Sequence record: SRR20825006_787
DNA length: 58,553 nt
Reading direction: 5' to 3' (one strand)
Numbering within the stretch: the stretch's first letter is position 1; the number at the start of each line of letters is the position of its first letter. Under the pieces are notes generated by a model, which saw only the letters and a program-made list of their open reading frames with translations, did no database searches and had not been told where the DNA came from. Shown one piece after another: positions 1 to 58,553 of this stretch. The translations under genes were made by a program, and so were the position numbers.

Positions 1-45
1 TCTCCCCCAAAATCACTCCCTGCATCTTCGTCCATCGAGGAAGTC

Positions 46-777
46 GTGACCCGTACCGAATCATACATCGCCATGATGACAGCGCTGATGACCTCGCTTT
101 GCGCGAGCACCGCCTCCGCGCAACCTGGGGAAGAGCTCGAGAAACACCGCGGCGCGGTCGAGCTCAAGTTGGGGGCTTACCAACCCTCGATCGACTCTGA
201 GTTTGGAGGGAATGGTCCCTACACGCGCTTCTTTGGAGAGAGCTCGATGCTCCAGGTCGAGGGGGAGTGGGACCTCTACCTGTTCGAGAAGTTTGGCCAC
301 CACGGGATCGCGCTCCACGCCGGGTTTACGCGCAAGAGCGCGCCGGTCCAGGCGAACTCCGCAGACATCGAAGGAGAGCTCCCCGGTCAGACGACGCTGC
401 GGGTGATTCCCTTGCGCGCGTCGCTACTGACGCGCGTGGACTACTTCGCGCGCCGCTACCGCATCCCGTTGGTGCCCACGCTCAAGCTGGGGGTGGACTA
501 TTACCTCTGGCGCATCGGCGATAGCGGCGGAGATGTGTCGTTGGCCGATGGCACGCTCGGGCGAGGCGGCAAGCTCGGTTGGCACGTGAGCGCGGGCATG
601 AACCTCTTGCTCGACCCGCTCGCGGCGTCGCGCGCAGCGACGATGGAGCGCAAGTGGGGGATCGCCAACACCTACCTCTTTGGCGAATTTCTGCACACGG
701 ACGTCGATGGTTTCGGAGCGCGAGGCTTTGACTTTAGCGACAACCAGTGGCTCTTCGGGTTGGCGGTCGAGTTTTAG
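46..777 (+). CDS. Outer-membrane beta-barrel protein (resembles myxobacterial MXAN_2562-like family)
   Basis: Signal peptide ending ASA-Q, amphipathic strand pattern, C-terminal Phe (GLAVEF). Confidence 0.6.
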   Translation: MTRTESYIAMMTALMTSLCASTASAQPGEELEKHRGAVELKLGAYQPSIDSEFGGNGPYTRFFGESSMLQVEGEWDLYLFEKFGHHGIALHAGFTRKSAPVQANSADIEGELPGQTTLRVIPLRASLLTRVDYFARRYRIPLVPTLKLGVDYYLWRIGDSGGDVSLADGTLGRGGKLGWHVSAGMNLLLDPLAASRAATMERKWGIANTYLFGEFLHTDVDGFGARGFDFSDNQWLFGLAVEF

Positions 778-1598
778 AGCAAAGGATTCGCTCGATCACC
801 TTGCAACCGCTTCTTCATCTGCTTCTGGATAAACCGCACCGACTTCTGCGGCGCGATGCGGCTTGCCATGTTCAAGAGCTTGGAGTCCTTGCCCACGAAG
901 ATATGCAACCTCCCCTTCTCGATCCCATCCACGATATCGCGCGCGGCATCCTCTGCGGGGAGCGGCTCGAGCGACGAATCCTCGGCGTCCTCTGGCACGT
1001 GACCGCCAGCGCCCGAGTTGGTGGTGATGTTTGTGGCGACCGCCCCAGGAAAGACCACAGACACGTCGACGCAGGTCTCCATAAGCTCGGCGTAGAGCCC
1101 TTCGGTCAGCAGCTTCACCGCGGCCTTGCTCGCGCCGTACATCGTCTGCCCAGGAAACGGCATGAAGCCGCCCATGCTCGACACGTTGATCAGATGTGCC
1201 TCCTCGCGCTCCATAAGATGAGGCAAGAAGGCGCGCGTCATATAAATCACCCCGTAGAGGTTGACCTGGAGGACGCGATCGATGACCTCGAAGTCGAGCT
1301 CTGCGAAGGGGACGAACGGCTGGATGATGCCCGCGTTGTTGATCAAGATGTCGACGGCGCCATGCTGCGCGAGGATCTCATCAGGCAAGGCCTCGACGCG
1401 CTCACGATCGGCGATGTTCGCGACATGCAGCGAGAGCTCTGGTGGGTTTCCGTGGAGCTTGGCGGTCTCTTCGAGCCCCTCCTCGCTCAAATCGACCGCC
1501 GCGATGGCGGCACCTCTGGCGAGGAGTTCAGCGACGAGCGCGCGCCCGATCCCACTGCCCGCGCCAGTGACGACGACGACCTTCTTGCTGACTTTCAT
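774..1598 (-). CDS. Short-chain dehydrogenase/reductase (SDR)
   Basis: TGAGSGIG, NNAG, YGASK catalytic motif. Confidence 0.93.
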   Translation of the reverse strand: MKVSKKVVVVTGAGSGIGRALVAELLARGAAIAAVDLSEEGLEETAKLHGNPPELSLHVANIADRERVEALPDEILAQHGAVDILINNAGIIQPFVPFAELDFEVIDRVLQVNLYGVIYMTRAFLPHLMEREEAHLINVSSMGGFMPFPGQTMYGASKAAVKLLTEGLYAELMETCVDVSVVFPGAVATNITTNSGAGGHVPEDAEDSSLEPLPAEDAARDIVDGIEKGRLHIFVGKDSKLLNMASRIAPQKSVRFIQKQMKKRLQGDRANPLL

Positions 1599-1829
1599 GA
1601 CTCCACCTCTTCTTTAGCTTTGCTCGCGCGTTGTCTCGTGCTCGTCGAGGTCTTTAACAAAGACCTCGCACAAGGTTTATGCGCTCGAACAACGAGCGCG
1701 ACCCTGCACAAACGATCTTTGGGACCGCGAGACCAAAACAAAGGACCGATGCCGAACAAGGGTTGGCCATTTTTGGCCACCCCTCGCAACCTCAGCGTTC
1801 ATGCGGGGACGCGAGGGCACCGACGCACT

Positions 1830-2702
1830 TCACTGATTCGACTGCATGTGGCGCAGCCGCTCTGCCACCGTGGAGAGGTACTGACCCGCCACGGACTCGC
1901 GCATGACCTTCCCCATCACGACATAAAGCGAAGAGCTCATGCCTACAGATTCCATCGTGGGCACGAGCCCCGGCGCAGCGTCAGGACCGAGCACGGGGAG
2001 CAAGCCCACGCCAGCGCCCGCGGCGACGAGTTCTCTGGCGGCAGGCGAAGAGTTGACGATATAACGCGGCTCGACCGGTATGGTCCCGCCATCCCAGAGA
2101 GGCCACTCGAACGCTCCGGGGCCTCCGGGCGTTCTCGACGAGATGAGGTTTGCTTTCGAGAGCAGCTCGAGATCATCGCTCCCCGCGAGCGGATGCGCTG
2201 GCGAGACAAAGCAGCGCCAATCGAATTGAAACAACGAGAAGAAGTAGAGATCGCCGTCGACCACGTCGAGCTCGAGCGCGATCGCGAGATCGACGTTGTC
2301 CCTGACGGGGTGAATCGCGCGATCGGTGAACAGAAGCTCGAGGCGCCTGGCGTTAAACCCGACCTGTTCTTCGAGATCCTGCAAGATGGAGAGAAACCGA
2401 ACGTCGAGCCCGATGGGGATCGAAACCCGGATGGTGGCATCTCCCTGGCGTTGGACGCGCTGCTTCAGAAAACGCGTGGCATCGATCAACGATGCCCCCT
2501 CCGAAACCAGGAGCGCTCCGGCGTGTGTGAGGCGCACGTGTTGCGTAGTGTTGTCCACGAGTGGCGTGCCGAGCTCCTCTTCCAGACGCGAGATCATCCT
2601 CCTCAATGTCGTCCTGGGAATCTCGAGCGCGCGACTCGCCGCCGAGTAGCTCTCCTCTTGCTCGAGAATCATCAAGGCCTGAATCGCATCGAGGTCCATC
2701 AT
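1830..2702 (-). CDS. LysR-family transcriptional regulator
   Basis: N-terminal HTH (SYSAASRAL...LEEELG..L), 290 aa, C-terminal AGAGVGLLP. Confidence 0.88.
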   Translation of the reverse strand: MMDLDAIQALMILEQEESYSAASRALEIPRTTLRRMISRLEEELGTPLVDNTTQHVRLTHAGALLVSEGASLIDATRFLKQRVQRQGDATIRVSIPIGLDVRFLSILQDLEEQVGFNARRLELLFTDRAIHPVRDNVDLAIALELDVVDGDLYFFSLFQFDWRCFVSPAHPLAGSDDLELLSKANLISSRTPGGPGAFEWPLWDGGTIPVEPRYIVNSSPAARELVAAGAGVGLLPVLGPDAAPGLVPTMESVGMSSSLYVVMGKVMRESVAGQYLSTVAERLRHMQSNQ

Positions 2703-2897
2703 CGCTGCCGCCTGTTGCTTCGGATCGGGCTTCCAAGAACCGAGGTTCCAAGCCAGTCTACCGCGTCAGCGCACCGAAGGCATCCCCTCGCCAAAGAGCA
2801 TCGAGGCATGCAATCTTTGGGTTTAACGTGCGAGATCCACGCCATCGGTTTAGAGTGAATCGACTCGAAAAGACCCCCTGGAGGAGAACACCAGCGT

Positions 2898-4172
2898 ATG
2901 TTCCTCATCTACTCTGCGCTCTTCGCGTTTACGTTTGGCGCCGTCATCGGAAGCTTCCTCAACGTGGTCATCCACCGCGTTCCCATCGGCGAATCCGTCG
3001 TCACACCTCCGAGCCATTGCCCGACATGCGGCAACGGGATCTCCTGGTATGACAACATCCCGATCCTGTCCTGGGTGATGCTTGGCGGGCAGTGCCGCAA
3101 CTGCAAAACCTCCATCTCGCCACGCTACGCGGCGGTCGAGGGAGTCACGGGCGTGCTCGCCGCGCTGCTCTGGATCAAACTCGTCGGCCCCGCCTACTCC
3201 CGCGTGGATCACTGGGCGATGCTCGACTTCAAGGCGATCCTGATCCCATTCTTCCTCTACTTCGCGTTCGTGGCGGTGTGCATCGCCATCGCGTTTATCG
3301 ATCTGGAGCACCTGATTATCCCGCACGAGCTCGCCATCCCGGGCATCCTCATAGGGATAGGTGCGTCATTCTTACTGGAATCACTCACGAACCCCGTCGC
3401 GCAGATGGAGCAATGGCCCCCGATCACTCCCAGCGTGAGTATCATCGGCGCGGTGCTCGGCGCGCTGAGTGTGATCGTGATCTTTGTCGTTTACTTTGTC
3501 CTACGCGGCGTCGCGGGGATGGGAGGTGGCGACGTCACGTTGATGGCCATGGCTGGAGCATGGCTCGGGTGGCCAGCGATCATCTTTATCTTCTTCGCCG
3601 CCAGCATCCAGGGGCTCATCGCTGTGGGCATCGCCAACCTGTTCGGGATCGATGACTTCCTGCATGACGCCAATGAGATCTTCGATGAAGACGAGGAAGG
3701 TCAGGAAGACGAAGAAGAATCCACCAAGGAACCCGCCGAAGAAGCACCCGCTGGAGAAGATGAAGCCGAGGAAGATTCCCTCGAGGAATCTTCCAGCGAC
3801 GAGGATGACGCCGACGCCACCGCTGACGAAGGCGCTACCACAGATGCCAGCGATGAGGATGACGCTGGCGAAGATGAAGACAGCGAAGACAAAGATGAAG
3901 AAAGCGCCGAGGACGCTGACGAGGAAGTTGGCGAGGCCGACACCTCGGATGAGGACGAGGACAAAGACGACGCTGAAACCGCCAGCGCTGAAGAGGATGA
4001 CTCGGAAGGCAAAGCTGGCAAGACCGTGGTCGAGGTGATCGAGGAAGGCGAAGAAGAGGAAGGCCCGCTGGCCATTCCCTTTGGCCCGTTCATCGTCCTC
4101 GCTGCGCTCGAGCACCTTTACCTCGGGCCATTGCTCCCCGACTCGATCTCGATGGCGTACATGTACTTCTGA
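2898..4172 (+). CDS. pilD: Prepilin peptidase/N-methyltransferase with long acidic insertion
   Basis: GSFLNVVIHRVP, two CxxC (CPTC, CRNC), AFIDLEH, GMGGGD, IPFGPF. Confidence 0.92.
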   Translation: MFLIYSALFAFTFGAVIGSFLNVVIHRVPIGESVVTPPSHCPTCGNGISWYDNIPILSWVMLGGQCRNCKTSISPRYAAVEGVTGVLAALLWIKLVGPAYSRVDHWAMLDFKAILIPFFLYFAFVAVCIAIAFIDLEHLIIPHELAIPGILIGIGASFLLESLTNPVAQMEQWPPITPSVSIIGAVLGALSVIVIFVVYFVLRGVAGMGGGDVTLMAMAGAWLGWPAIIFIFFAASIQGLIAVGIANLFGIDDFLHDANEIFDEDEEGQEDEEESTKEPAEEAPAGEDEAEEDSLEESSSDEDDADATADEGATTDASDEDDAGEDEDSEDKDEESAEDADEEVGEADTSDEDEDKDDAETASAEEDDSEGKAGKTVVEVIEEGEEEEGPLAIPFGPFIVLAALEHLYLGPLLPDSISMAYMYF

Positions 4173-4235
4173 GATCATTTCCCTGAGGGCCGCGGCGCGG
4201 CCCCTCGACACCTTACAGCCGATCACCACGAAGCC

Positions 4236-5753
4236 ATGGCGAGAAAGACTTTTCCTGGGGGTATCCGCGCGCAGCTGCTCGTCCCCGTGTTGATCTTGCT
4301 CGTGGCGACGCTGGCGCTCATCGGCGCGGCGATCCTCCAGATCACCAAGCGCCAGCTGCGCGAGATGACCGAGGTACGCGCGCTCTCACAGGCGCACGTG
4401 CTCGCGAGCGAGATCTCGAGGCTCCCTCCCGAACAACGCAGCGATCTGATGGCCAGACAGCTGGGCTCCACCGGAGTCAACGGGATGGCGTGGCGCGGCG
4501 GGGGTGGCATGACTCTGGTGCACGCCGAGAACAGCGAGATAGAGGCGATGCTCACGCGCGAGGTCACCGCCAAACCAGCCAGGGACACCACGCAGCTTCA
4601 CAAGCTCGAGGAGCGGCTCTACCTGCTCGCAGAGTACCGCAGCACCCAGGCCGGAGAGCGCGCCATGGTCGCCATCGACATGTCCTCGGTTCAGGGGCAA
4701 CTCGATGGCATGCGCGATCTGATCCTGATTTATGCGCTCGTCAACGTGATCTTCCTGACCATCCTGAGCTACGCCCTGTTCACCTACCTCGTGATCAGGC
4801 CACTGCGCGTGATCGGCGTGGCCACCGAGCGCGCCGCGCAAGGCGATCTCGCGAGCCCCATCAAGCTGCTCCCGCGCAACGAGTTCGGGCTCCTCTCCAG
4901 GCAGTTCAACGCGATGCTCCAACAGCTCGAAGCGCAGCGCGAAGAGCTCCAGCTCAAGGTCGAGGCGCTCGAAGACGCCAACCTCGCCATCCACCGCGCG
5001 CAGAACTCATTGATTCGCTCCGAGAAGCTCGCCAGCGTCGGCCAGCTCGCCGCGGGCGTCGCGCACGAGGTCGGGAACCCTCTGGCGGTCGTGCTCGGTT
5101 ATGCCGAGCTGCTCGAGGATGAGGATCTCGACGATGACTTTCGCCGCGAGGTCGCCCCGAAGATCATCCGCCAGGTCGAGCGCATGCGCTCGATCATTCG
5201 CGAGCTCCTCGACTTCAGCCGCGATGACTCCCAGCAAGTCATCAGCCCCGTCGACCTCATCGCGTGCGCGGAAGAGGCGATCAGCCTGGCGAGCACCACC
5301 AAACGCACGCGCTACATCGAAATCATCAACGAGCTCCCCGAGACGATGCCTCGCGTGGGCGCCATTCACTCACAAATCGTCCAGGTCCTGATCAACCTCA
5401 TCCTCAACGCCTCGGATGCCATCCACGAGGCGGGCAAAAGGGATGGAAAGATCACACTGAGCGCGCGACAGGAAGGCTCCAGGATCTTTTTACGCGTCAC
5501 TGACAATGGCCCGGGCATCCCAGAAGAGATCATCTACAAGCTGTTCGATCCCTTCTTCACGACGAAACCCCCTGGTGAAGGAACAGGGCTCGGGCTGGCC
5601 ATCTGCGCGAGGATCATGGAGAACTTCGGAGGAGAACTCCGGCTCGTGTCGGACAACCCCGAGGGGGCATGTTTCGAGCTATGCTTGGCCACACACAAAC
5701 CAGCGGCTATCATCGACCGCGTCGCCAGAATCCACGCACAGGAAGAAGAATGA
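4236..5753 (+). CDS. HAMP-domain sensor histidine kinase (PilS2-like by synteny)
   Basis: Two TM helices, HAMP, AHEVGNP H-box, NLILNA, DNGPG, PFFTTK, GTGLGL; follows pilD as pilS2 does in Myxococcus. Confidence 0.9.
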   Translation: MARKTFPGGIRAQLLVPVLILLVATLALIGAAILQITKRQLREMTEVRALSQAHVLASEISRLPPEQRSDLMARQLGSTGVNGMAWRGGGGMTLVHAENSEIEAMLTREVTAKPARDTTQLHKLEERLYLLAEYRSTQAGERAMVAIDMSSVQGQLDGMRDLILIYALVNVIFLTILSYALFTYLVIRPLRVIGVATERAAQGDLASPIKLLPRNEFGLLSRQFNAMLQQLEAQREELQLKVEALEDANLAIHRAQNSLIRSEKLASVGQLAAGVAHEVGNPLAVVLGYAELLEDEDLDDDFRREVAPKIIRQVERMRSIIRELLDFSRDDSQQVISPVDLIACAEEAISLASTTKRTRYIEIINELPETMPRVGAIHSQIVQVLINLILNASDAIHEAGKRDGKITLSARQEGSRIFLRVTDNGPGIPEEIIYKLFDPFFTTKPPGEGTGLGLAICARIMENFGGELRLVSDNPEGACFELCLATHKPAAIIDRVARIHAQEEE

Positions 5754-7132
5754 GCCCGAGTATCCTGATCATCGATGATGAAGAGGACATCCGTAGCATC
5801 CTCGCCATGCACCTCAAGAAAGAGGGCTACAAGGTGGATGCCTCGCCAAATGGCGAGGAGGGGCTCAAGCGACTGATCGCTCGCGGGCACGATATGGTCA
5901 TCTGTGATGTGCGCATGCCCGTGATGGGAGGGCTCGAGCTGCTCGATGAAATCCGGGAGCGCGAGATCGACACCACCGTGATCGTGATGAGCGCCTTTGG
6001 CAACAAGGAGCTCGCCATCGACGCGATCAAGCGCGGCGCCTACGACTACTTCAACAAGCCGTTCACGCGCGACGAGGTCCTGCTCACGGTCCTCAAAGCC
6101 GAGGAACGCCTCAAGCTCAAGCAAGAGAACGCCGTCCTCAAGGCCGCCACGCAACCCGACCCCTCACACTCGTTCGAAGGAATCATCGGCAAGAGCGAGC
6201 TGATGCAGAAGGTCTATCAGACGATCCGCAAGGTCGCGTCCTCTCGCTCGACGGTGCTGATCGCTGGCGAATCCGGCACAGGCAAGGAGCTCGTCGCGCG
6301 CGCCATTCACAACCTCTCGCCGCAGGCTAACGGCCCCTGGGTCGCCATCAACTGTGGCGCCATCCCCGAAGCGCTCATCGAATCCGAGCTGTTTGGCCAC
6401 AAAAAAGGAGCGTTCACCGACGCGGCTCATGACAAGCGTGGGTTGTTCGAGGAGGCGAGCGGCGGGACGCTATTCCTCGACGAGATCGCCGAGCTCCCCT
6501 TGAACACACAGGTCAAGCTGCTGCGCGCGCTGCAAGAACAAGAGATTCGGCGCGTCGGTGAGAACAAGCCAATAAAGGTCAACGTCCGCATCATCGCAGC
6601 GAGCTTGCACAACCTGTCCGAGCGCGTGCAGGAAGGACTCTTTCGCGAGGACCTCTTCTACCGCCTCAACGTCATCCCGATCGAGCTCCCCCCGTTGCAT
6701 CGACGACGAGATGACATCGAAGCGCTGGTCGATCACTTCATCCACGTCCAAAACGCCAGACAGGGCACGAACATCAAGGGCGTGACCGAGGAAGCGCTCG
6801 AGCTGATGCGCAACTACGCGTGGCCAGGAAACATCCGAGAGCTGCAGAACTGCATCGAACGCGGCGTGGTTTTGACAGGAGGAGACACGATCGATGTCGA
6901 CGTCCTCCCGGAGCGGATCAAGGAGTCCAACGACGAGCTCAAGCAACTGTTCAGCTCCGACGAGCTCTCCATCAAGAAGATGTCCACGATGCTCGAACGC
7001 ATCCTGATCCGGCGCGCGCTCGAGAAGACGCGCGGCAACCGCACCAACGCATCCAAGCTGCTCGAAATCAGCCATCGAGCCTTGCTCTACAAGATCAAGG
7101 ACTACGGCCTCGAAACGGTCGGCATGGATTGA
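5750..7132 (+). CDS. Sigma-54-dependent NtrC-family response regulator (PilR2-like)
   Basis: Receiver (IIDDE, DVRMP), GESGTGKE, GAFTDA, WPGNIRELQN, Fis HTH; ATGA overlap with the kinase stop supports a start at 5750. Confidence 0.93.
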   Translation: MSPSILIIDDEEDIRSILAMHLKKEGYKVDASPNGEEGLKRLIARGHDMVICDVRMPVMGGLELLDEIREREIDTTVIVMSAFGNKELAIDAIKRGAYDYFNKPFTRDEVLLTVLKAEERLKLKQENAVLKAATQPDPSHSFEGIIGKSELMQKVYQTIRKVASSRSTVLIAGESGTGKELVARAIHNLSPQANGPWVAINCGAIPEALIESELFGHKKGAFTDAAHDKRGLFEEASGGTLFLDEIAELPLNTQVKLLRALQEQEIRRVGENKPIKVNVRIIAASLHNLSERVQEGLFREDLFYRLNVIPIELPPLHRRRDDIEALVDHFIHVQNARQGTNIKGVTEEALELMRNYAWPGNIRELQNCIERGVVLTGGDTIDVDVLPERIKESNDELKQLFSSDELSIKKMSTMLERILIRRALEKTRGNRTNASKLLEISHRALLYKIKDYGLETVGMD

Positions 7133-7165
7133 TAATGCTCCCCGCGAGGAAGCGGGGCGGGCAGG

Positions 7166-9085
7166 TCAGGTCAACCTGTGGAGCTTGAAGGCGAACTCTT
7201 TTGTCGGGTAATCGACGTCGAAGAGTTGGTCGTAGATAAAGCCGCCGAAGTTGTAGTTCCCCGGCGCGACATCATCGAAATTACACGAGCGCATGAAGAC
7301 GATGGCGGCCTTGGTCGCGGCATCGATCTCTTCGTGCGTGAGCTTCTCGAGGCGAGCTTCAGCGCTCTTGCGCAGGAAGCGATTGTAGATGTCGAGGAAG
7401 AGCCCGCGCATGGTGTCGACCTCGCCCATCGAGCGGCGATAAATCTCTGGCAAGAAGCGTGTGGTGTCCTCGCCAAAAGCCTCGCGCGTCCAGTTAAAGA
7501 ACGTGTCGAGGAAGCCCTCGAGCCCCGTATCACCGACCGCGCGCAAGACGAAATAGCACGTGCGCAGTTGATTCGTGACGTAGGTGTTGAGCGTATCCGA
7601 GTTGATGTGCGCGCGTGCGCGCTCGACGAGTAGCTCGGGGGTGGGCTCCTTGCCCTCCTGTGGCAAGTAGTAGGGGCGCCAGCGACGAGGCGGGAGGAAC
7701 TTGAGCAGGTTATCCGTCGCGCCATCGAGCGCGGAGCGCTGCCCCACCTGTCGCCAGGACTGCACCTGTTGTGGCTGACGCATGAAGAGGTGGAGCTTGA
7801 TAAAGAGGTTCTTGTCGAGCCAACGCGACAGCTCGAGCAGCTCGGTGTCCCCTTTCGGGATCTTCTCGAGCTGGGTCTTCATCTCGGCGGCGACCGGGTG
7901 ACGGCGACGGATGCCGAGGCGCTGGATCATATCCTCGTAGAAGATGTTGCGATCGTTACGGATGCGCGTGACGCGATCTGTCTGGAAGAGTTGGAGCAGG
8001 ATGCGCGCCTGGGAGAACATCCCCTCGCTGAACTTGCGCTCGACGATGCGAAGCAATTGCTGGGCGCGATCTTCGAAGTCCTCGTTTCCAACGAAATAAC
8101 CCACGAGCAAGTCGCGCGCGAGCATGGTCTCTTCGAGGCCAAGCTGGAGGTCGTAAGGGAGGCGATCGTTCTCGATCAACATCCCCAAAAAGACGCGGCC
8201 AGCCTGAAGCACTTCGCGCTGATCGACGCGGGGGAGGTCATCCTCGCCCTCCGCATCGGAGTCAGGGTTTAGCACGGAGCGATCGAACTCGGCGGTCGGC
8301 TCGATGGGCGTGATCTCCTCGATCAGCTCGGAGTCCTCGTCGAGGAACTCCTCTTCCTCCTCGATCGCCTCGAGGATTTCGCTCTCTTCGACCTGGGATG
8401 CTTCGACCTCCTGGGCCTCGCTCTCCTCTTCTTCCTCGGCGTCGCTGGATTCGATAACTTCGAATTCTTGCGTCTCCTCGGCGACCTCGCCGGGGACAGC
8501 GCCTTCTTCTTCCTCGCCATCGTCAGAGCCGTCAGCTTCATCAGCGTCCGGGACAACCCCCTCTTCTTCTTCCGAGGGGCTCATCGCATCGCGCAAGGCG
8601 GCGGGAGTCTTGTACTCGCGAGTCTTGGAGGTCGACTTCTCCTCGGGAGCGGCATCGAGCGGGATGCTCCCGACCTCTTCAAACTCATCGGTCTCGTCGA
8701 TTGGTTCGGAGTCAGCGACGAGCTGGTCGTCTTCGAGGTCGTGCTCCTGCTCCTGCGACTCCTCGGGCGATGAGCTCGCATCCGGGGCTGCGTCAGGCGC
8801 GACAGGAGGTGTGGGAGGGGGAGGCGGCGGCGCATGCTTTGAAGATGAACGAGGACTATGCTCGTCGATCAACGGTCGACGGATAGTCGGACTCCAGGCG
8901 CCACGCATGGAAATGCGCAAGATCTCAGCGATGACAAGCAGGAGGGGATCGTGCTCCTCGCAGTCATCGAGTTCGGCGATCACCCCTGGCTCGACCTGAG
9001 TCAACAGGAAATCGAGGTAGCTCCCCTCGAACTCCGGCGCTTCCTGGTCGTCGTTCTTGAAGAACTTGAGGAATCGTTTCAACAT
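7166..9085 (-). CDS. Hypothetical protein with Pro-rich and acidic low-complexity region and a helical C-terminal domain
   Basis: Long ORF with native-like composition; start placed at MLKRF (9085), uncertain. Confidence 0.75.
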   Translation of the reverse strand: MLKRFLKFFKNDDQEAPEFEGSYLDFLLTQVEPGVIAELDDCEEHDPLLLVIAEILRISMRGAWSPTIRRPLIDEHSPRSSSKHAPPPPPPTPPVAPDAAPDASSSPEESQEQEHDLEDDQLVADSEPIDETDEFEEVGSIPLDAAPEEKSTSKTREYKTPAALRDAMSPSEEEEGVVPDADEADGSDDGEEEEGAVPGEVAEETQEFEVIESSDAEEEEESEAQEVEASQVEESEILEAIEEEEEFLDEDSELIEEITPIEPTAEFDRSVLNPDSDAEGEDDLPRVDQREVLQAGRVFLGMLIENDRLPYDLQLGLEETMLARDLLVGYFVGNEDFEDRAQQLLRIVERKFSEGMFSQARILLQLFQTDRVTRIRNDRNIFYEDMIQRLGIRRRHPVAAEMKTQLEKIPKGDTELLELSRWLDKNLFIKLHLFMRQPQQVQSWRQVGQRSALDGATDNLLKFLPPRRWRPYYLPQEGKEPTPELLVERARAHINSDTLNTYVTNQLRTCYFVLRAVGDTGLEGFLDTFFNWTREAFGEDTTRFLPEIYRRSMGEVDTMRGLFLDIYNRFLRKSAEARLEKLTHEEIDAATKAAIVFMRSCNFDDVAPGNYNFGGFIYDQLFDVDYPTKEFAFKLHRLT

Positions 9086-9265
9086 CGAGGTGTCCTCAGA
9101 TCGCTCACGAGCAGACGTCATATGTGTGCGCCCAGCCAATGCCACTTCGATCGACCGAGCGTGGCATATGCTTGATTCTTCTTTGTTTAAGCAAGGCGCC
9201 TCACACCGCGTCTGGTGACACTCCCACATTATGCGGGGGTACGCAATGATTTTCCATGCGTCAGA

Positions 9266-11047
9266 TTACTTGCCGCCGTGACCTTTGCCAAGAATTTGAG
9301 CGCGGTAAACGTCGTAATTAAACCTGGGCGAGTGCTCCGGTACGTGGCACGAAGCCATGCAGGTTTGCTCGTTGATCCCGAGGTTTTTGATAAAGTTTCC
9401 GGGCTTACCATGCTTCCCGAACATCGCTGCTTCCACGTGCTTGGAGCCGGGGCCGTGGCAATTCTCACACCCTACATCGGCAAGATCCTTCTCGATCTCT
9501 AATTTGCCATCGAGCATCGCCTTGTAAGAGAGCTTGCCGAGCACGCTCCCGCCAGGCTTGTTGTAGCCGACCACATGACAACCGATGCAGTCCTGGTTGA
9601 AGTCCTTGTTGGTCTTCTGCAACGTCTCGAGCGCGTGCGAGTGATTGGTCGTCTTCCAGAACGCGTAAGCCTCCGCGTGACAACTCTTGCACTGCGCGTT
9701 GCCCACATAAAACGGCTCGCCCTCCTTTGGCGGGATGAGCTCGAACTCGGTGCTGCGGTTCACCTTGTCGATCTCGGCGTTGAGCCCCGACAACACCTTG
9801 GTAAACGCATCGTCCTCGGGATATGCCTCGTCCAGTCGCACCGCGCGCCAGATAAACGCGCGCTTTCCTTCAGGGAGTTTTACCGCGGAGTTCTCGATCT
9901 CCTTCTTGCGAGCCTGGAGAGAACGCAGGCGCTCACGCAACGTCACGAGCATCGGCGGCTCCTCGCCAGGCGCCGCTGGTGGCATCTTGTTGATCGACTT
10001 GTTCACGTGCTCGATCTGCGCCTCCACGGCCTCGATCTCGGCCTTGGAGCCCGTCCGAGCGTTGGAGTAATCCTCGTCCGAGGCGCCACCCTCAGGATCA
10101 TAGAGCTTGAGCACGCCGACGTAGCGACCCTGGTCAAAGACCTCGAGCGTGTGCCCTCCCCCTTCGACCGCGTCCACCTGATCCGTCTCCCTGGGCTCCT
10201 CGCCGACCAGCACGAAGTCGATCCTCGGGTTGGCCTCGAGCAGCTTCTTGCTGCCCGCGAGCTTGCCTTGATACACCAACACGATCGCGTCCACGCCCTC
10301 CCCTTCGAGGCGCTTGACCTCTGCGGCGAGCTTTGGCGCGAGCGGTTCGACCTCGACCCCGTCGAGCTCCTCGAAGAGCTCCTCCTCGACGCCAAACACG
10401 AGCCCCGTCTTCACGCCATCGAGATCCATGGTGACGCTCCCGGGGAGCGCCTCTCCGGCGATCTTGATGTTGAGGCCATGAGGTTTGACGCCCGCCAAAT
10501 CATTGAGGCGCTTGTACTCGTCGACGCCGCGGGCAAAATCATTGGGGCCCGGCGTGACAGCGGTGATGCCGAGGTGTTTGAAGACCTTGGCGATCCCTTC
10601 AGCCTTGATGGTGGCTTGTGCGATCTCGGACTCGTCGAGCGAGGGTCGCTCGAACCAGATGTTCCCTGCCGCCACGGTCGCGTGCGCTGGCGCGAAGCCG
10701 CTGACGACCTCGACAAACTCCACGATGCGATCGATGCCGCCTGCCGTCACATCCAGCGTGCAACCGCACGGCTCGATGTAACCCTTCATCCCGCCGATCA
10801 TGATCACGCTCGGCGCGGCGGGGCCGACATCCTTGATCTCGACCTTCTCCATCTTCGCGAGACCGCCAGTTTGCGTCTGGCTCGTCTGCGCGGTCGCCGT
10901 ATTCGACGTCGCGTTGGTGGTCTGGCCTGTCTTGTTGTTGCTGTCTGGCTTGGCGCGATCACAGGCAGGGCCCATCATCAACCCCGACAGGAGCAACGTG
11001 AGCAGCATGCCATAGATATAGCGACGCTGCGGACGGCGCGCGGACAC
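9266..11047 (-). CDS. Lipoprotein: metallophosphatase/UshA-like domain fused to a multiheme cytochrome c (c554-like) domain
   Basis: Lipobox-like GPAC; GYIEPCGC motif; heme motifs CKSCH, CIGCH, CENCH, CMASCH; start GTG 11047 or ATG 11008. Confidence 0.82.
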   Translation of the reverse strand: MSARRPQRRYIYGMLLTLLLSGLMMGPACDRAKPDSNNKTGQTTNATSNTATAQTSQTQTGGLAKMEKVEIKDVGPAAPSVIMIGGMKGYIEPCGCTLDVTAGGIDRIVEFVEVVSGFAPAHATVAAGNIWFERPSLDESEIAQATIKAEGIAKVFKHLGITAVTPGPNDFARGVDEYKRLNDLAGVKPHGLNIKIAGEALPGSVTMDLDGVKTGLVFGVEEELFEELDGVEVEPLAPKLAAEVKRLEGEGVDAIVLVYQGKLAGSKKLLEANPRIDFVLVGEEPRETDQVDAVEGGGHTLEVFDQGRYVGVLKLYDPEGGASDEDYSNARTGSKAEIEAVEAQIEHVNKSINKMPPAAPGEEPPMLVTLRERLRSLQARKKEIENSAVKLPEGKRAFIWRAVRLDEAYPEDDAFTKVLSGLNAEIDKVNRSTEFELIPPKEGEPFYVGNAQCKSCHAEAYAFWKTTNHSHALETLQKTNKDFNQDCIGCHVVGYNKPGGSVLGKLSYKAMLDGKLEIEKDLADVGCENCHGPGSKHVEAAMFGKHGKPGNFIKNLGINEQTCMASCHVPEHSPRFNYDVYRAQILGKGHGGK

Positions 11048-11082
11048 ATTCGTTCTTTCTTTCAAGCCCTCACCTCGCGGTC

Positions 11083-11892
11083 TCAGGACGCTTGTTCGAG
11101 GATATGTTTGATATTGGCGGCTTCCCAGGCGATGGCATCCTCGTAGCGAGGGTAGCGGCGCTCCATCTCCTTGAACTCCTCGGTGTGCACGCAACGCCGC
11201 GAGCTGTCTTGCTCGACAGTTGGCGGATAGAGCGCGTGGAGGAGCTCGTGGTAGACGATGTATTCGAGGAAGTAGGTTGGCACCCAGCGCTGATCGAGCG
11301 CGGGGTGGATGCGCACGAGCTTTTGATCGAAGTCGTAGCTGCCAAAGCGAATGCTTCTGCGCCCCCGGCCTCGTCGCCCCCAGGTGATCGTGATCTCGTC
11401 GAGGATCGGGTCGGCGAGCATCTCCTTGACGCCGTCGAGGATCCACTGGAGGTCATGGTTTTGGCCGAGTGTGCGGAGATTTTCGGGGTCCACGTCGTGC
11501 TGGATCGCGGTGCGGTTGTCCTCGATAAAGGCGCGCACGCGCTCGGCGGCGTCATCATCACCCTCGATAAAATCGAGGAGATCCTCGACCAGGTGGTCAT
11601 CTCCATCGAGGAACATGTGGTGGAGGCGGACCTCGAAGCTCCTCTTGCGTCGCTTGCAAGAGACCATGCGGCGGCGATTGTTCGTCAGGATCAGATCGAT
11701 CCCGCCAAGCCTCGCTTCGAAGGCAAGATGGATCTCACGCGCGCGGCGAATCTGCTCGAACATCCTCTCGGGTTGTGCCGGGGGAAGCTCACTCAACGTC
11801 AGCTTTCCTTGCACATGCGGCTTGATCAGATCCTCGAACTCTCGCGCGCTCTCTTTGGCCCATTCCCAGAGCGTTTGCTGTTGCGGGTTCAC
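11083..11892 (-). CDS. SprT/YgjP-like zinc metalloprotease domain protein
   Basis: YIVYHELLH (HExxH) followed by HTEEF; FGSY..IRIHP-like motif. Confidence 0.78.
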   Translation of the reverse strand: MNPQQQTLWEWAKESAREFEDLIKPHVQGKLTLSELPPAQPERMFEQIRRAREIHLAFEARLGGIDLILTNNRRRMVSCKRRKRSFEVRLHHMFLDGDDHLVEDLLDFIEGDDDAAERVRAFIEDNRTAIQHDVDPENLRTLGQNHDLQWILDGVKEMLADPILDEITITWGRRGRGRRSIRFGSYDFDQKLVRIHPALDQRWVPTYFLEYIVYHELLHALYPPTVEQDSSRRCVHTEEFKEMERRYPRYEDAIAWEAANIKHILEQAS

Positions 11893-12079
11893 GCGACTGG
11901 CCTCTCATCCTGAAGACGACTACTCGGTCCACCTTGACCGTCGACACCACACATGGCGCGTCTGCCCCTTGCACACAAGGGGCAGACGCCATTGATGTGA
12001 TGGTGGAGTTTAACCCCTCCATGGCGACTCTACAACAGGCCTCGCGCGGGCATTCTTCCCGCTCGAGCTGGAGTTTTAC

Positions 12080-14965
12080 TCAGCGCAAGTTCTCCAACTC
12101 GCTCATCGAACTCTCGAGCGCGCTCTTCTCTTGCTCGAATCCGGCGAGCTTGTCGCGCTCTTTTTGAACGATGTGATCAGGCGCGCGCTCGACGAACTTG
12201 GGGTTGCCAAGCTTCTTGTTCACGAACGCCATATCATCCTCGACGCGCGAGATCTCCTTGCGCAATCGCGTGAGCTCCTCCTCGACATCGATCAGGCCCT
12301 TGAGCATGAAGCGGATCTCGACGCCGCCAGCAACCGCCGTCGCCGCCGCGCCTTCGAGCGCGTCGGCCTCGGCGGCCGTCAACAACTCGATGGCGTCGAT
12401 CTTTGCCTGGTGCCCGATGTAATCGCGCGTCGCCTCGACGGATGCCCTCAAGCCCTCATCATCACTGATAAGATACGCCGTCGGGATGCGGACGCTCGGC
12501 TTGATGTTGGTCTCGCCGCGGACCGTCCTCACCGATGAGATGATCTCGAAGGCGAGCTCCATGGCGCCCTTCTCCCGCTCGAACTCGCCGAGCAACGGCT
12601 GCGGCTCGGGCCATGGCGCGACCACCAGGGCCTCGGGCGCTTCACCCGTGCGCGCGAACGATTGCCAGATGTCCTCGGTGATAAACGGCGAGATCGGGTG
12701 CAACAGGCGAAGTGAAACGTCGCGGACGTAGTCCAGCGTCGCCAACGTGGCGCGACGGTACGGCGCGTTCTCTTCGGACTCGTCGTAGAGACGAGGCTTG
12801 ATGAGCTCGATGTACCAGTCACACAGCTCGTGCCAGACGAAGTGGTAGAGCGCCTGCGCCGCGTCGTTGAACTTGTACTCGTCGAGCGCCGCGGTGACCT
12901 CGCGAGAGGTCGCGTTGACGCGACCGAGGATCCACCGATCCGCCAACCCCAAACACTCGAAGTCAAACGGAGCCTGATCCTTCTCGTCCCAGGTCGCCAT
13001 GTACGTCGAGTAATCGGAGGGCTCGAAGCCCTCCATGTTCATCATCGCGAAGCGCGAGGCGTTCCAGAGCTTGTTCAAGAAGGCGCGGTAGCCCTCCATG
13101 CGCGAGATATCGAGCTTGATGTCACGCGCCTGCGCGGCCATGATCGCGAGCGTCAGGCGCAAGGCATCCGCGCCCTGAGAAGTGATCCCTGGCAGCTCGA
13201 CGTCGCCACGCGAGTAGCTGAGATCCTCGGCCTCGATCTTTGCGATGAGCTCCTTGTGCATGTCCGCGTCGAGCTCCTCGACGCCAGGCGTCCCAGCGCT
13301 CGCGCCGGGCAAGGATGCGCCAAAGATCATGTGCAACGGATCGATGACGTTGCCCTTGACCTTGCTCATCTTGTCCCCCTTCGCGTCGCGAACCATCGCG
13401 TGCAGGAAGACATCCTCGAAAGGAACCTCACCCATGGCGTAGATCCCCATCATCATCATGCGCGCGACCCAGAAGAAGAGGATATCCGACCCCGTCTCCA
13501 GGACCTGCGTCGGGTAGAACTTCTCGAGCGTGGCGGTCTTCTCTGGCCACCCCATCGTCGAGAATGGCCACAGACCACTTGAGAACCAGGTGTCGAGGAC
13601 ATCCTGATCCTGCTCGATCTCGACGGCCTCGCCATAGTGCGCGTTGGCCTTCTCCTGCGCCTCTTCCTCGGTCATGGCGACAAAGACCTCGCCATCGGGA
13701 CCATACCAGGCAGGGATCTGGTGCCCCCACCAGAGCTGGCGGCTGATGCACCACTCCTGGATGTTGTACATGAAGTGATCGTAGGTCTTCTTCCAGACCT
13801 CGGGGATGATCCTTGTCTTCCCTTGCTCGACAGCATCCCTGGCGGGCTTTGCCAGAGGCTCACCGCGGACAAACCACTGCTTCATGACGAGCGGCTCGAC
13901 GATGACGCCGCTACGCTCGGACCTTCCAGGATGGAAGGTGATGTTGTCGATCTTGTCGAGCAACCCGAGCTCGTCGAACTTCTCGATGACGAGCTTTCGC
14001 GCCGCGTAGCGATCCAGCCCGGCGAAATCCTCGGGGCAGGTCTCGGGGATCATCGTCGCGTCCAGGCCGATGACCTGAATGAGATCGAGATCGTGGCGCT
14101 GGCCGCAATCGAAGTCATTCGGGTCGTGCGCGGGCGTGACCTTGACCGCACCGGTCCCTTTCTCGGGATCGGGGAGGATCTTGTCGGCGATGATCGGGAT
14201 CTGGCGATCGGTCAACGGCAACGCGATCATCTTGCCGATAAGATCCTTGTAGCGATCATCATCGGGGTGAACCGCGACGGCCGTATCTCCGAGCATCGTC
14301 TCGGGACGCGTGGTACCGACGATGATATGCCCGGAGCCATCGGCGAGCGGGTACTTCAGGTACCAGAACTTCCCGGCCTCGCCCTCCTTCTTGGTCAAGA
14401 CCTCGAGGTTCGAGAGGACGGTCTTGGTCTCGGGATCCCAGTTGACCATGCGATCGCCGCGATAGATCAGGTCGTCCTCGTACATGCGGACAAAGATCGT
14501 GCGGACGGCGTGCGAGAGGCCCTCGTCCATGGTGAAGCGCTCGCGCTCCCAGTCACAGGAGGCGCCAAGCTTCTTGAGCTGCTCGATGATGCGACCACCG
14601 GACTTCTCCTTCCACTCCCAGACGCGCTCGAGGAACTTCTCGCGGCCAAGGTCATGGCGCGAGATTCCCTCCTTGCGGAGCAGGCGCTCGACGACAACCT
14701 GCGTGGCGATGCCAGCGTGATCGGTGCCAGGAAGCCAGAGCGTCTCGTAACCCTGCATCCTCTTCCAACGAATGAGGATGTCTTGCAGGGTCACAAAGAG
14801 CGCGTGGCCCATGTGCAAGCTGCCGGTGACGTTTGGCGGCGGGATCACGATCGTGTAGGGCTCCTTATCGGAGTGCTCGTCGGCTTTGAAGAAACCGCCA
14901 TCGACCCAGAAGTCATACCACTGGGATTCGATCTCGACGGGATCATATTGCTGATCGACTTTCAT
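12080..14965 (-). CDS. valS: Valine--tRNA ligase
   Basis: PPPNVTGSLHMGH, GTDHAGIATQ, WCISRQLWWGH, DTWFSS, KMSK, C-terminal coiled coil. Confidence 0.98.
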   Translation of the reverse strand: MKVDQQYDPVEIESQWYDFWVDGGFFKADEHSDKEPYTIVIPPPNVTGSLHMGHALFVTLQDILIRWKRMQGYETLWLPGTDHAGIATQVVVERLLRKEGISRHDLGREKFLERVWEWKEKSGGRIIEQLKKLGASCDWERERFTMDEGLSHAVRTIFVRMYEDDLIYRGDRMVNWDPETKTVLSNLEVLTKKEGEAGKFWYLKYPLADGSGHIIVGTTRPETMLGDTAVAVHPDDDRYKDLIGKMIALPLTDRQIPIIADKILPDPEKGTGAVKVTPAHDPNDFDCGQRHDLDLIQVIGLDATMIPETCPEDFAGLDRYAARKLVIEKFDELGLLDKIDNITFHPGRSERSGVIVEPLVMKQWFVRGEPLAKPARDAVEQGKTRIIPEVWKKTYDHFMYNIQEWCISRQLWWGHQIPAWYGPDGEVFVAMTEEEAQEKANAHYGEAVEIEQDQDVLDTWFSSGLWPFSTMGWPEKTATLEKFYPTQVLETGSDILFFWVARMMMMGIYAMGEVPFEDVFLHAMVRDAKGDKMSKVKGNVIDPLHMIFGASLPGASAGTPGVEELDADMHKELIAKIEAEDLSYSRGDVELPGITSQGADALRLTLAIMAAQARDIKLDISRMEGYRAFLNKLWNASRFAMMNMEGFEPSDYSTYMATWDEKDQAPFDFECLGLADRWILGRVNATSREVTAALDEYKFNDAAQALYHFVWHELCDWYIELIKPRLYDESEENAPYRRATLATLDYVRDVSLRLLHPISPFITEDIWQSFARTGEAPEALVVAPWPEPQPLLGEFEREKGAMELAFEIISSVRTVRGETNIKPSVRIPTAYLISDDEGLRASVEATRDYIGHQAKIDAIELLTAAEADALEGAAATAVAGGVEIRFMLKGLIDVEEELTRLRKEISRVEDDMAFVNKKLGNPKFVERAPDHIVQKERDKLAGFEQEKSALESSMSELENLR

Positions 14966-15329
14966 CTCTTCTCTCCGCTTTCAATCAACGCGCCACCATT
15001 TTCTCGTGTACAGGCGACGCGAACATCCAGAACGAGCCAAACCACTTTCACGACAAGGGGAGCCTCACGGCATCCTCGCGAACTCCGAGCAACTCGAGCT
15101 CGAATTGCAAGTGGAGTATGTATCCAGTGGGCGTGACTCGCGTCAACCACCACCTCTCCCGAGGTTGACGACGGCATCCTGGCCGGCGACTTCTTCGAGC
15201 AGGTGGCATCCGACGCGCGCGAGTCGATTTCGCTCGACGCGCGTGGAAAACAAAGAGCCCACCGGCGCCTGACCTCCCCTCCTTCGCGTGTGAAGTCGGG
15301 ACGAGGACATATGCCAGATGGGCTCAAAC

Positions 15330-15362
15330 AAGAGCGCCCCTCGAGAGTTTCGAGGGGCGCTT
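15330..15362 (-). terminator. Hairpin downstream of the romR-like gene, probable intrinsic terminator
   Basis: AGCGCCCCTCGA/TCGAGGGGCGCT stem followed by TCTTGTTT on the minus strand. Confidence 0.5.
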
Positions 15363-15415
15363 TATCGACCTTTCTTTTCGGGCGCCGAGGTCTCCCTCGA
15401 CGCCAAAGGTTGCCG

Positions 15416-16339
15416 CTACTCCTCGCTCAAGAGACGCTCGAGCTCTACGCGTACCTGATCGCGGACGCGGTTATGGAGCTGTTCGTCGAGCATGGCGGTG
15501 ACCTTCTCCTCGGAGTGTTTGACAAGGCGCGGCAGGATCTTTTGGTTGAAGAGATCCCCCATGATCCCGCGGATCATGTTGGGAAGTTCTTCACGAACTA
15601 TATCCTTGACCTGGTCTCGAATTATTCCTTCGAGCTCGGCGCGATCGACACCCGCGCCGCCACCGCCACCGCTCGCCTGGCTTTGCGCCGGGGGAGGAGT
15701 TTGCTGCTGTGGGACCTGAATGCGCTCCTGCGAGCCGCTGTGCGGCTGCGCTGGGCGCGAGGCGCTCCCCTGCGGCATGGGCGCCGGGATGCGAGGCTGT
15801 GAGCCCGACATCGGAGAGGGGCGCTGTTGCTGTTGTTGAGGTTGCTGCTGCGCTTGCGGCTGCGGCCGCGCACCTCCGCCCGCGAAGGGGTTTGGAGGGG
15901 GCAATGGCGCGCCGCTACTTTGCGGCTGCTGCGGAGCACTCTGCGCCTGTGGCGGAGCACCTTGCGCCTTGCCGCCACGCGCGAGCGCGGTCTCGATAGC
16001 GCCGATGAGTTGATCGGTCTTGAAAGGTTTCCAGACCACCTCGTCCGCGCCAGCCTGGCGCGCGAGGTTCTCATCGAAGTTTTTATGCGTCCCGCCCAAC
16101 ATCACAACAGGGATCTGGTTTGTCGCGGCGTTGCTTTTAAGCGCGCGACAGATCTCGTATCCCGAACCATCCGGCATGAAATAATCGAGCAGGATGATGT
16201 CAGGGCGCTGCTGCACCGCATTCATCGTGGATCGTGCGCTGTCAGCCTCGACGAGCTCATAGCTCGAGGCTTTCAAGGCCATACCAACGATCTTACGAAT
16301 CGTGCGACTGTCATCGGCGACCAGAACCGTGTGAGCCAT
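15416..16339 (-). CDS. romR: RomR-like polarity response regulator
   Basis: N-terminal receiver, Pro/Gln-rich linker, helical C-terminus ending VELERLLSEE; lies directly upstream of valS as romR does in Myxococcus xanthus. Confidence 0.7.
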   Translation of the reverse strand: MAHTVLVADDSRTIRKIVGMALKASSYELVEADSARSTMNAVQQRPDIILLDYFMPDGSGYEICRALKSNAATNQIPVVMLGGTHKNFDENLARQAGADEVVWKPFKTDQLIGAIETALARGGKAQGAPPQAQSAPQQPQSSGAPLPPPNPFAGGGARPQPQAQQQPQQQQQRPSPMSGSQPRIPAPMPQGSASRPAQPHSGSQERIQVPQQQTPPPAQSQASGGGGGAGVDRAELEGIIRDQVKDIVREELPNMIRGIMGDLFNQKILPRLVKHSEEKVTAMLDEQLHNRVRDQVRVELERLLSEE

Positions 16340-16649
16340 GAATGCTCCTTCAAGGGCCGTTCGGCAATCTTAGCTTACCAATCTACAAAAAGCTCGGGCG
16401 ATGCCCGCCATCTTGACTTATCACGCCAGATCTAGAGGGTCAAGAAAGTGCACCGGCTTTGCCTCCTCATGATCCAATCACCTGCTCTCCCGCCTTGATG
16501 GTTGAGCGATTTCACGTCATGATGGAGAGGACGCGAGCGTTTCACATCTTAAATGCGATATAACACCGCCATGATGTGGCCCCGTTCGATTCGTCAGTGA
16601 AGGCGACATCTTAACCTCCCAAACTCTACCGGCAGCGCCACCAGACGCC

Positions 16650-18158
16650 ATGAACGAGGCGAGCTCACCAAATATCCCGGCGCTCCGCATGAGGCCAGGC
16701 GATACTCTGGCGAAGCGATACAAGCTCACGCGCAAGCTGGGTGCGGGCGGTTACAGCACCGTGTTCGCCGCGACGGACGCGCAGGAGCAACGCGACGTCG
16801 CCATCAAGCTCCTCAAGACGGATGGCGCGCACAACGACCCGAGCGCGCTCGGCAGGTTGCGCCAGGAAGCCCTCCTGCTTCGCTCGATCCGCCACCCCAA
16901 CGTCCTGCGCATCTTCGACTTCGAGCGCCACGGGGACATCGCCTTCCTCGTCATGGAGATGCTCGATGGCCACTCGCTCGCGCGCATCATCGCCACCGAA
17001 GGCCCCGCCCCCTCCGAGCGCGTGCTGCCCGTCGTCAAGCAGCTCCTGAGCGCGCTCAACGCCGCGCATCAGAACAAGATCCTTCACCGCGATATCAAAC
17101 CGGAGAACATCCTCCTGTGCGCCCCGGGGCCAAAGTCAAAGCAAGGGCTGCGCGAGGTCGCAAAGCTCGTCGACTTCGGCCTCGCCAAGTCCTACGCCCC
17201 CTGGGATGACGAGACCGACAAGGAAGAGCTCCAGATCACGCTCGTCAAGACCAAGGCTGGCGGCTTCCTCGGCACGCCGCGCTACACGCCCCCGGAACAA
17301 GCCGTCGGCGATCCCGTGGGGCCTTACACCGATCTCTTCTCGCTCGGGCTCGTGATCGCCGAGTGGCTCACCGGCGAGCTTCGCCTCAAAGGGGACACGC
17401 ACGCCGAGTTGATGCGCAACCTCGTTGGCCCCGACCCGGTCTACGTTGGAGATTGCCCGCAAGCCTGGAGGGGTTGGCTGCGGCGCATGCTCGACAAAAA
17501 CCCAGAAAATCGCATTCAGAACGCCAGCCAGGCGATGAACCAACTCCAGGAGATGGTCGTCGCCGAGCTCAACGGCAACCGCCGCGCCGGAGAGCTCGCC
17601 TTTGACAGCGAGCAAGAATCCTTCGTCGACGCCTTCATCACGCACGAGGATGGCCCCACGAGCTTTCTGGACGAAGATGGACCGCTGGAGCTCGATCTCG
17701 ACAAGCTCGCGGAAACACAACGCCCCAAGACCGTCAGCTCGCCAGAGATGTGGGCGCTCGCCAACACCGCGCTCCCCGACGAGATGACGCCACCCATGAC
17801 CAACATGCCCCCCTTGCCAGGTCAGGAGGGACAGGCATTCGGCGGCGCACCTCCCCAGTTCCAGGGCACGGACGCATCCGCCATGGCGCCTCCTCCACAA
17901 CACGGCCGCCCACCCAACATGCCGCCCATGCGCGCGACACCGCTCCAGGGCGCCACCGGCGAATTCAACTCACCGTTTGGTCCCGGACAATACCCGCTCT
18001 CACACACGAGCGAGATCGAGCGTCCACGCATCTACCAAGTCCCCGACGATGACGACGACTTCGACATCGCGCGATCCCCTGTGGCATTGATCGCCATCGG
18101 CGCGATCAGTTGCTTTGGCATTTTGGCGCTCTGGTTACTCTACCAGTTGATCTTTTGA
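16650..18158 (+). CDS. Ser/Thr protein kinase with Pro-rich linker and C-terminal TM anchor
   Basis: GAGGYS, VAIK, HRDIKPEN, DFG, GTPRY; hydrophobic C-terminus. Confidence 0.92.
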   Translation: MNEASSPNIPALRMRPGDTLAKRYKLTRKLGAGGYSTVFAATDAQEQRDVAIKLLKTDGAHNDPSALGRLRQEALLLRSIRHPNVLRIFDFERHGDIAFLVMEMLDGHSLARIIATEGPAPSERVLPVVKQLLSALNAAHQNKILHRDIKPENILLCAPGPKSKQGLREVAKLVDFGLAKSYAPWDDETDKEELQITLVKTKAGGFLGTPRYTPPEQAVGDPVGPYTDLFSLGLVIAEWLTGELRLKGDTHAELMRNLVGPDPVYVGDCPQAWRGWLRRMLDKNPENRIQNASQAMNQLQEMVVAELNGNRRAGELAFDSEQESFVDAFITHEDGPTSFLDEDGPLELDLDKLAETQRPKTVSSPEMWALANTALPDEMTPPMTNMPPLPGQEGQAFGGAPPQFQGTDASAMAPPPQHGRPPNMPPMRATPLQGATGEFNSPFGPGQYPLSHTSEIERPRIYQVPDDDDDFDIARSPVALIAIGAISCFGILALWLLYQLIF

Positions 18159-18224
18159 CCGACTTCGAGGATCACCTCTCTCGAACACTTCATGTCGCAC
18201 GCCGTTGCCAGGATTCAGCACCAC

Positions 18225-19127
18225 ATGAAACTCGTCATTCTCTCTCGCAGCCGCACCCTCTACAGCACGCGTCGACTCGTCGAAGCGAGCCGTCGACGCG
18301 GACACGACGTCCGCGTCATCGACCCTTGCCGCTGCTCGATCCATCTCGATCCCTCCGCGCTCGAGGTCACCTTCGAAGGTCGATCACTGCGCCACATCGA
18401 CTGCGTGATCCCACGCGTCGGCTCGGCCTCGGCCGATATGGTCATCAACCTCCTCAACCAGCTCGAGCGCCTCGGCGTCGTCTGCCTCAACATCGGCGAC
18501 GGCGTCCAGCGCTCGCGCGATAAGTTTCGCTCGCTCCAGGAGCTCGCGCTTGCAGGTCTCCCCGTCCCCCGCACCGCAATGACGCGCCAGATCGACCAAC
18601 TCGATCACTGCGTCGAGTCCGTCGGTGGACCTCCCGTCATCATCAAACTGCGCGAAGGCACCCAGGGCGTGGGCGTGATCAAGGCGGACTCCTCGACCTC
18701 GGTCTCCTCGATCGTTCAGGCGCTCTGGGCGCTCGAGCAACCTGTGCTGGTTCAGGAATTTATCGAGGAGAGCGATGGCGAGGACATCCGCGCCTTCGTC
18801 GTCGATGGCAAGGTCATCGGCGCGATGAAGCGCAGCGCGAAGGATGGTGACTTCCGCAGCAACCTCCACCTTGGCGGCGTCGCCGAGCGCGCCACGCTCA
18901 CGCGCGAGATGCGCGATATCGCCATCGAGGCCGCGGCGACCTTTGGCCTCAAGGTCGCTGGAGTCGACCTCCTGATGAGCCATCGAGGCCCAGTGATTAC
19001 CGAGGTCAACCCCTCACCAGGGCTCGAAGGGATCGAGGGAATCACCGGCTTCGATATCGCGAAATCAGTGATCCGCGCCGCAGAAGCGCTCCACGTCATC
19101 AACCAGGACAGAGTCGCGACGAGCTAG
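18225..19127 (+). CDS. rimK: RimK-family ATP-grasp alpha-L-glutamate ligase
   Basis: MKLVILSR..YSTRRL, GTQGVGV, QEFIEE, FRSNLHLGG, EVNPSPG. Confidence 0.88.
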   Translation: MKLVILSRSRTLYSTRRLVEASRRRGHDVRVIDPCRCSIHLDPSALEVTFEGRSLRHIDCVIPRVGSASADMVINLLNQLERLGVVCLNIGDGVQRSRDKFRSLQELALAGLPVPRTAMTRQIDQLDHCVESVGGPPVIIKLREGTQGVGVIKADSSTSVSSIVQALWALEQPVLVQEFIEESDGEDIRAFVVDGKVIGAMKRSAKDGDFRSNLHLGGVAERATLTREMRDIAIEAAATFGLKVAGVDLLMSHRGPVITEVNPSPGLEGIEGITGFDIAKSVIRAAEALHVINQDRVATS

Positions 19128-19135
19128 AGCGGGAC

Positions 19136-19525
19136 TCACTTCCCTTCAAACCCCTTCTCGCTCGCGCTCTCCTCCCAACGGCTTCCATCGAAGAACTCGA
19201 TCTCGACGTCCTCACGGGTCACGCCGTCGAGGCAGTTGAGGTTGATGTCGACCATGCCAGGGTGCGAACGCGGCGAGTAAAAGGGGTGCACGCCGCAAAC
19301 CTCGCAGAACTTGTGCACGGCCTGCATCGTGTTGAAGCGATACTCGCGAATATGCGACAAACCAGTGATCAGCTCGAAGTCTTCCGGCGCGACAATCAGA
19401 TGCAAGAACCCCTTGCGCCTGCAAATCGAGCAGTTGCAATCGAGCACCTTCTCGACCTCCAGGTCGGCGCTCACCTCGAACCGGATCGCGCCGCAGTGAC
19501 ACTGTCCGCTGTACGTCTTCTTCAC
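19136..19525 (-). CDS. GFA/CENP-V family zinc protein
   Basis: GQCHCG, CNCSIC, FCEVCG. Confidence 0.92.
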   Translation of the reverse strand: MKKTYSGQCHCGAIRFEVSADLEVEKVLDCNCSICRRKGFLHLIVAPEDFELITGLSHIREYRFNTMQAVHKFCEVCGVHPFYSPRSHPGMVDINLNCLDGVTREDVEIEFFDGSRWEESASEKGFEGK

Positions 19526-19541
19526 AGATGCTCCTCACATC

Positions 19542-20525
19542 ATGTCCACTGATTCGACAACCCTGCCCACAGAAGCGCTCGCCATGATCGCTGGCGCCGG
19601 GCTCAGCCCGGCGCATATCACGCCGCTTCCGGGAGGATACTCCGCCACGCTCTGGCGCGTCGATGACATCGCGCGTGCCCCGACAGCGGTGCTCAAACGC
19701 GCCGCCTCGAGCAGCGCTCGTATCACGGCAGAACGCGCCGCGCTGGACTATATCACGAGACATGCCCCCCGCGAGCTTCGCGAGCACGCTCCGCGCGTGC
19801 TCGCGGCCGATCACTCGCATGAAGTCCGCACGCTGCTGCTCTCCTGGGTCGGTGATGTGACAGCGCCAGCGACCTGCACGTTGGAAGAGGCGCTGGAAGC
19901 TGGGACAGCTTCGCCCGAAGCGCTCGAGCGCTTCGGTGAGACGCTCGCCAGGTTGCACGATCTCGAAATCCCCAGCGGCTCTTCACTCAAGCTCTCGGAT
20001 GATCCTCTCACGCTCCCCGAACGTTTGCGCGCGATGCAGCGGCGCGCCCTGGAGCAGCTCCACAAGCGACGCGCGCGCGAAGAGATCGAGGGCATCGAAC
20101 GGATCCTCGCCGCAGCGAATAACGCCAATGATACGCTCGCTGCGCGCCTCGAAGGCACGAATCATGTCGAAGCTTATCCGGGGAGGTTGATTCACAGGGA
20201 TCTTCGCGCGGCGAACATCATGCTCGCAGAACGCGGCGCGAGGTTTGCCGGGATCATCGACTTCGAGCGCGCCGCCGCGAGCGATCCCGCCTGGGACTTC
20301 GTCAAACTCGATGCGTGGGTCCTGTCGCGCTGGCCAGAGGCCAGCGCGCCGATCCTTTCAGGCTATCGACGCGTTCGCGCGCTGCCCGACCAGGAAAAGA
20401 TCGACACCTTCACCCTGCACGAGGCGCTCACCACGCTCGGGTTCTTCGCAGGACGCCATGAGGGTTACACACGCGAAGCGCTCGAGCGAATCGAGGATCC
20501 TAGCGCTCCGCTCTCCACGCCTTGA
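19542..20525 (+). CDS. Aminoglycoside/choline phosphotransferase (APH-like) family protein
   Basis: LARLH, HRDLRAANIM, IIDFE, DPAWD. Confidence 0.85.
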   Translation: MSTDSTTLPTEALAMIAGAGLSPAHITPLPGGYSATLWRVDDIARAPTAVLKRAASSSARITAERAALDYITRHAPRELREHAPRVLAADHSHEVRTLLLSWVGDVTAPATCTLEEALEAGTASPEALERFGETLARLHDLEIPSGSSLKLSDDPLTLPERLRAMQRRALEQLHKRRAREEIEGIERILAAANNANDTLAARLEGTNHVEAYPGRLIHRDLRAANIMLAERGARFAGIIDFERAAASDPAWDFVKLDAWVLSRWPEASAPILSGYRRVRALPDQEKIDTFTLHEALTTLGFFAGRHEGYTREALERIEDPSAPLSTP

Positions 20526-20787
20526 TCATCTCATCCGAGACATCTCGCCTGTAACACAGCGGAGAGGCGCCTCCCGGTCGGCTGTAGGCGCTCCTTTTTC
20601 CGCAACGGCTACCATTTCTGGCGCGATTATACGGGCACGGGCACGAGCCGCTGTAAGCAGCGATCGACTCGGCGATCAAGATCTTGGCGACCTCATCATC
20701 GCTCGGGCTGGCCTTCTCTTGCGCCGTCGCCACGGATACGCCGCCGAACAAGAAAACCAAGGACAGTAATATCTCGCGCATGGTCAC
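20500..20787 (-). CDS. Small secreted Cys-rich hypothetical protein
   Basis: Signal peptide; CPCPYN..NGSRCGKRSAY..PLCY; GGAGG RBS upstream. Confidence 0.75.
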   Translation of the reverse strand: MTMREILLSLVFLFGGVSVATAQEKASPSDDEVAKILIAESIAAYSGSCPCPYNRARNGSRCGKRSAYSRPGGASPLCYRRDVSDEMIKAWRAER

Positions 20788-20811
20788 ACCTCCTCATGAA
20801 CAATAGACAAG

Positions 20812-20846
20812 AAAAAACAGGCCAGGGCAACCTGCCCTGGCCTGTT
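20812..20846 (-). terminator. Rho-independent terminator after the XPB helicase gene
   Basis: AACAGGCCAGGGCA/TGCCCTGGCCTGTT stem followed by a T6 tract on the minus strand. Confidence 0.75.
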
Positions 20847-20922
20847 CGTCATCGAGTCATCATAGCTCGAAGCAATGTATGTGTAGGCGTTCTCGAGCGA
20901 AGCCTGGCGGCACGACACGAGA

Positions 20923-22626
20923 TCAATCCGCGGCGTTGATCTCGTAGCGATAGCCCTGCTCGGTCAAAAAGAGCTGGCGCTTGTTGGCGTAATCCTGCTC
21001 GGTGGAGTCACGCGTGACGACCGAGTAGAAGTACGCCTCGTTGGCCTCCTTCTTGGGACGCAGGATACGACCGAGCCGTTGCGCCTCTTCCTGACGAGAA
21101 CCAAAGGTCCCAGAGACCTGAATGGCGACGTTGGCGTCAGGGAGATCGACGGCGAAGTTGGCGACCTTGGAGACCACCAACACGGGGACCTCCTTCTTGC
21201 GAAACTTCTCGTAGAGCTCCTCGCGTTTGCTCTGCGGGGTGCGCCCGGTGATGATCGGCGCCTTGGCCAGCTCGCTCAACTCGTCGAGCTGATCCAGGTA
21301 TTGACCGATGATGAGCACCTGATCGTTGACGTGCTCCTCGAGCAAATCCTTGACCACGCCGAGCTTGGCGGGGTTGGTCGCCGCGAGCTTGTGCTTCACG
21401 CGAGGCTCGGCCACCGCATACTCGAGACGCAGGTTATCATCCTTGAAGGGGACGCGGATCTCGGTACACGACGCCGAGGCGATAAACCCCTGCTTCTCGA
21501 GCACACGCCACGGCACGTCGTATTTCTTTGGGCCGATGAGGCTAAAGACCTCTTCCTCGCGGCCATCCTCGCGCACGAGCGTCGCGGTCAACCCCAGGCG
21601 ACGGCGGCTTTGCAGGTTCGCCACCGCGCGGAACACGGGCGCGGGCAACAAGTGGACCTCATCGTAAACGATCAGGCCCCAGTTGCGTTCGTTGAACAGA
21701 TCGAAGTGCACGAAGTCCGAGTTCTTGTTCTTTCGGTAGGTCAGGATCTGGTAGGTCGTGATCGTGACCTCCTTGATCTCCTTCCTGATCCCCGAATACT
21801 CGCCGATCTGATCCTCGGTGATCGTCGTCTTGTCGAGGATCTCGTCGCGCCACTGGCGCAGCGCGGTCACGTTGGTCGTCAAGATAAGCGTGTGCGCGCC
21901 GACAGCATCCATCGAGCCGAGCGCGACGATCGTCTTGCCCGCGCCGCAGGGGAGAACGACCACGCCGCTGCCGCCCTTCACCGTACCTCCAGCCCAGAAG
22001 GCACCGACCGCTTCGCGTTGATACTCGCGGAGGCCAAAGTCGTTGCCCTCGACGGTCTCATCGCGGAGCGAGACCTCGAGCGGATCTCCTGTGGTGTAAC
22101 CTGCGAGATCCTCGACCGGGAAGCCGATCTGGATCAACGCGTGCTTGATCGAACCTCGATCATGGCGGTTGACCTCGACTCGCCCGTTGTAGGGATCGCC
22201 GATGAGGTATTTTTGCACCTTGCGTTGGCGCGTGATCTCGAGCAGGAGCGGGGCATCTTCGGTCTCCAAAAAGAGCGACCCATCATCCTCGGAGATGAGC
22301 TTGAGGCGACCGTAACGCGACATGAAGTCGTCGATATCGATCAACAAGTTCGAGGGGACGGGGTACTTGGAGAAACCGGCGAGCTGCTCCTTGACCTCAT
22401 CTGGAGAGAGGCCCAAGGCGGCCGCGTTCCAGAGGGAGAGCGGTGTGATACGGTAGGTGTGGACGTGTTCTGGGGATTTGACGAGTTCGGCATAAAGCGA
22501 GAGCGAATCTCGAGCGCTCTCGAAGTTGTCATTGGCCGTCTCGAGAAGGACTGTGCGATCTGACTGGACGATCAAGGGATTGGTCGGATCAAACGACATG
22601 TACGCGGACCTCTCGTTGCTGCTCAC
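20923..22626 (-). CDS. XPB/Ssl2-like DNA repair helicase
   Basis: PLIVQSD N-domain, LPCGAGKT, DEVH, TATLVRED, QRLGRILR; start may be 22599. Confidence 0.93.
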   Translation of the reverse strand: MSSNERSAYMSFDPTNPLIVQSDRTVLLETANDNFESARDSLSLYAELVKSPEHVHTYRITPLSLWNAAALGLSPDEVKEQLAGFSKYPVPSNLLIDIDDFMSRYGRLKLISEDDGSLFLETEDAPLLLEITRQRKVQKYLIGDPYNGRVEVNRHDRGSIKHALIQIGFPVEDLAGYTTGDPLEVSLRDETVEGNDFGLREYQREAVGAFWAGGTVKGGSGVVVLPCGAGKTIVALGSMDAVGAHTLILTTNVTALRQWRDEILDKTTITEDQIGEYSGIRKEIKEVTITTYQILTYRKNKNSDFVHFDLFNERNWGLIVYDEVHLLPAPVFRAVANLQSRRRLGLTATLVREDGREEEVFSLIGPKKYDVPWRVLEKQGFIASASCTEIRVPFKDDNLRLEYAVAEPRVKHKLAATNPAKLGVVKDLLEEHVNDQVLIIGQYLDQLDELSELAKAPIITGRTPQSKREELYEKFRKKEVPVLVVSKVANFAVDLPDANVAIQVSGTFGSRQEEAQRLGRILRPKKEANEAYFYSVVTRDSTEQDYANKRQLFLTEQGYRYEINAAD

Positions 22627-22887
22627 GGCGCTCAGGATGCGATCGCACTGATCGATTTCACGCGCGTGTGGGAACTTGCTTCGGGTTACTTTGAAACCGA
22701 ATGCATCAGGCCACCATATCGGGAGCGAGGTGGGCAGAAAAGCAAAGTTTTCGTGTCCTGATTCGAGCGCGCTCGCTCACCGTACTCCCTCGCATGGCAG
22801 GGGTGGCAACATAGACACATTGCTTTTGGTGTCCAGAATTGAACCGTCCTGTTGTCGAACCATCGAACACCAGCGAGGCAGCTATTT

Positions 22888-23757
22888 ATGATCAATCCGC
22901 TGCGAAATATCGAGATCAACCACTACATCCTCCACTCTCCCCGGGTCAAAGAGGCGCTGGAGGGGTTCTCCATCGCGCAGATCTCGGACATCCACCTCGG
23001 GCGTTGGGTCAAGCCCTTCCACCTCGACCAGATCGTGAACCTGGTCAATGGCTGGGGGCCTGATGTCGTCGCCTTGACTGGCGATTACGTAGGATATGAC
23101 AAGCGCGACATCGATCGCTGCGTCGAATCACTGGCGGGGCTCGCGCCTCCGTCCTACGCGGTGCTCGGAAACCACGATCACTGGACCGATGGAGACCGCG
23201 CCAAGGCCGCCTTCAAGCAAACCGACATCCAGCTGCTCACCAACGAAATGGTGCTCCATGGCGAGGATGACAGCGGGATCGAGCTGCTCGAGATCATCGG
23301 TGTGGACGACATGGTGACAAAAAACCATGACGTCGAACGCGCGTTCGCGGACAGCGAGCTCGACCGCTTCGCGCTCGTGCTCAACCACGTCCCCAAGCTC
23401 GCAGAAGATTGCGCCAGGGCTGGCGGTGATCTCATCCTGAGCGGCCACACGCACAACTTCCAGTTCAACATCCCCAGGTTCACCAACCGCCTCGCAGAGA
23501 CCATGGGCGTCGACTACTTCGCTGGTCCCTATCGCATCGATGACGCGTTCCTCTACATCAACCGAGGGCTGGGCTCGGCGAGCTGGCCGTGGCGTATTCG
23601 CGCGCTGCCTGAGCTGACACGCATCGACTTGAAATATGGGGATGTGCCCAGGCTAGAGCTGATCGACACGCAAAACTTTGGCGTCGATCACACCTGGGCG
23701 CGCGCCATCGAGGGGCGCATCGGGCAACGCCTGGCCGAGAGGACGAGGCGCAAATAG
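22888..23757 (+). CDS. Calcineurin-like metallophosphoesterase (YkuE/YaeI type)
   Basis: SDIH, TGD, GNHD, GHTH motifs. Confidence 0.9.
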   Translation: MINPLRNIEINHYILHSPRVKEALEGFSIAQISDIHLGRWVKPFHLDQIVNLVNGWGPDVVALTGDYVGYDKRDIDRCVESLAGLAPPSYAVLGNHDHWTDGDRAKAAFKQTDIQLLTNEMVLHGEDDSGIELLEIIGVDDMVTKNHDVERAFADSELDRFALVLNHVPKLAEDCARAGGDLILSGHTHNFQFNIPRFTNRLAETMGVDYFAGPYRIDDAFLYINRGLGSASWPWRIRALPELTRIDLKYGDVPRLELIDTQNFGVDHTWARAIEGRIGQRLAERTRRK

Positions 23758-23780
23758 CCCGAAACCAGATCAGGTGAGAA

Positions 23781-24242
23781 TCACTCCTCTTCGCCGTCAG
23801 CATCAGCGTCGGCGACGAGCGCGACGGTAAAGGGAGCCGCGGCGCGAGGATCGAGCAGTTTGTCGAGCACCGCGCGAGATTCCACGACCCAGGTCGCGCC
23901 ATCCTCTGTCAGGACGGCATCTTCGGGGATGAACAGGAGCAAGGGGATCACGATCTCGTGATCGGCCATAAGCTCTGTGCCCTGCGCGACCTCGGCGCTC
24001 TCGGTGTAATCGACCCACTTGCCTTCGCGTTGGACCGACCCTCGCATCGAGAGCGCGACGTAATCGATGGTGCGATCCTTCTCCGGGCTGCGCACGCTCA
24101 CGCGCGCCTCGAGCATCTCGCCGGGCGTGACCACGTCTTGCTCGAAGGTCACCGAGACCTCGACGCCCCCTCCTGTGATCGCGTTGATCTTGCTGCTCAA
24201 AAATTGGAGCGTCTCGCTCAGCTTGAACTTCTCTTTGAGCAT
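23781..24242 (-). CDS. Hypothetical protein, possibly SpoOM/arrestin-like beta-sandwich
   Basis: Intact ORF with RBS and beta-rich pattern; family call tentative. Confidence 0.55.
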   Translation of the reverse strand: MLKEKFKLSETLQFLSSKINAITGGGVEVSVTFEQDVVTPGEMLEARVSVRSPEKDRTIDYVALSMRGSVQREGKWVDYTESAEVAQGTELMADHEIVIPLLLFIPEDAVLTEDGATWVVESRAVLDKLLDPRAAAPFTVALVADADADGEEE

Positions 24243-24387
24243 TCCCTTCTCGATGTGTTGGCGTGGTTGCTAGAGTAGTCCTCTCAATCATACTCTCTTC
24301 CCAGGAAGAAACAACCGCTTGAAAGGGCACGACGGAACACATTAGAACTGTGCTTGTTTCGACGGACCGAGCAAGGAGTAGCTCACC

Positions 24388-26274
24388 ATGAAGACCAACC
24401 TCGGCGCGTCCAAGGTCGCCATTATCATCGTCCTGGCGCTGCTATCGCTCGCGGGCGCCTCGGTGGCCTTCTACATCTCGACGAGGACGCCAGACGGCAA
24501 CTCTTCGGAAAAGGGAGAAGGGAGCACCGCGGGAAATGAAGACGCTCTGCTCGACGCGCCACTGCCCGTCTCGTGGTCTGAGCATGAACCGAACGAAACG
24601 ATCGAGGTCGATCTTCAGGCCGATGGCCCGGTGTTGCGCGTGGGATCGCTCGAGTGGTCTCCGACGCCAAAGCTCGAAGGGCTCGAGGAGCTCTCGTGGA
24701 AGATCTCGCGCGAAGGATCACGCACCCAACTCACAGGTCGCGGGCAATGGAACGGCAAACCCGCCATGTTGCGCTGGATCATCGAGGAAAAAGATCCTCA
24801 GATCAGCCTCACCATCGAGCTGACATCTGTCGACATCAGCCAACTCGCCATCCCGATCAAAGCCTCCCTCGCGCTTCCTGAAAGCAGCAGCGGCGAGCTC
24901 TTCCGCGTGCGTTCGGACTTCCAGCGCGACGCCGTGCGCAACAAACGCACGCTCGATGCATGGAGCCCCCAGTGGTTGCAGTGGCGCTCGGATGAACGCA
25001 CGATCTCGTTCACGGGTTGGAACGCGGATCGCCTCCACGTCGACCCGGAGCAGAACGCGCTCGACTTCGCGCTCTGGCACCCCGCGCACCACCCTCCCCT
25101 GTCGAACTGCGGCGACCTCGACGCCGTCACGCTCCGATATCGCCTCGAGGTCACGCTCGGTGACAGGCTAGATCTCGTGACGAGCCGCCTCCCATCAGGT
25201 CATCAGGCCGCGCTCGCGCCGTTGTTTATCTCGGCCAAGGATCACCCCGACTCGACCCTCGCGGAGGGCGCGCCGGCGGACGCGCTGGACTGGTCGGCCA
25301 GAGTTCAAACGCTGCTCTACGGGCACTCGTTCGAAGAGGATCCTCGCTTTGGAAACGGAGGACTGCTCGGCATCGAGCTCGGCGGCGGCGTGGTCGCACC
25401 TGCCGCATGGTACGAGGAGAAGTCCGTCAAATCACTGCGCGAGCGCACCGATGAGACGCGCGCCAGGATCATCCCACGCGGAGAGGTCGAGGGCGCCGCG
25501 ATCTCCATGACACCCGAACTCGGATGCTCCGCGTTCATGAAGAAAAAGGGCGACCGGGTACACCTCGGGCTCGGGACCATGCAACCCTCGAGCGCGGCGA
25601 TCAACGCCCTCCTCCCCTCGACCTCCATGGTGGTCGGTGACGAGCAGGTGCAAACCTCGCTGCCAGGGTTCGTGGATGGTCGCCCCGCGCACCTCGAGCT
25701 CCCGCTGCTCTCTGGCAGCAGGCGCGCGCTCACCGACGTCTACTTCTCCCGCGATAAGCTCAACAAGTTGCTCGCCGAGCGCGGGATCGCATGGTTCGCC
25801 ACGCCGCTTGTCGCCACGCGAAACCCTCTCGTTGGCGCCGCGCGCGAGGCGCTGCTCGAGCCCGAACGCCAGGGACACTGGACGCTCGCGCCAAACCTCA
25901 CGCGCGCGCTCGGCAACGTCGAACTCATCAACGAGGATGGCCGCCTGCTCGTCACACACCCCGGCGAGCTGCTGAATCACTGGCGCGCCACTCGTCGCGT
26001 TCAACTACGCGAGCTCGCCGATGGCTCCTACGCGCTCCTCAACCCTGGAGCAGCCATCTCCGGGTTCACCCTGATCGCTCCTGGTGATGTCACCCCGAGC
26101 ATCGGCGAAGATGGCGCCGCGCCGATCGGCAGAGAAGTCCTCTCGCCGCGCGATGGCGAAACACAGACCTGGTTTTGGTGGGATTTGAAAGAAGGCGTCA
26201 CGCACCTGCGCTTTGGCGCAGGTGACGCATCGGAATCACCGCTTCAACCCGTGCTCTGGAACGTGCAGGAGTGA
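24388..26274 (+). CDS. Hypothetical exported or membrane-anchored protein
   Basis: AAGGAG RBS, N-terminal hydrophobic helix, 628 aa. Confidence 0.75.
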   Translation: MKTNLGASKVAIIIVLALLSLAGASVAFYISTRTPDGNSSEKGEGSTAGNEDALLDAPLPVSWSEHEPNETIEVDLQADGPVLRVGSLEWSPTPKLEGLEELSWKISREGSRTQLTGRGQWNGKPAMLRWIIEEKDPQISLTIELTSVDISQLAIPIKASLALPESSSGELFRVRSDFQRDAVRNKRTLDAWSPQWLQWRSDERTISFTGWNADRLHVDPEQNALDFALWHPAHHPPLSNCGDLDAVTLRYRLEVTLGDRLDLVTSRLPSGHQAALAPLFISAKDHPDSTLAEGAPADALDWSARVQTLLYGHSFEEDPRFGNGGLLGIELGGGVVAPAAWYEEKSVKSLRERTDETRARIIPRGEVEGAAISMTPELGCSAFMKKKGDRVHLGLGTMQPSSAAINALLPSTSMVVGDEQVQTSLPGFVDGRPAHLELPLLSGSRRALTDVYFSRDKLNKLLAERGIAWFATPLVATRNPLVGAAREALLEPERQGHWTLAPNLTRALGNVELINEDGRLLVTHPGELLNHWRATRRVQLRELADGSYALLNPGAAISGFTLIAPGDVTPSIGEDGAAPIGREVLSPRDGETQTWFWWDLKEGVTHLRFGAGDASESPLQPVLWNVQE

Positions 26275-26316
26275 CAGCTCGAGCGCCACGCGCTTCGAGC
26301 GCGCTCACCCGACACA

Positions 26317-27084
26317 TTATTGCATGTTTTCGGGGCATGTGTCCGCGGTCTCTTGCGGCAGGAAGATCGAAAAGGTCACCCCCTCCCCTTCCTTGCTCTC
26401 ACACGAGATCTTACCGCCCATAAGCGCGACGAGGTCTGCTGTTGCATGCAACCAGAGCTCGGAGCCCTGGTCGTGCTCTGACGAATGATCCTGGTCTCGA
26501 GCTCGCTCGAACGCACGGTCGTACATCTCCTGGTCCATTCTCGCGCCAGTGTCCTCGACCTCGATCACGACCGATTTATTGCCGTCGAGGAAAGCTCTGA
26601 GGGTGATGAGCCCCTTTGTGGTGGACCTGGATGCTCTCGAGAGCAGGTCGAGCAAAACCCTACGGAGCTTGTCGCGATCGACAAAGATTGGCTCGAAGGT
26701 CTCGGGGAGCTCGATCTCGACCTTGTTATGCGAGGCGCGATTGCAGGATCGGTGAACCCGCGCGACCTCTCGAAACAAATCCAGGAGCTCGAACCTCGAG
26801 GGACGCACCTCTCGTTGTACCGCTTCGTGCTCGGCGAGGTCGAGGACTTTATCAGTCAACTGCATGAGGCCCATGGCTGCCGTGGAGATCGTCTCGAGAT
26901 CCTCGCACAATTGCTCGTCGTGCTTGTAGCTATCGGTCAACATCTCCGAAAAACTCAAGATCGCCGCGAGCGGAGAGCGAAAGTCGTGCGCGATCTCGAA
27001 CAACAGGCTTCTTCGCGCGCCTTCGAGCATATCATCTGGAGAATGACCGGGGCGTGACACTGACAGATATTTTTCGCCGCTCAT
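26317..27084 (-). CDS. Orphan histidine-kinase-like protein with degenerate ATPase boxes
   Basis: AHDFRSPL H-box; N, G1 and G2 boxes diverged; start uncertain (27084 or 27153). Confidence 0.75.
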   Translation of the reverse strand: MSGEKYLSVSRPGHSPDDMLEGARRSLLFEIAHDFRSPLAAILSFSEMLTDSYKHDEQLCEDLETISTAAMGLMQLTDKVLDLAEHEAVQREVRPSRFELLDLFREVARVHRSCNRASHNKVEIELPETFEPIFVDRDKLRRVLLDLLSRASRSTTKGLITLRAFLDGNKSVVIEVEDTGARMDQEMYDRAFERARDQDHSSEHDQGSELWLHATADLVALMGGKISCESKEGEGVTFSIFLPQETADTCPENMQ

Positions 27085-27283
27085 ACATGTCTCCTTCCCC
27101 CTAGAGGGTCTAACAGTGAGCATCATTTCTCTCTCGAGTTCGGATAACGTCATGCAGGTGCACGGCGTTCGACCGGATAGAGCCCGTATATCTGTCTAGA
27201 GGTCGGTTCGGGGGCACAGGTCACAAAAAAGTGTAACCCGCCCCAAAAAAAGGAAGGATGTGAGGAGTGACTGGCAACAGCGC

Positions 27284-27781
27284 TCAAGCGTCGCGCGCGA
27301 TCCTACCGGTGCGCATCTCCTCTTCGGTGGCAGGTCGCACGCGGCGAATACGCCCCATGAACCGCAGGTCCTTTCCTGCAAAGGGGTGGTTGCCATCGAG
27401 CTTGACGATCGACTCGCCGACATCTGCGACGTGGAAAATCAATGGGGGCGCGATCCCCTCCAAGCCAGGAACCTCCATCTGAACGACCATCCCCGGCTTG
27501 AGGTTTGGGGGGAGTTGATCGCGCTCGACCTTCTGCACGAGCTTCGGATTTCGCTCGCCATACGCCTTCTCGCTCGAGACATCGAACTCGAAGCGATCAT
27601 CGGCATTTAATCCTTCGATCCCCTCCTCGAAACCTCGGGGCATCTGCTTTCGTCCCTGGATAAAGGCGTAGTGCTCCTTGGACCAACGGTCGTCGAGCAC
27701 CTCGTCATTTTCGAGCGAGACGACCACAAACGTCAGCACGACGACCATGCCGTCAGCGACCTGCGTGGATTCTTGATCCAT
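27284..27781 (-). CDS. slyD: SlyD-like FKBP peptidyl-prolyl isomerase
   Basis: AYGERNP, LDGNHPFAGKDLRF, VRPATEEE. Confidence 0.85.
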   Translation of the reverse strand: MDQESTQVADGMVVVLTFVVVSLENDEVLDDRWSKEHYAFIQGRKQMPRGFEEGIEGLNADDRFEFDVSSEKAYGERNPKLVQKVERDQLPPNLKPGMVVQMEVPGLEGIAPPLIFHVADVGESIVKLDGNHPFAGKDLRFMGRIRRVRPATEEEMRTGRIARDA

Positions 27782-27784
27782 GAT

Positions 27785-28759
27785 TTACTCCTCTTCTGCT
27801 GACACATTCTGATCTTGTGGGAGCAACCGCTCCCCGAGCTCTTCTTCGAGGATCAATCGAGCGCGCGCATCACACCGCCCGATCAGCGCGCGCTCCCTGG
27901 CCTCATCGAGGCACTCTCTGGCGCGCTCCTGATTCTGCTCGCCGCCAATGCGTCGGAACAACCTGGCCTGCTCGACGAGCAACTCTGGCGCGCGACCCGG
28001 GACGCGCACATCCAGGTGTGGCCGGATCTCTTCGAACTCTCTGGCGGCCTCTTCGAGCTGTTCTGTGTCGGCGCCCTCATCGCGAAGCACCCGCAGGATT
28101 TCGACAAAACGCGCGCGACGGCTCGTGGGGTCGGCCCACTCGGCTTCCTTGAGGAGCTGTTTACACTCGGCCTCCTTGCGAGAGCGCAGCTCGACCTCGG
28201 CGAGGCAGGCGAGGAGGGCGGCGCGCTCGACGCGGGGCTTGAAGAGCTCTCGGCCAAGCTCGAATGCCTCCCTGGCGCGGATCAAATCATCGTGGCGCAG
28301 GCAATACTCCATCCGCCAACGCAACAACTCGAGGTGCTCGGGTGCGCGCTCGGGGAAGTGAGACTCCTGATCCTCTGGCCAGAGGATCGGCTCGAGTTCC
28401 TCGGGCGTGGCGACCTCACGCATCATCGCCTGCACGAGCACCACGCGTTGGATCAACGCCTCTCGGCGGCCTCTGAGCCAGAAGTTGTAAACGATGCGAG
28501 GCTCGCACCATTCGCGGACGAGCCCTGTGGCGCCATCGTCGAGCATCCACCGACCGAGTTGAACGCGCGTAAAGAAGTAGACACCACAGATCAAGAGCGG
28601 GATATAGAGGAAGAGCAACACGCGCGGGACGAAGACCTTTGACCAGAGCTCGAATCCAGGAACGAACACGAGCCCGAAGCCCACGAAGTAGGCCGTCGAG
28701 GTCAAGATCGTGAGGATGCCCAAAACCTGGACCCCTGTGCGTTTGAGCGCTGGACTCAC
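27785..28759 (-). CDS. Hypothetical membrane protein with helical (TPR-like) C-terminus
   Basis: Two N-terminal TM segments; abuts slyD. Confidence 0.7.
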   Translation of the reverse strand: MSPALKRTGVQVLGILTILTSTAYFVGFGLVFVPGFELWSKVFVPRVLLFLYIPLLICGVYFFTRVQLGRWMLDDGATGLVREWCEPRIVYNFWLRGRREALIQRVVLVQAMMREVATPEELEPILWPEDQESHFPERAPEHLELLRWRMEYCLRHDDLIRAREAFELGRELFKPRVERAALLACLAEVELRSRKEAECKQLLKEAEWADPTSRRARFVEILRVLRDEGADTEQLEEAAREFEEIRPHLDVRVPGRAPELLVEQARLFRRIGGEQNQERARECLDEARERALIGRCDARARLILEEELGERLLPQDQNVSAEEE

Positions 28760-28825
28760 ACTTGCTCCTGTGATTTGCTCACACTATTGCCCCGGAACCG
28801 TTCCCCTCGAGACTGGAATCTGAAC

Positions 28826-30061
28826 ATGAGCTCTCCAGAACCAAATGACGCGCTCATCACCTTCTCCGAGATCGAGGATGCGCGTGACCGCATCCGCAAT
28901 GCGCTCCGGGTGACTCCTTGCACCCACAGCGAGCTCCTGAGCGCACAATCGGGAAGCAAGGTTTACCTCAAATTCGAAAACCATCACATCACAGGTTCAT
29001 TCAAAGAACGCGGTGCATGTAACAAGCTGATGACGCTGACGCCAGAAGAGCGCCAACGCGGCATCATCGCATCGAGCGCTGGCAACCACGCGCAAGCGGT
29101 CGCCTATCATGGCTCGAGGTTGGGGATATCGACCAAGATCGTCATGCCCGAAGGAACCCCACTGGTCAAGATCACCCGCACCCGCAAGTTCGGCGCCGAG
29201 GTCGTCCTCCACGGGAGCGACTACGACGCAGCTTATCGCAAAGCATGCGAAATCGAAGAGGAGGAAGGACGCGTCTTCGCGCACCCCTTCAACGATCGCG
29301 CTGTGATCGCAGGTCAGGGGACGATCGGCCTCGAGCTGCTCGAGCAAAACCCTTACCTCGACGCTGTCGTCGTCGCCATCGGCGGCGGCGGGCTGATCTC
29401 TGGCATCGCCTGCGCGATCAAGGAGACCAACCCGAAGATCCGCGTCATCGGCGTCGAACCCGAGGTGCTAACCTCGATGAAGACCGCCGTCGAAAAACAA
29501 CAACCGGTCGAGATGCCCGAGGCAAACACGCTGGCTGATGGCGTCGCGGTGCGAAAGGTCGGAGACCTGACGCTGGCCAACGTCTCTCACTACGTCGACG
29601 ACATCGTGACCGTCAGCGAGGAGCAGATCGCCAACGCGATCTTGACGCTGCTCGAGCAGGAAAAGACCGTCGCCGAGGGCGCTGGCGCGGCCGCGGTCGC
29701 CGCCATCACCGAGGATCGCATCCCCGGGCTCAAGGGCAAGAAGGTGTGTCCGATCATCTGCGGCGGAAACATCGACGTCAACGTCATCGCGCGCATCATC
29801 GAGCGCGGCCTCGTCGCCGCCGGTCGCCTCTGGCGCGTGGAGGTGATCATCACCGATACGCCAGGTTCATTGGCGGCAGTGCTCGGACTGGTCGGGGAGC
29901 TCCGCGCGAACGTGCTCGAGGTCTACCACAACCGCACGTTCACCTCCGGGAAGTCATTCGGCACGACCCACATCGAGCTCAAGCTCGAGACGCGCGGCGA
30001 GGATCATATCGCCGAGATCAGAAAGCGCCTGATCAAGAAGGGCTATCAGCTCGTGGAGTGA
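28826..30061 (+). CDS. ilvA: Threonine ammonia-lyase (ACT-domain type)
   Basis: GSFKERGA PLP lysine, SAGNHAQ, GGGGL, C-terminal ACT (DTPGSL). Confidence 0.93.
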   Translation: MSSPEPNDALITFSEIEDARDRIRNALRVTPCTHSELLSAQSGSKVYLKFENHHITGSFKERGACNKLMTLTPEERQRGIIASSAGNHAQAVAYHGSRLGISTKIVMPEGTPLVKITRTRKFGAEVVLHGSDYDAAYRKACEIEEEEGRVFAHPFNDRAVIAGQGTIGLELLEQNPYLDAVVVAIGGGGLISGIACAIKETNPKIRVIGVEPEVLTSMKTAVEKQQPVEMPEANTLADGVAVRKVGDLTLANVSHYVDDIVTVSEEQIANAILTLLEQEKTVAEGAGAAAVAAITEDRIPGLKGKKVCPIICGGNIDVNVIARIIERGLVAAGRLWRVEVIITDTPGSLAAVLGLVGELRANVLEVYHNRTFTSGKSFGTTHIELKLETRGEDHIAEIRKRLIKKGYQLVE

Positions 30062-30689
30062 GCGAGCTCATACAAAGATCGCGCAACGTCACCGATGCCT
30101 GACGTCGCACGCCTTCGGTGAGAAACTGCACGCTGATCTCGAGCGCGGCGCCGACCACCAACGTCACCAGCGCCCGCGCCAGCGGGTAATCGCAAAGGTC
30201 CTCGTGTTTGCCCATGGGCACGCGGTAATCCTCATCCCAGATCACCTCTCCGTAACCATCCGCCATCCCCGCGTGAACACAGGGGATGGCCAGCTCGCGC
30301 GCGGCACTCTGCACTGCCTGACGAGAGGCGCTGTTGTCGAAGGCGTCGATAATCAGATCATGTCCAGCGAGGATCTCCACCGAGTTCTCGGCGTGGAGCC
30401 TGTCGCACAAAGCGACAGGCTCCACGCCGAGTTCCCTGTGCAACCTGTTCCCGAGCATCCTCGCCTTTCTCTGGCCGAGTTCGCGACGCCCCCATGGTTG
30501 CGTGGAGAGGTTGCGCTCTTCGATACGGTCAAAGTCGATGACCGTGATCTGGCGCACCCCGACTCGCGCCAACCCTTCGCACAGGTTGGCTCCGATCGCT
30601 CCAGCCCCGCATACAATAACCCTGGCGGCGGCGAGCGAACGCATCGCCTCGCTGCCGCGGTGTTCTCTCTCGTGTTCGAAATACGACAT
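30033..30689 (-). CDS. ThiF/E1-like adenylyltransferase
   Basis: CGAGAIG, IDFDRIEERNLSTQ, DAFDN; single Cys in DLCDYP; no CxxC zinc pairs. Confidence 0.88.
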   Translation of the reverse strand: MSYFEHEREHRGSEAMRSLAAARVIVCGAGAIGANLCEGLARVGVRQITVIDFDRIEERNLSTQPWGRRELGQRKARMLGNRLHRELGVEPVALCDRLHAENSVEILAGHDLIIDAFDNSASRQAVQSAARELAIPCVHAGMADGYGEVIWDEDYRVPMGKHEDLCDYPLARALVTLVVGAALEISVQFLTEGVRRQASVTLRDLCMSSLTPRADSPS

Positions 30690-30692
30690 CCA

Positions 30693-31589
30693 TCACTCCC
30701 ACCAGCCAGCGCCCTCGACCACGCCCACCAGTGACTCCAGATCGAACTTACGATCCTCTCCGCTCAAGCAGATCCCGGCGCTGACCACACCGAGATCCTT
30801 CACATCGACCACAGAGGTCTGACGCGCGCCACCAGACGTTCGCCACTCGACAACCCAGCGACGCCCATCTGGCGTCGCGTGCGAGCGCTCGTACGCCCCG
30901 CCAGCGCTCTCGAGCGCGTGGCGCAATCGCTCGCGATCCTGCGCCTGACTCTTCGCGACCTTCGCGGCGATGGCAGCTTCCAACTCGCGAACCATCGCGG
31001 CCCAGGCGATCTCGTAGGCCGCGCGTTGCTCTGGCGAGTAACCTCGCGTGGAAGCAAAAACCGTGTCGGGCTTTCGACGCGCCTCGAGCGCGTCGCGCAG
31101 CCGCTCGCCAGCGGCAAAATCCGCGCGAACATCGAGCGACTCGAACCACCAGCGCACGCCATCCCAACCCGCGATGACGCGATCGAAGGCGTCGCCCTCC
31201 CCGACCAGCTCGATCACCTGAGGCGCTTTCGCATCACGCAACGACGGGCAGCGCTGGCTGGCATCCGAGGCGTTACCGGCGATCGCCAGCCAGCGCTGCC
31301 CGGAGAGCCGCCGGATCAAAATCAATGGCACGCACGGGAGCAGTGATATGTAGCGCTCGACTTGCGAGAGCGAGGCTGGCTCGACCAGCCTCGCTGTGCG
31401 CATATCCACCGCGCGCCAGATCCCCCACCCTTGCCACTCCTCGGGCTCGATCACGGCGAAGGTATGGAGCAAGCCTTCGACGCACACCTTGACGCCAGCG
31501 CGGCCGACGCGCGGGGCCAGAAAATCCAGCCTCGTGAGCTCACGCTCGGCGCTGGCGAGCGCGTCGAAGGTTTTCCAAAACTGCTTCAT
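30693..31589 (-). CDS. Hypothetical protein of the TROVE/ThiF operon
   Basis: Start MKQFWK after GAGGAAGG RBS; GWGIW and SAGICLSGED motifs; 3-nt gap to ThiF. Confidence 0.72.
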   Translation of the reverse strand: MKQFWKTFDALASAERELTRLDFLAPRVGRAGVKVCVEGLLHTFAVIEPEEWQGWGIWRAVDMRTARLVEPASLSQVERYISLLPCVPLILIRRLSGQRWLAIAGNASDASQRCPSLRDAKAPQVIELVGEGDAFDRVIAGWDGVRWWFESLDVRADFAAGERLRDALEARRKPDTVFASTRGYSPEQRAAYEIAWAAMVRELEAAIAAKVAKSQAQDRERLRHALESAGGAYERSHATPDGRRWVVEWRTSGGARQTSVVDVKDLGVVSAGICLSGEDRKFDLESLVGVVEGAGWWE

Positions 31590-31606
31590 CGTCCTTCCTC
31601 GAGCGA

Positions 31607-32440
31607 TCAGGCACGCGATGAGGTCTGCGAGCGCGCCGACTGCACACAAAGCCCCGCGACGAGCTCGATCGATGTCACCGCGGACTGGATCGAGGCGAAG
31701 TTGACCTCTCCAGGTTTGACCCTGGCGCGATCGAACACACTGGCGACCTGCTCCTCGGACAACCCCATGCCCTGACACATAAAATCTGACGCGGGACCAC
31801 GGTGCCGCACACCAGGAGCGCGCGAGCGCTTGAGCCAGAAGTGACTCACGATGTGAAAGACGTGCCCCTGGCCCCAATCAAAGCGCACGGCGACCACGGG
31901 GGCGTTGTATTTGACGAGCATCTCGTGGCTCGCGGCGACGACCTCGACGCGCTCAGGATCGAGCACCTCGATGCCGTAGCTCGCCCCCTCGAGCCACCAC
32001 TGCGGCTCGACGCCGGGCACCGTCACCTCGTCCCAGAGCGTGGCGAGCATCGGCTCGACGCCGATCACCTCGTCTCCGGTCGAAGCCTTGTTCCAGCGCA
32101 CCGTGTTCGGGAACGCCTTCTCCACGACATTCTTTAGCGCCCAGTCAGACGTCACCAACCAACCCCCTGCCTCGACGAAGCTGCGAAGCTCCTCGAGGTG
32201 TTTGGCGTCATCATCGCCGGGGCAGTTCTCGAAGCAGATCCGCGCGCCCTCGAGCGAAGAGGGCGCGAAGCTGTAATCCTTCTCCAGGTGCGTGAAGACG
32301 TTCTGCACGGAGTCGAACGATCCTGCAAAAATCGCGATCTCTTCTGACGTCGTCGCATCGAGCGCCGCGAGCGCATCCGGCTTGACCATCGACCAGCGCT
32401 CGCGAACCGCGAGCGCGCCGACCTTGTATGCGTTATCCAT
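31607..32440 (-). CDS. Hypothetical protein, possible class I glutamine-amidotransferase-like fold
   Basis: GGAGG RBS; ENCPG and LRSFVEAGGWLVTSDW resemble a GATase/ThuA-like pattern (inference). Confidence 0.65.
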   Translation of the reverse strand: MDNAYKVGALAVRERWSMVKPDALAALDATTSEEIAIFAGSFDSVQNVFTHLEKDYSFAPSSLEGARICFENCPGDDDAKHLEELRSFVEAGGWLVTSDWALKNVVEKAFPNTVRWNKASTGDEVIGVEPMLATLWDEVTVPGVEPQWWLEGASYGIEVLDPERVEVVAASHEMLVKYNAPVVAVRFDWGQGHVFHIVSHFWLKRSRAPGVRHRGPASDFMCQGMGLSEEQVASVFDRARVKPGEVNFASIQSAVTSIELVAGLCVQSARSQTSSRA

Positions 32441-32480
32441 TTTATCACCTCCCGGTGAACAGCGCGCACCTCACCCATCG

Positions 32481-32540
32481 AGCGAGGGAGCGGGGAGTGA
32501 TTTTGCTCATTTGTGCAAAATCACTCCCCGCTCCCTCGCT
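32481..32540. repeat. Perfect 26-bp inverted repeat with 8-nt loop
   Basis: AGCGAGGGAGCGGGGAGTGATTTTGC (32481-32506) / GCAAAATCACTCCCCGCTCCCTCGCT (32515-32540). Confidence 0.9.
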
Positions 32541-32587
32541 GTACGAGGGGCGCTGGCGTTTTTTTTGGTGAGTCTGCCCTGGCCGCC

Positions 32588-34072
<1,485 letters not shown>

Positions 34073-34353
34073 TCACACCTCTCGTGGCGCCGCCGCAGCG
34101 AACTCCAGAGAGCATATTCGAGAAAGCCCCTCCATCGTCTGGAAAGGAGCGGGTATCAGGCGAGGTTGGTGTCTGGCCTGATGAGAAAAAGGACTCGGGC
34201 GTAGAGCGCGCTCCGTAAAGATACGCGAGGAAGACCCGCGTGTTCGAGGAGCTCGGAAAGTAGCCCGAGACAAGGCTCGTTTTGGGTATGAAGAGAGTGA
34301 TTCTCCAGGGGCGACACCGCTCGCGCGAGTCGCCTCGTTTGTGCTGTCCTTAT

Positions 34354-34429
34354 TGGCGTCGCGTGCCAGAATCGAACTGACAACCCTCCGCTTGGCAGGC
34401 GGGCGTTCTACCTATTGAACTAACGCGAC
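34354..34429 (-). tRNA. tRNA with Gly(GCC) anticodon, atypical acceptor stem, CCA encoded
   Basis: GTCGCGT-TA-GTTC..GAAC-CCCGC-CTGCCAA-GCGGA-GTCAG TTCGATT CTGGC-ACGCGAC-G-CCA. Confidence 0.75.
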
Positions 34430-34570
34430 AGGACCGAAGCTGTCGGGACACGAGAGTTTGCGCGCCACCCCCAGAGAATCACTCGAATGTTGCTCGAGAG
34501 CAGCAAAGGAGACAAGACCCCTGGGAACCAAAATCACACCGCACGAGTCGCGCGCACCGCGAGAGACCTC

Positions 34571-34643
34571 GAAGACGCGCCGGATTCGAACCGACAACCC
34601 ACGGGTTATGAGACCGTACTCTACCAATTGGAGTTAGCATCCG
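34571..34643 (-). tRNA. Degenerate tRNA-like gene, CAT anticodon
   Basis: D arm ACTC/GAGT, loop CTCATAA, T arm GTCGG TTCGAAT CCGGC; mismatches in acceptor and anticodon stems; no CCA. Confidence 0.55.
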
Positions 34644-34846
34644 GTGCTCGCGGTCAGGGCGCGGTGTGTCATCGGTCGATGACATACGTCCTCCACATCT
34701 TAGGGAGGCGACCTCTCCTTCGAGGATGGCCTGCCGTGGGGGTCTTCGACGACCTGTCTTGTCGCGGATTTATTCTGGTCGAAGGTATCGCCTCTGTCTT
34801 GATCAGTCACTCGAAGTTGGCCTCGCGCGAGTCCCAGGGGCACAGG

Positions 34847-34920
34847 ATTCATACGCAGGGATCGAACCTGCTACCTACAGCTCCCGAAGCCGTCGCTCTA
34901 TCCAGATGAGCTAGTATGTG
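34847..34920 (-). tRNA. tRNA-like gene, Pro(CGG) anticodon, frayed acceptor stem
   Basis: CACATAC/GTATGAA (top two pairs mismatched), GCTC/GAGC D arm, loop TTCGGGA, GCAGG TTCGATC CCTGC. Confidence 0.55.
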
Positions 34921-34982
34921 TGTAAGCCCCTGTTGTTTGGGCGCGAGGTTATGTTTTTGGCGCATGCCTCCATGCACCTGAG

Positions 34983-35054
34983 TACCACCAGACCGACTCG
35001 AACGATCTCCCTCTGGGCTTCAACCAGACGCTCTCCCTGTTGAGCTATGGTGGT
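34983..35054 (-). tRNA. tRNA-Phe(GAA)
   Basis: ACCACCA/TGGTGGT acceptor, TCTGG TTGAAGC CCAGA, GATCG TTCGAGT CGGTC; no CCA. Confidence 0.8.
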
Positions 35055-35084
35055 ATGGTGCGGGGAGGTATTTCCTCCCCGCGA

Positions 35085-35156
35085 TGCCGCCAGACCGACT
35101 CGAACGATCTCCTTCTGGGCTTCAACCAGGCGCTCTCCCCGTTGAGCTATGGCGGC
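35085..35156 (-). tRNA. tRNA-Phe(GAA), second copy
   Basis: GCCGCCA/TGGCGGC acceptor; nearly the same body as the neighbouring copy; no CCA. Confidence 0.8.
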
Positions 35157-35248
35157 AAACATTTTCGAGCAAGACTGCAAACACAGCCCACCCGAAAAAC
35201 ATCAAAAACTTTGATGCTTATTTTAAACAAAAGACACCGCGCGAGTTC

Positions 35249-35366
35249 GATGAGCAGTAAGACGTGCTTGCGCTCTCACCATCTGAGCTATCCCGCTACA
35301 AATAGCGGGAGCCGGACTCGAACCGACGACCTCAAGGTTATGGACCTCGACGTTTGTAGGCTCATC
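35249..35366 (-). ncRNA. Y RNA-like (YrlA-type) RNA with circularly permuted tRNA fold
   Basis: 5'-3' order: T arm (35327-35311), closed acceptor hairpin TCCCGCTA-TTTG-TAGCGGGA (35310-35291), D arm (35288-35272); ends pair as GATGAGC/GCTCATC. Confidence 0.75.
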
Positions 35367-35556
35367 ATGTCGGGGCGCGGCGCCCCTTTCGGTCTATGTA
35401 CTCTCCTCGGAGGAGCTGCCCATCATCTCGCTGTGAACGCGATGAAAGGGCAACCCCTCCGAGGTTCGGCATCCGCCCGCCCCCACTTCCCCAAGCTGCT
35501 GTTAATAACGCGGGCGGACGCCGAAGTCCTTGTATGTCTCTCTCCTCGCCCCGAAG

Positions 35557-35787
35557 CTATCCGTAGACCGCTTCGGGGCGCAGGATGATGTTTCCTGTCT
35601 CGGGCCGGTCGATGGCGTGAAACTCGAGCCTCTCGAGCTCCACATCGAGCATCTCTGCCACGCTACGTTTGATCTCGAGATCACTCGCCAGCGCCATGCT
35701 CCGACTATCCAGGCCAAGCCTCTCGGGCGCCCAGTCATACGAGCGCCCGTCGAACCGGACATGGATTTTCTGCACCTGTCGCACCAC
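35557..35787 (-). CDS. Small protein with C-terminal Gly, ubiquitin-like/beta-grasp candidate
   Basis: AGGAG RBS plus GTG start, 76 aa, beta-beta-alpha-beta-beta pattern, ends RPEAVYG; same strand as the ThiF/E1 gene. Confidence 0.68.
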   Translation of the reverse strand: MVRQVQKIHVRFDGRSYDWAPERLGLDSRSMALASDLEIKRSVAEMLDVELERLEFHAIDRPETGNIILRPEAVYG

Positions 35788-35847
35788 CTGACGCTCCTGT
35801 TCTTTTCGACCGGGCGGACCGCGTCTATCTGCGATCCTCAGGGCAAC

Positions 35848-35896
35848 AAAAAACGCCCTCGCCGACTCCTGCTTTGGCAGGAACCGGCGAGGGCGT
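35848..35896 (-). terminator. Intrinsic terminator (attenuator) upstream of the Ubl-Y RNA-TROVE operon
   Basis: ACGCCCTCGCCGGTTCCTGC-CAAA-GCAGGAGTCGGCGAGGGCGT followed by TTTTTGTTG on the minus strand. Confidence 0.82.
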
Positions 35897-35934
35897 CTTT
35901 GTCTGACTGACCCTTCGCGCTGGCCGCGTGCAGC

Positions 35935-36177
35935 TTATGTCACTGCACCGCGGCCTCGCCGGTTCCTTATATCATCCAGGATTGGACGGTCACTTCCTGG
36001 TTCGCGATGATCGCCTGTAAAGCAATCTTCACAGCCAAACCAATCGGGTGCTCCGCCTTCAAAACAACCCGCCACGCTCGTGAGCGCGGCTCGCTCCTCT
36101 CGACGCATGTTCCCCATGGGGAGCACGGGCTGGCCGTTGGCCAGCAAGAGGTTCGATATGGTCGATAAGGTGAGCAT
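35935..36177 (-). promoter_or_regulatory. Leader peptide ORF (80 aa) carrying the antiterminator strand
   Basis: AGGA RBS; 35954-35967 is the exact complement of terminator arm 35879-35892; rare-codon rich. Confidence 0.68.
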
Positions 36178-36284
36178 GATGATCGTTTTCCTGTTGTTCT
36201 TTTAAAGTTAACGCCACGCACTTCGCGGCTGTCGGGGGTAGTAACGGGGTGTTTCTCGGTTTTTATTTCGTCATATCCAAAAAA

Positions 36285-36302
36285 GTTGAAAAACTTTTCA
36301 AC
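36285..36302. promoter_or_regulatory. Palindromic operator-like site in the AT-rich divergent promoter region
   Basis: GTTGAAAA-AC-TTTTCAAC. Confidence 0.45.
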
Positions 36303-36408
36303 AAGAGGACCGCATCGATGTCACGCTTGCCGCCAAGCTCCGCATTGACTAAGGAGATCGAGAGCTTTGGTTACTTCTTTCCCCGACCTCGATCTCGAGA
36401 GGAACATC

Positions 36409-36843
36409 ATGAGCAACGCGAGCCAGGAGGACCTCCCAGGTCGCTTTATCACCACCCCCATTCAGGCGCGCTTTGTCGACACCGACGCGCTCGGGCACGT
36501 CAACAACGCCGTCCTCGTCAGCTACACCGAGATCGGTCGCGTGGACCTCTTTAACCGCGTGCGACAGAGGATGGGGAACCTGATCCTCGCGCGCGTGGCG
36601 ATCGACTTCGAGCGTCAGGTCAAGCTGCTCGATGAGATCAGCGTCAAGACTCGCATCACGAGCTTTGGCACCACGAGCATGACCGTGGAGCAATGGATCA
36701 TGGCAGGAGATGAGCGCGCAGCTCGCGCCGAGGTCGTCGTCGTCCACTTCGACTACAAGACCCAGGCCCCCTCCCCCATCCCACAAGAATGGCGCACGCA
36801 GCTGCTCGATCCTCCCGCGCCCACCCCAACAGACAACGTCTAA
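36409..36843 (+). CDS. 4HBT/YbgC-family acyl-CoA thioesterase
   Basis: RFVDTDALGHVNNA hot-dog motif. Confidence 0.9.
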   Translation: MSNASQEDLPGRFITTPIQARFVDTDALGHVNNAVLVSYTEIGRVDLFNRVRQRMGNLILARVAIDFERQVKLLDEISVKTRITSFGTTSMTVEQWIMAGDERAARAEVVVVHFDYKTQAPSPIPQEWRTQLLDPPAPTPTDNV

Positions 36844-36927
36844 CAATCGCGCCTTTGCTCACGCGCAGGTGCCCTCGGCACGATTCTTTGGCTATAATCG
36901 GCCCTCCTCACGACCCTGAAAGATGAC

Positions 36928-38697
36928 GTGATGCAAGAGCCAGAGGATCGACATACCGGGCGCTTCGCGATGCTGGCATTCGGCATCCTCGGCGCGCTCT
37001 ACGTTGCGACAGCAGCGCAGCACATCATCGGGACGGACAACGGCGAGTTTGTCTTACTCTCCGAATTGGGCGGTGTGGCGCACTCGCCGGGGTATCCGGG
37101 CTACGTGCTCTATCTGCGCGCGATGTCCTGGATACCAGGCGCGAGCGCCGCGCACAGCGCGGCGCTCGCCACGGCGCTGCTCGGTTGGCTCGCGAGCGTC
37201 ACGCTCTGGTTCGCCGCGCGCGCCTGGGGCGCTGGCAGCAAGGCCGCGCTCGCGGCGGCGTGTCTTTTTGGCCTGAACACCGAGGTCTGGCTCGTCTCGA
37301 CCCACGCCGAGGCGTTCGCCCCGAACGCCTTGCTCGCCGCGCTCATCCTCCTCTTCTCGGCCCCAGATGCGCCGCTGAAGGCCATCAAGCGCGTCGCATT
37401 GCTAGGGCTTATCGCGGGGCTCGCCATCAGCAACCACCACAGCGCCGTGTTGATGGCGCCCGTCGGGCTGTATGGCGTCGCGCAGGGGATAAACGAGGCA
37501 AGGCAGCGCGCGTGGCTCCCGCTGCTGGTGGGCGCCGGTGCACTGATTTCAGGCCTGCTCCCCTACGCGACCTTCCCGCTTTATGATCCCTCGAGCGCGT
37601 TCGTATGGGGTGATTTCCAGACCTCAGCGCAGGTGTTCTCGCACTTCTTGAGAGAGGAGTATGGCACTGGAAAGCTCGGCCCCGGCGGAGCACCCGCGCC
37701 GCTGCTCCATATCCCATTCTTTATCTCGGAGGTGATCTCGGCCTCGCTCGTCGCTGGAGCGTTATCGATCGCGCTCGGCTTCCTCGCGCTCCGAACGCGC
37801 GAGCAGACCTCGCGCATCGGCATCGCCTGCCTGGTGGGGACCTTCCTGCTGTGTGGACCGATCTTTATCGGATTGTTCAACCTCGAGCTGACCGCGACAA
37901 CCCATGATGTGATCAAGCGCTTCCACGTCCTCCCCATGGTGCCCGCGAGCATCCTCGCGGCGTGGGGCATCGACATGGCGTTCGAGCGAGGCTGGCTCAC
38001 GAACAAGAGGATGCTCGCGGCCATGCTCGCGCTGTTTATCACAGGAAGTGTGCTGGGGATTCGACATACGCGAAGCCGTTACACCCCTGCGATGGAGCTC
38101 TACGCGGAGCATGTGCTCGCCACGGCGCCAGAAGACGCCGTGATCCTTGGCACGGGCACGCATCGCTTCCTCCTGATGGAGGTCGCGCGGCGTCTCGACA
38201 AACAGCGCCCTGACATCCTCTTTCTCGAGATGCATATGCTCGGGCGCGACTGGTATGTCGAGCGCATAAAAAGCCGAAGCGGGCTCGATATTCCATTTTC
38301 GAATAGAGACCCAAAAACCGGCGCCGCGAGGATCGATACCCCGAGGTTGAGGGCTGTGTTGGAACAGAGCGGGAGACCGTTCTTTTTGACGGATCGTTTC
38401 GCGCCAAACCGCTTCACATCTGACGAACTCACGCCGCACGGTGTCCTCTGGCGCGTTGGCCCAAGCACCACCCCGGCGCCAGAACTCGTCGCAGCGAACA
38501 GGGCGCGCTTCGAGTCATTCTCCCTGCCTGCCCCCATGCCCACTGCCGAGAGCGACGGTTGGTCATGGACGCTGTACGTGGAGTATGGCCAGCTCTGGGC
38601 AAACCTCGAGGCGCGCTGCGTCGAGGCAAAGGACGACGCGTGCGCAGCGGAAGCGCGCCGATGGCGCGCGCGCTTCCCGATGACCTCACACAAGTGA
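36928..38697 (+). CDS. DUF2723/TMEM260-like membrane glycosyltransferase (GT-C)
   Basis: DNGEF..GVAHSPGYP, many TM helices, SNHH. Confidence 0.8.
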   Translation: MMQEPEDRHTGRFAMLAFGILGALYVATAAQHIIGTDNGEFVLLSELGGVAHSPGYPGYVLYLRAMSWIPGASAAHSAALATALLGWLASVTLWFAARAWGAGSKAALAAACLFGLNTEVWLVSTHAEAFAPNALLAALILLFSAPDAPLKAIKRVALLGLIAGLAISNHHSAVLMAPVGLYGVAQGINEARQRAWLPLLVGAGALISGLLPYATFPLYDPSSAFVWGDFQTSAQVFSHFLREEYGTGKLGPGGAPAPLLHIPFFISEVISASLVAGALSIALGFLALRTREQTSRIGIACLVGTFLLCGPIFIGLFNLELTATTHDVIKRFHVLPMVPASILAAWGIDMAFERGWLTNKRMLAAMLALFITGSVLGIRHTRSRYTPAMELYAEHVLATAPEDAVILGTGTHRFLLMEVARRLDKQRPDILFLEMHMLGRDWYVERIKSRSGLDIPFSNRDPKTGAARIDTPRLRAVLEQSGRPFFLTDRFAPNRFTSDELTPHGVLWRVGPSTTPAPELVAANRARFESFSLPAPMPTAESDGWSWTLYVEYGQLWANLEARCVEAKDDACAAEARRWRARFPMTSHK

Positions 38698-38799
38698 TCG
38701 TTCGAGAGGAACCTCTCGATTTTGCTCGCCATCTCCTCGAACAGGGTTACGTTCCCAGAGAACCTCGCTATCGCGAGTTGCCCAGCACGAGAGGTTGTC

Positions 38800-39840
38800 A
38801 TGAATATCCTGCTAATTGGCGGGTTAGGTTACCTTGGCTCACAGATCCTGCGCGCGTTGCGCGAGCGCGGGTTCGCCGTCACGGTCGCCACCCGCCACCC
38901 CTTCGCGCCAGCGATGACGCGCATCGACCTGCTCGATCCCGAGACATTCTCGGGCGCCGATAACTTCGACGTGGTGATCGACGCGGCCGACGCGCTGATG
39001 GCGCCTCCAGACGAGCTGATCGCCTACTGCCTGGAGCAAGGACATCTGTTTATCGAGACGACCTCCGACCCGGAGACCATCGAACGCCTGACGGATCGTT
39101 TTCATGGAACACACGAGGAGCACGCTGGCGTGCTTGTTCTCGGCGCAGGCATCTTCACGGGATTGAGCAACCTCGTGGGAGCAGCCGCGATAAGACAGCT
39201 CTCCACCAACACCACCTCATCGATCGAAGGCGGAAAGCTCGAGCTCGGGATTCGCGTCAGCCCGCTCTCGCGCGGTGGCCAGGGTATGGTCAAGTTGATC
39301 CCTCATTTGCTCGCGCTCGAGACCATTCGCTACGAGCATGGCGAGAGGGTCGCAGAACAGGGCATCAGCAAGGGCCCGAGGCTCCCCTTTTACGAAAAGC
39401 CACATGGCACTGTCGCCCTCCCGCTCGCGGAACCTCCGATGTTGGCAGCGAGCACCGGCGTCGAGAACATCGCGTGCTACATGTCGCCAGCGCCCTCGAT
39501 CCTGCGCTTTGCGTTCCTGCTCACGCCCGCATTTATCCTGACGAGCCGACCATTCACGCTGTTGCTCCTGCTCTGGTTCACGATTCTGCGCAGGCTGCTC
39601 CTGCGTTGGCGAAGCTCTCCGGTCGAAATCACAGCGAGGGCGACCTCGGAGTCGGGCCAGACACACGTCGTGAAGTTGCGCGCAGAGGATGGGATGCAGA
39701 GCGCCGGAGATGCGGTCGCGCTGCTTGTCGAAGACCTCGCGAGAGCGACCCCCGAGGCGGGCGTCTACATGATCGACGAGGTCACGCAGCTCGACGCGAT
39801 CGCCTCGAGCATGCCAGGCGTGAAGTTTGCGACAGAATAG
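38800..39840 (+). CDS. Saccharopine-dehydrogenase-like NAD(P)-binding oxidoreductase
   Basis: ILLIGGLGYLG, GAGIFTGLSNL. Confidence 0.7.
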   Translation: MNILLIGGLGYLGSQILRALRERGFAVTVATRHPFAPAMTRIDLLDPETFSGADNFDVVIDAADALMAPPDELIAYCLEQGHLFIETTSDPETIERLTDRFHGTHEEHAGVLVLGAGIFTGLSNLVGAAAIRQLSTNTTSSIEGGKLELGIRVSPLSRGGQGMVKLIPHLLALETIRYEHGERVAEQGISKGPRLPFYEKPHGTVALPLAEPPMLAASTGVENIACYMSPAPSILRFAFLLTPAFILTSRPFTLLLLLWFTILRRLLLRWRSSPVEITARATSESGQTHVVKLRAEDGMQSAGDAVALLVEDLARATPEAGVYMIDEVTQLDAIASSMPGVKFATE

Positions 39841-39849
39841 ATCTGGAAA

Positions 39850-39922
39850 GGTCGCGCGCCGGACTCGAACCGACCACCTCCTGCTTGCGGAGCAGGCGCT
39901 CTCCCTGATGAGCTAGCGCGAC
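39850..39922 (-). tRNA. Orphan tRNA-like gene, Ala(CGC) anticodon without G3:U70
   Basis: GTCGCGC/GCGCGAC acceptor, CCTGC TCCGCAA GCAGG, GTCGG TTCGAGT CCGGC; no CCA. Confidence 0.65.
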
Positions 39923-39975
39923 ATCAACGAGCGACCTTGTTAACAAGGTCGCTCGCCAGCGGTGCGACTTTACAA

Positions 39976-40455
39976 TCAAGCCTCGGAGAGCTCGATAATC
40001 GCCTCGATCTCGACCGGACTGTTCAGCGGGAGACAGGGCACGCCGACGGCCGAGCGCGCGTGACGCCCAGCCTCGCCAAAGACCTCCGCCATGAACTCCG
40101 AGGCGCCGTTGGCGACGAGGTGCTGGCTGGTGAAGTCAGCGGTGCTCGCCACGAAGACCGTGAGCTTGAGGATCTTTTTGACCTTGGAGAGATCCCCCGT
40201 GGCCGCCTTTGCTTGCGCGAGGATGTTGATCGCGCACTGACGCGCGCACGCCTGCGCCTGCTCGAGCGTGACCGAATCGCCCACGATCCCCTGCGCGACG
40301 AACTCGCCGCGATCCACAGAGATCTGCCCTGCGGTCAGCAGCAGGTTCTCGGTGCGGACCCATGGCAAATAGGATGCGGCAGGTGCGGGGGCATCGGGGA
40401 GTTCGATCCCCATCGACTTCAGGACCTCTTCCGGGTGCTTCGACTCGTTTGACAT
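39976..40455 (-). CDS. RidA/YjgF/UK114-family protein
   Basis: PAPAASY, AGQI, VANGASE, GRHARSAVGV..LPLNSPVEIE. Confidence 0.9.
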   Translation of the reverse strand: MSNESKHPEEVLKSMGIELPDAPAPAASYLPWVRTENLLLTAGQISVDRGEFVAQGIVGDSVTLEQAQACARQCAINILAQAKAATGDLSKVKKILKLTVFVASTADFTSQHLVANGASEFMAEVFGEAGRHARSAVGVPCLPLNSPVEIEAIIELSEA

Positions 40456-40690
40456 ATGCGCTCCTCTCTCGGGTTGAGTTGGGCTCTTCAAAACATTCAC
40501 TTCGGGCGCTCGCAGTCTTATCCCGGGCGCCTTTTTCGTCAAGCGATGGTGTGATGACAGCGACAGACAAGATCGCGATACGATGTTTGAAAGTGGTGAA
40601 CGAGATGCGCGAGCGCCTAAGATAGAGAGCTTATGGCCGAGGAAGGAATCTCGACGATATCTACCACGAGTGATTGCAGAGGAGAGGTTT

Positions 40691-41605
40691 ATGATGAGTT
40701 ACGAGACAGCAGCCGAAGCAATCCGCGAAGGAAACCTCGACGCGTTGAGAGGTGCGCTCGAGGACATGTCGGACGAAGAGCTGGCCAACGCGCGCAGAGA
40801 TGCCCCGCTCACGCACCTCGTCATCTACCAACGCAACATCGACGAGTCATTACGTGCCAAGGGCACGCCCATGCTCGATGCGCTGCTCGAGGCGGGCATC
40901 GACCCGAACTCCGCGCACTGCTCGTGGGAAGGAACTCTCCTGAACGAGACCGCGCTCGCGATGGCCATGTACTGTGAAGATCCTGACGCGGCGAAGTTGC
41001 TGCTCGAGCATGGCGCAGACCCTGATATCTTCGTCATACCAGATCGTATATATAGCGGATGGGAGGGTCGGTATTCGGCCGATCCAGGGTTATTGCGAGA
41101 GAGAGTCGGCATCGACGGACGCGACTTGCTCGATACCTTTTGTCCCGAACCAGAGATCGAGGGTGATTTGATCGTCGGACGCTGGGTGCTGATCTCTCAA
41201 CACTGGGCAGAAAGTGACTTTAACGGCCAGGCACCGTGGAACCACGGCGAGCTCATTTTCCGAGAAGATGGCACCTTCTCCTTTACATACGAAGGTGGGT
41301 TCTTTGACACCATCGAAGGGAGCTGGGAGCGCACTCCCAGTGAACGCCCGGTTCGAGATGAAGCGTGGCCATACGATCCTTCGGTGATGCCCAGATACGA
41401 GGACCTCTACAACCGCTATAAAACAGTCGAGACGCTCGCGAGGTTCGACAAGGAGTGGTGGCCTTATGGGACGCTCAGGCTCGTGACTGGCGGCCGTGAT
41501 CAAGCGCGTATCTGCCTGGAATCATGGGATGAAGAGATGGGAGGGATGGCCTATTCTTTCTACCGCGAAGAGGTCGCGCACCTCTTGCCACGACGACGTG
41601 TTTGA
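40691..41605 (+). CDS. Ankyrin-repeat protein with beta-rich (lipocalin-like) C-terminal domain
   Basis: LLEAGIDPN, TALAMA..LLLEHGADPD; IVGRWVL...FREDGTF. Confidence 0.7.
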   Translation: MMSYETAAEAIREGNLDALRGALEDMSDEELANARRDAPLTHLVIYQRNIDESLRAKGTPMLDALLEAGIDPNSAHCSWEGTLLNETALAMAMYCEDPDAAKLLLEHGADPDIFVIPDRIYSGWEGRYSADPGLLRERVGIDGRDLLDTFCPEPEIEGDLIVGRWVLISQHWAESDFNGQAPWNHGELIFREDGTFSFTYEGGFFDTIEGSWERTPSERPVRDEAWPYDPSVMPRYEDLYNRYKTVETLARFDKEWWPYGTLRLVTGGRDQARICLESWDEEMGGMAYSFYREEVAHLLPRRRV

Positions 41606-41920
41606 CGACTAATCTGAGGCAGTCGTTTGACTGAGCGCTGCAAGGTGTTAAGATTATAAGGGAATCGCGCTCCTCATCTCTCCCATGGTCCAGGTGATCC
41701 AAACGGGAGAGCATCGAGTCGAGCGACGCGAACTTCCCTCGCGAATCCGTGCGAGCGCCAGACGACATCCTTCAGGCGCCATACCACGCACGACTTTTCG
41801 AAGCGAAGCGGTCGAGTTCGCGGTCTTTGGACCGCACAGCACACCCATGCTCTTGTAAAGGGCATGCAATCGGTCGTGCGCGGTCCCTGTCACAATCCTC
41901 CTATCCATACAGGAGCACGC

Positions 41921-42352
41921 ATGGACAAACTCGCCATCATTCATAAAGCCGAAGAACTCGGAGGTAGCGAGCGCCGCGAGTCGCTCGAACATGTCATCAT
42001 CGCTGCCCGCGATCTCGGCTGCGAGTCTCAAATCGGTGGTGGTCAAGCAGGCGGTATCAACATCCGCTATGGCTCGATCGGCTACGCGTTGATGGACGTC
42101 AACACCGAGGGGCTCGTCAAGCTTTACGTGCAACCTCACCCGGGGAAGAGCTCCACCAAAGAGTTCATCGATGACCTCAACGGCTTTATCGACGAGCACG
42201 ATGACCTCGAGCCAAAGTCCTTCCCGATCAACTCTTACGGTCACCTCGAGGACAAGGTCGAGGACATCCCCAACGAAGTGCTCTCGGACTTCTTGAACTA
42301 CGCCATGGAGAAGATCCACGAGGAGCACTACGAGCCGCACTACGATTGGTGA
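41921..42352 (+). CDS. Hypothetical protein
   Basis: AGGAG RBS, strongly GC3-biased codons. Confidence 0.72.
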   Translation: MDKLAIIHKAEELGGSERRESLEHVIIAARDLGCESQIGGGQAGGINIRYGSIGYALMDVNTEGLVKLYVQPHPGKSSTKEFIDDLNGFIDEHDDLEPKSFPINSYGHLEDKVEDIPNEVLSDFLNYAMEKIHEEHYEPHYDW

Positions 42353-42576
42353 GTGGTCGATGCGCTGATCTGATCCTGATGGGGGTCAAACAGCAAAGAT
42401 AAGAGGAGAGCGCGCCCTCTCGGTGTTTCCAGGTTCGGTGACGAACTTTGACATGGAGTCGGCGCGCTCTCCTTTTGTCTCTGGTCGTTCGCTTGCATCG
42501 CGCGCAAACTTGTGGAACCGTTCGCGCGCTCTCCGAGCGCTCCCACTCTTGCCGCACCTCCAAAAGAACAACACCG

Positions 42577-44301
42577 ATGACATCGAACGCTTCCCCTCTA
42601 AAAACCCAGCTGCGCGTTGGCGGCGTCCCCGAACACTTCAACGCCCCCTGGAACATCGCCATCTCGCAAGATGACTTCGCGCGACGCCCCTATCAGGTCA
42701 CGTGGCGCGAGTTCCCAGGCGGCACCGGCGCGATGTGCAAGGCGCTCGACGCCAGAGAGATCGACGTCGCCGTCTTGCTCGCTGACGGGGTGCTGCGCGC
42801 GATCTCGAAGGGCAGCAAGATCCGCGTCATAGGGACCTACGTCGACTCCCCCCTCTACTGGGGAATCCACGTCCACGCGGACTCGCCCTTCCAAACTCCA
42901 GAAGACCTCGCCGGCGAGGTCTTCGCCATCAGCCGCAACGGTTCGGGCTCGCACCTGATGACCTTTGTCGAGGCGCACGCGCGAGGTTGGCTCGAGACAC
43001 GCGAACCTCGCTTCGAGATCGTGGGCAACATCGACGGCGCGCGCGAGGCGATGGCGGAAGGGAGAGCCTCTGGCTTTCTGTGGGAGCGGCTGATGACAAG
43101 GCCGCTCGTGGACGCCGGAGAGTGGCGCCAGATCGGCGTCCGCCCCTCGCCCTGGCCTGCCTTTTTGATCGCCGCGCACGAAGATGTCATCGCGAGCCAC
43201 GGCGAGCTCCTCCACGATATGATCACCGTCGTGCAGCGACGCTGCCACGAGATGAAGGCGGCGAGGACTCGCACCATCGATTACATCTCCGAGCGCTTCG
43301 AGCTCGACGCCGGACAGGTCAGCTCCTGGCTCGACGAGACGCGTTGGCGTTGCGCCTCCGAGGTCTCGGCGCCTGCGCTGCGAGAAGCCGTCACCATGCT
43401 CCACCGCGTGGGCGTCATCGACGAGCTTCGCCCCGTGGAAGACTTCGTCGACACCGAACAGTGTGGCCTCGGCGAGGTCTTGCCAGAGGCGCTCTACGAC
43501 CACCGCATTGGCGGCGTTCGAGATGCGCTCGCGCGAGCGAACAAGGCGTTCGGACCGCTCGACTACGAGGAGCTCACCGTCCTCGGTGAATTCGACCGCT
43601 ACTACGACTATGGCACCGAATCTTGCCAGGACGCGGTGCGTTTGCTCGCGCTGCGCGAGGGAGATAAACTCCTCGAGATCGGGAGCCGCCTTGGCGCCGC
43701 GGCCAGGTACTTCGCCCAGCGCACGCGTTGCGAGGTCACGGGCGTCGAGATCCAACCCGCGCTCGCTGCCATCGGCCGCGAGCTCACGCGACGTTGCGGC
43801 ATGGAAGAGCAATTCCAGGTCATCATCGGTGACATCTGCGGTGTCCCGCTCCCCTCCGAGCACTTCGATCACGCGGTCTCGCTGATGGTCATGCTGCACC
43901 TCGAGGATCGCGCGCCTGCATGGCGCAACACCTTCGACGCGCTAAAGCCCGGAGGGAAGTTGCTCGTCGAGGATCTCATCCTGACGCGCCCCTTCGAGGA
44001 ACCTCAACGCGCCATGATCACGCGCATCCTGGAAGCTCCATCACTCGTCGATATGGAGAACTACCAGCGAGAACTCGAGGCGGCGGGGTTCGACATCCTC
44101 GAGCGCGAGGATCTCACAGAAGTATGGACCGCGCGCAGCGAGGAGCGTTACGAGCGCTTTACGCAAGAGCGCGATTTGCATATCCAGACACACGGCGTCG
44201 AGGTCTACGAAGCGCGCCGCCTGTTCTTGCAAGTGATGCGCGATCTGTTCGAGATCGGCATGCTGCAAGCCGCGCGCTTTAAAGCCCGACGCCCGCACTG
44301 A
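42577..44301 (+). CDS. NMT1/THI5-type substrate-binding domain fused to a class I SAM methyltransferase
   Basis: GGVPEHFNAPW, PGGTGAM, SRNGSGSH; then LEIGSRLG, VTGVEI, LKPGGKL. Confidence 0.8.
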   Translation: MTSNASPLKTQLRVGGVPEHFNAPWNIAISQDDFARRPYQVTWREFPGGTGAMCKALDAREIDVAVLLADGVLRAISKGSKIRVIGTYVDSPLYWGIHVHADSPFQTPEDLAGEVFAISRNGSGSHLMTFVEAHARGWLETREPRFEIVGNIDGAREAMAEGRASGFLWERLMTRPLVDAGEWRQIGVRPSPWPAFLIAAHEDVIASHGELLHDMITVVQRRCHEMKAARTRTIDYISERFELDAGQVSSWLDETRWRCASEVSAPALREAVTMLHRVGVIDELRPVEDFVDTEQCGLGEVLPEALYDHRIGGVRDALARANKAFGPLDYEELTVLGEFDRYYDYGTESCQDAVRLLALREGDKLLEIGSRLGAAARYFAQRTRCEVTGVEIQPALAAIGRELTRRCGMEEQFQVIIGDICGVPLPSEHFDHAVSLMVMLHLEDRAPAWRNTFDALKPGGKLLVEDLILTRPFEEPQRAMITRILEAPSLVDMENYQRELEAAGFDILEREDLTEVWTARSEERYERFTQERDLHIQTHGVEVYEARRLFLQVMRDLFEIGMLQAARFKARRPH

Positions 44302-44340
44302 TTTTCCATCCCACCCCCTGTCCTCCGAGGTCAAAACCGT

Positions 44341-46644
44341 ATGTGGGAACCAGGCACGAAACTGTTTCATAAACACAACCCCGAGCTCGGCGTGGGCGTC
44401 GTGGTCAACGTCGAGGGACGCTTCCTCGACGTTTTCTTCCCCGATGCCATGTCGCGCATGAGGTTGACCCCCGACCCGAAATCGATCCAACCCGTCGTCT
44501 TCAAACCAGGCGATGTGGTCAAGGGACCCGACGGCATCATCGACGCGATCATCGAGATCGATGGCGCGTACGCCGTGCTCATGGAGGGGGATCGCATCGA
44601 GCTCGAGCAACTCTGGCCCGTGCTCTCGACCCCCTCGCTGCTCGAGCGTCTTCGCGATGGCAGCCTCGATCTGCACGAGCACGTGCTCAATCGCATCGAC
44701 GGTGTTCGCCTGCTCGACTTCCGCCGCCAAGGCGAGATGCCGAGCCTCGTGGGAGGTCGCGTCGAGCTCTTCCCGCATCAGCTCGACACCGCCGCGCGCG
44801 CCATCAAACAGGATCGCGTCCGCTGGTTGCTCGCTGACGAGGTGGGCCTTGGCAAGACCATCGTAGCCCACATGATCACCTCGGCGATGATACGCATGGG
44901 GAGGATCTCCTCGGTGGTCGTGATCGCGCCCGACACGTTGACGGTGCAGTGGCTCGGGGAGCTCTATCGCAAGTTCTCGCAGGTCTTCGTCCATATCGAT
45001 ATGGAGCGCCTCGAGGATGTGCGCACGGACTTTGGCCAGGGCACCAACCCGTTCGATGTCTACCCGCTCTCGGTCGTGAGCATGGAGATGCTGCGCGAGG
45101 ATCCCTTCACGCTCAACGCCCTGGCGAGCGCATCGCCGGAGATGGTGATCGTGGACGAGGCGCACGAGCTGCTTCACCCGGAGCTCGCGCCCGAGATCTT
45201 CCCGCTCGTCGAGCGCGTCGAGCACGCGCTCTTCCTGACGGCGACCCCTTTCCAGCTCGGCGCAGAAGGCTTCCTGAAGCTCGTCGATGTCCTCGGCCTC
45301 GAGTATCTCGAGGCCGACGGAGGTCGCCATATCGTCAAGAACGTCAGCCACGTCACACGCGATGATATCCCCGAGCTCCCGGTGCGCGAGCCCGAGGCCG
45401 TCGAGATCGAGGCGCCAGGAAAGCTCGACCTCTCGGACGAGCGCGTCGCCTGGTTGATCGAGCGCCTGCACGAATGGAAAGAGGAAGGAAAGAAGGCGCT
45501 CCTGTTTGTCGAGGACGCCAAACGCGCCAAGAAACTCCACGACACGCTCACGCACAACGCGCACATGGAGCTGTTCATGTTCCACGAGGAGATGCGCACC
45601 AAGGAGCGTGACATCGAGCTCTCGAGGTTCAGGCTGTCGGCGAGCCCGGCGTTGATTTCTTCGGGCGCGGGGAGCGAGGGTCGCAACTTCCAGTTCTGCG
45701 ATGTGCTCGTGCACGTCGACCTCCCCACCGATCCCACCGTGCTCGAGCAGCGCATCGGACGCCTCGACCGCATCGGTCGCGAGGGCAACATCCCGATCGT
45801 GTACTTCAAGCACGATGGAAAGGATCACGAGATCGTCTCCTGCTACGAGAAGCTCGGCATCTTCGAGGATGCCTCGGTGGGCTCCTCGCCAGCGATGAGC
45901 ATCCTGCGCGCTTACCTGACCGATCCTGATCACGACCCCGAGAAGTATGAGGAGGTCGTCGAGGAGGTCGAAGCCGCGATGAACGTGCACGGCTCGAGCT
46001 GGCTCTTCCCCAACTCGCACGATCCGGATGTCGCAGACGATGTGCTCGAGCAGCTCCCCGACGAGCTCGACATGCTGACCGAGCGCTTCTGCGTGGACGC
46101 CGCAGAGCGCATCGAGCTCTCGTGCGTCGAGCACGATGGCTTCTCGGTCTACTTCTTCGAGTATGGCGCCGAGACCATCGTCGAGAACATCCCCGGGCTC
46201 CCCGATGACACGGGTTACCTCGGGACGTTTGATCGCGAGGAGGCCGTGCTCGACACAGAGCTCGACTTCTTCTCCAACGGGCACCCGCTCGTCGAAGGAT
46301 TGCTCGCCGAGCTCGAGGACAGCGACCAGGGCCGCGTGGGCTGCGCGCAACTTAGCCGCGCGCGTGTCCCGGGAACAGACATCGGCAAGCTGACCTACGG
46401 GCTCTACTTGCTCGTGCTCACGGGGCGCGGTGGCGTGACCGCCGCGCACCTCTTCTCGATCGAGGATCAGGCCAAGCTGCTCGAAGCAGATGGCAAGGAG
46501 ATCCTCGAGGTGATGGAGTGGAGCAAGCCGATGCCCAAGCAGACCAAGAAGGACGCCAGGCGCAAGCTCAAGGAGTGCCAGGGGCTCGAGCCGATCATGG
46601 ATCTCGACGTGGTCGCGCTCATGCTCATCGACCTGACACGCTGA
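44341..46644 (+). CDS. RapA/HepA-like SNF2 helicase
   Basis: LFPHQ, LADEVGLGKT, DEAH, TATP, GSEGRNFQF, LEQRIGRLDRIG, GHPLV. Confidence 0.88.
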   Translation: MWEPGTKLFHKHNPELGVGVVVNVEGRFLDVFFPDAMSRMRLTPDPKSIQPVVFKPGDVVKGPDGIIDAIIEIDGAYAVLMEGDRIELEQLWPVLSTPSLLERLRDGSLDLHEHVLNRIDGVRLLDFRRQGEMPSLVGGRVELFPHQLDTAARAIKQDRVRWLLADEVGLGKTIVAHMITSAMIRMGRISSVVVIAPDTLTVQWLGELYRKFSQVFVHIDMERLEDVRTDFGQGTNPFDVYPLSVVSMEMLREDPFTLNALASASPEMVIVDEAHELLHPELAPEIFPLVERVEHALFLTATPFQLGAEGFLKLVDVLGLEYLEADGGRHIVKNVSHVTRDDIPELPVREPEAVEIEAPGKLDLSDERVAWLIERLHEWKEEGKKALLFVEDAKRAKKLHDTLTHNAHMELFMFHEEMRTKERDIELSRFRLSASPALISSGAGSEGRNFQFCDVLVHVDLPTDPTVLEQRIGRLDRIGREGNIPIVYFKHDGKDHEIVSCYEKLGIFEDASVGSSPAMSILRAYLTDPDHDPEKYEEVVEEVEAAMNVHGSSWLFPNSHDPDVADDVLEQLPDELDMLTERFCVDAAERIELSCVEHDGFSVYFFEYGAETIVENIPGLPDDTGYLGTFDREEAVLDTELDFFSNGHPLVEGLLAELEDSDQGRVGCAQLSRARVPGTDIGKLTYGLYLLVLTGRGGVTAAHLFSIEDQAKLLEADGKEILEVMEWSKPMPKQTKKDARRKLKECQGLEPIMDLDVVALMLIDLTR

Positions 46645-46688
46645 GCACATTTGCAACAAACAACCTCCCCTTCCCAAAGGTTGGCGGA

Positions 46689-46778
46689 GGCAAAAAGCCC
46701 GGGGGCCATTTTTTGACAGGCACGACCTCGGGCGCGCCCATGTGGTAGAGTCAAAAAATGGCCCCCGGGCTTTTTGCC
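46689..46778. repeat. Perfect 29-bp inverted repeat with 32-nt spacer (REP/MITE-like)
   Basis: GGCAAAAAGCCCGGGGGCCATTTTTTGAC (46689-46717) / GTCAAAAAATGGCCCCCGGGCTTTTTGCC (46750-46778). Confidence 0.88.
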
Positions 46779-46813
46779 GTGCACCTCACCGCGATCCGAC
46801 AGGAGGTCGAGTC

Positions 46814-48049
46814 ATGCTGGACATGGGAAACCTGCGCTCGGCGCTCCATGCGACCCCGAGCGAACAAGCCTGGGAGCACCTGTGTGATTTGCTCGATCAG
46901 ATCGCCTCGAAAGAGGACGCCGAGCAGGCAATCAATTACGTTTTGCCTCATTTGAGGCATCACTGGCCGAGCAACCTGCGCACGTTGCCAGCGCACTGGC
47001 TCGCGGCGCTGCTCCCCGAGCGCGAATCTTTCTCCAACATTTACAACGCGCCCGAAGAAGACGAGCGCACCGCGAACCCGCTCATCCCTCTCTTCTTGCC
47101 GCTTATTGCCTCTTTCTCCTCGCGTATCGAGCTCCCCGTGATCCGCAGCAGAGATTTGAGCGCCCTCTTCGAGAGGTATCCCCTCACCGCGCTCGAACAC
47201 CTCGACATCGCCGGGCAATACCTCACCGACGCAGAAATCGACGCGCTGGCTGGCGTCATAAGCCAGGCCGACAACCTCCATCACCTCGACGCACGAGGCG
47301 TCTTCGCTACCCACAGCTATCACCCGAGGAGTGAAGTCAGGGAACGGTTTCTCTCGGGCATCGAGCCGCGTCAGCGCGGACAACTTCGCTCGGTGAGTTT
47401 GGGGTTAAATAACATCGACACCCTGGAGATCGAGACGCTGCTCTCGAGGCCAAACCTTCGTGGCCTCACGCACCTGTCGCTCGCTTATAACAGGCTCGAC
47501 GATCGCTTCATCGAGTTGCTGCTCGCCGCCCCGCTGGCGCAAGAACTCAAGCACCTCGACATCTCCTACAACCGCATCACCACCGACGCGCTCGAGGTGC
47601 TCGCCCACGAGGACGCGCTCCCCGCGCTTCGCACGCTGGCAGCCTTCGACGGCCCGACCGAGCACGACATCAAAGCTCGGCTGGAAGCGCGCGGTGTTAT
47701 ACTCGCCTGCCAGATCCTCGCTCCATGCATAGAGGCCACGATCTGGGAGAAAGGTGGCGGGCAGGCGCGCGTCATCCTCGACAAGCCAAGGAACATCATC
47801 GGCCGAGTTCAGAGCAATGATATCGTCCTCCCCAAGGGCAACGTGTCCAAGCGCCACCTCGCCATCACTCGCCTGGGGCGACGCATCTTCATCGAAGATC
47901 GAGGAAGCTCGGGGGGAACCTATGTCAACGGAAGGAAAATCTGTGGCCCCTCGCTCGTGAGCCCGAGCGACAAGATCTATGTCGGTGACTTCATCATCCA
48001 ACTTCGCGCTGTCGACAGCTCCTCGGGTCGAGAGGAGCCGGGAGCATGA
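46814..48049 (+). CDS. LRR plus C-terminal FHA domain protein (paralog 1)
   Basis: LTHLSLAYNRL, LKHLDISYNRI; FHA IGRVQSNDI..VSKRH..GTYVNG. Confidence 0.85.
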   Translation: MLDMGNLRSALHATPSEQAWEHLCDLLDQIASKEDAEQAINYVLPHLRHHWPSNLRTLPAHWLAALLPERESFSNIYNAPEEDERTANPLIPLFLPLIASFSSRIELPVIRSRDLSALFERYPLTALEHLDIAGQYLTDAEIDALAGVISQADNLHHLDARGVFATHSYHPRSEVRERFLSGIEPRQRGQLRSVSLGLNNIDTLEIETLLSRPNLRGLTHLSLAYNRLDDRFIELLLAAPLAQELKHLDISYNRITTDALEVLAHEDALPALRTLAAFDGPTEHDIKARLEARGVILACQILAPCIEATIWEKGGGQARVILDKPRNIIGRVQSNDIVLPKGNVSKRHLAITRLGRRIFIEDRGSSGGTYVNGRKICGPSLVSPSDKIYVGDFIIQLRAVDSSSGREEPGA

Positions 48050-49335
48050 ACTTCGGCGACCTGCGCTCATTGCTCCATCAACCGACCTCCATGGAGACAT
48101 GGTGGCGTATCTGTGAATTCTTCGCCTTGCTCGAACACGAGTCAGACTTCGAACAGGCCCTCGACTACGCGCTCCCGATCCTCGATCGCAGCTGGGACAG
48201 TCACACCCGCGTGGTCCCACCACACTGGCGCCCTGCCTTCACCGACGCCTCCGGCAGAACCACGAGAGACCCCTCGCAGGCGCCGACCGGGCTGCGCGTG
48301 ATCCCTGTCGAGCAAGCCTCGGCGCTGTTCACCAGCGTCACCTGCTCTGATTTCAAGTACCAGGGGTTTCATCTGGCGAAGTTCCTCCACCACAACAAAT
48401 TTCCCTCCTTGAGGCACCTGACCATCGAGGGCGCCCCCCGAGAAACCGAGGCATCATTCTTCCCCCGCATCATCGAACACATCGGGAGCTTCTCCAAACT
48501 CGAGAGCCTGCATCTGGCGGGGTTCTTCTCGGGTATTCGCAGTCAAAAGTATCGGCGCTCGCGGCTCATGGAGCTCTTCGGGCACCTCTCCGAACGAAAT
48601 ATTCGACTCCGCGTGCTCGACCTGTCACTCGACGAGCTCGATGAGGATACAGTGCTCGCGGTCCTCGAAGAAAAATCACTCCACGCGCTCGAGCACCTCG
48701 CGTTGGCCAGAAATAACCTCTCGCCAGAAGATCGCCTCGCCAACGCGCTCGACGCGCTGCCGCTCGCGAAATCCCTGGAGACGCTCGATCTCTCACACAA
48801 CAAATCACTCCCCTCGTTCGCAGACGCGATACACGAACGCGGCGCGCTCCCATCACTGACGCAGGTCTGGCTCACCTGCCCCGAGCTCGAACCGATGCGC
48901 CCACCGCTCTTCTCAGAAAAGGAACAACGCGGCATGGCCCTGACGATCCTGGACACAACGCTCGCGGATCGTGAGCGGTACACCCGAATGGACACGCGAA
49001 CCTCACGAGAAGGAGCGGCAAGCTCACAGAATAGCCAGGAAAGCCCGCGCACGGTCATACTGGACAGCAGCCTTGTCAGGTTGGGCCGAAGCGCCAGCTC
49101 GTGCGATGTTACGCTGCGGCAGAACGGCGTCTCCAGAATCCACGCGACCTTGACCCGACATGGCGACTCGATCTTCATCCGCGATTGCGACAGCACCAAC
49201 GGGGTCCAAAACTCGAGCGGAGAGAACCTCCCCTCGGGCTTTGTCAAACTCGACCCCTACGACACCGTTCACATCAGAGACTTCCAGCTACAAGTGCGCC
49301 CGCATCACGCGAGCACCATCACGGAGGAGCATTGA
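48046..49335 (+). CDS. LRR plus FHA domain protein (paralog 2)
   Basis: LEHLALARNNL, LETLDLSHN; LGRS..VSRIH..STNG; ATGA overlap with paralog 1. Confidence 0.82.
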   Translation: MNFGDLRSLLHQPTSMETWWRICEFFALLEHESDFEQALDYALPILDRSWDSHTRVVPPHWRPAFTDASGRTTRDPSQAPTGLRVIPVEQASALFTSVTCSDFKYQGFHLAKFLHHNKFPSLRHLTIEGAPRETEASFFPRIIEHIGSFSKLESLHLAGFFSGIRSQKYRRSRLMELFGHLSERNIRLRVLDLSLDELDEDTVLAVLEEKSLHALEHLALARNNLSPEDRLANALDALPLAKSLETLDLSHNKSLPSFADAIHERGALPSLTQVWLTCPELEPMRPPLFSEKEQRGMALTILDTTLADRERYTRMDTRTSREGAASSQNSQESPRTVILDSSLVRLGRSASSCDVTLRQNGVSRIHATLTRHGDSIFIRDCDSTNGVQNSSGENLPSGFVKLDPYDTVHIRDFQLQVRPHHASTITEEH

Positions 49336-50528
49336 AGGACTTCGGGGACATGCGGTCGGCGCTCCATGCCACGCCGTCCGAAGAAGCCTGGGAGAACCTC
49401 CTCGGGCACTTCGACGCGCTGGAAGGTTCCCCAGCAGAAGAGGTCGAGCGAGCGCTCGCCTACGCGACCTCACACCTCGAGCGTCACTGGCCAGATCATC
49501 TGCGCACGATCCCGCTGCGCTGGATCACCGCGCTCCAGGGGCTACGCGACGCAGGCGTGAAGCACGTGTATTACTCGGCGCCAGCGCCTCACACCGAGCG
49601 CCTGGTGCCGCTCGCCAGGAGGCTTGTCTTGAACAGCCAACACAAGCTCATGGGCGCCGGTGATATCGAGGCATTGCGCGTGCTCGGGCACCTCTCGAGG
49701 TTGACCCAGGTCGACATCGCCTCGCTATCATTTAGCAAGAAGGATGCGCTCACGCTGGCGGGGCTCATCAATCAAGGGCGCATCTCGAAGCTCTCTCTAG
49801 ACCGCGCGTTCCCGAGCTATCGCAATAACGTCAGCGAGGACCCCTCTCGAGCCTTCTTCGAAGCGCTCGATCCCGCCCCAGGCCAACTCGAACACCTCGC
49901 GCTCGTCAACCTCTCGTTGAGCGTGAACGACCTCACCGGGTTCGCGCGCAAATACGAGCTCGAGGGGTTAAAGCATCTGGACCTGCGCAGTAACATCCTG
50001 ACCGATCCGATGCTCGAGCAGCTCTGCAGAGCGCCGCTCGCAGCAACCCTCGAATCGCTCTCGCTCTCGGATAACTTCTTCTCGCGCGATGGGCTCGCGA
50101 TCCTGGAAGATCCCGACAACCTCCCCTCCTTGAAGAAACTCGTCGTCTACGAATTGCCGCTCTCACAGCATGTCGAGCGCGCGCTCGACGCGCGCGGCGT
50201 CGAGGTCCAGCGCTTCGAACACCCCATCGCCATTCGCGCGCTCGTGAACAAGCGAGGAGGACTCGAGCGCGAGATCTACATGCCCGCGATCGCGACCATC
50301 GGTCGCGATCGTTCGTCGACGATCGTGTTGAGCGACAGCGCGGTCACGAGACAGCACGCCATCTTCGAGCTCGAAGATGGCGTGGTCACATTGAGCGAGG
50401 CCACAAGCGGCTCGCTGTATATAGACAGCGCCTGTGTCACAGGAAAGGTAGAGGTCTTGGCCAACAACAGGATCGCGATCGGCCAACACATCTTCTCCGA
50501 GGTGCAACCGCTACCCCGAGAAGAGTGA
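49332..50528 (+). CDS. LRR plus FHA domain protein (paralog 3)
   Basis: TTG start after GGAGG overlapping the previous stop; LKHLDLRSNIL; IGRD..VTRQH. Confidence 0.78.
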   Translation: MKDFGDMRSALHATPSEEAWENLLGHFDALEGSPAEEVERALAYATSHLERHWPDHLRTIPLRWITALQGLRDAGVKHVYYSAPAPHTERLVPLARRLVLNSQHKLMGAGDIEALRVLGHLSRLTQVDIASLSFSKKDALTLAGLINQGRISKLSLDRAFPSYRNNVSEDPSRAFFEALDPAPGQLEHLALVNLSLSVNDLTGFARKYELEGLKHLDLRSNILTDPMLEQLCRAPLAATLESLSLSDNFFSRDGLAILEDPDNLPSLKKLVVYELPLSQHVERALDARGVEVQRFEHPIAIRALVNKRGGLEREIYMPAIATIGRDRSSTIVLSDSAVTRQHAIFELEDGVVTLSEATSGSLYIDSACVTGKVEVLANNRIAIGQHIFSEVQPLPREE

Positions 50529-50533
50529 ACCGC

Positions 50534-52480
50534 TCAACACGCCTCATCATCGGCGCAAGTCCAACGATAACCGAGGATCAGGATCGCCAGCGTGTTCCCC
50601 ATGCCAAAGAACTCCCAACAATACTGGGGCATGATCGCCGCGGCGATCGCGGCGAAGGCGTAGAGAACCCCGGCGACGATCGCCAGCGGTTCGACGAGCA
50701 CCCCCATCGTCAACGTGATCATGGCATAGGCGAGCACCTCCATGGCGATCCCGTCGAGGGGCTCGATCTTCAGGAGCGCCATCATCACGCGCGCGAGGAA
50801 CCCGGTCAGGACGATCACTCCCAGAAACCGCATCAGGCGCAGGTTGATCTGATTGACCACGACCATCGAACGCATGGCGCCACCGATCACGGCGATCGCC
50901 GCCGCGACCGTGACGCTGGAGGCGATCATATTCTGGTAGGTCAGCTCGAAGAGGTTGGCGCGCAGCGCGAACCCCACGCCGAATGAACCGACGCTCCAGA
51001 TCGCGCCCACGAGGAAGGTTAAAATACCGCGCTGTCGCCTCGCCATCGAGAGATCCATCGACCTCTCCATCCGCTCGAGTTCTTCGAGGCGCTTGCTCTC
51101 GCGTTCCTTTCGAGATCGCAGCCGCTCGATCTTCTCGAGCAACGCAGGGTCCAGGTCATCGACCTCGACCAACAACGCCTCGACCTCGACGAGGTTGCCC
51201 GAGGCAACCTCGATGGCGAGCATCGCCATGGACGCGCGGCGCAAACCCTGACGCGCGTCCGCATTCTCGGCCCAGATGCGAAGCGCCTGCTGGTAACCGA
51301 AGCGACAGGTGCCAAAGAGCCCATGCGCGGCGGTGACCTCTTCGCTGGCGAGCTCGTCTTGCTGTGAAAGTGCCTCCAACTCCGAGAGCGTCTGCGCCAA
51401 GTCGCGCGCGATCTGGCGCGAGCTGCGGTGGCGACGGAACGCCGCGAGCGCCTGCCGGAACGCCTCGGCGTCCTCGAACCTCTCGTCAGGCTCGACATGC
51501 ATCGCCCGGTTGCAGAGCTCGGCGAGTTCTTCGGGGATGTCCTGATGCGCCGAGTAATCGAACGGCTCCGAGCGATAGGCCGAAAACATGATCGAGTAGA
51601 GGTCGGAGCCAAGGTGACGCACCTGCCCGACGAGCAGCTCGTGGAGGATCGCGCCGAGCAGGTAGACGTCCGTGCGCGGCCCGAGCTTGTGAGCGTCACC
51701 GGCGGCCATCTCGGGCGCCATATAACCCGGCGTGCCAGCAGGCTGGTTGGCATCGCTGGCGAGCGGGAGCTGCGTGTTCTCATCCTCGACCATCGCCACG
51801 GCGATCCCCCAATCGACGAGATAAACCTCACCGAAGGGGCCGAGCATGACGTTGTCCGGCTTGATGTCACGGTGGAGGATGTGCCTGCTGTTGGCAAAGT
51901 GCACCGCCTTGCAGACATCATCGAGGATGTCGAGATCGGCCTCGAGCCGATCCTCTCTGGAGAAGATCTCGGGGAGGCGATCGGGCTCCTCGATGGCATC
52001 GGCCCAGGAGACCCCTTCCACGCGCTTCATCACGAACAGCGGACACCCGTGCTCGTCCACGCCGAGGGAGTGCACGGGGATAATGTTCGGGTGTTCGAGG
52101 CGGCCTGTGATCCAGGCCTCTCTCAAGAGCTCCCGGCTCGCGCTCGTGGAGCGGCGATCCTCTCTGATGGTCTTTACGGCGACCTCACGACCGATGGTGC
52201 TCTGGCGCGCGAGGTAGACGACCCCCATGCCGCCCTGCCCCAGCGTGGCAGTGACGCGGAGTTCACCATCACTCTGCCTGGACGCGGTTAACCTGGGCAA
52301 CTCGTCGACGAGGACGCCGAGCTCTCTGGATTGACGGAGCGCGGGAGGAACGAGTGTCTCGCCACCCTCTATCACCAGCGTCTCCGCCTCGGCATCCATT
52401 TGGAGGGTGTCCCAGATCGTCTCCCAACGCTCTCGGACGCCATCATGCGCCGGAGCATCTGCATCAGGAGCTCGATTCAT
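50534..52480 (-). CDS. Ser/Thr kinase with coiled coil and multi-TM C-terminus (paralog A)
   Basis: GQGGMG, VAVK, HRDIKPDN, DWG, GTPGYMAPE; start 52480 or 52507. Confidence 0.9.
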   Translation of the reverse strand: MNRAPDADAPAHDGVRERWETIWDTLQMDAEAETLVIEGGETLVPPALRQSRELGVLVDELPRLTASRQSDGELRVTATLGQGGMGVVYLARQSTIGREVAVKTIREDRRSTSASRELLREAWITGRLEHPNIIPVHSLGVDEHGCPLFVMKRVEGVSWADAIEEPDRLPEIFSREDRLEADLDILDDVCKAVHFANSRHILHRDIKPDNVMLGPFGEVYLVDWGIAVAMVEDENTQLPLASDANQPAGTPGYMAPEMAAGDAHKLGPRTDVYLLGAILHELLVGQVRHLGSDLYSIMFSAYRSEPFDYSAHQDIPEELAELCNRAMHVEPDERFEDAEAFRQALAAFRRHRSSRQIARDLAQTLSELEALSQQDELASEEVTAAHGLFGTCRFGYQQALRIWAENADARQGLRRASMAMLAIEVASGNLVEVEALLVEVDDLDPALLEKIERLRSRKERESKRLEELERMERSMDLSMARRQRGILTFLVGAIWSVGSFGVGFALRANLFELTYQNMIASSVTVAAAIAVIGGAMRSMVVVNQINLRLMRFLGVIVLTGFLARVMMALLKIEPLDGIAMEVLAYAMITLTMGVLVEPLAIVAGVLYAFAAIAAAIMPQYCWEFFGMGNTLAILILGYRWTCADDEAC

Positions 52481-54395
52481 ACGAATCTCCGATTTCGTCC
52501 CCGCCATGGAGCGTCCAGATGGCGCCGATACAACCGAGCAGGATCAGGTTCACCGCGACGCGAATCGGCCAGCTGTACTCGGGCATAAAGAATGTGCCGA
52601 CGCCGCTCAACAGGCAAAGCGGACCGAGCTTGACCAGGCGCCTGTCCGAGAAGAGCCCGACCCCCATGGTGAAGAACGTGTAGAAGATGGACTCGAAGAT
52701 CACCGTCTGCTCGGTCGTCATCCCCTGGATCAGCCCACCGAAACGGATCGCGACGCCCGCGAGCATCAGGAAGCCGAGCGCGTGGATCACGTTCTTGCCA
52801 AAGTCATTGAGCTTCACCTTCACGACGATGGCCGTCAGGATCAACATCGAGATGGCCAGGTCGACGAGCTTGAACTGGAAGATCTCCCAGTCATCGAGCC
52901 GCAGCCAGCCTATCTGCGTGAGGATCACCTGGACGATGTTGAGCAGCGCCAGCGAGAGCGCCAGCATGACCATGGCGATGCCTCGTTGGCGGCGATCGGC
53001 GCGAGGGTCGCGCTCGCGCTCCGCCGCCTCGAGCGCCTCGATCCTCTTTCGCTCCGCGTCGATCTCTTGCTCTAACTCTTCGAGGCGCTGCGAGAGAGCG
53101 CCCTCGTCATCCTGGATCTCCTGGAGCAGCGAGCGCGCGGCGACCACGTTGTGTTGCTCGATCTCGAGCATGATCATCGTGCGCACGGTGCGCTCGAGCC
53201 CATCGAGAGAGTCCTTGTTGTCTGGCCAGATCTCGAGCGCCTGCTCGAACCCGAAGCGACACTCGCCATACAACCTGTATGCCTTGATCAGATGCTCCTC
53301 GCCAAAGGTCTCGATCTCGCTGGCGAGCGCCTCGAAGCGCTCGAGGCTCGCGAGGGCTTTCTTCGAGACGCTGATCGAGGCGCGGTGGCGGCGGTACTCG
53401 GCGACCGCGCGGCGCAGCTCCTCGGCGTTCTGATAGCGCTCGGTGATTTCCTTGTGCGTGGCGCGGTTGCAGATCTCTGCGAGCGCATCGGGGACATCAT
53501 CCGCGTACTCGAAGGGCGCGGATCGAAACGCCGCGAACATCGTCGAGAAGAGGTCCTTGCCATGGTGTCTGGACTCCCCGGTGAGCACGAAATGCAGCGT
53601 CGCGCCGAGCAAGTAGACATCTGTCCACGGCCCGAAGTCTTCGGTCTTCACGCCCGCCATTTCAGGCGCCATGAACGCGGGCGTTCCCGCCGGCGAGGAG
53701 ATATCGCACACCGAGGGGATGGCGTGCTCGTTATCATCGAGCGCGATGGCGATCCCCCAGTCGACGAGATAAATCTCACCGAAGGACCCGAGCATGACGT
53801 TGTCTGGCTTGATATCTCGGTGGAGGATCTTTCGACTGTGCGCGAAGTGTGCCGCGCGGCACACCTGCTCGAAGATCTCGAGGTGCACCTCGAGCTCATC
53901 CTCTCCCTCATAATACTCGGGCAAGCGATCGGGCTCCTCGATGGCATCAGCCCAGGAGACCCCCTCCACGCGCTTCATCACAAACAGGGGGCGTTGGCGC
54001 TCGTCGATGCCGATCGAGTGCACGGGGATGATGTTCGGGTGTTCGAGGCGGCCCGTGATCCAGGCCTCTCTCAAGAGCTCCTGGTTGGCGGTCGTCGAGG
54101 TGTTGGAGTCGCGGATGGTCTTGACGGCGACCTCGCGACCGATGGTGGTTTGCTCGGCGAGCCAGACGACCCCCATGCCGCCCTCGCCGAGTACGTTCTT
54201 GACCTGAATATCACGCTGTTCGCTGTAATCTTCGAGGCGATCGGCGGCGTTGGTGCGCGCGACCTCGGCGCTGCGCATGGTGGTCGAGTAGAGCGTCTCG
54301 TCCTGTGCGGCCATTGTCTCGCGCGTGATCGCGAAGGTGTCCCAGCGATCACGCCAGACTTGTGTGACTCGGTCGTCCTGCTCGTCGATACTCAT
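52464..54395 (-). CDS. Ser/Thr kinase with coiled coil and multi-TM C-terminus (paralog B)
   Basis: GEGGMG, HRDIKPDN, DWG, GTPAFMAPE; long identical stretches shared with paralog A. Confidence 0.9.
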   Translation of the reverse strand: MSIDEQDDRVTQVWRDRWDTFAITRETMAAQDETLYSTTMRSAEVARTNAADRLEDYSEQRDIQVKNVLGEGGMGVVWLAEQTTIGREVAVKTIRDSNTSTTANQELLREAWITGRLEHPNIIPVHSIGIDERQRPLFVMKRVEGVSWADAIEEPDRLPEYYEGEDELEVHLEIFEQVCRAAHFAHSRKILHRDIKPDNVMLGSFGEIYLVDWGIAIALDDNEHAIPSVCDISSPAGTPAFMAPEMAGVKTEDFGPWTDVYLLGATLHFVLTGESRHHGKDLFSTMFAAFRSAPFEYADDVPDALAEICNRATHKEITERYQNAEELRRAVAEYRRHRASISVSKKALASLERFEALASEIETFGEEHLIKAYRLYGECRFGFEQALEIWPDNKDSLDGLERTVRTMIMLEIEQHNVVAARSLLQEIQDDEGALSQRLEELEQEIDAERKRIEALEAAERERDPRADRRQRGIAMVMLALSLALLNIVQVILTQIGWLRLDDWEIFQFKLVDLAISMLILTAIVVKVKLNDFGKNVIHALGFLMLAGVAIRFGGLIQGMTTEQTVIFESIFYTFFTMGVGLFSDRRLVKLGPLCLLSGVGTFFMPEYSWPIRVAVNLILLGCIGAIWTLHGGDEIGDSYESSS

Positions 54396-54419
54396 CAGTA
54401 AAACCGCGCATGGGAGAAA

Positions 54420-55496
54420 TCACTCCTCGGCGGCTGGCTCACAGACGCCTTCGGGAGGGAAGTTATCGGGGACCTCGCACAACCCGACAATGGCGCCACA
54501 CTGATCTCCGCAGACAAGCGGGTAGTTCTCGGGTGCCTTCCCTTCGGGAACCCAATAACCGACCAGCGCTTCGGAGCCGCCTTCTTTCACCTGGGTGCGC
54601 CCGCCAATCGTGACGTAGAGACGCTCGAAGCTCAAGGTTCCTTCAAAACGATCGACGCCATTTTCATCCTTGATAACCTCGGCGTTCAGGCGCGTGGCCT
54701 CGAGCACGACATCGATCCCCATGTTGGGGAGGCGAATATCGATGGGGTCGGTCTCGAGCAAGCGGCGATCATCCTCGGTCAGTTTTACGAAACCTTCGAT
54801 GTGCACGGCCCAACCCTGCTCGGTGGGGTCGACGATCAAGTTCTCGGGGTCCACCGTTGTCTTTGGCGCGCCGTTGATCTCATCGCCCTCTCCGCCCGCC
54901 ATATAAAAGCGGCCATCCTCGAGCACCCTCACATCACTGATCAGCGTCAGGACGGCGGGGATCGGCTTGTCGATGATCGAGGAGAAGATGAAGACGCCAT
55001 CCTCGAAGGGGACGGGCCTGTCATTGAACCGACCGTTCGGGTCCCGAAACTGGATGTTGTAGTATGTGCTCACGCCTGTTTCGTAGCCATCGCGATCGGC
55101 CAGACCGCTGCGCACTTCCAAGATCAATGGCGTGCCAGGCCGACCGATTCCGGCAGGGTCAAAGGCGAGCTCGGCGCCGATAATTCCGTCATCGTCTTCG
55201 ACCGCGGTGATGCTCAACCCGTCGCAGTCAGCGTCCTCGAGGCTGCAAGAGGCGACGACAGGCTCGGCGTCCTCCGGGATCTCGAGCTCCTCATCGAGCT
55301 GGGTTTGCCAGACGCGAACCTCGAAGCTCGAAGAGTCGATCGGCTCGCTGAAGTCGAGCTTGACCGGATCACCGGCGTCAAAAGCTCCGACCTCGGGGAG
55401 GATCATCGAAACCTCCGGGGGAGGATCGTAGACAAAGTTTGAACACCCGCCCAGCGCCAAGGCCAGACTAAAAAGTGAACACGAAACGATTTTCAA
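54420..55496 (-). CDS. Lipoprotein with Ig-like domain
   Basis: Lipobox LGGC; LDFSEPID; Cys-rich C-terminal tail; start uncertain (55496, 55517 or 55529). Confidence 0.7.
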   Translation of the reverse strand: MKIVSCSLFSLALALGGCSNFVYDPPPEVSMILPEVGAFDAGDPVKLDFSEPIDSSSFEVRVWQTQLDEELEIPEDAEPVVASCSLEDADCDGLSITAVEDDDGIIGAELAFDPAGIGRPGTPLILEVRSGLADRDGYETGVSTYYNIQFRDPNGRFNDRPVPFEDGVFIFSSIIDKPIPAVLTLISDVRVLEDGRFYMAGGEGDEINGAPKTTVDPENLIVDPTEQGWAVHIEGFVKLTEDDRRLLETDPIDIRLPNMGIDVVLEATRLNAEVIKDENGVDRFEGTLSFERLYVTIGGRTQVKEGGSEALVGYWVPEGKAPENYPLVCGDQCGAIVGLCEVPDNFPPEGVCEPAAEE

Positions 55497-57222
55497 TGAT
55501 GTAAGAGTTGACCGCATCGCCGTTCTCATCTTGGAGGGAGTTGCCGGGGAAAAGTATACCGCCTTCGACGACCCAATCGAAATGCTTCTTGAGATTCCAA
55601 CCGAGCTGGGCGTCGACCTCGACCCCGTAGAAGTTACCGGGCGAGCCGCCGTGAAAGTTCACCGCGTCATCGCGAATTTCGCTCCCGTCCTCGGAGAGCG
55701 TCGTCATCACGGGATCCACCAGGCCGATTTCATCCTCGGGCCAGGCGATCAAAGCGCCGGAGCGAAGCCAGACGCGGTGATCGTCATTTCGGACGAGATC
55801 GACATAGATTTGAGGAAAGAGCGCGACGGCGTTGGTAAAGCGCCCGTCGGTCTGCACCTCGGTCAGCGGGAAGGACTCCACGTCGAGGTCCGAGAGGTTC
55901 TCGACGCCGACGGCCACAGAGCGCGCGGACTCGAACGCGATGATGTGCTCGAAGAGGAGCAGGCCGACGTTCATATCGCGCGCGAAGCTAAACGATGTGA
56001 TCGGCGTGCTCGAGCGAGGATCACCATCTCCCGAGGCGTAGTCGAACTCCATCGTGAGGACGACGCGCCCGAGGTTCACATCGGCCACGGCGCGAGCGCC
56101 ATGGGCGGTGAGTTGCTGTCGCTGAGGTTCGGCGCTCGAGAGCGCGGCGAATCCTTCCGAGATCTCGCGCGTCTTGCCGCGCGTGTGGATGTACTGGAGC
56201 TCGAGGTCGAGGTTCTCGATGCTGGCGCTGGCGATAAAAGGGAGCCCGAAAACGTCTGTATCGAACTGCTCGTTCCGCAGGTACACCGCGCGACCGCCGA
56301 CCAGCACGTTGCCCCAGTCAAACCCGAGCCAATCGGCGCTCTTCCTACGAAGCTCGAGCGCCATGCCCATCTGACGAAGGTCATCGCCAAGGATCTGAAC
56401 GTCATCCTGCTTCATGAAGTCGTAGAAGAGCGCGAAGACCACGCCCGAATCGAGCGAGGTGTTGGGGATATGATCGGGATTGCTCGCGATCTTGATCGCC
56501 TCGTCGATCTTTGTCCCGAAGAGGATGCGATCGACGGCGTCAGAGTACTTGCTCACACCGAAGCGGTTATAGCGTCCACCGTCGTGACCAGCGATCGAGG
56601 CGCCATAACTGATCGGCTGGCGCCCCACGCGAAGCAACCCGAGCGGCAGGATCACGTCCCCATAGAGGTAGTTGAGCTCGAAGGCAGGCGCGGCCTCGAG
56701 CACTGGGATATACGAGGTCCGCTCGAAGGCGTCCGCGTCCTCATTGGGGAGGCCGACGGTCCAACGCGTCAGGTTGGGGACCTTGGATGAGAGCGAGATG
56801 CCCGAGTTACTCGATGGATCGCCTGCGAAGTCGCCGTTATCACCAAACAGCACGCCATCGAGCGCGTCCCCCTGGAAAGTGATGCGGCCAAGCCCTGGCT
56901 TGGAGAGTGACGCGTCGAGACGCATTCGCTGCTCGGTCCACTGCATGACCGGGACCTGGGTCCCGCTTAGCTCGAGGGGTTCGATGCGGGTCGAGCGCAC
57001 GCGCAGCTGACCGCTCACATCATACGCCGTCCCGCGGGGTTTCTCGTCTTTGGGTGCGGCCTGAGCGCTGGCCGCCTGCTCGAACGCAGTAAAGGTGATC
57101 AAAGCACACAACGATGCGATGGCAACGCACCGCGCATTCCTAATAAAACGCAAAGACCTCTCCTTGAACCGGGGGCTCCTGGATCGCGACGTCTGTGATT
57201 CATGCTGCATGGCCGCAGGCAT
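55468..57222 (-). CDS. Outer-membrane beta-barrel protein (alginate-export-like)
   Basis: Signal peptide, LRVGRQP, YASGD, GVEVD, C-terminal FVFTF. Confidence 0.72.
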   Translation of the reverse strand: MPAAMQHESQTSRSRSPRFKERSLRFIRNARCVAIASLCALITFTAFEQAASAQAAPKDEKPRGTAYDVSGQLRVRSTRIEPLELSGTQVPVMQWTEQRMRLDASLSKPGLGRITFQGDALDGVLFGDNGDFAGDPSSNSGISLSSKVPNLTRWTVGLPNEDADAFERTSYIPVLEAAPAFELNYLYGDVILPLGLLRVGRQPISYGASIAGHDGGRYNRFGVSKYSDAVDRILFGTKIDEAIKIASNPDHIPNTSLDSGVVFALFYDFMKQDDVQILGDDLRQMGMALELRRKSADWLGFDWGNVLVGGRAVYLRNEQFDTDVFGLPFIASASIENLDLELQYIHTRGKTREISEGFAALSSAEPQRQQLTAHGARAVADVNLGRVVLTMEFDYASGDGDPRSSTPITSFSFARDMNVGLLLFEHIIAFESARSVAVGVENLSDLDVESFPLTEVQTDGRFTNAVALFPQIYVDLVRNDDHRVWLRSGALIAWPEDEIGLVDPVMTTLSEDGSEIRDDAVNFHGGSPGNFYGVEVDAQLGWNLKKHFDWVVEGGILFPGNSLQDENGDAVNSYIIENRFVFTF

Positions 57223-57283
57223 GAAACCAACTCAACTGTCAGATGCATCAAGCATAAAACATCACGAGGGGTGCGCAAGAGGT

Positions 57284-57322
57284 GAAAAACGAAAAACCGA
57301 CCTAAAGGTCGGTTTTTCGTTT
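57284..57322 (-). terminator. Terminator at the end of the tRNA array
   Basis: AAACGAAAAACCGACC-TAAA-GGTCGGTTTTTCGTTT inverted repeat containing T tracts. Confidence 0.7.
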
Positions 57323-57338
57323 CGCGCTGGCAGGAGAA

Positions 57339-57412
57339 TGACCCAGGTGGGACTCGAACCCACAACATACCGATTTTAAGTCGGCTGCCTCTGCCGATTG
57401 GGCTACTGGGCC
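57339..57412 (-). tRNA. tRNA-Leu(TAA), short variable loop
   Basis: GGCCCAG/CTGGGTC, GCCGA CTTAAAA TCGGT, A73, no CCA. Confidence 0.85.
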
Positions 57413-57416
57413 ACAA

Positions 57417-57489
57417 TGCCTCGGGTGGGATTCGAACCCACAACACATCGGTTCTGAGCCGACGTCCTCTGCCGTTGGGATACCGAGGC
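57417..57489 (-). tRNA. tRNA-Leu(CAG), short variable loop
   Basis: GCCTCGG/CCGAGGC, loop CTCAGAA. Confidence 0.85.
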
Positions 57490-57496
57490 AAACAAG

Positions 57497-57582
57497 AGGG
57501 CGAGGTGGGGTTCGAACCCACAGGACATGAGAGCTCGCGATTTGCAATCGCGCCCCGCTGCCAATTACGGGACTACTCGCCC
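57497..57582 (-). tRNA. tRNA-Cys(GCA), long variable region
   Basis: GGGCGAG/CTCGCCC, loop TTGCAAA, U73. Confidence 0.8.
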
Positions 57583-57616
57583 TTGTTTGTATGCGCGCCA
57601 ACCTTTGGTTGGCGCA

Positions 57617-57689
57617 TGCCCTGGGTGGGACTCGAACCCACAACGCACCGATTCTGAGCCGGCGTCCTCTGCCATTGGGATACCAGGGC
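57617..57689 (-). tRNA. tRNA-Leu(CAG), short variable loop
   Basis: GCCCTGG/CCAGGGC, loop CTCAGAA. Confidence 0.85.
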
Positions 57690-57727
57690 TTATGTGACCT
57701 GCAACTCGGGAGAGAGCGAGCAGGTGA

Positions 57728-57802
57728 TGCCTCGAGTGGGGCTCGAACCCACAACGCACCGATCCTTAGTCGGCGTCCTCTGCCAGATTGGGATACCGAG
57801 GC
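57728..57802 (-). tRNA. tRNA-Leu(AAG), A34
   Basis: GCCTCGG/TCGAGGC, GCCGA CTAAGGA TCGGT. Confidence 0.82.
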
Positions 57803-57827
57803 AAACAGGAGCGTTCAGGCTCCCGAG

Positions 57828-57912
57828 AGGGCAAGGAGGGATTCGAACCCACAAGGCGTAAAGCTCTCGATTTGCAATCGAGCCCCGCTTCCAATTACGA
57901 GTCTACTTGCCC
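57828..57912 (-). tRNA. tRNA-Cys(GCA), long variable region
   Basis: GGGCAAG/CTTGCCC, CTCGA TTGCAAA TCGAG, U73. Confidence 0.8.
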
Positions 57913-57959
57913 CTATGTGTGGTCCTTCGCGCGAGTCGTCAGAGCTTCTCGACAAGCGA

Positions 57960-58033
57960 GAAACAACGCAGGACTCGAACCCGCATCACTCTGAGTTGCG
58001 ATCAGATGCCTCTTCCAATTGGGCTAGTATGTA
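57960..58033 (-). tRNA. Degenerate tRNA-like gene (loop TCGCAAC, GCA anticodon)
   Basis: D, anticodon and T arms intact; acceptor TACATAC/GTTGTTT poorly paired. Confidence 0.5.
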
Positions 58034-58063
58034 AGCTCCAACCGTAAGGGCGCGAAGGACCAG

Positions 58064-58136
58064 TGCCTCGGGCGGGACTCGAACCCACAACATACCGATT
58101 CTTAGCCGGCATCCTCTGCCATTGGGATACCGAGGC
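58064..58136 (-). tRNA. tRNA-Leu(AAG), A34
   Basis: GCCTCGG/CCGAGGC, loop CTAAGAA. Confidence 0.82.
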
Positions 58137-58170
58137 ATCGCTTCATGCGTTTCTGGCGCATGAACACGAG

Positions 58171-58254
58171 TGGACAGGGAGGGACTCGAACCCCCAAGGT
58201 CGAAAGACAGCTGGGTTACAACCAACCACGCTACCGATTACGTTCTACCCGTCC
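58171..58254 (-). tRNA. tRNA-Tyr(GTA)
   Basis: GGACGGG/CCTGTCC, loop TTGTAAC, variable arm, A73. Confidence 0.82.
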
Positions 58255-58280
58255 ATATGCTCGCCAACGCTGGCGAGCAG

Positions 58281-58354
58281 TACCCTGGGTGGGACTCGAA
58301 CCCACAACAAACCGCGTTTGAAACGGCTCCCTCTGCCAATTGGGGCACCAGGGC
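58281..58354 (-). tRNA. tRNA-Leu(CAA), short variable loop
   Basis: GCCCTGG/CCAGGGT, GCCGT TTCAAAC GCGGT. Confidence 0.82.
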
Positions 58355-58388
58355 ATGAGCTTGGCGACGACATCGCGACGACAAGCAG

Positions 58389-58472
58389 TGGATGGAGAGG
58401 GACTCGAACCCCCAAGGCCCGAAGGCAACTGGTTTACAGCCAGCGACGCTACCGATTACGTGCTATCCATCC
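58389..58472 (-). tRNA. tRNA-Tyr(GTA)
   Basis: GGATGGA/TCCATCC, GCTGG CTGTAAA CCAGT, variable arm. Confidence 0.85.
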
Positions 58473-58508
58473 TCGACGACCGCGTGCTTTACGGAGCACA
58501 TGGCCGAA

Positions 58509-58553
58509 TACCCTGGGTGGGGTTCGAACCCACAACATACCGATCCTTAGTCG
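58509..58553 (-). tRNA. tRNA-Leu(AAG), 3' part only, cut by the window edge
   Basis: CGA CTAAGGA TCGGT ATGTT GTGGG TTCGAAC CCCAC CCAGGGT A. Confidence 0.7.

What the first reader, a model, noticed from the sequence alone, without database searches (positions are those of the whole stretch)
34103..34840. About 740 nt of nested helices with tRNA genes at the helix tips: possible large ornate ncRNA
Seen: GAGTGATTCTC (34295-34305) / GAGAATCACTC (34474-34484) encloses the Gly tRNA. CCCCTGGGA (34518-34526) / TCCCAGGGG (34832-34840), CACACCGC (34535-34542) / GCGGTGTG (34661-34668) and ACCGCGAG (34556-34563) / CTCGCGGT (34647-34654) enclose the CAT tRNA-like gene. A separate multibranch domain is closed by CATATTCGAGA (34113-34123) / TTTTGGGTATG (34280-34290) and contains ATCAGGC/GCCTGAT and CTCGGGC/GCCCGAG stems. 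Several stems in 34113-34505 need G-U pairs that exist only on the PLUS strand, antisense to the tRNAs. Inference: a large scaffold RNA (reminiscent of tRNA-associated GOLLD-type RNAs), a tRNA-processing scaffold, or an antisense regulator.
Basis: partly seen in the sequence, partly recalled or inferred. Interest (0 to 1): 0.75.

Follow-up and report, generated by a model that had tools for sequence, protein, structure and literature searches.

The report
Tandem tRNA-mimic Y RNAs beside Ro60-like gene
The flagged stretch is not one giant RNA but a row of separate stem-anchored tRNA look-alikes sitting in front of a hidden relative of the Ro60 RNA-quality-control protein, an arrangement repeated in well over a hundred other bacterial loci and apparently undescribed.

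Summary
They do not form one 740-nt scaffold. On the minus strand the locus reads: a YrlA-type permuted tRNA-like module, two ordinary tRNA-Phe, then three modules in which a tRNA-like cloverleaf (called Pro, Met, Gly) is clamped by its own leader and trailer. Each clamp is a 7-10 bp helix, an internal loop with invariant letters (5' CC-Y-R-A-Y, 3' R-A-C-U-Y), and a second helix. A 486-aa gene follows. Pfam TROVE does not match it, but its predicted fold matches Ro60 over both domains. A covariance model built only from other organisms finds the Pro-like and Met-like modules full-length (E 4e-22, 5.5e-14), plus an extra one at 57908-58075. In 122 of 137 related loci at least one such module lies upstream; all 262 profile hits are on the gene's strand. 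Helix covariation is strong (95% of cells paired against 79% shuffled, 0 of 500 shuffles as high). The canonical Y-RNA motif GNCGAAN0-1G is absent (0 of 101). Best reading: a new class of unpermuted tRNA-mimic Y RNAs partnering a divergent Ro60 family. Binding is inferred, not shown. The leader domain 34105-34294 is not conserved, and its plus-strand bias is unexplained.

The parts
35233..35384 (-). Module Y1. A circularly permuted (YrlA-type) tRNA-like core (T arm, closed acceptor-like hairpin, D arm) held by the same helix / CC-C-G-A-C : G-A-A-C-U-C loop / helix clamp as the other modules. Lies outside the flagged interval.
   Evidence: Rfam RF02553 YrlA at 35268-35335: 32.6 bits, E 7.7e-5, below the gathering score of 69. 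Model R1 matches full-length at 35218-35400, 36.9 bits, E 5.9e-8. Clamp arms read.
34982..35157 (-). Two ordinary tRNA-Phe(GAA) genes (35083-35157 and 34982-35054), separated by a hairpin and without the clamp motif.
   Evidence: ARAGORN. Rfam tRNA 57.6 and 56.9 bits. Neither carries the flank motif (the L081 and L082 equivalents).
34821..34948 (-). Module Y2, the canonical family member. Its core at 34845-34920 is called tRNA-Pro(cgg) but carries the family's near-invariant acceptor strand ACAUAC/GUAUG. H2 is 34941-48 with 34821-28; the loop is CCAAAC / GGACUC; H3 is CAGGGGC / GCCCCUG.
   Evidence: R1 (built without any window row) gives 89.6 bits, E 4e-22, model positions 1-157 of 157. nhmmer gives E 4.6e-16. 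H3 keeps pairing in L082 through a C-G to G-C change.
34669..34820 (-). Spacer between modules Y2 and Y3, with local hairpins. Weakly conserved in L082. Holds one chance-level GUCGAAG at 34750-34744.
   Evidence: Alignment A2. Motif scan. Present in metatranscriptome contigs that bridge modules.
34535..34668 (-). Module Y3. Degenerate tRNA-like core at 34571-34643 (anticodon CAU). H2 is CACACCGCGC / GUGCGGUGUG (34659-68 with 34535-44). The loop is CCUGAC / GACUC. H3 is CGCGAG / CUCGCG.
   Evidence: R1 gives 59.3 bits, E 5.5e-14, full length. Rfam tRNA gives 29.2 bits. Same order and motif in L082.
34295..34484 (-). Module Y4. A real-looking tRNA-Gly(GCC) at 34354-34429, with a 7-bp acceptor stem, discriminator and encoded CCA. 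It sits inside H3, the loop CCCGAC / GACUC, H2 (34448-54 with 34320-26) and a 21-bp outer helix (34464-84 with 34295-315).
   Evidence: Rfam tRNA 63.7 bits. Minus-strand fold -91.6, z -4.68, against plus z -1.85. Outer helix kept in L082 with two double compensatory changes. R1 aligns only the core, 37.8 bits; the clamp was read by eye.
34105..34294 (.). Structured leader between module Y4 and the start codon: three hairpins plus a closing stem that pairs only on the plus strand. Not conserved in L082. Strand and role unresolved.
   Evidence: Folds. L082 equivalent z -1.9 and -2.2. Alignment A2. One metatranscriptome contig covers 34103-34279 with an adapter read at its 34279 end, and another ends at 34100.
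32588..34048 (-). Ro60-like protein P0001, 486 aa: an N-terminal helical repeat domain plus vWA. GGAGG lies 7-8 nt before the ATG.
   Evidence: Pfam finds only weak VWA_2; no TROVE hit in 0 of 28 family members at E up to 1. Foldseek: the 13 best PDB rows are all Ro60/TROVE chains, E 2e-11 to 2e-9, about 460-510 aligned columns. VIA gives Z 16.2 over 424 residues to D. radiodurans Rsr 2nvo.
30033..32440 (-). Conserved downstream genes: B (31607-32440, 277 aa, no family), C (about 30693-31595, ~300 aa, weak tandem OB-fold-like matches) and D (30033-30689, ThiF/E1-like).
   Evidence: Shared with 12, 49 and 15 of the fetched loci respectively. Pfam ThiF 2e-30. PADLOC E1-E2 models match the E1 part. 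Gene C model pLDDT 79, best Foldseek E 1.6e-3.
57908..58075 (-). A further full-length module of the same class inside the second tRNA cluster (57338-58472), 24 kb from the Ro60-like gene. ARAGORN missed it.
   Evidence: R1 gives 70.6 bits, E 5.2e-17, positions 1-157 of 157. nhmmer gives E 3e-18. Rfam tRNA gives 29.2 bits at 57966-58028.

Best explanation
The flagged interval is the 3' two-thirds of a minus-strand array of modular non-coding RNAs that belong to the Ro60-like gene at 34048-32588.

Each module is a tRNA-shaped head. Its 5' leader and 3' trailer pair to form a rod: a variable outer helix, a conserved helix H2, an asymmetric internal loop with invariant letters (5' CC-Y-R-A-Y, 3' R-A-C-U-Y), helix H3, and then the acceptor stem.

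Shown:
- The modules are real, discrete and repeated.
- Their helices covary.
- They are found almost only directly upstream of, and co-oriented with, this protein family.
- The protein has the Ro60 fold.

Inferred, by analogy with Y RNAs:
- The H2-loop-H3 rod is the docking site for the Ro60-like ring.
- The tRNA-like head is the effector end. It would recruit a tRNA-recognising factor or gate access to the ring, as YrlA and Yrn1 do with PNPase.
- The array is transcribed with or just ahead of the gene and cut into units of about 130-190 nt.

The heads are mostly not decoding tRNAs. The acceptor strand ACAUAC is nearly invariant, while anticodon loops vary freely and include 6-nt loops and stop or odd anticodons. 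In this lineage one head is a genuine-looking tRNA-Gly with CCA, and one module keeps the permuted YrlA topology. Both use the same clamp, which argues that the clamp, not the head, is the family-defining element.
For: Protein.
- Fold match to Ro60 over both domains.
- The family is large and conserved: 2311 hits at E up to 0.001 among 8000 scored, with about 60% identity between this locus and cyanobacterial members. 574 of 582 candidate stretches in species-representative genomes were confirmed.

Linkage.
- ARAGORN finds 238 tRNA-like genes upstream on the gene's strand, 0 upstream on the other strand and 1 downstream. 113 of 137 loci with at least 1 kb of upstream sequence have one or more.
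- The nhmmer profile finds 262 of 262 full-length hits upstream and co-oriented. 122 of 137 loci have at least one, most often two.
- In three complete genomes, all 8 R1 hits of 58.7 bits or more lie within about 2.5 kb upstream of the gene. The next best hit, 55.5 bits, covers a tRNA core only.

Structure.
- Leader-trailer duplex energy has median -30.4 kcal/mol, against -21.6 for mismatched partners and -16.7 for shuffled flanks.
- Motif-bearing hits give -33.1, against -23.4 for the other tRNAs in the same loci.
- 32 pairs: 95.3% of cells paired against 79.3% in shuffles (0 of 500 as high), 30 pairs with double changes, and 37-51% paired when partners are slid.
- Loop letters CC, A and AC are present in 101 of 101 rows.

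Window.
- R1, built without window, L081 or L082 rows, finds Y2, Y3 and the extra module full-length. It finds Y1 weakly but full-length. All are on the minus strand.
- L082 keeps the same order and compensatory changes.
- The minus strand folds better around tRNA-Gly.

RNA. Contigs from four metatranscriptome studies cover the array. One 618-nt contig bridges 34340-34934 across three modules and the spacers.

Precedent (passages read).
- Y RNAs lie within 4 kb of, and on the same strand as, Ro60.
- They have a 5'/3' stem with an internal bulge.
- In bacteria they carry tRNA-like domains.
Sources: PMC4201824, bioRxiv 10.1101/312249 and PMC12135203.
Against: - No binding, end-mapping or strand-specific expression data exist. 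The contigs cannot show strand, ends or level, and DNA carry-over cannot be excluded.
- The canonical Ro60-binding motif GNCGAAN0-1G is absent from 0 of 101 modules, and Rfam YrlA does not reach its gathering score. So the Y-RNA assignment rests on architecture and linkage.
- By sequence the protein is not a recognisable TROVE protein: Pfam 0 of 28, and the best PDB profile hit has E 0.078. In the VIA second look the Ro60 rows (Z 16) do not stand above vWA-only rows (Z 15), and differ only in covering 380-424 residues rather than about 170.
- Rows for the covariation alignment were picked with a loose flank regex. This partly forces one C in the 5' loop, the A in the 3' loop and the inner 5 bp of H2. 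The outer 5 bp, where most double changes occur, were not constrained.
- Many loci are congeneric Microcoleus, and some contigs occur in both collections, so the counts are not independent.
- Module Y4 holds what looks like a functional tRNA-Gly with CCA, so for that unit a processing-stem role is equally natural.
- 15 of 137 loci have no module hit.
- One module sits 24 kb from the gene.
Confidence: 0.68

Rival explanations
1. This is an ordinary polycistronic tRNA operon. The leader-trailer helices are processing signals (for example double-strand cuts like those flanking rRNAs) that release mature tRNAs. The downstream Ro60-like gene is merely co-transcribed or uses the tRNAs as substrates.
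For: tRNA-Gly(GCC) scores 63.7 bits, has a perfect 7-bp acceptor stem and an encoded CCA, and sits in a 21-bp near-perfect duplex. Two ordinary tRNA-Phe lie in the same array. Several related loci have long true tRNA arrays upstream of the gene (L134, L140, L149, L151). Such arrays in cyanobacteria are expressed and aminoacylated under translational stress (PMC8421152, section 22 and passages read).
Against: In the family at large, the acceptor 5' strand is near-invariant while anticodons vary freely, including 6-nt loops and stop, Pyl or att anticodons. This is the opposite of what decoding tRNAs show. Only about 5 acceptor pairs are conserved and no CCA or discriminator follows; the stem runs on into H3. 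The invariant internal-loop letters suggest a specific protein site rather than a generic duplex. Ordinary tRNAs in the same loci lack the clamp and pair less well.
Confidence: 0.15
2. One large ornate scaffold RNA of about 740 nt or more, GOLLD/ROOL-like, with tRNAs at the helix tips.
For: The single-sequence minimum-energy fold joins 34840-34832 to 34526-34518 and nests the units. Whole-region z is -3.0 (20 shuffles). One RNA-library contig bridges three modules.
Against: The long-range helix is not conserved in L082, and its 5' arm is used by the local H3 of module Y2, which does covary. Modules occur singly or in varying numbers, usually 1 to 4 and once 7, with variable spacers in other loci. 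No GOLLD, ROOL or other large-RNA family matched at E up to 10. One contig lacks the whole Gly unit.
Confidence: 0.03
3. A plus-strand antisense RNA, or another plus-strand element, covers 34105-34294 and regulates the Ro60-like mRNA leader.
For: This sub-region folds better on the plus strand (-77.2, z -4.67, 0 of 200) than on the minus strand (-62.4, z -3.41). Its 11-bp closing stem has four G-U pairs that become C-A mismatches on the minus strand. A contig covering 34103-34279, with an adapter read at its 34279 end, exists in one metatranscriptome.
Against: There is no sequence or structure conservation in L082. No promoter-like site was found on either strand. Contigs give no strand. The three internal hairpins form on either strand. 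The claim does not extend to the tRNA-bearing helices.
Confidence: 0.1

Closest known systems
YrlA / YrlB Y RNAs with bacterial Ro60 (Rsr); Rfam RF02553. PMC4201824 (passages read) and bioRxiv 10.1101/312249 (passages read).
   Same: Encoded a short distance upstream of, and on the same strand as, a Ro60-fold protein, often two per locus. The 5' and 3' ends pair into a stem interrupted by an internal loop. The distal end is a tRNA-like domain with canonical D and T arms. One module here (35268-35335) has the permuted YrlA core.
   Different: The head is not permuted: the stem joins at the acceptor end, not at the anticodon stem. GNCGAAN0-1G is absent (0 of 101) and replaced by a two-strand CC-Y-R-A-Y / R-A-C-U-Y loop. 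The anticodon arm is intact and hypervariable. Modules do not reach the Rfam threshold. The partner protein is not detected by Pfam TROVE, so a census based on TROVE annotation would miss it. No rtcBA was seen in this window.
Thermus phage phiLo phiRo60 with Yrl1/Yrl2 (PMC12135203, abstract and passages read; PDB 9kop, 9l5y).
   Same: Two Y-RNA-like genes upstream of a divergent Ro60. A stem-bulge-stem design. This protein is the best, though non-significant, sequence-profile hit for the family here and is among the top fold hits.
   Different: The phiLo RNAs were defined by a CGAA bulge and have no tRNA-like cloverleaf in the passages read. The modules here lack that motif.
[quoted passage not shown]
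   Same: Clusters of tRNA and tRNA-like genes, some of them non-functional, linked to RNA-repair and translation-stress genes such as rtcB. Several loci here have such arrays directly upstream of the modules. The window has two tRNA clusters.
   Different: L-array genes are mostly bona fide, aminoacylated tRNAs without the clamp. The section read does not name this protein family or the flank motif; hypothetical genes in its figure 6 could not be checked.
GOLLD / ROOL large RNAs (recalled; tested only through Rfam).
   Same: Sometimes adjacent to or containing tRNAs.
   Different: No Rfam match. The units here are short, repeated and independent.

Membership tests
Bacterial Y RNA (YrlA type, RF02553) | Encoded within about 4 kb of a Ro60 orthologue, on the same strand | tested here: met
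   Modules lie 250-1350 nt upstream of P0001 on the minus strand. In related loci 262 of 262 profile hits are upstream and co-oriented.
Bacterial Y RNA (YrlA type, RF02553) | 5' and 3' ends pair into a long stem with an internal loop or bulge | tested here: met
   H2 (10 bp, 96.9% of cells paired, 9 of 10 pairs with double changes) and H3 (8 bp, 93.5%) flank a conserved loop.
Bacterial Y RNA (YrlA type, RF02553) | GNCGAAN0-1G (CGAA) Ro60-binding motif in the 5' strand | tested here: not met
   Present in 0 of 101 modules, in either flank. The only hit in 34049-35450 on the minus strand lies in a spacer, at chance frequency.
Bacterial Y RNA (YrlA type, RF02553) | tRNA-like domain with conserved D and T arms | tested here: met
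   Rfam tRNA scores of 29-64 bits for the window cores and 38-59 bits in 16 loci.
Bacterial Y RNA (YrlA type, RF02553) | Circularly permuted topology: closed acceptor hairpin, with the stem entering through the anticodon stem | tested here: not met
   Y2, Y3, Y4 and the cyanobacterial modules are unpermuted, with the stem entering at the acceptor end. Only Y1 (35268-35335) is permuted.
Bacterial Y RNA (YrlA type, RF02553) | Reaches the Rfam gathering score | tested here: not met
   Best score is 32.6 bits against 69. There is no YrlA hit at E up to 1 over three canonical modules in L028, and none at gathering level in 16 loci.
Bacterial Y RNA (YrlA type, RF02553) | Physically bound by the Ro60 protein | not testable with these tools
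   No RNA-protein prediction or experiment was available.
Ro60 / TROVE protein | Sequence match to Pfam TROVE or to solved Ro60 chains | tested here: not met
   TROVE matches 0 of 28 members at E up to 1, and vWA_Ro60 matches 5 of 28 below its cut-off. phmmer against PDB finds none. The profile's best PDB hit has E 0.078.
Ro60 / TROVE protein | Helical-repeat ring domain followed by a vWA domain (the Ro60 fold) | tested here: met
   AF2 model pLDDT 76. The 13 best Foldseek rows are all Ro60/TROVE, E 2e-11 to 2e-9. VIA gives Z 16.2, rmsd 5.3 A, 424 residues aligned to 2nvo over model residues 14-469.
tRNA (RF00005), functional decoding tRNA | Cloverleaf above the gathering score | tested here: met
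   Gly 63.7, Pro-like 40.1 and Met-like 29.2 bits, against a gathering score of 29.
tRNA (RF00005), functional decoding tRNA | Anticodon identity conserved among orthologous copies, with acceptor identity elements varying with identity | tested here: not met
   Pro-like is cgg in the window and tgg in L082. Across the family the acceptor strand ACAUAC is conserved at 90% or more, while anticodons span more than 30 types plus 6-nt loops. The Gly core is the exception: conserved gcc plus CCA.
GOLLD / ROOL large RNAs | Match to the Rfam covariance model | tested here: not met
   No such hit at E up to 10 in 33900-35400, nor at gathering level in the whole window.

The most novel reading that the evidence does not exclude
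A widespread, unrecognised Ro60-family surveillance system. Arrays of stem-anchored tRNA mimics share a fixed body but carry hypervariable anticodon loops. They would serve as baits or sensors for anticodon nucleases or other tRNA-targeting factors of phages and competitors. Damage or occupancy of the bait would be read by the Ro60-like ring and passed to the conserved downstream genes: an OB-fold-like protein and an E1-like adenylating enzyme. This would be a tRNA-decoy immune or repair module distinct from the Rsr-YrlA-RtcBA system.
Probability: 0.15. Interest if true: 0.9.

Novelty: new variant of a known kind. Interest (0 to 1): 0.72.

Why it matters
Ro60 and its Y RNAs form a conserved RNA-quality-control particle, known from human autoimmunity and from bacterial stress responses. 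Bacterial Y RNAs have so far been found by starting from proteins annotated as TROVE and from the CGAA motif.

This locus points to a second, sequence-cryptic Ro60 family:
- thousands of proteins in the 5.8-billion-protein collection;
- confirmed in 574 stretches of species-representative genomes, mainly cyanobacteria among the 80 best kept.

The family has its own RNA partner class, which differs in three ways:
- the tRNA mimic is not permuted;
- the putative docking site is a different two-strand loop;
- the anticodon arm is retained but evolves freely.

This offers a natural experiment on how Ro60 rings recognise their RNAs and on what the tRNA-like end is for. It also links the particle to an E1-like enzyme rather than to RtcB/RtcA. 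On the practical side, about a hundred 'tRNA' calls with stop, Pyl or odd anticodons in cyanobacterial annotations are probably these mimics.

Tried and rejected
- No whole genome is held for the window, so own-genome and relatives searches were impossible.
- The phage collection has no DNA similar to 34050-35450.
- The Sim et al. 2020 review (PMC10870794) is not held.
They may list some cyanobacterial loci of this kind.
- Literature searches found no paper in the held library that describes this protein family with unpermuted tRNA-like partners. That is not proof that it is unpublished.
- ESM Atlas look-ups for genes B and C gave only unnamed clusters or nothing.
- PADLOC matched only the E1-like gene, to generic E1-E2 models.
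- NCBIfam gave nothing usable.
- For gene C, Foldseek found no match at E up to 0.001. The OB-fold-like rows (Mpa inter-domain, exosome cap subunits) are leads only.
- A sigma-70 scan found no promoter. The terminator-like sites it listed are mostly the module helices themselves followed by U-rich runs.
- A GUCGAAG in the Y2-Y3 spacer was considered as a hidden YrlB-type site. It was dropped because it is not conserved in L082 and occurs at chance frequency.
- No second Ro60-like gene lies near the module at 57908-58075.
- Parts of the Ro60-like coding region without cover in three of four RNA runs were seen. They cannot be used as evidence of differential expression.
- A UAA/GAN-type or kink-turn reading of the internal loop was considered from memory only and not tested.
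Full report
**What is in the sequence.** All tRNA calls in the neighbourhood are on the minus strand:
- tRNA-Phe(gaa) at 35083-35157
- tRNA-Phe(gaa) at 34982-35054
- 'tRNA-Pro(cgg)' at 34845-34920 (40.1 bits)
- a marginal 'tRNA-Met(cat)' at 34571-34643 (29.2 bits)
- tRNA-Gly(gcc) at 34354-34429 (63.7 bits)

A permissive Rfam scan added a sub-threshold YrlA (Y RNA-like) hit at 35268-35335 on the minus strand (32.6 bits, gathering score 69, E 7.7e-5). It found nothing resembling GOLLD or any other large RNA. In that hit the acceptor-like arms are complementary and closed by a short loop. It is therefore a true permuted tRNA-like core, not the tandem-tRNA artefact that Chen et al. warn about (PMC4201824, passages read).

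**Chance.**
- The whole 738 nt folds better than shuffles on both strands: z -3.0 on minus and -2.2 on plus, from only 20 shuffles.
- The tRNA-Gly unit 34290-34490 is clearly a minus-strand structure: -91.6 kcal/mol, z -4.68, 0 of 200 shuffles as good. The plus strand gives -75.7, z -1.85, 6 of 200.
- The opposite holds for 34105-34294: plus -77.2, z -4.67; minus -62.4, z -3.41.

**The gene downstream.**
- *Sequence.* ORF 34048-32588 (486 aa, P0001) matches only VWA_2 weakly in Pfam and nothing in PDB by sequence. None of 28 family members matches Pfam TROVE at E up to 1. Five match vWA_Ro60 below its cut-off. A family profile's best PDB hit is the Thermus phage phiLo TROVE protein, at a non-significant E of 0.078.
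- *Fold.* An AlphaFold2 model from a 28-sequence alignment (pLDDT 76) has Ro60/TROVE chains as its 13 best Foldseek rows. These include Xenopus, human, Deinococcus Rsr and phage phiLo. E values run from 2e-11 to 2e-9 over about 460-510 columns. VIA-align gives Z 16.2, rmsd 5.3 A and 424 aligned residues to Rsr 2nvo across model residues 14-469. vWA-only chains reach a similar Z of about 15 but cover only about 170 residues.
- *Reading.* I read the protein as a divergent Ro60. It is invisible to TROVE-based annotation.
- *Distribution.* 2311 hits at E up to 0.001 among 8000 scored, about 60% identical to cyanobacterial members. 574 of 582 candidate stretches were confirmed in one-genome-per-species contigs (best 80 kept). 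117 of 203 were confirmed in metagenome contigs (best 80 kept).

**Linkage of tRNA-like genes to this family.** These counts use the 160 fetched loci.
- *ARAGORN.* 238 tRNA or tRNA-like genes lie within 3 kb upstream on the gene's strand, none upstream on the other strand, and one downstream. 113 of 137 loci with at least 1 kb upstream have one or more. Their 'anticodons' are odd: ctt, att, tta, cta, and 6-nt loops reported as 'tt'.
- *Caveat.* Many loci are congeneric Microcoleus, and a few contigs occur in both collections, so these are not independent counts.

**The clamp.**
- *Pairing energy.* For 218 unique flank pairs of 238, the 60-nt leader and trailer pair with median -30.4 kcal/mol. 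Mismatched partners give -21.6 and shuffled trailers -16.7. Energies of -30 or lower occur in 51%, 15% and 6% respectively.
- *Consensus.* The flanks share this pattern: CACUUCGCGCC-CUAAC-..-A.AAAGCUU-[ACAUAC ... cloverleaf ... GUAUGAAC]-AAC-AGCUUU.UU-AACUU-GCGCGAAGUG.
- *How many carry it.* 143 of 218 hits carry both flank motifs under a loose regex (138 under the stricter patterns). Most of the rest are ordinary tRNAs in long arrays further upstream, and these pair less well: median -23.4 against -33.1.
- *Covariation.* I aligned 101 modules. 95 were non-redundant picks from those 143, and six were window and L082 modules added by hand. RNAalifold predicts H2 (10 bp), H3 (8 bp) and the D, anticodon and T arms. 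Of 32 pairs, 30 have double changes. 95.3% of cells are paired against 79.3% in column shuffles (0 of 500 as high). The covariation score is 0.537 against 0.221. Sliding the partners gives 37-51% paired.
- *Invariant loop letters.* The 5' CC and A and the 3' AC are present in 101 of 101 rows, and U in 100 of 101.
- *Selection caveat.* The selection regex forces one 5' C, the 3' A and a purine/pyrimidine pattern on the inner five H2 pairs. The outer five pairs carry 22-30 double changes each and were unconstrained. The hand-added window rows also fit.
- *Heads are mimics.* The acceptor 5' strand ACAUAC is conserved at 90% or more, while the anticodon loop is free. So the heads are tRNA mimics rather than decoding tRNAs.

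**Independent test on the window.** A covariance model (R1: 157 positions, 37 pairs) was built from 46 modules. None came from the window, L081 or L082. Its hits in the window:

| Region (minus strand) | Bits | E-value | Coverage |
|---|---|---|---|
| 34804-34966, 'tRNA-Pro' (module Y2) | 89.6 | 4e-22 | full length |
| 57908-58075, unannotated, in the second tRNA cluster | 70.6 | 5.2e-17 | full length |
| 34520-34684, Met-like (module Y3) | 59.3 | 5.5e-14 | full length |
| 35218-35400, the YrlA-like locus (module Y1) | 36.9 | 5.9e-8 | full length |
| 34359-34427, tRNA-Gly (module Y4) | 37.8 | 3.5e-8 | tRNA core only |

- There were no plus-strand hits.
- tRNA-Gly matched only through its core. 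Its clamp (CUCGUGU-CCCGAC ... GACUC-GCGCGAG, plus the 21-bp outer helix) was read by eye and has longer inserts.
- In three complete genomes of 6.3-9.5 Mb, all eight hits of 58.7 bits or more lie within about 2.5 kb upstream of the Ro60-like gene. The next best (55.5 bits) covers only the tRNA core. Some of those modules were in the training set.
- A sequence-only profile finds 262 full-length hits in the loci, all upstream and co-oriented. 122 of 137 loci have at least one. The per-locus counts are 2 (78 loci), 1 (20), 3 (16), 4 (7), 7 (1) and 0 (15).

**Close relatives.**
- L081 (99% protein identity) and L082 (85%; upstream DNA about 72% identical) keep the order Phe-Phe-Pro-like-Met-like-Gly-gene.
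- In L082 the outer helix of the Gly module keeps pairing through G-C to A-U and G-C to U-A double changes. H3 of the Pro-like module changes C-G to G-C (by eye).
- The Pro-like anticodon differs: cgg in the window, tgg in L082.
Its 34832-34840 arm is the 3' strand of Y2's H3 and loop.
- The 34105-34294 leader is largely different and shorter in L082, and folds there with z of only -1.9 and -2.2.

**Comparison with known Y RNAs.**
- *Shared (papers read in passages).* Position and strand relative to Ro60; often two per locus; a stem-loop-stem rod made from the 5' and 3' ends; a tRNA-like distal domain.
- *Different.* GNCGAAN0-1G is absent from 0 of 101 modules. The Rfam YrlA threshold is not reached. 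The head is unpermuted, with an intact anticodon arm.
- *What the window adds.* A permuted head (Y1), three unpermuted ones and a real-looking tRNA-Gly all use the same clamp. This points to the clamp as the conserved functional element. I infer it is the docking site for this Ro60 family, which would have co-diverged with its RNA motif.

**Expression.** Six RNA runs hold parts of 34050-35450. Contigs from four metatranscriptome studies were laid:
- One 618-nt contig bridges 34340-34934.
- Others cover 34275-34474, 34506-34859, 35196-35327 and 34103-34279.
- One low-depth contig joins 34307 to 34524, skipping the Gly unit.

Contigs give no strand, ends or level, and DNA carry-over cannot be excluded. 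This shows only that module and spacer sequence occurs in RNA libraries.

**Context.** Downstream are conserved genes: B (277 aa, no family), C (about 300 aa, only weak OB-fold-like fold matches) and a ThiF/E1-like gene. No rtcB or rtcA was seen. Some related loci carry long true tRNA arrays upstream. These recall the stress-induced L-arrays of cyanobacteria, whose neighbourhoods are enriched in RNA-processing genes (PMC8421152, section 22 read).

**Verdict.** Its architecture is wrong: these are separate modules on the sense strand, not one ornate or antisense RNA.

The best-supported reading is a new variant of the Ro60-Y RNA system. Binding and function are inferred and untested. The plus-strand bias of the non-conserved leader remains unexplained.

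Noticed in passing
window 57908-58075 (-), within the tRNA cluster 57338-58472: A full-length module of the same clamp plus tRNA-mimic class (R1 70.6 bits, E 5.2e-17). It lies among nine minus-strand tRNA genes (Leu x6, Cys, Tyr x2), 24 kb from the Ro60-like gene. ARAGORN missed it. There is no second Ro60-like gene in the window.
   Followed up: partly
window 34307/34524: One low-depth (2.9) metatranscriptome contig (run X17) joins 34307 to 34524 and skips 216 nt, that is the whole tRNA-Gly module. It could be a strain lacking the module, an assembly chimera or a processed form. Whether the joined form exists as DNA could not be checked.
   Followed up: no
window 30033-32440 (-): A conserved operon sits behind the Ro60-like gene: two proteins of no known family (277 aa, and about 300 aa with weak tandem OB-fold-like matches) and a 218-aa ThiF/E1-like protein. 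The same set occurs in, for example, the Acidobacteriota locus L073.
   Followed up: partly
loci L134, L140, L149, L151, L128, L130 (upstream of the protein): Long arrays of ordinary tRNA genes (up to about 20 within 3 kb) lie directly upstream of the modules or the gene. In L140 they are interspersed with a short direct repeat. They resemble the L-arrays described in cyanobacteria.
   Followed up: no
window 34105-34294: The leader domain folds markedly better on the plus strand (z -4.67 against -3.41). A contig covering 34103-34279, with an adapter read at its 34279 end, abuts another contig that ends at 34100. This could mark a processing site about 52 nt before the start codon, but it is not conserved in L082.
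   Followed up: partly
window 35190-35232 (-): Right after module Y1 come a U-rich run and then an A/U-rich hairpin followed by a T run. By eye it looks like an intrinsic terminator between Y1 and the tRNA-Phe genes. The consensus scan did not list it because it has too few G-C pairs.
   Followed up: no
window 50534-54395 (-): Two adjacent genes of about 650 aa each encode Ser/Thr protein kinases (Pfam Pkinase 1e-38 and 2.5e-36). They lie downstream of the second tRNA cluster.
   Followed up: no
loci L034 7270-7347 (-) and L055 6631-6715 (+): A group II intron domain hit (57.7 bits) and a short fragment scoring as archaeal LSU rRNA (50.3 bits, at threshold) lie downstream of the Ro60-like gene in two loci.
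   Followed up: no
cyanobacterial loci L001-L080: Many ARAGORN and Rfam 'tRNA' calls with stop (tta), Pyl (cta), att or undetermined anticodons in these genomes are the mimic modules. They are likely to be mis-annotated as tRNAs or suppressor tRNAs.
   Followed up: partly

Follow-up and report, generated by a model that had tools for sequence, protein, structure and literature searches.

The leader region at positions 35848-36177 of the DNA analyzed here (58,553 nucleotides from record SRR20825006_787; this whole stretch is called the window) is probably a translation-sensing gate that precedes an operon for RNA quality control. Our main reading, to which we assign a probability of about 40%, is that of a transcription attenuator with two alternative RNA folds, the choice between them being made by ribosomes on an 80-codon candidate leader ORF (ORF80). 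RNA synthesis would begin 5' of ORF80, somewhere upstream of 36220, and a strand within the ORF, element A, would pair with the 5' arm of the terminator once that arm emerges from the polymerase. The element A helix, hairpin H, and a small hairpin would make up a three-way junction that blocks the terminator, and naked RNA would allow read-through into the ubiquitin-like gene, the Y RNA, the tRNAs, and the genes for the Ro60-like and E1-like proteins. Under normal translation, a ribosome would occupy about codons 68-78 while the terminator is transcribed, slowed exactly there by the rare-codon cluster ATA AGG AAC CGG CGA, and with element A covered the terminator would form and transcription would end. 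Blocked initiation, stalling upstream, or a shortage of ribosomes would leave element A free and turn the operon on. The ribosome-polymerase timing and the physiological signal of the switch are those that we infer from this arrangement. The features of the locus are listed in Table 1.

Table 1. Features of the leader and of the operon behind it (positions in the window).
Feature	Position	Strand	Details
Conserved AT-rich stretch, presumed promoter/operator	36262..36301	-	upstream of ORF80
5'-UTR hairpin	36213..36229	-	GCCGCG-AAGUG-CGUGGC; terminator-like scan match
ORF80, candidate leader ORF	35935..36177	-	80 codons, ATG to TAA
Element A, antiterminator 5' strand	35954..35967	-	ORF80 codons 71-75 (AGG AAC CGG CGA GG)
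Hairpin H	35922..35955	-	13 bp, stop codon UAA in loop
Small hairpin P3 of antiterminator junction	35891..35913	-	GGGU..GUC-N7-GAC-GCCC
Intrinsic terminator	35848..35900	-	5' arm 35900-35877, loop 35876-35873, 3' arm 35872-35849, T6 35853-35848
orf76, first gated gene	35557..35787	-	76 aa, ends ...RPEAVYG
Structured RNA with YrlA-type (permuted tRNA-like) module	35236..35529	-	conserved; Rfam and RNAalifold
Five tRNA genes: Phe-GAA x2, Pro-CGG, Met-CAU, Gly-GCC	34354..35157	-	ARAGORN, Rfam
Ro60/Rsr-like protein (helical-repeat ring and vWA domain)	32588..34048	-	AF2 and Foldseek
Rest of operon: p277, p394, ThiF/E1-like	30033..32440	-	Pfam, PADLOC, tblastn
p277	32440-31607	-	family not found
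p394	31877-30693	-	family not found
ThiF/E1-like protein	30689-30033	-	Pfam ThiF E 2e-30; PADLOC E1-E2 models

Terminator, element A, and the predicted folds

The terminator is a 24-bp stem (35900-35849, -43.4 kcal/mol by RNAfold), in which the terminator scan recognized 20 or more pairs, 14 of them G-C, with TTTTTTG after the stem. A first-pass annotation had placed the end of an 80-codon ORF 38 nt 5' of a strong terminator, and these coordinates were borne out when the distance is counted from the stop codon to 35897. It had also described the last codons of the ORF as a perfect complement of the terminator 5' arm; we confirmed pair by pair that 35967-35954 (AGGAACCGGCGAGG) is a perfect 14-nt complement of 35892-35879. 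The inner hairpin that it saw over the stop codon was found as well (hairpin H, -25.2 kcal/mol, stop codon in a 7-nt loop) and may act as a pause or as a stacking helix in the three-way junction. A 13-mer of the complement has no copies in the 58.5-kb window beyond these two sites (expected number, 0.20). When the 280 nt upstream were shuffled with dinucleotides preserved and the longest complement to the 22-nt terminator arm was scored, no match of 13 nt arose in 5000 shuffles, and the longest one, 12 nt, was obtained three times.

ORF80, the hairpin, the terminator, and the complement were all kept in four related metagenome contigs, and our leader alignment consists of these contigs and the window (five sequences, three lineages). 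The terminator was kept in all five sequences and paired in 97.4% of alignment cells, hairpin H was paired in 93.7% of cells, and the helix of element A with the 5' arm was paired in 69 of 70 cells. Both substitutions in element A change an A-U pair to a G-U pair and keep the pairing, 12 of the 14 pairs never vary, and no compensatory changes on both sides of this helix were found among the five sequences. Element A persists through about 25-30% divergence of the surrounding ORF. In the terminator 5' arm, 18 nt (GACGCCCTCGCCGGTTCC) are invariant in all five sequences, and the 3' arm varies. The identity of the 5' arm is 22/22 and 19/22, compared to 0.52 and 0.36 for the spacer of about 58-60 nt between the terminator and orf76, in which no conserved sequence was found. 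Stronger conservation of the 5' arm than of the 3' arm is expected of a strand with two pairing partners. Over the leader as a whole, RNAalifold identified compensatory changes in 15 of 149 consensus pairs, several of them within the ORF80 body, with a covariation term that was slightly unfavorable overall (+1.99). Element A and the terminator 3' arm are direct repeats of each other (14 of 17 positions matching), and the rare codon ATA (codon 70) lies directly 5' of element A. Two viral contigs matching the invariant 18-mer (L089 and L090) were dropped as unrelated coding sequence without blastn similarity to the window.

For the window transcript without the terminator 3' arm, the minimum free energy (MFE) structure was the junction of element A and the 5' arm (-63.5 kcal/mol), and it remained so when the whole leader was folded. 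The antiterminator was the MFE structure of such a nascent transcript in all three lineages, each time with hairpin P3, and with the 3' arm included the terminator was favored by 10.2, 14.4, and 15.4 kcal/mol in the three lineages. With the polymerase at the decision point (35848) and the last 10 nt of RNA hidden, the energies of the two states were -58.3 and -58.8 kcal/mol, and the direct-path barrier for refolding between them was estimated at about 13 kcal/mol. With near-equal energies and such a barrier, the first-formed fold should persist, and the terminator could form only with element A held unpaired. Folding with and without the leader 3' end masked had been suggested as a check at first pass; in these models the leader is a kinetic switch, with the antiterminator forming first unless the 14-mer is masked. 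As modeled, the terminator is real, and so is an antiterminator that excludes it by pairing with one of its strands; both folds are kept in all three lineages. No conserved anti-antiterminator was found by leader folding in the three lineages, and the junction strands vary between lineages (identity of the linker 35921-35898, 0.83 and 0.50).

The same structures could belong to a terminator that is constitutively leaky, an account that we consider rather unlikely. ORF80 or its RNA would then be a separate, highly expressed first unit with a fixed lower level downstream, and the complement would have no regulatory role and could be a leftover of a local duplication, as the direct repeats allow. 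Terminators within operons that tune gene ratios are common, the stem here is very strong, and the alternative helix is without proof by covariation. Contigs assembled from RNA libraries also bridge the terminator: X14 (35491-36204), X15 (35699-36191), and X18, the last with a 56-nt skip. Since the terminator was crossed in three of four RNA runs (by assembled contigs, which carry no strand information), it is at most partial in those samples. Against an unregulated terminator, the perfect 14-mer was kept through the divergence of the ORF with changes that preserve pairing, and the 5' arm is conserved beyond the 3' arm, as with two partners. The folding results argue in the same direction, because a nascent antiterminator in every lineage, behind a barrier of this height, would leave an unregulated terminator largely disabled by its own upstream sequence.

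Contig depth was 70 and 131 over the leader and 6-22 downstream, values that come from assembled contigs and cannot rank the parts of the locus. The X16 contig ends at 35856, in a single run and with no evidential weight, and the lack of RNA contig cover beyond 36220 likewise carries none. Upstream of ORF80, the AT-rich stretch contains the palindrome TTGAAAA-GT-TTTTCAA (36301-36286). Positions 36300-36178 are 80% identical between the window and L083, compared to 52% for the spacer after the terminator. In RNAalifold, the pairs of the 5'-UTR hairpin were kept in each of the four sequences covering this hairpin, one G-U pair being replaced by A-U. A sigma-70 consensus scan found no sites in 32000-40500, so a promoter in the upstream stretch is presumed.

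ORF80 and the proposed reader of the switch

We modeled ribosome masking with a -15/+16 footprint. Element A was masked with the P site at about codons 70-77, positions at which rare codons cluster; these rare codons may simply be forced by the pairing. A ribosome at the stop codon left 12 of the 14 nt of element A free. The proposal that complete translation leads to termination thus fits the folding in its direction but not in its detail, and because a ribosome at the stop codon does not cover element A, the scheme depends on ribosome-polymerase timing.

The ribosome can be the reader only of a translated ORF80, and ORF80 may be translated. Its frame is the sole one open in all five sequences, the other two sense frames having 2-4 stops and being broken in L083 or L084, and the sole indel in the alignment is 3 nt long and in frame. 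By simulation, the chance of ORF80 staying open was 0.25 and 0.15 for two divergent lineages. The stop codon is fixed in the hairpin loop in all five sequences, and the ATG and a putative Shine-Dalgarno sequence, AGGA, 10-11 nt from it, are conserved wherever sequence covers them. The overall pN/pS ratio was 0.32-0.59, with 0.12-0.24 in codons 1-16 and about 1 in codons 17-43; in codons 1-16, the window and L084 differ by six synonymous and two non-synonymous changes (Fisher p=0.0016). Judged by these sequence comparisons, the N-terminal codons are under purifying selection. The C-terminus of the putative product is Arg-rich (RNRRGRG).

Other properties of ORF80 are atypical of a gene. Its GC3 is 0.58 compared to 0.77-0.83 for neighboring genes, its codon adaptation index (0.491) was the lowest tested (23 reference ORFs span 0.502-0.76), and 22 of its 80 codons each make up 15% or less of their own synonymous family. 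Homologues outside its own lineage were found by none of the word-based, profile, and atlas searches. The word-based search gave two matches, and a profile search of 1.84 billion representatives gave seven, only two of them true relatives; the remaining five were dropped as unrelated repetitive proteins. The atlas search had no usable match, and the recognition score from a protein language model was 1654, compared to 2300 typical of known families. With its codon usage, the 10-11 nt between AGGA and ATG, the pN/pS of about 1 in codons 17-43, and the absence of a family, ORF80 may be untranslated.

Since the RNA of the ORF80 body is well folded (z -6.7) and carries compensatory pairs, a function of the RNA alone is also possible. 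In that case the region would encode a structured non-coding RNA that belongs to the Ro60/Y RNA system and has a terminator to itself, and the frame would be incidental. The structured Y RNA-like RNA encoded in the neighboring region fits with this, as do the atypical codons and the lack of protein homology. We regard this explanation as quite improbable, given a frame kept in every sequence with an in-frame indel, the excess of synonymous over non-synonymous changes in codons 1-16, the conserved ATG and AGGA, and a covariation term that does not favor a conserved structure overall.

Codon content was examined with respect to what the switch may sense. The description of ORF80 as rich in rare codons holds broadly, as its codon adaptation index indicates, but not for two of the codons named at first pass: Phe is encoded by TTT in 26% of cases and Cys by TGT in 32%, and neither codon is rare. 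ATA is present twice and CGA three times, more often than that list gave. The truly rare codons of ORF80 are TTA, ATA, AGT, CGG, GCA, and AGG, and rare Arg codons account for 7 of 79 compared to 3.0% in reference genes (p=0.0095). The suggested match of Phe and Gly codons to the tRNAs of the operon failed, as codons read by those tRNAs make up 12 of 79, compared to 12.0% in the reference (p=0.39). Phe codons (3 of 79, 3.8%, compared to 3.7% in reference genes) and Gly, Pro, and Met codons show no enrichment, and the CCG codon for tRNA-Pro(CGG) is absent from ORF80. Clustered codons for one sensed amino acid, as in attenuators of the trp, his, and phe type, were not found in ORF80.

The switch could also be real and have a reader other than the ribosome, with a protein, RNA, or small molecule stabilizing or preventing the three-way junction. 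Candidates include the Ro60-like protein, the Arg-rich ORF80 C-terminus, and an uncharged or damaged tRNA or tRNA fragment. The junction is closed by a helix of 12-14 bp, like many riboswitch aptamers, and resembles the stem-plus-module layout of Y RNAs; an RNA-binding protein similar to Ro60 and a YrlA-like RNA are products of the operon itself. In other Ro60/RNA-repair operons, damage to RNA is sensed via the protein activator RtcR (PMC7790460). We nevertheless consider such a reader unlikely. It would leave an open ORF whose stop codon is fixed in a hairpin loop without a reason, and the variable junction strands are a further point against it. Rfam 15 identified no family other than tRNA at gathering score in the window, and for the leader (35500-36450, E up to 10) it returned seven chance-level matches, mostly miRNA/sRNA models on the terminator hairpin. 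A T-box was rejected on the lack of an Rfam match and, by sequence inspection, of a conserved UGGN bulge.

The operon behind the leader and its relatives

If the ribosome-read attenuator is correct, the first gene that it gates is orf76, which has a strong Shine-Dalgarno sequence (AGGAG, 6 nt before GTG) and a GC3 of 0.77. Conserved copies of orf76 were found at 63 of 80 genome loci and at eight metagenome loci. Its product is probably ubiquitin-like (beta-grasp), judging from an AF2 model (pLDDT 87) whose best Foldseek matches were mostly ubiquitin-like domains, although weak (E 0.2-0.8). The structured RNA that follows has the order T arm, acceptor-like hairpin of 7-8 bp, and D arm. Rfam matched YrlA (RF02553) at 35335-35268 with 32.6 bits (E 6.9e-5), below the gathering score of 69, and RNAalifold predicted 134 pairs, 12 of them with compensatory changes. 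Among the tRNAs, Met (29.2 bits) and Pro (40.1 bits) have low scores.

The AF2 model of the Ro60-like protein (pLDDT 73) had only Ro60/Rsr/TROVE structures among its top 12 Foldseek matches in the PDB (E 8.7e-11 to 5e-8), with a TM score of 0.62 to Rsr of D. radiodurans (2nvo). Pfam identified VWA_2 alone, below the cut-off. No locus in the genome collection searched exceeded 61% identity to this protein, so that collection contains no close relative. A predicted Ro60 fold with an adjacent YrlA-like tRNA-mimic RNA makes this, at the level of models, a bacterial Ro60 (Rsr)/Y RNA module. For p277 and p394, no family and no Pfam or PDB sequence matches were found; tblastn gave 51 alignments for p394, 48 for the ThiF/E1-like protein (p218), and 10 for p277 in related loci, which are counts of alignments and not of loci. 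The tRNA operon that had been placed behind the leader is present, but the transcription unit is wider and includes the Ro60, Y RNA, ubiquitin-like, and E1 genes.

The mostly cyanobacterial loci with homologous operons have other upstream regions. ORF80 had no tblastn match in the 80 loci, and their promoter lies directly upstream or about 445 nt upstream. A different 56-codon ORF and a 13-bp hairpin precede the operon in L087, the flank of L088 (just 203 nt) holds a different ORF and a 13-bp hairpin, and in L085 and L086 a tRNA-like element lies upstream. In the leaders of L085-L088, complementarity of the kind seen here was not established. That operon lineages elsewhere lack the leader counts against our main reading. 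Of the 63 mostly cyanobacterial loci with orf76, 57 have the TrcR box TGTAGTAT upstream of the gene, compared to 0.048 expected per 700 nt, and 51 of the box-bearing loci also have a TTGAC[AT] -35 box. The box is absent from the leader in the window, the single window copy being at 55058. In Anabaena, according to the available parts of PMC10272220 and PMC8421152, the TrcR box controls a translational-stress regulon, and from the shared box we infer that the cyanobacterial operons belong to it. Elsewhere, then, the operon seems to be linked to translation stress through a different mechanism.

Comparison with known systems and implications

The leader resembles that of B. subtilis bmrB-bmrCD, as described in the available part of PMC4191407. 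Both have a long upstream leader ORF (53 aa there, 80 here) with a terminator and antiterminator overlapping its 3' part, and both would follow the same logic, in which efficient translation leads to termination and impaired translation to read-through; here this is proposed from folding. Rare codons in the bmrB leader influence the outcome (PMC4191407). Terminator, antiterminator, and anti-antiterminator all lie within the bmrB coding region in that account, whereas here the antiterminator 5' strand alone lies in the ORF, with the stop codon 38 nt ahead of the terminator. The cargo also differs, an ABC transporter in bmrCD compared to a Ro60/Y RNA/tRNA/ubiquitin-like/E1 operon, and the bmrB mechanism was shown experimentally (PMC4191407), whereas ours is read from sequence and predicted folds. 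With the E. coli trp leader, as far as the available part of PMC4191407 covers it, our leader shares a leader ORF, exclusive hairpins that share a strand, and a terminator before the first structural gene. Classical attenuator leaders have 14-30 codons, compared to 80 in ORF80, which has no runs of regulatory codons. pheST with pheM is a classical amino-acid attenuator with the same layout as the trp leader. In the classical systems the ribosome frees the antiterminator strand by stalling in an upstream segment, whereas here it would cover that strand.

In content, the operon has features in common with two stress-related systems. The TrcR regulon of Anabaena sp. PCC 7120 (PMC8421152 and PMC10272220, available parts) includes the trn tRNA operon and rtcB among other genes and governs tRNA arrays and RNA-repair genes when translation is impaired. 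In the mostly cyanobacterial homologues of the window operon, TGTAGTAT boxes are arranged in tandem across the -10 region. Control there is by a repressor at the promoter, in contrast to the ORF-terminator leader here. The Salmonella rsr-yrlBA-rtcBA operon, in the available parts of PMC7790460 and, for YrlA, PMC4201824, is stress-induced and places a Ro60 orthologue beside one or more tRNA-like Y RNAs. It differs in that the sigma-54 activator RtcR senses damaged tRNAs, and the operon is not known to have a leader terminator or to include ubiquitin-like, E1, or canonical tRNA genes. Our literature search identified no attenuator before a bacterial Ro60/Y RNA operon and no case in which ubiquitin-like or E1 genes are linked with bacterial Ro60.

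Judging from cyanobacteria, failure of translation may be the general signal that turns the operon on, which would point to a function in handling damaged or surplus tRNA-like RNAs, to which the ubiquitin-like/E1 pair possibly adds protein tagging. The most complete version of this picture is tentative, and we hold it to be somewhat doubtful: a cis-acting translation-stress sensor, with a rare-codon pause on the antiterminator strand, would gate an undescribed Ro60/YrlA/tRNA/ubiquitin-like/E1 operon that cyanobacteria connect to translation stress by TrcR operators. If the attenuator is correct, it would be the first that we found described before a bacterial Ro60/Y RNA operon, and a simple cis element of about 330 nt would report the translation state in an uncultured marine bacterium. 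If the wider picture is true, unrelated mechanisms would have brought two lineages to the same regulatory logic by convergence.

Leader elements and their conservation

The first-pass annotation had described an 80-codon ORF (ORF80) ahead of a strong terminator, a perfect 14-nt complement between the end of this ORF and the 5' arm of the terminator, and an inner hairpin (H) spanning the stop codon, and all three were present in the sequence (see table). The complementarity of element A, the antiterminator 5' strand, was verified for each pair. The 13-mer of this match has no further copy anywhere in the window. When the upstream 280 nt were shuffled 5000 times with dinucleotides preserved, the longest complement to the 5' arm was 12 nt, reached three times, and none had 13 nt or more. 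A consensus scan found a terminator with 20 or more stem pairs and TTTTTTG behind them, and the 166 nt around it fold with a z-score of -7.9 (0 of 200 shuffles as stable).

Features of the leader, the operon and the second tRNA array
Feature	Coordinates	Strand	Description
Palindrome TTGAAAA-GT-TTTTCAA	36286-36301		Conserved AT-rich region between divergent thioesterase gene and ORF80
ORF80	ATG 36177 to TAA 35937-35935	minus	80 codons, ORF call
Hairpin within ORF80	36019-36048 and nearby		Codons 44-57, over conserved DWF-C-x2-CF codons
Element A, AGGAACCGGCGAGG	35967-35954	minus	ORF80 codons 71-75; perfect complement of 35892-35879 (5' arm)
Hairpin H	35955-35922	minus	13 bp, -25.2 kcal/mol; stop codon inside loop
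Intrinsic terminator	35900-35849; T run 35853-35848	minus	24 bp, -43.4 kcal/mol (RNAfold)
Whole operon	30033-35787	minus	orf76, Ro60-like, two proteins of unknown family, ThiF/E1-like
Structured RNA	35236-35529	minus	Highly conserved YrlA-type permuted tRNA-like module between orf76 and first tRNA
tRNA-Met(CAU) and tRNA-Pro(CGG)	34572-34918	minus	29.2 and 40.1 bits
Second tRNA array	57338-58472	minus	9 ARAGORN genes (Leu x6, Cys, Tyr x2)
Borderline Rfam tRNA match	57966-58028		Additional to the ARAGORN genes of the second array

Eight metagenome loci were reached through orf76, the first gene behind the terminator. In four of these the leader is complete (L081 and L082, with orf76 about 97% identical to that of the window, L083 with 72% and L084 with 66%). 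ORF80 is open in all five sequences (243, 243, 243, 243 and 246 nt; the sole indel is of 3 nt). Between two and four stops interrupt the other sense frames, and the alternative frame of 84 codons that the window has is lost in both L083 and L084. The chance of the frame staying open under random substitutions at the observed numbers was simulated as 0.25 (52 changes) and 0.15 (74 changes). The pN/pS ratio was 0.12-0.24 over codons 1-16, about 1 over codons 17-43 and 0.23-0.79 over codons 54-80; dN/dS for the whole ORF was 0.32-0.59 (NG86), and pN/pS of orf76 in the same sequence pairs was 0.30-0.49. Selection on the peptide is uneven along its length. On balance, ORF80 is probably translated with a mostly unimportant peptide. 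A kept frame with a mostly unconstrained peptide is a profile that suits a leader ORF.

No match to ORF80 was found in Pfam, NCBIfam or PADLOC, and an atlas search gave no usable match and a low recognition score. Only two true relatives were found, both among 5.8 billion clustered proteins and in a profile search of 1.84 billion representatives; five further profile matches were dropped as unrelated repetitive proteins. These negative searches speak against ORF80 being a gene, as do the strong structure of the RNA itself (z -6.7), compensatory changes in 15 of 149 consensus pairs, some within ORF80, and atypical codon usage (GC3 0.58 vs 0.77-0.83 in neighbouring genes; CAI 0.491, lower than all 23 reference ORFs). 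In favour of a gene, the open frame and its ATG are retained, as is the placement of the stop codon within the H loop, and codons 1-16 show a synonymous excess (six synonymous and two non-synonymous changes in the comparison of the window with L084; p=0.0016, Fisher test). A non-coding RNA carrying an incidental frame is judged very unlikely.

The terminator 5' arm is the best-conserved leader element (22/22 and 19/22 identical) and the spacer from terminator to orf76 the worst (identity 0.52 and 0.36). Element A carries two substitutions, each turning an A-U pair into G-U. In the helix between A and the 5' arm, 69 of 70 cells are paired and 12 of 14 pairs are invariant, with no pair changed on both sides among the five sequences; paired cells amount to 97.4% in the terminator and 93.7% in H, again with no compensatory changes in this set. 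This pattern fits a two-fold model, short of covariation proof.

Other elements were seen in and near these leaders. The hairpin over ORF80 codons 44-57 has one A-U to G-C compensatory change in L084 (columns 337/359), and synonymous sites in this region are unusually conserved. The palindrome upstream of ORF80 is almost intact in L083; as a candidate operator, it may bring in further control, exerted at initiation. L087 has a different leader (4671-4907) with a 56-codon ORF ending in RRFWERG, and a GC-rich hairpin of 13 bp with its weak U tract is found in both L087 and L088 (1-203). In L085 and L086, a tRNA-like T-arm element (CCTACAAACG...GGTTCGA) lies upstream of orf76, not downstream.

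A probable switch and its proposed reader

With the 3' arm of the terminator omitted, the minimum free energy fold pairs A with the 5' arm, and this helix meets H and a small hairpin in a three-way junction; this holds for a 125-nt piece (-63.5 kcal/mol), for the whole leader and in all three lineages. With the 3' arm included, the terminator is favoured by 10.2, 14.4 and 15.4 kcal/mol in the three lineages. At the decision point, when the polymerase has reached 35848 and still hides 10 nt, the energies of both folds agree within 0.5 kcal/mol, with a direct-path estimate of 13 kcal/mol for the barrier between them. The antiterminator state leaves only two apical terminator pairs free for nucleation and, once formed, should persist according to the model. 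Naked RNA is accordingly predicted to read through. Under this modelling, the well-conserved terminator would make sense only if something holds A unpaired. We regard the existence of any working conditional terminator/antiterminator switch here as reasonably likely; a plain leaky terminator is unlikely.

Part of the window is present in six metatranscriptome runs, four of which were compared, all as assembled contigs; what follows from them is only that RNA libraries contain sequence running across ORF80, the terminator and orf76, and their depth, ends and gaps are no evidence. Contigs in runs X14 (35491-36204) and X15 (35699-36191) bridge the terminator, and one in X16 ends at 35856. An X18 contig crosses it with a 56-nt skip (35859-35914, with 35858 joined to 35915) that removes the 5' arm and most of the 3' arm. 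The two sides of the joint share 4 nt. Either reverse transcription jumped the hairpin, or the contig may represent a naturally occurring variant that lacks the terminator.

When the ribosome footprint is modelled as -15/+16, A is masked with the P site at codons 70-77 and exposed for P-site positions up to codon 66. The earlier proposal that complete translation masks the antiterminator has to be modified: in the model a ribosome at the stop codon leaves A exposed, so the mask would be a ribosome in transit over the last ten codons. The densest rare-codon cluster of ORF80 sits over the masking position (ATA, AGG, CGG and CGA, with 3%, 9%, 6% and 11% of their synonymous families), and rare Arg codons are enriched in the ORF (7/79 vs 3.0%, p=0.0095). 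Such codons could prolong ribosome dwell over A, or they may just as well result from the need to pair. Like the pause hairpin of the trp leader, H might keep polymerase and ribosome in step.

The proposed match between leader codons and the tRNAs of the operon was not borne out. Codons for these tRNAs make up 12/79 of ORF80 vs 12.0% in reference genes (p=0.39), Phe codons 3.8% vs 3.7% (p=0.77), and CCG, the codon of tRNA-Pro(CGG), is absent (1.6% in reference genes, p=0.64). Cys codons account for 3/79 vs 1.0% (p=0.04). We tentatively favour the ribosome as reader of the switch, with a probability of about 0.4. A genuine switch read by a factor other than the ribosome seems quite unlikely.

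The putatively gated operon and its relatives

The 76-aa protein encoded by orf76 has an invariant C-terminus (RPEAVYG) and a predicted beta-beta-alpha-beta-beta structure (pLDDT 87), whose best Foldseek matches are mostly ubiquitin-like domains, with weak E-values (0.2-0.8). The structured RNA behind it has a T arm, a 7-8 bp acceptor-like hairpin and a D arm, in the YrlA-type order, and compensatory changes in 12 pairs. It scores 32.6 bits against Rfam YrlA, under the gathering score of 69 (E 6.9e-5), and its layout agrees with that given for YrlA RNA in PMC4201824. A role as Y RNA partner of the operon's Ro60-like protein is probable. Five tRNA genes come next, followed by a 486-aa protein whose 12 best structural matches are all Ro60/Rsr (E 8.7e-11 to 5e-8), two proteins without known family and a ThiF/E1-like protein (Pfam E 2e-30). 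A literature search found no paper that ties bacterial Ro60 to ubiquitin-like or E1 genes.

The low-scoring tRNA-Met(CAU) and tRNA-Pro(CGG) have acceptor- or anticodon-stem mismatches in the ARAGORN drawing and may not be ordinary decoding tRNAs. Several genes of the second array are also low-scoring.

Among 80 mostly cyanobacterial genome loci (L001-L080), 63 had a tblastn match to orf76; the later genes p394 and p218 (E1-like) gave 51 and 48 alignments, counted as alignments rather than loci. ORF80 and its terminator were absent from these 80 loci. In ten of them (L001, L004, L012, L027, L029, L030, L044, L050, L054 and L076), ARAGORN called tRNA-like genes on the same strand just upstream of the Ro60-like gene. 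Their anticodons are odd (tta 'Stop', cta 'Pyl', att, aaa, two-base), and they probably represent tRNA mimics or modules of Y RNAs, not tRNAs that decode.

Comparison with known regulators

Among known systems, bmrB-bmrCD of B. subtilis comes closest to this leader. For that attenuator PMC4191407 describes a 53-aa leader, structures overlapping the ORF, an effect of rare codons and induction by ribosome inhibitors; layout and cargo differ. The leader studied here is classed as a probable new ribosome-mediated attenuator.

The TrcR operator TGTAGTAT occurs within 700 nt upstream of the orf76 homologue in 57 of the 63 loci (expected 0.048), often in tandem, and 51 loci with the operator have a properly spaced -35 box. 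In these 57 loci, tandem boxes overlap with a promoter (TTGACA-N17-TAGTAT) found 35-620 nt ahead of the homologue. In most Microcoleus loci the distance is about 445 nt, which makes for a long leader; in L001 it was seen to contain a 68-codon ORF. The operator-promoter arrangement is the TrcR design that PMC8421152 and PMC10272220 describe for the Anabaena trn promoter and its translational-stress regulon. TrcR operators at related operons raise the prior that the leader in the window likewise senses failing translation, an inference drawn from a motif.
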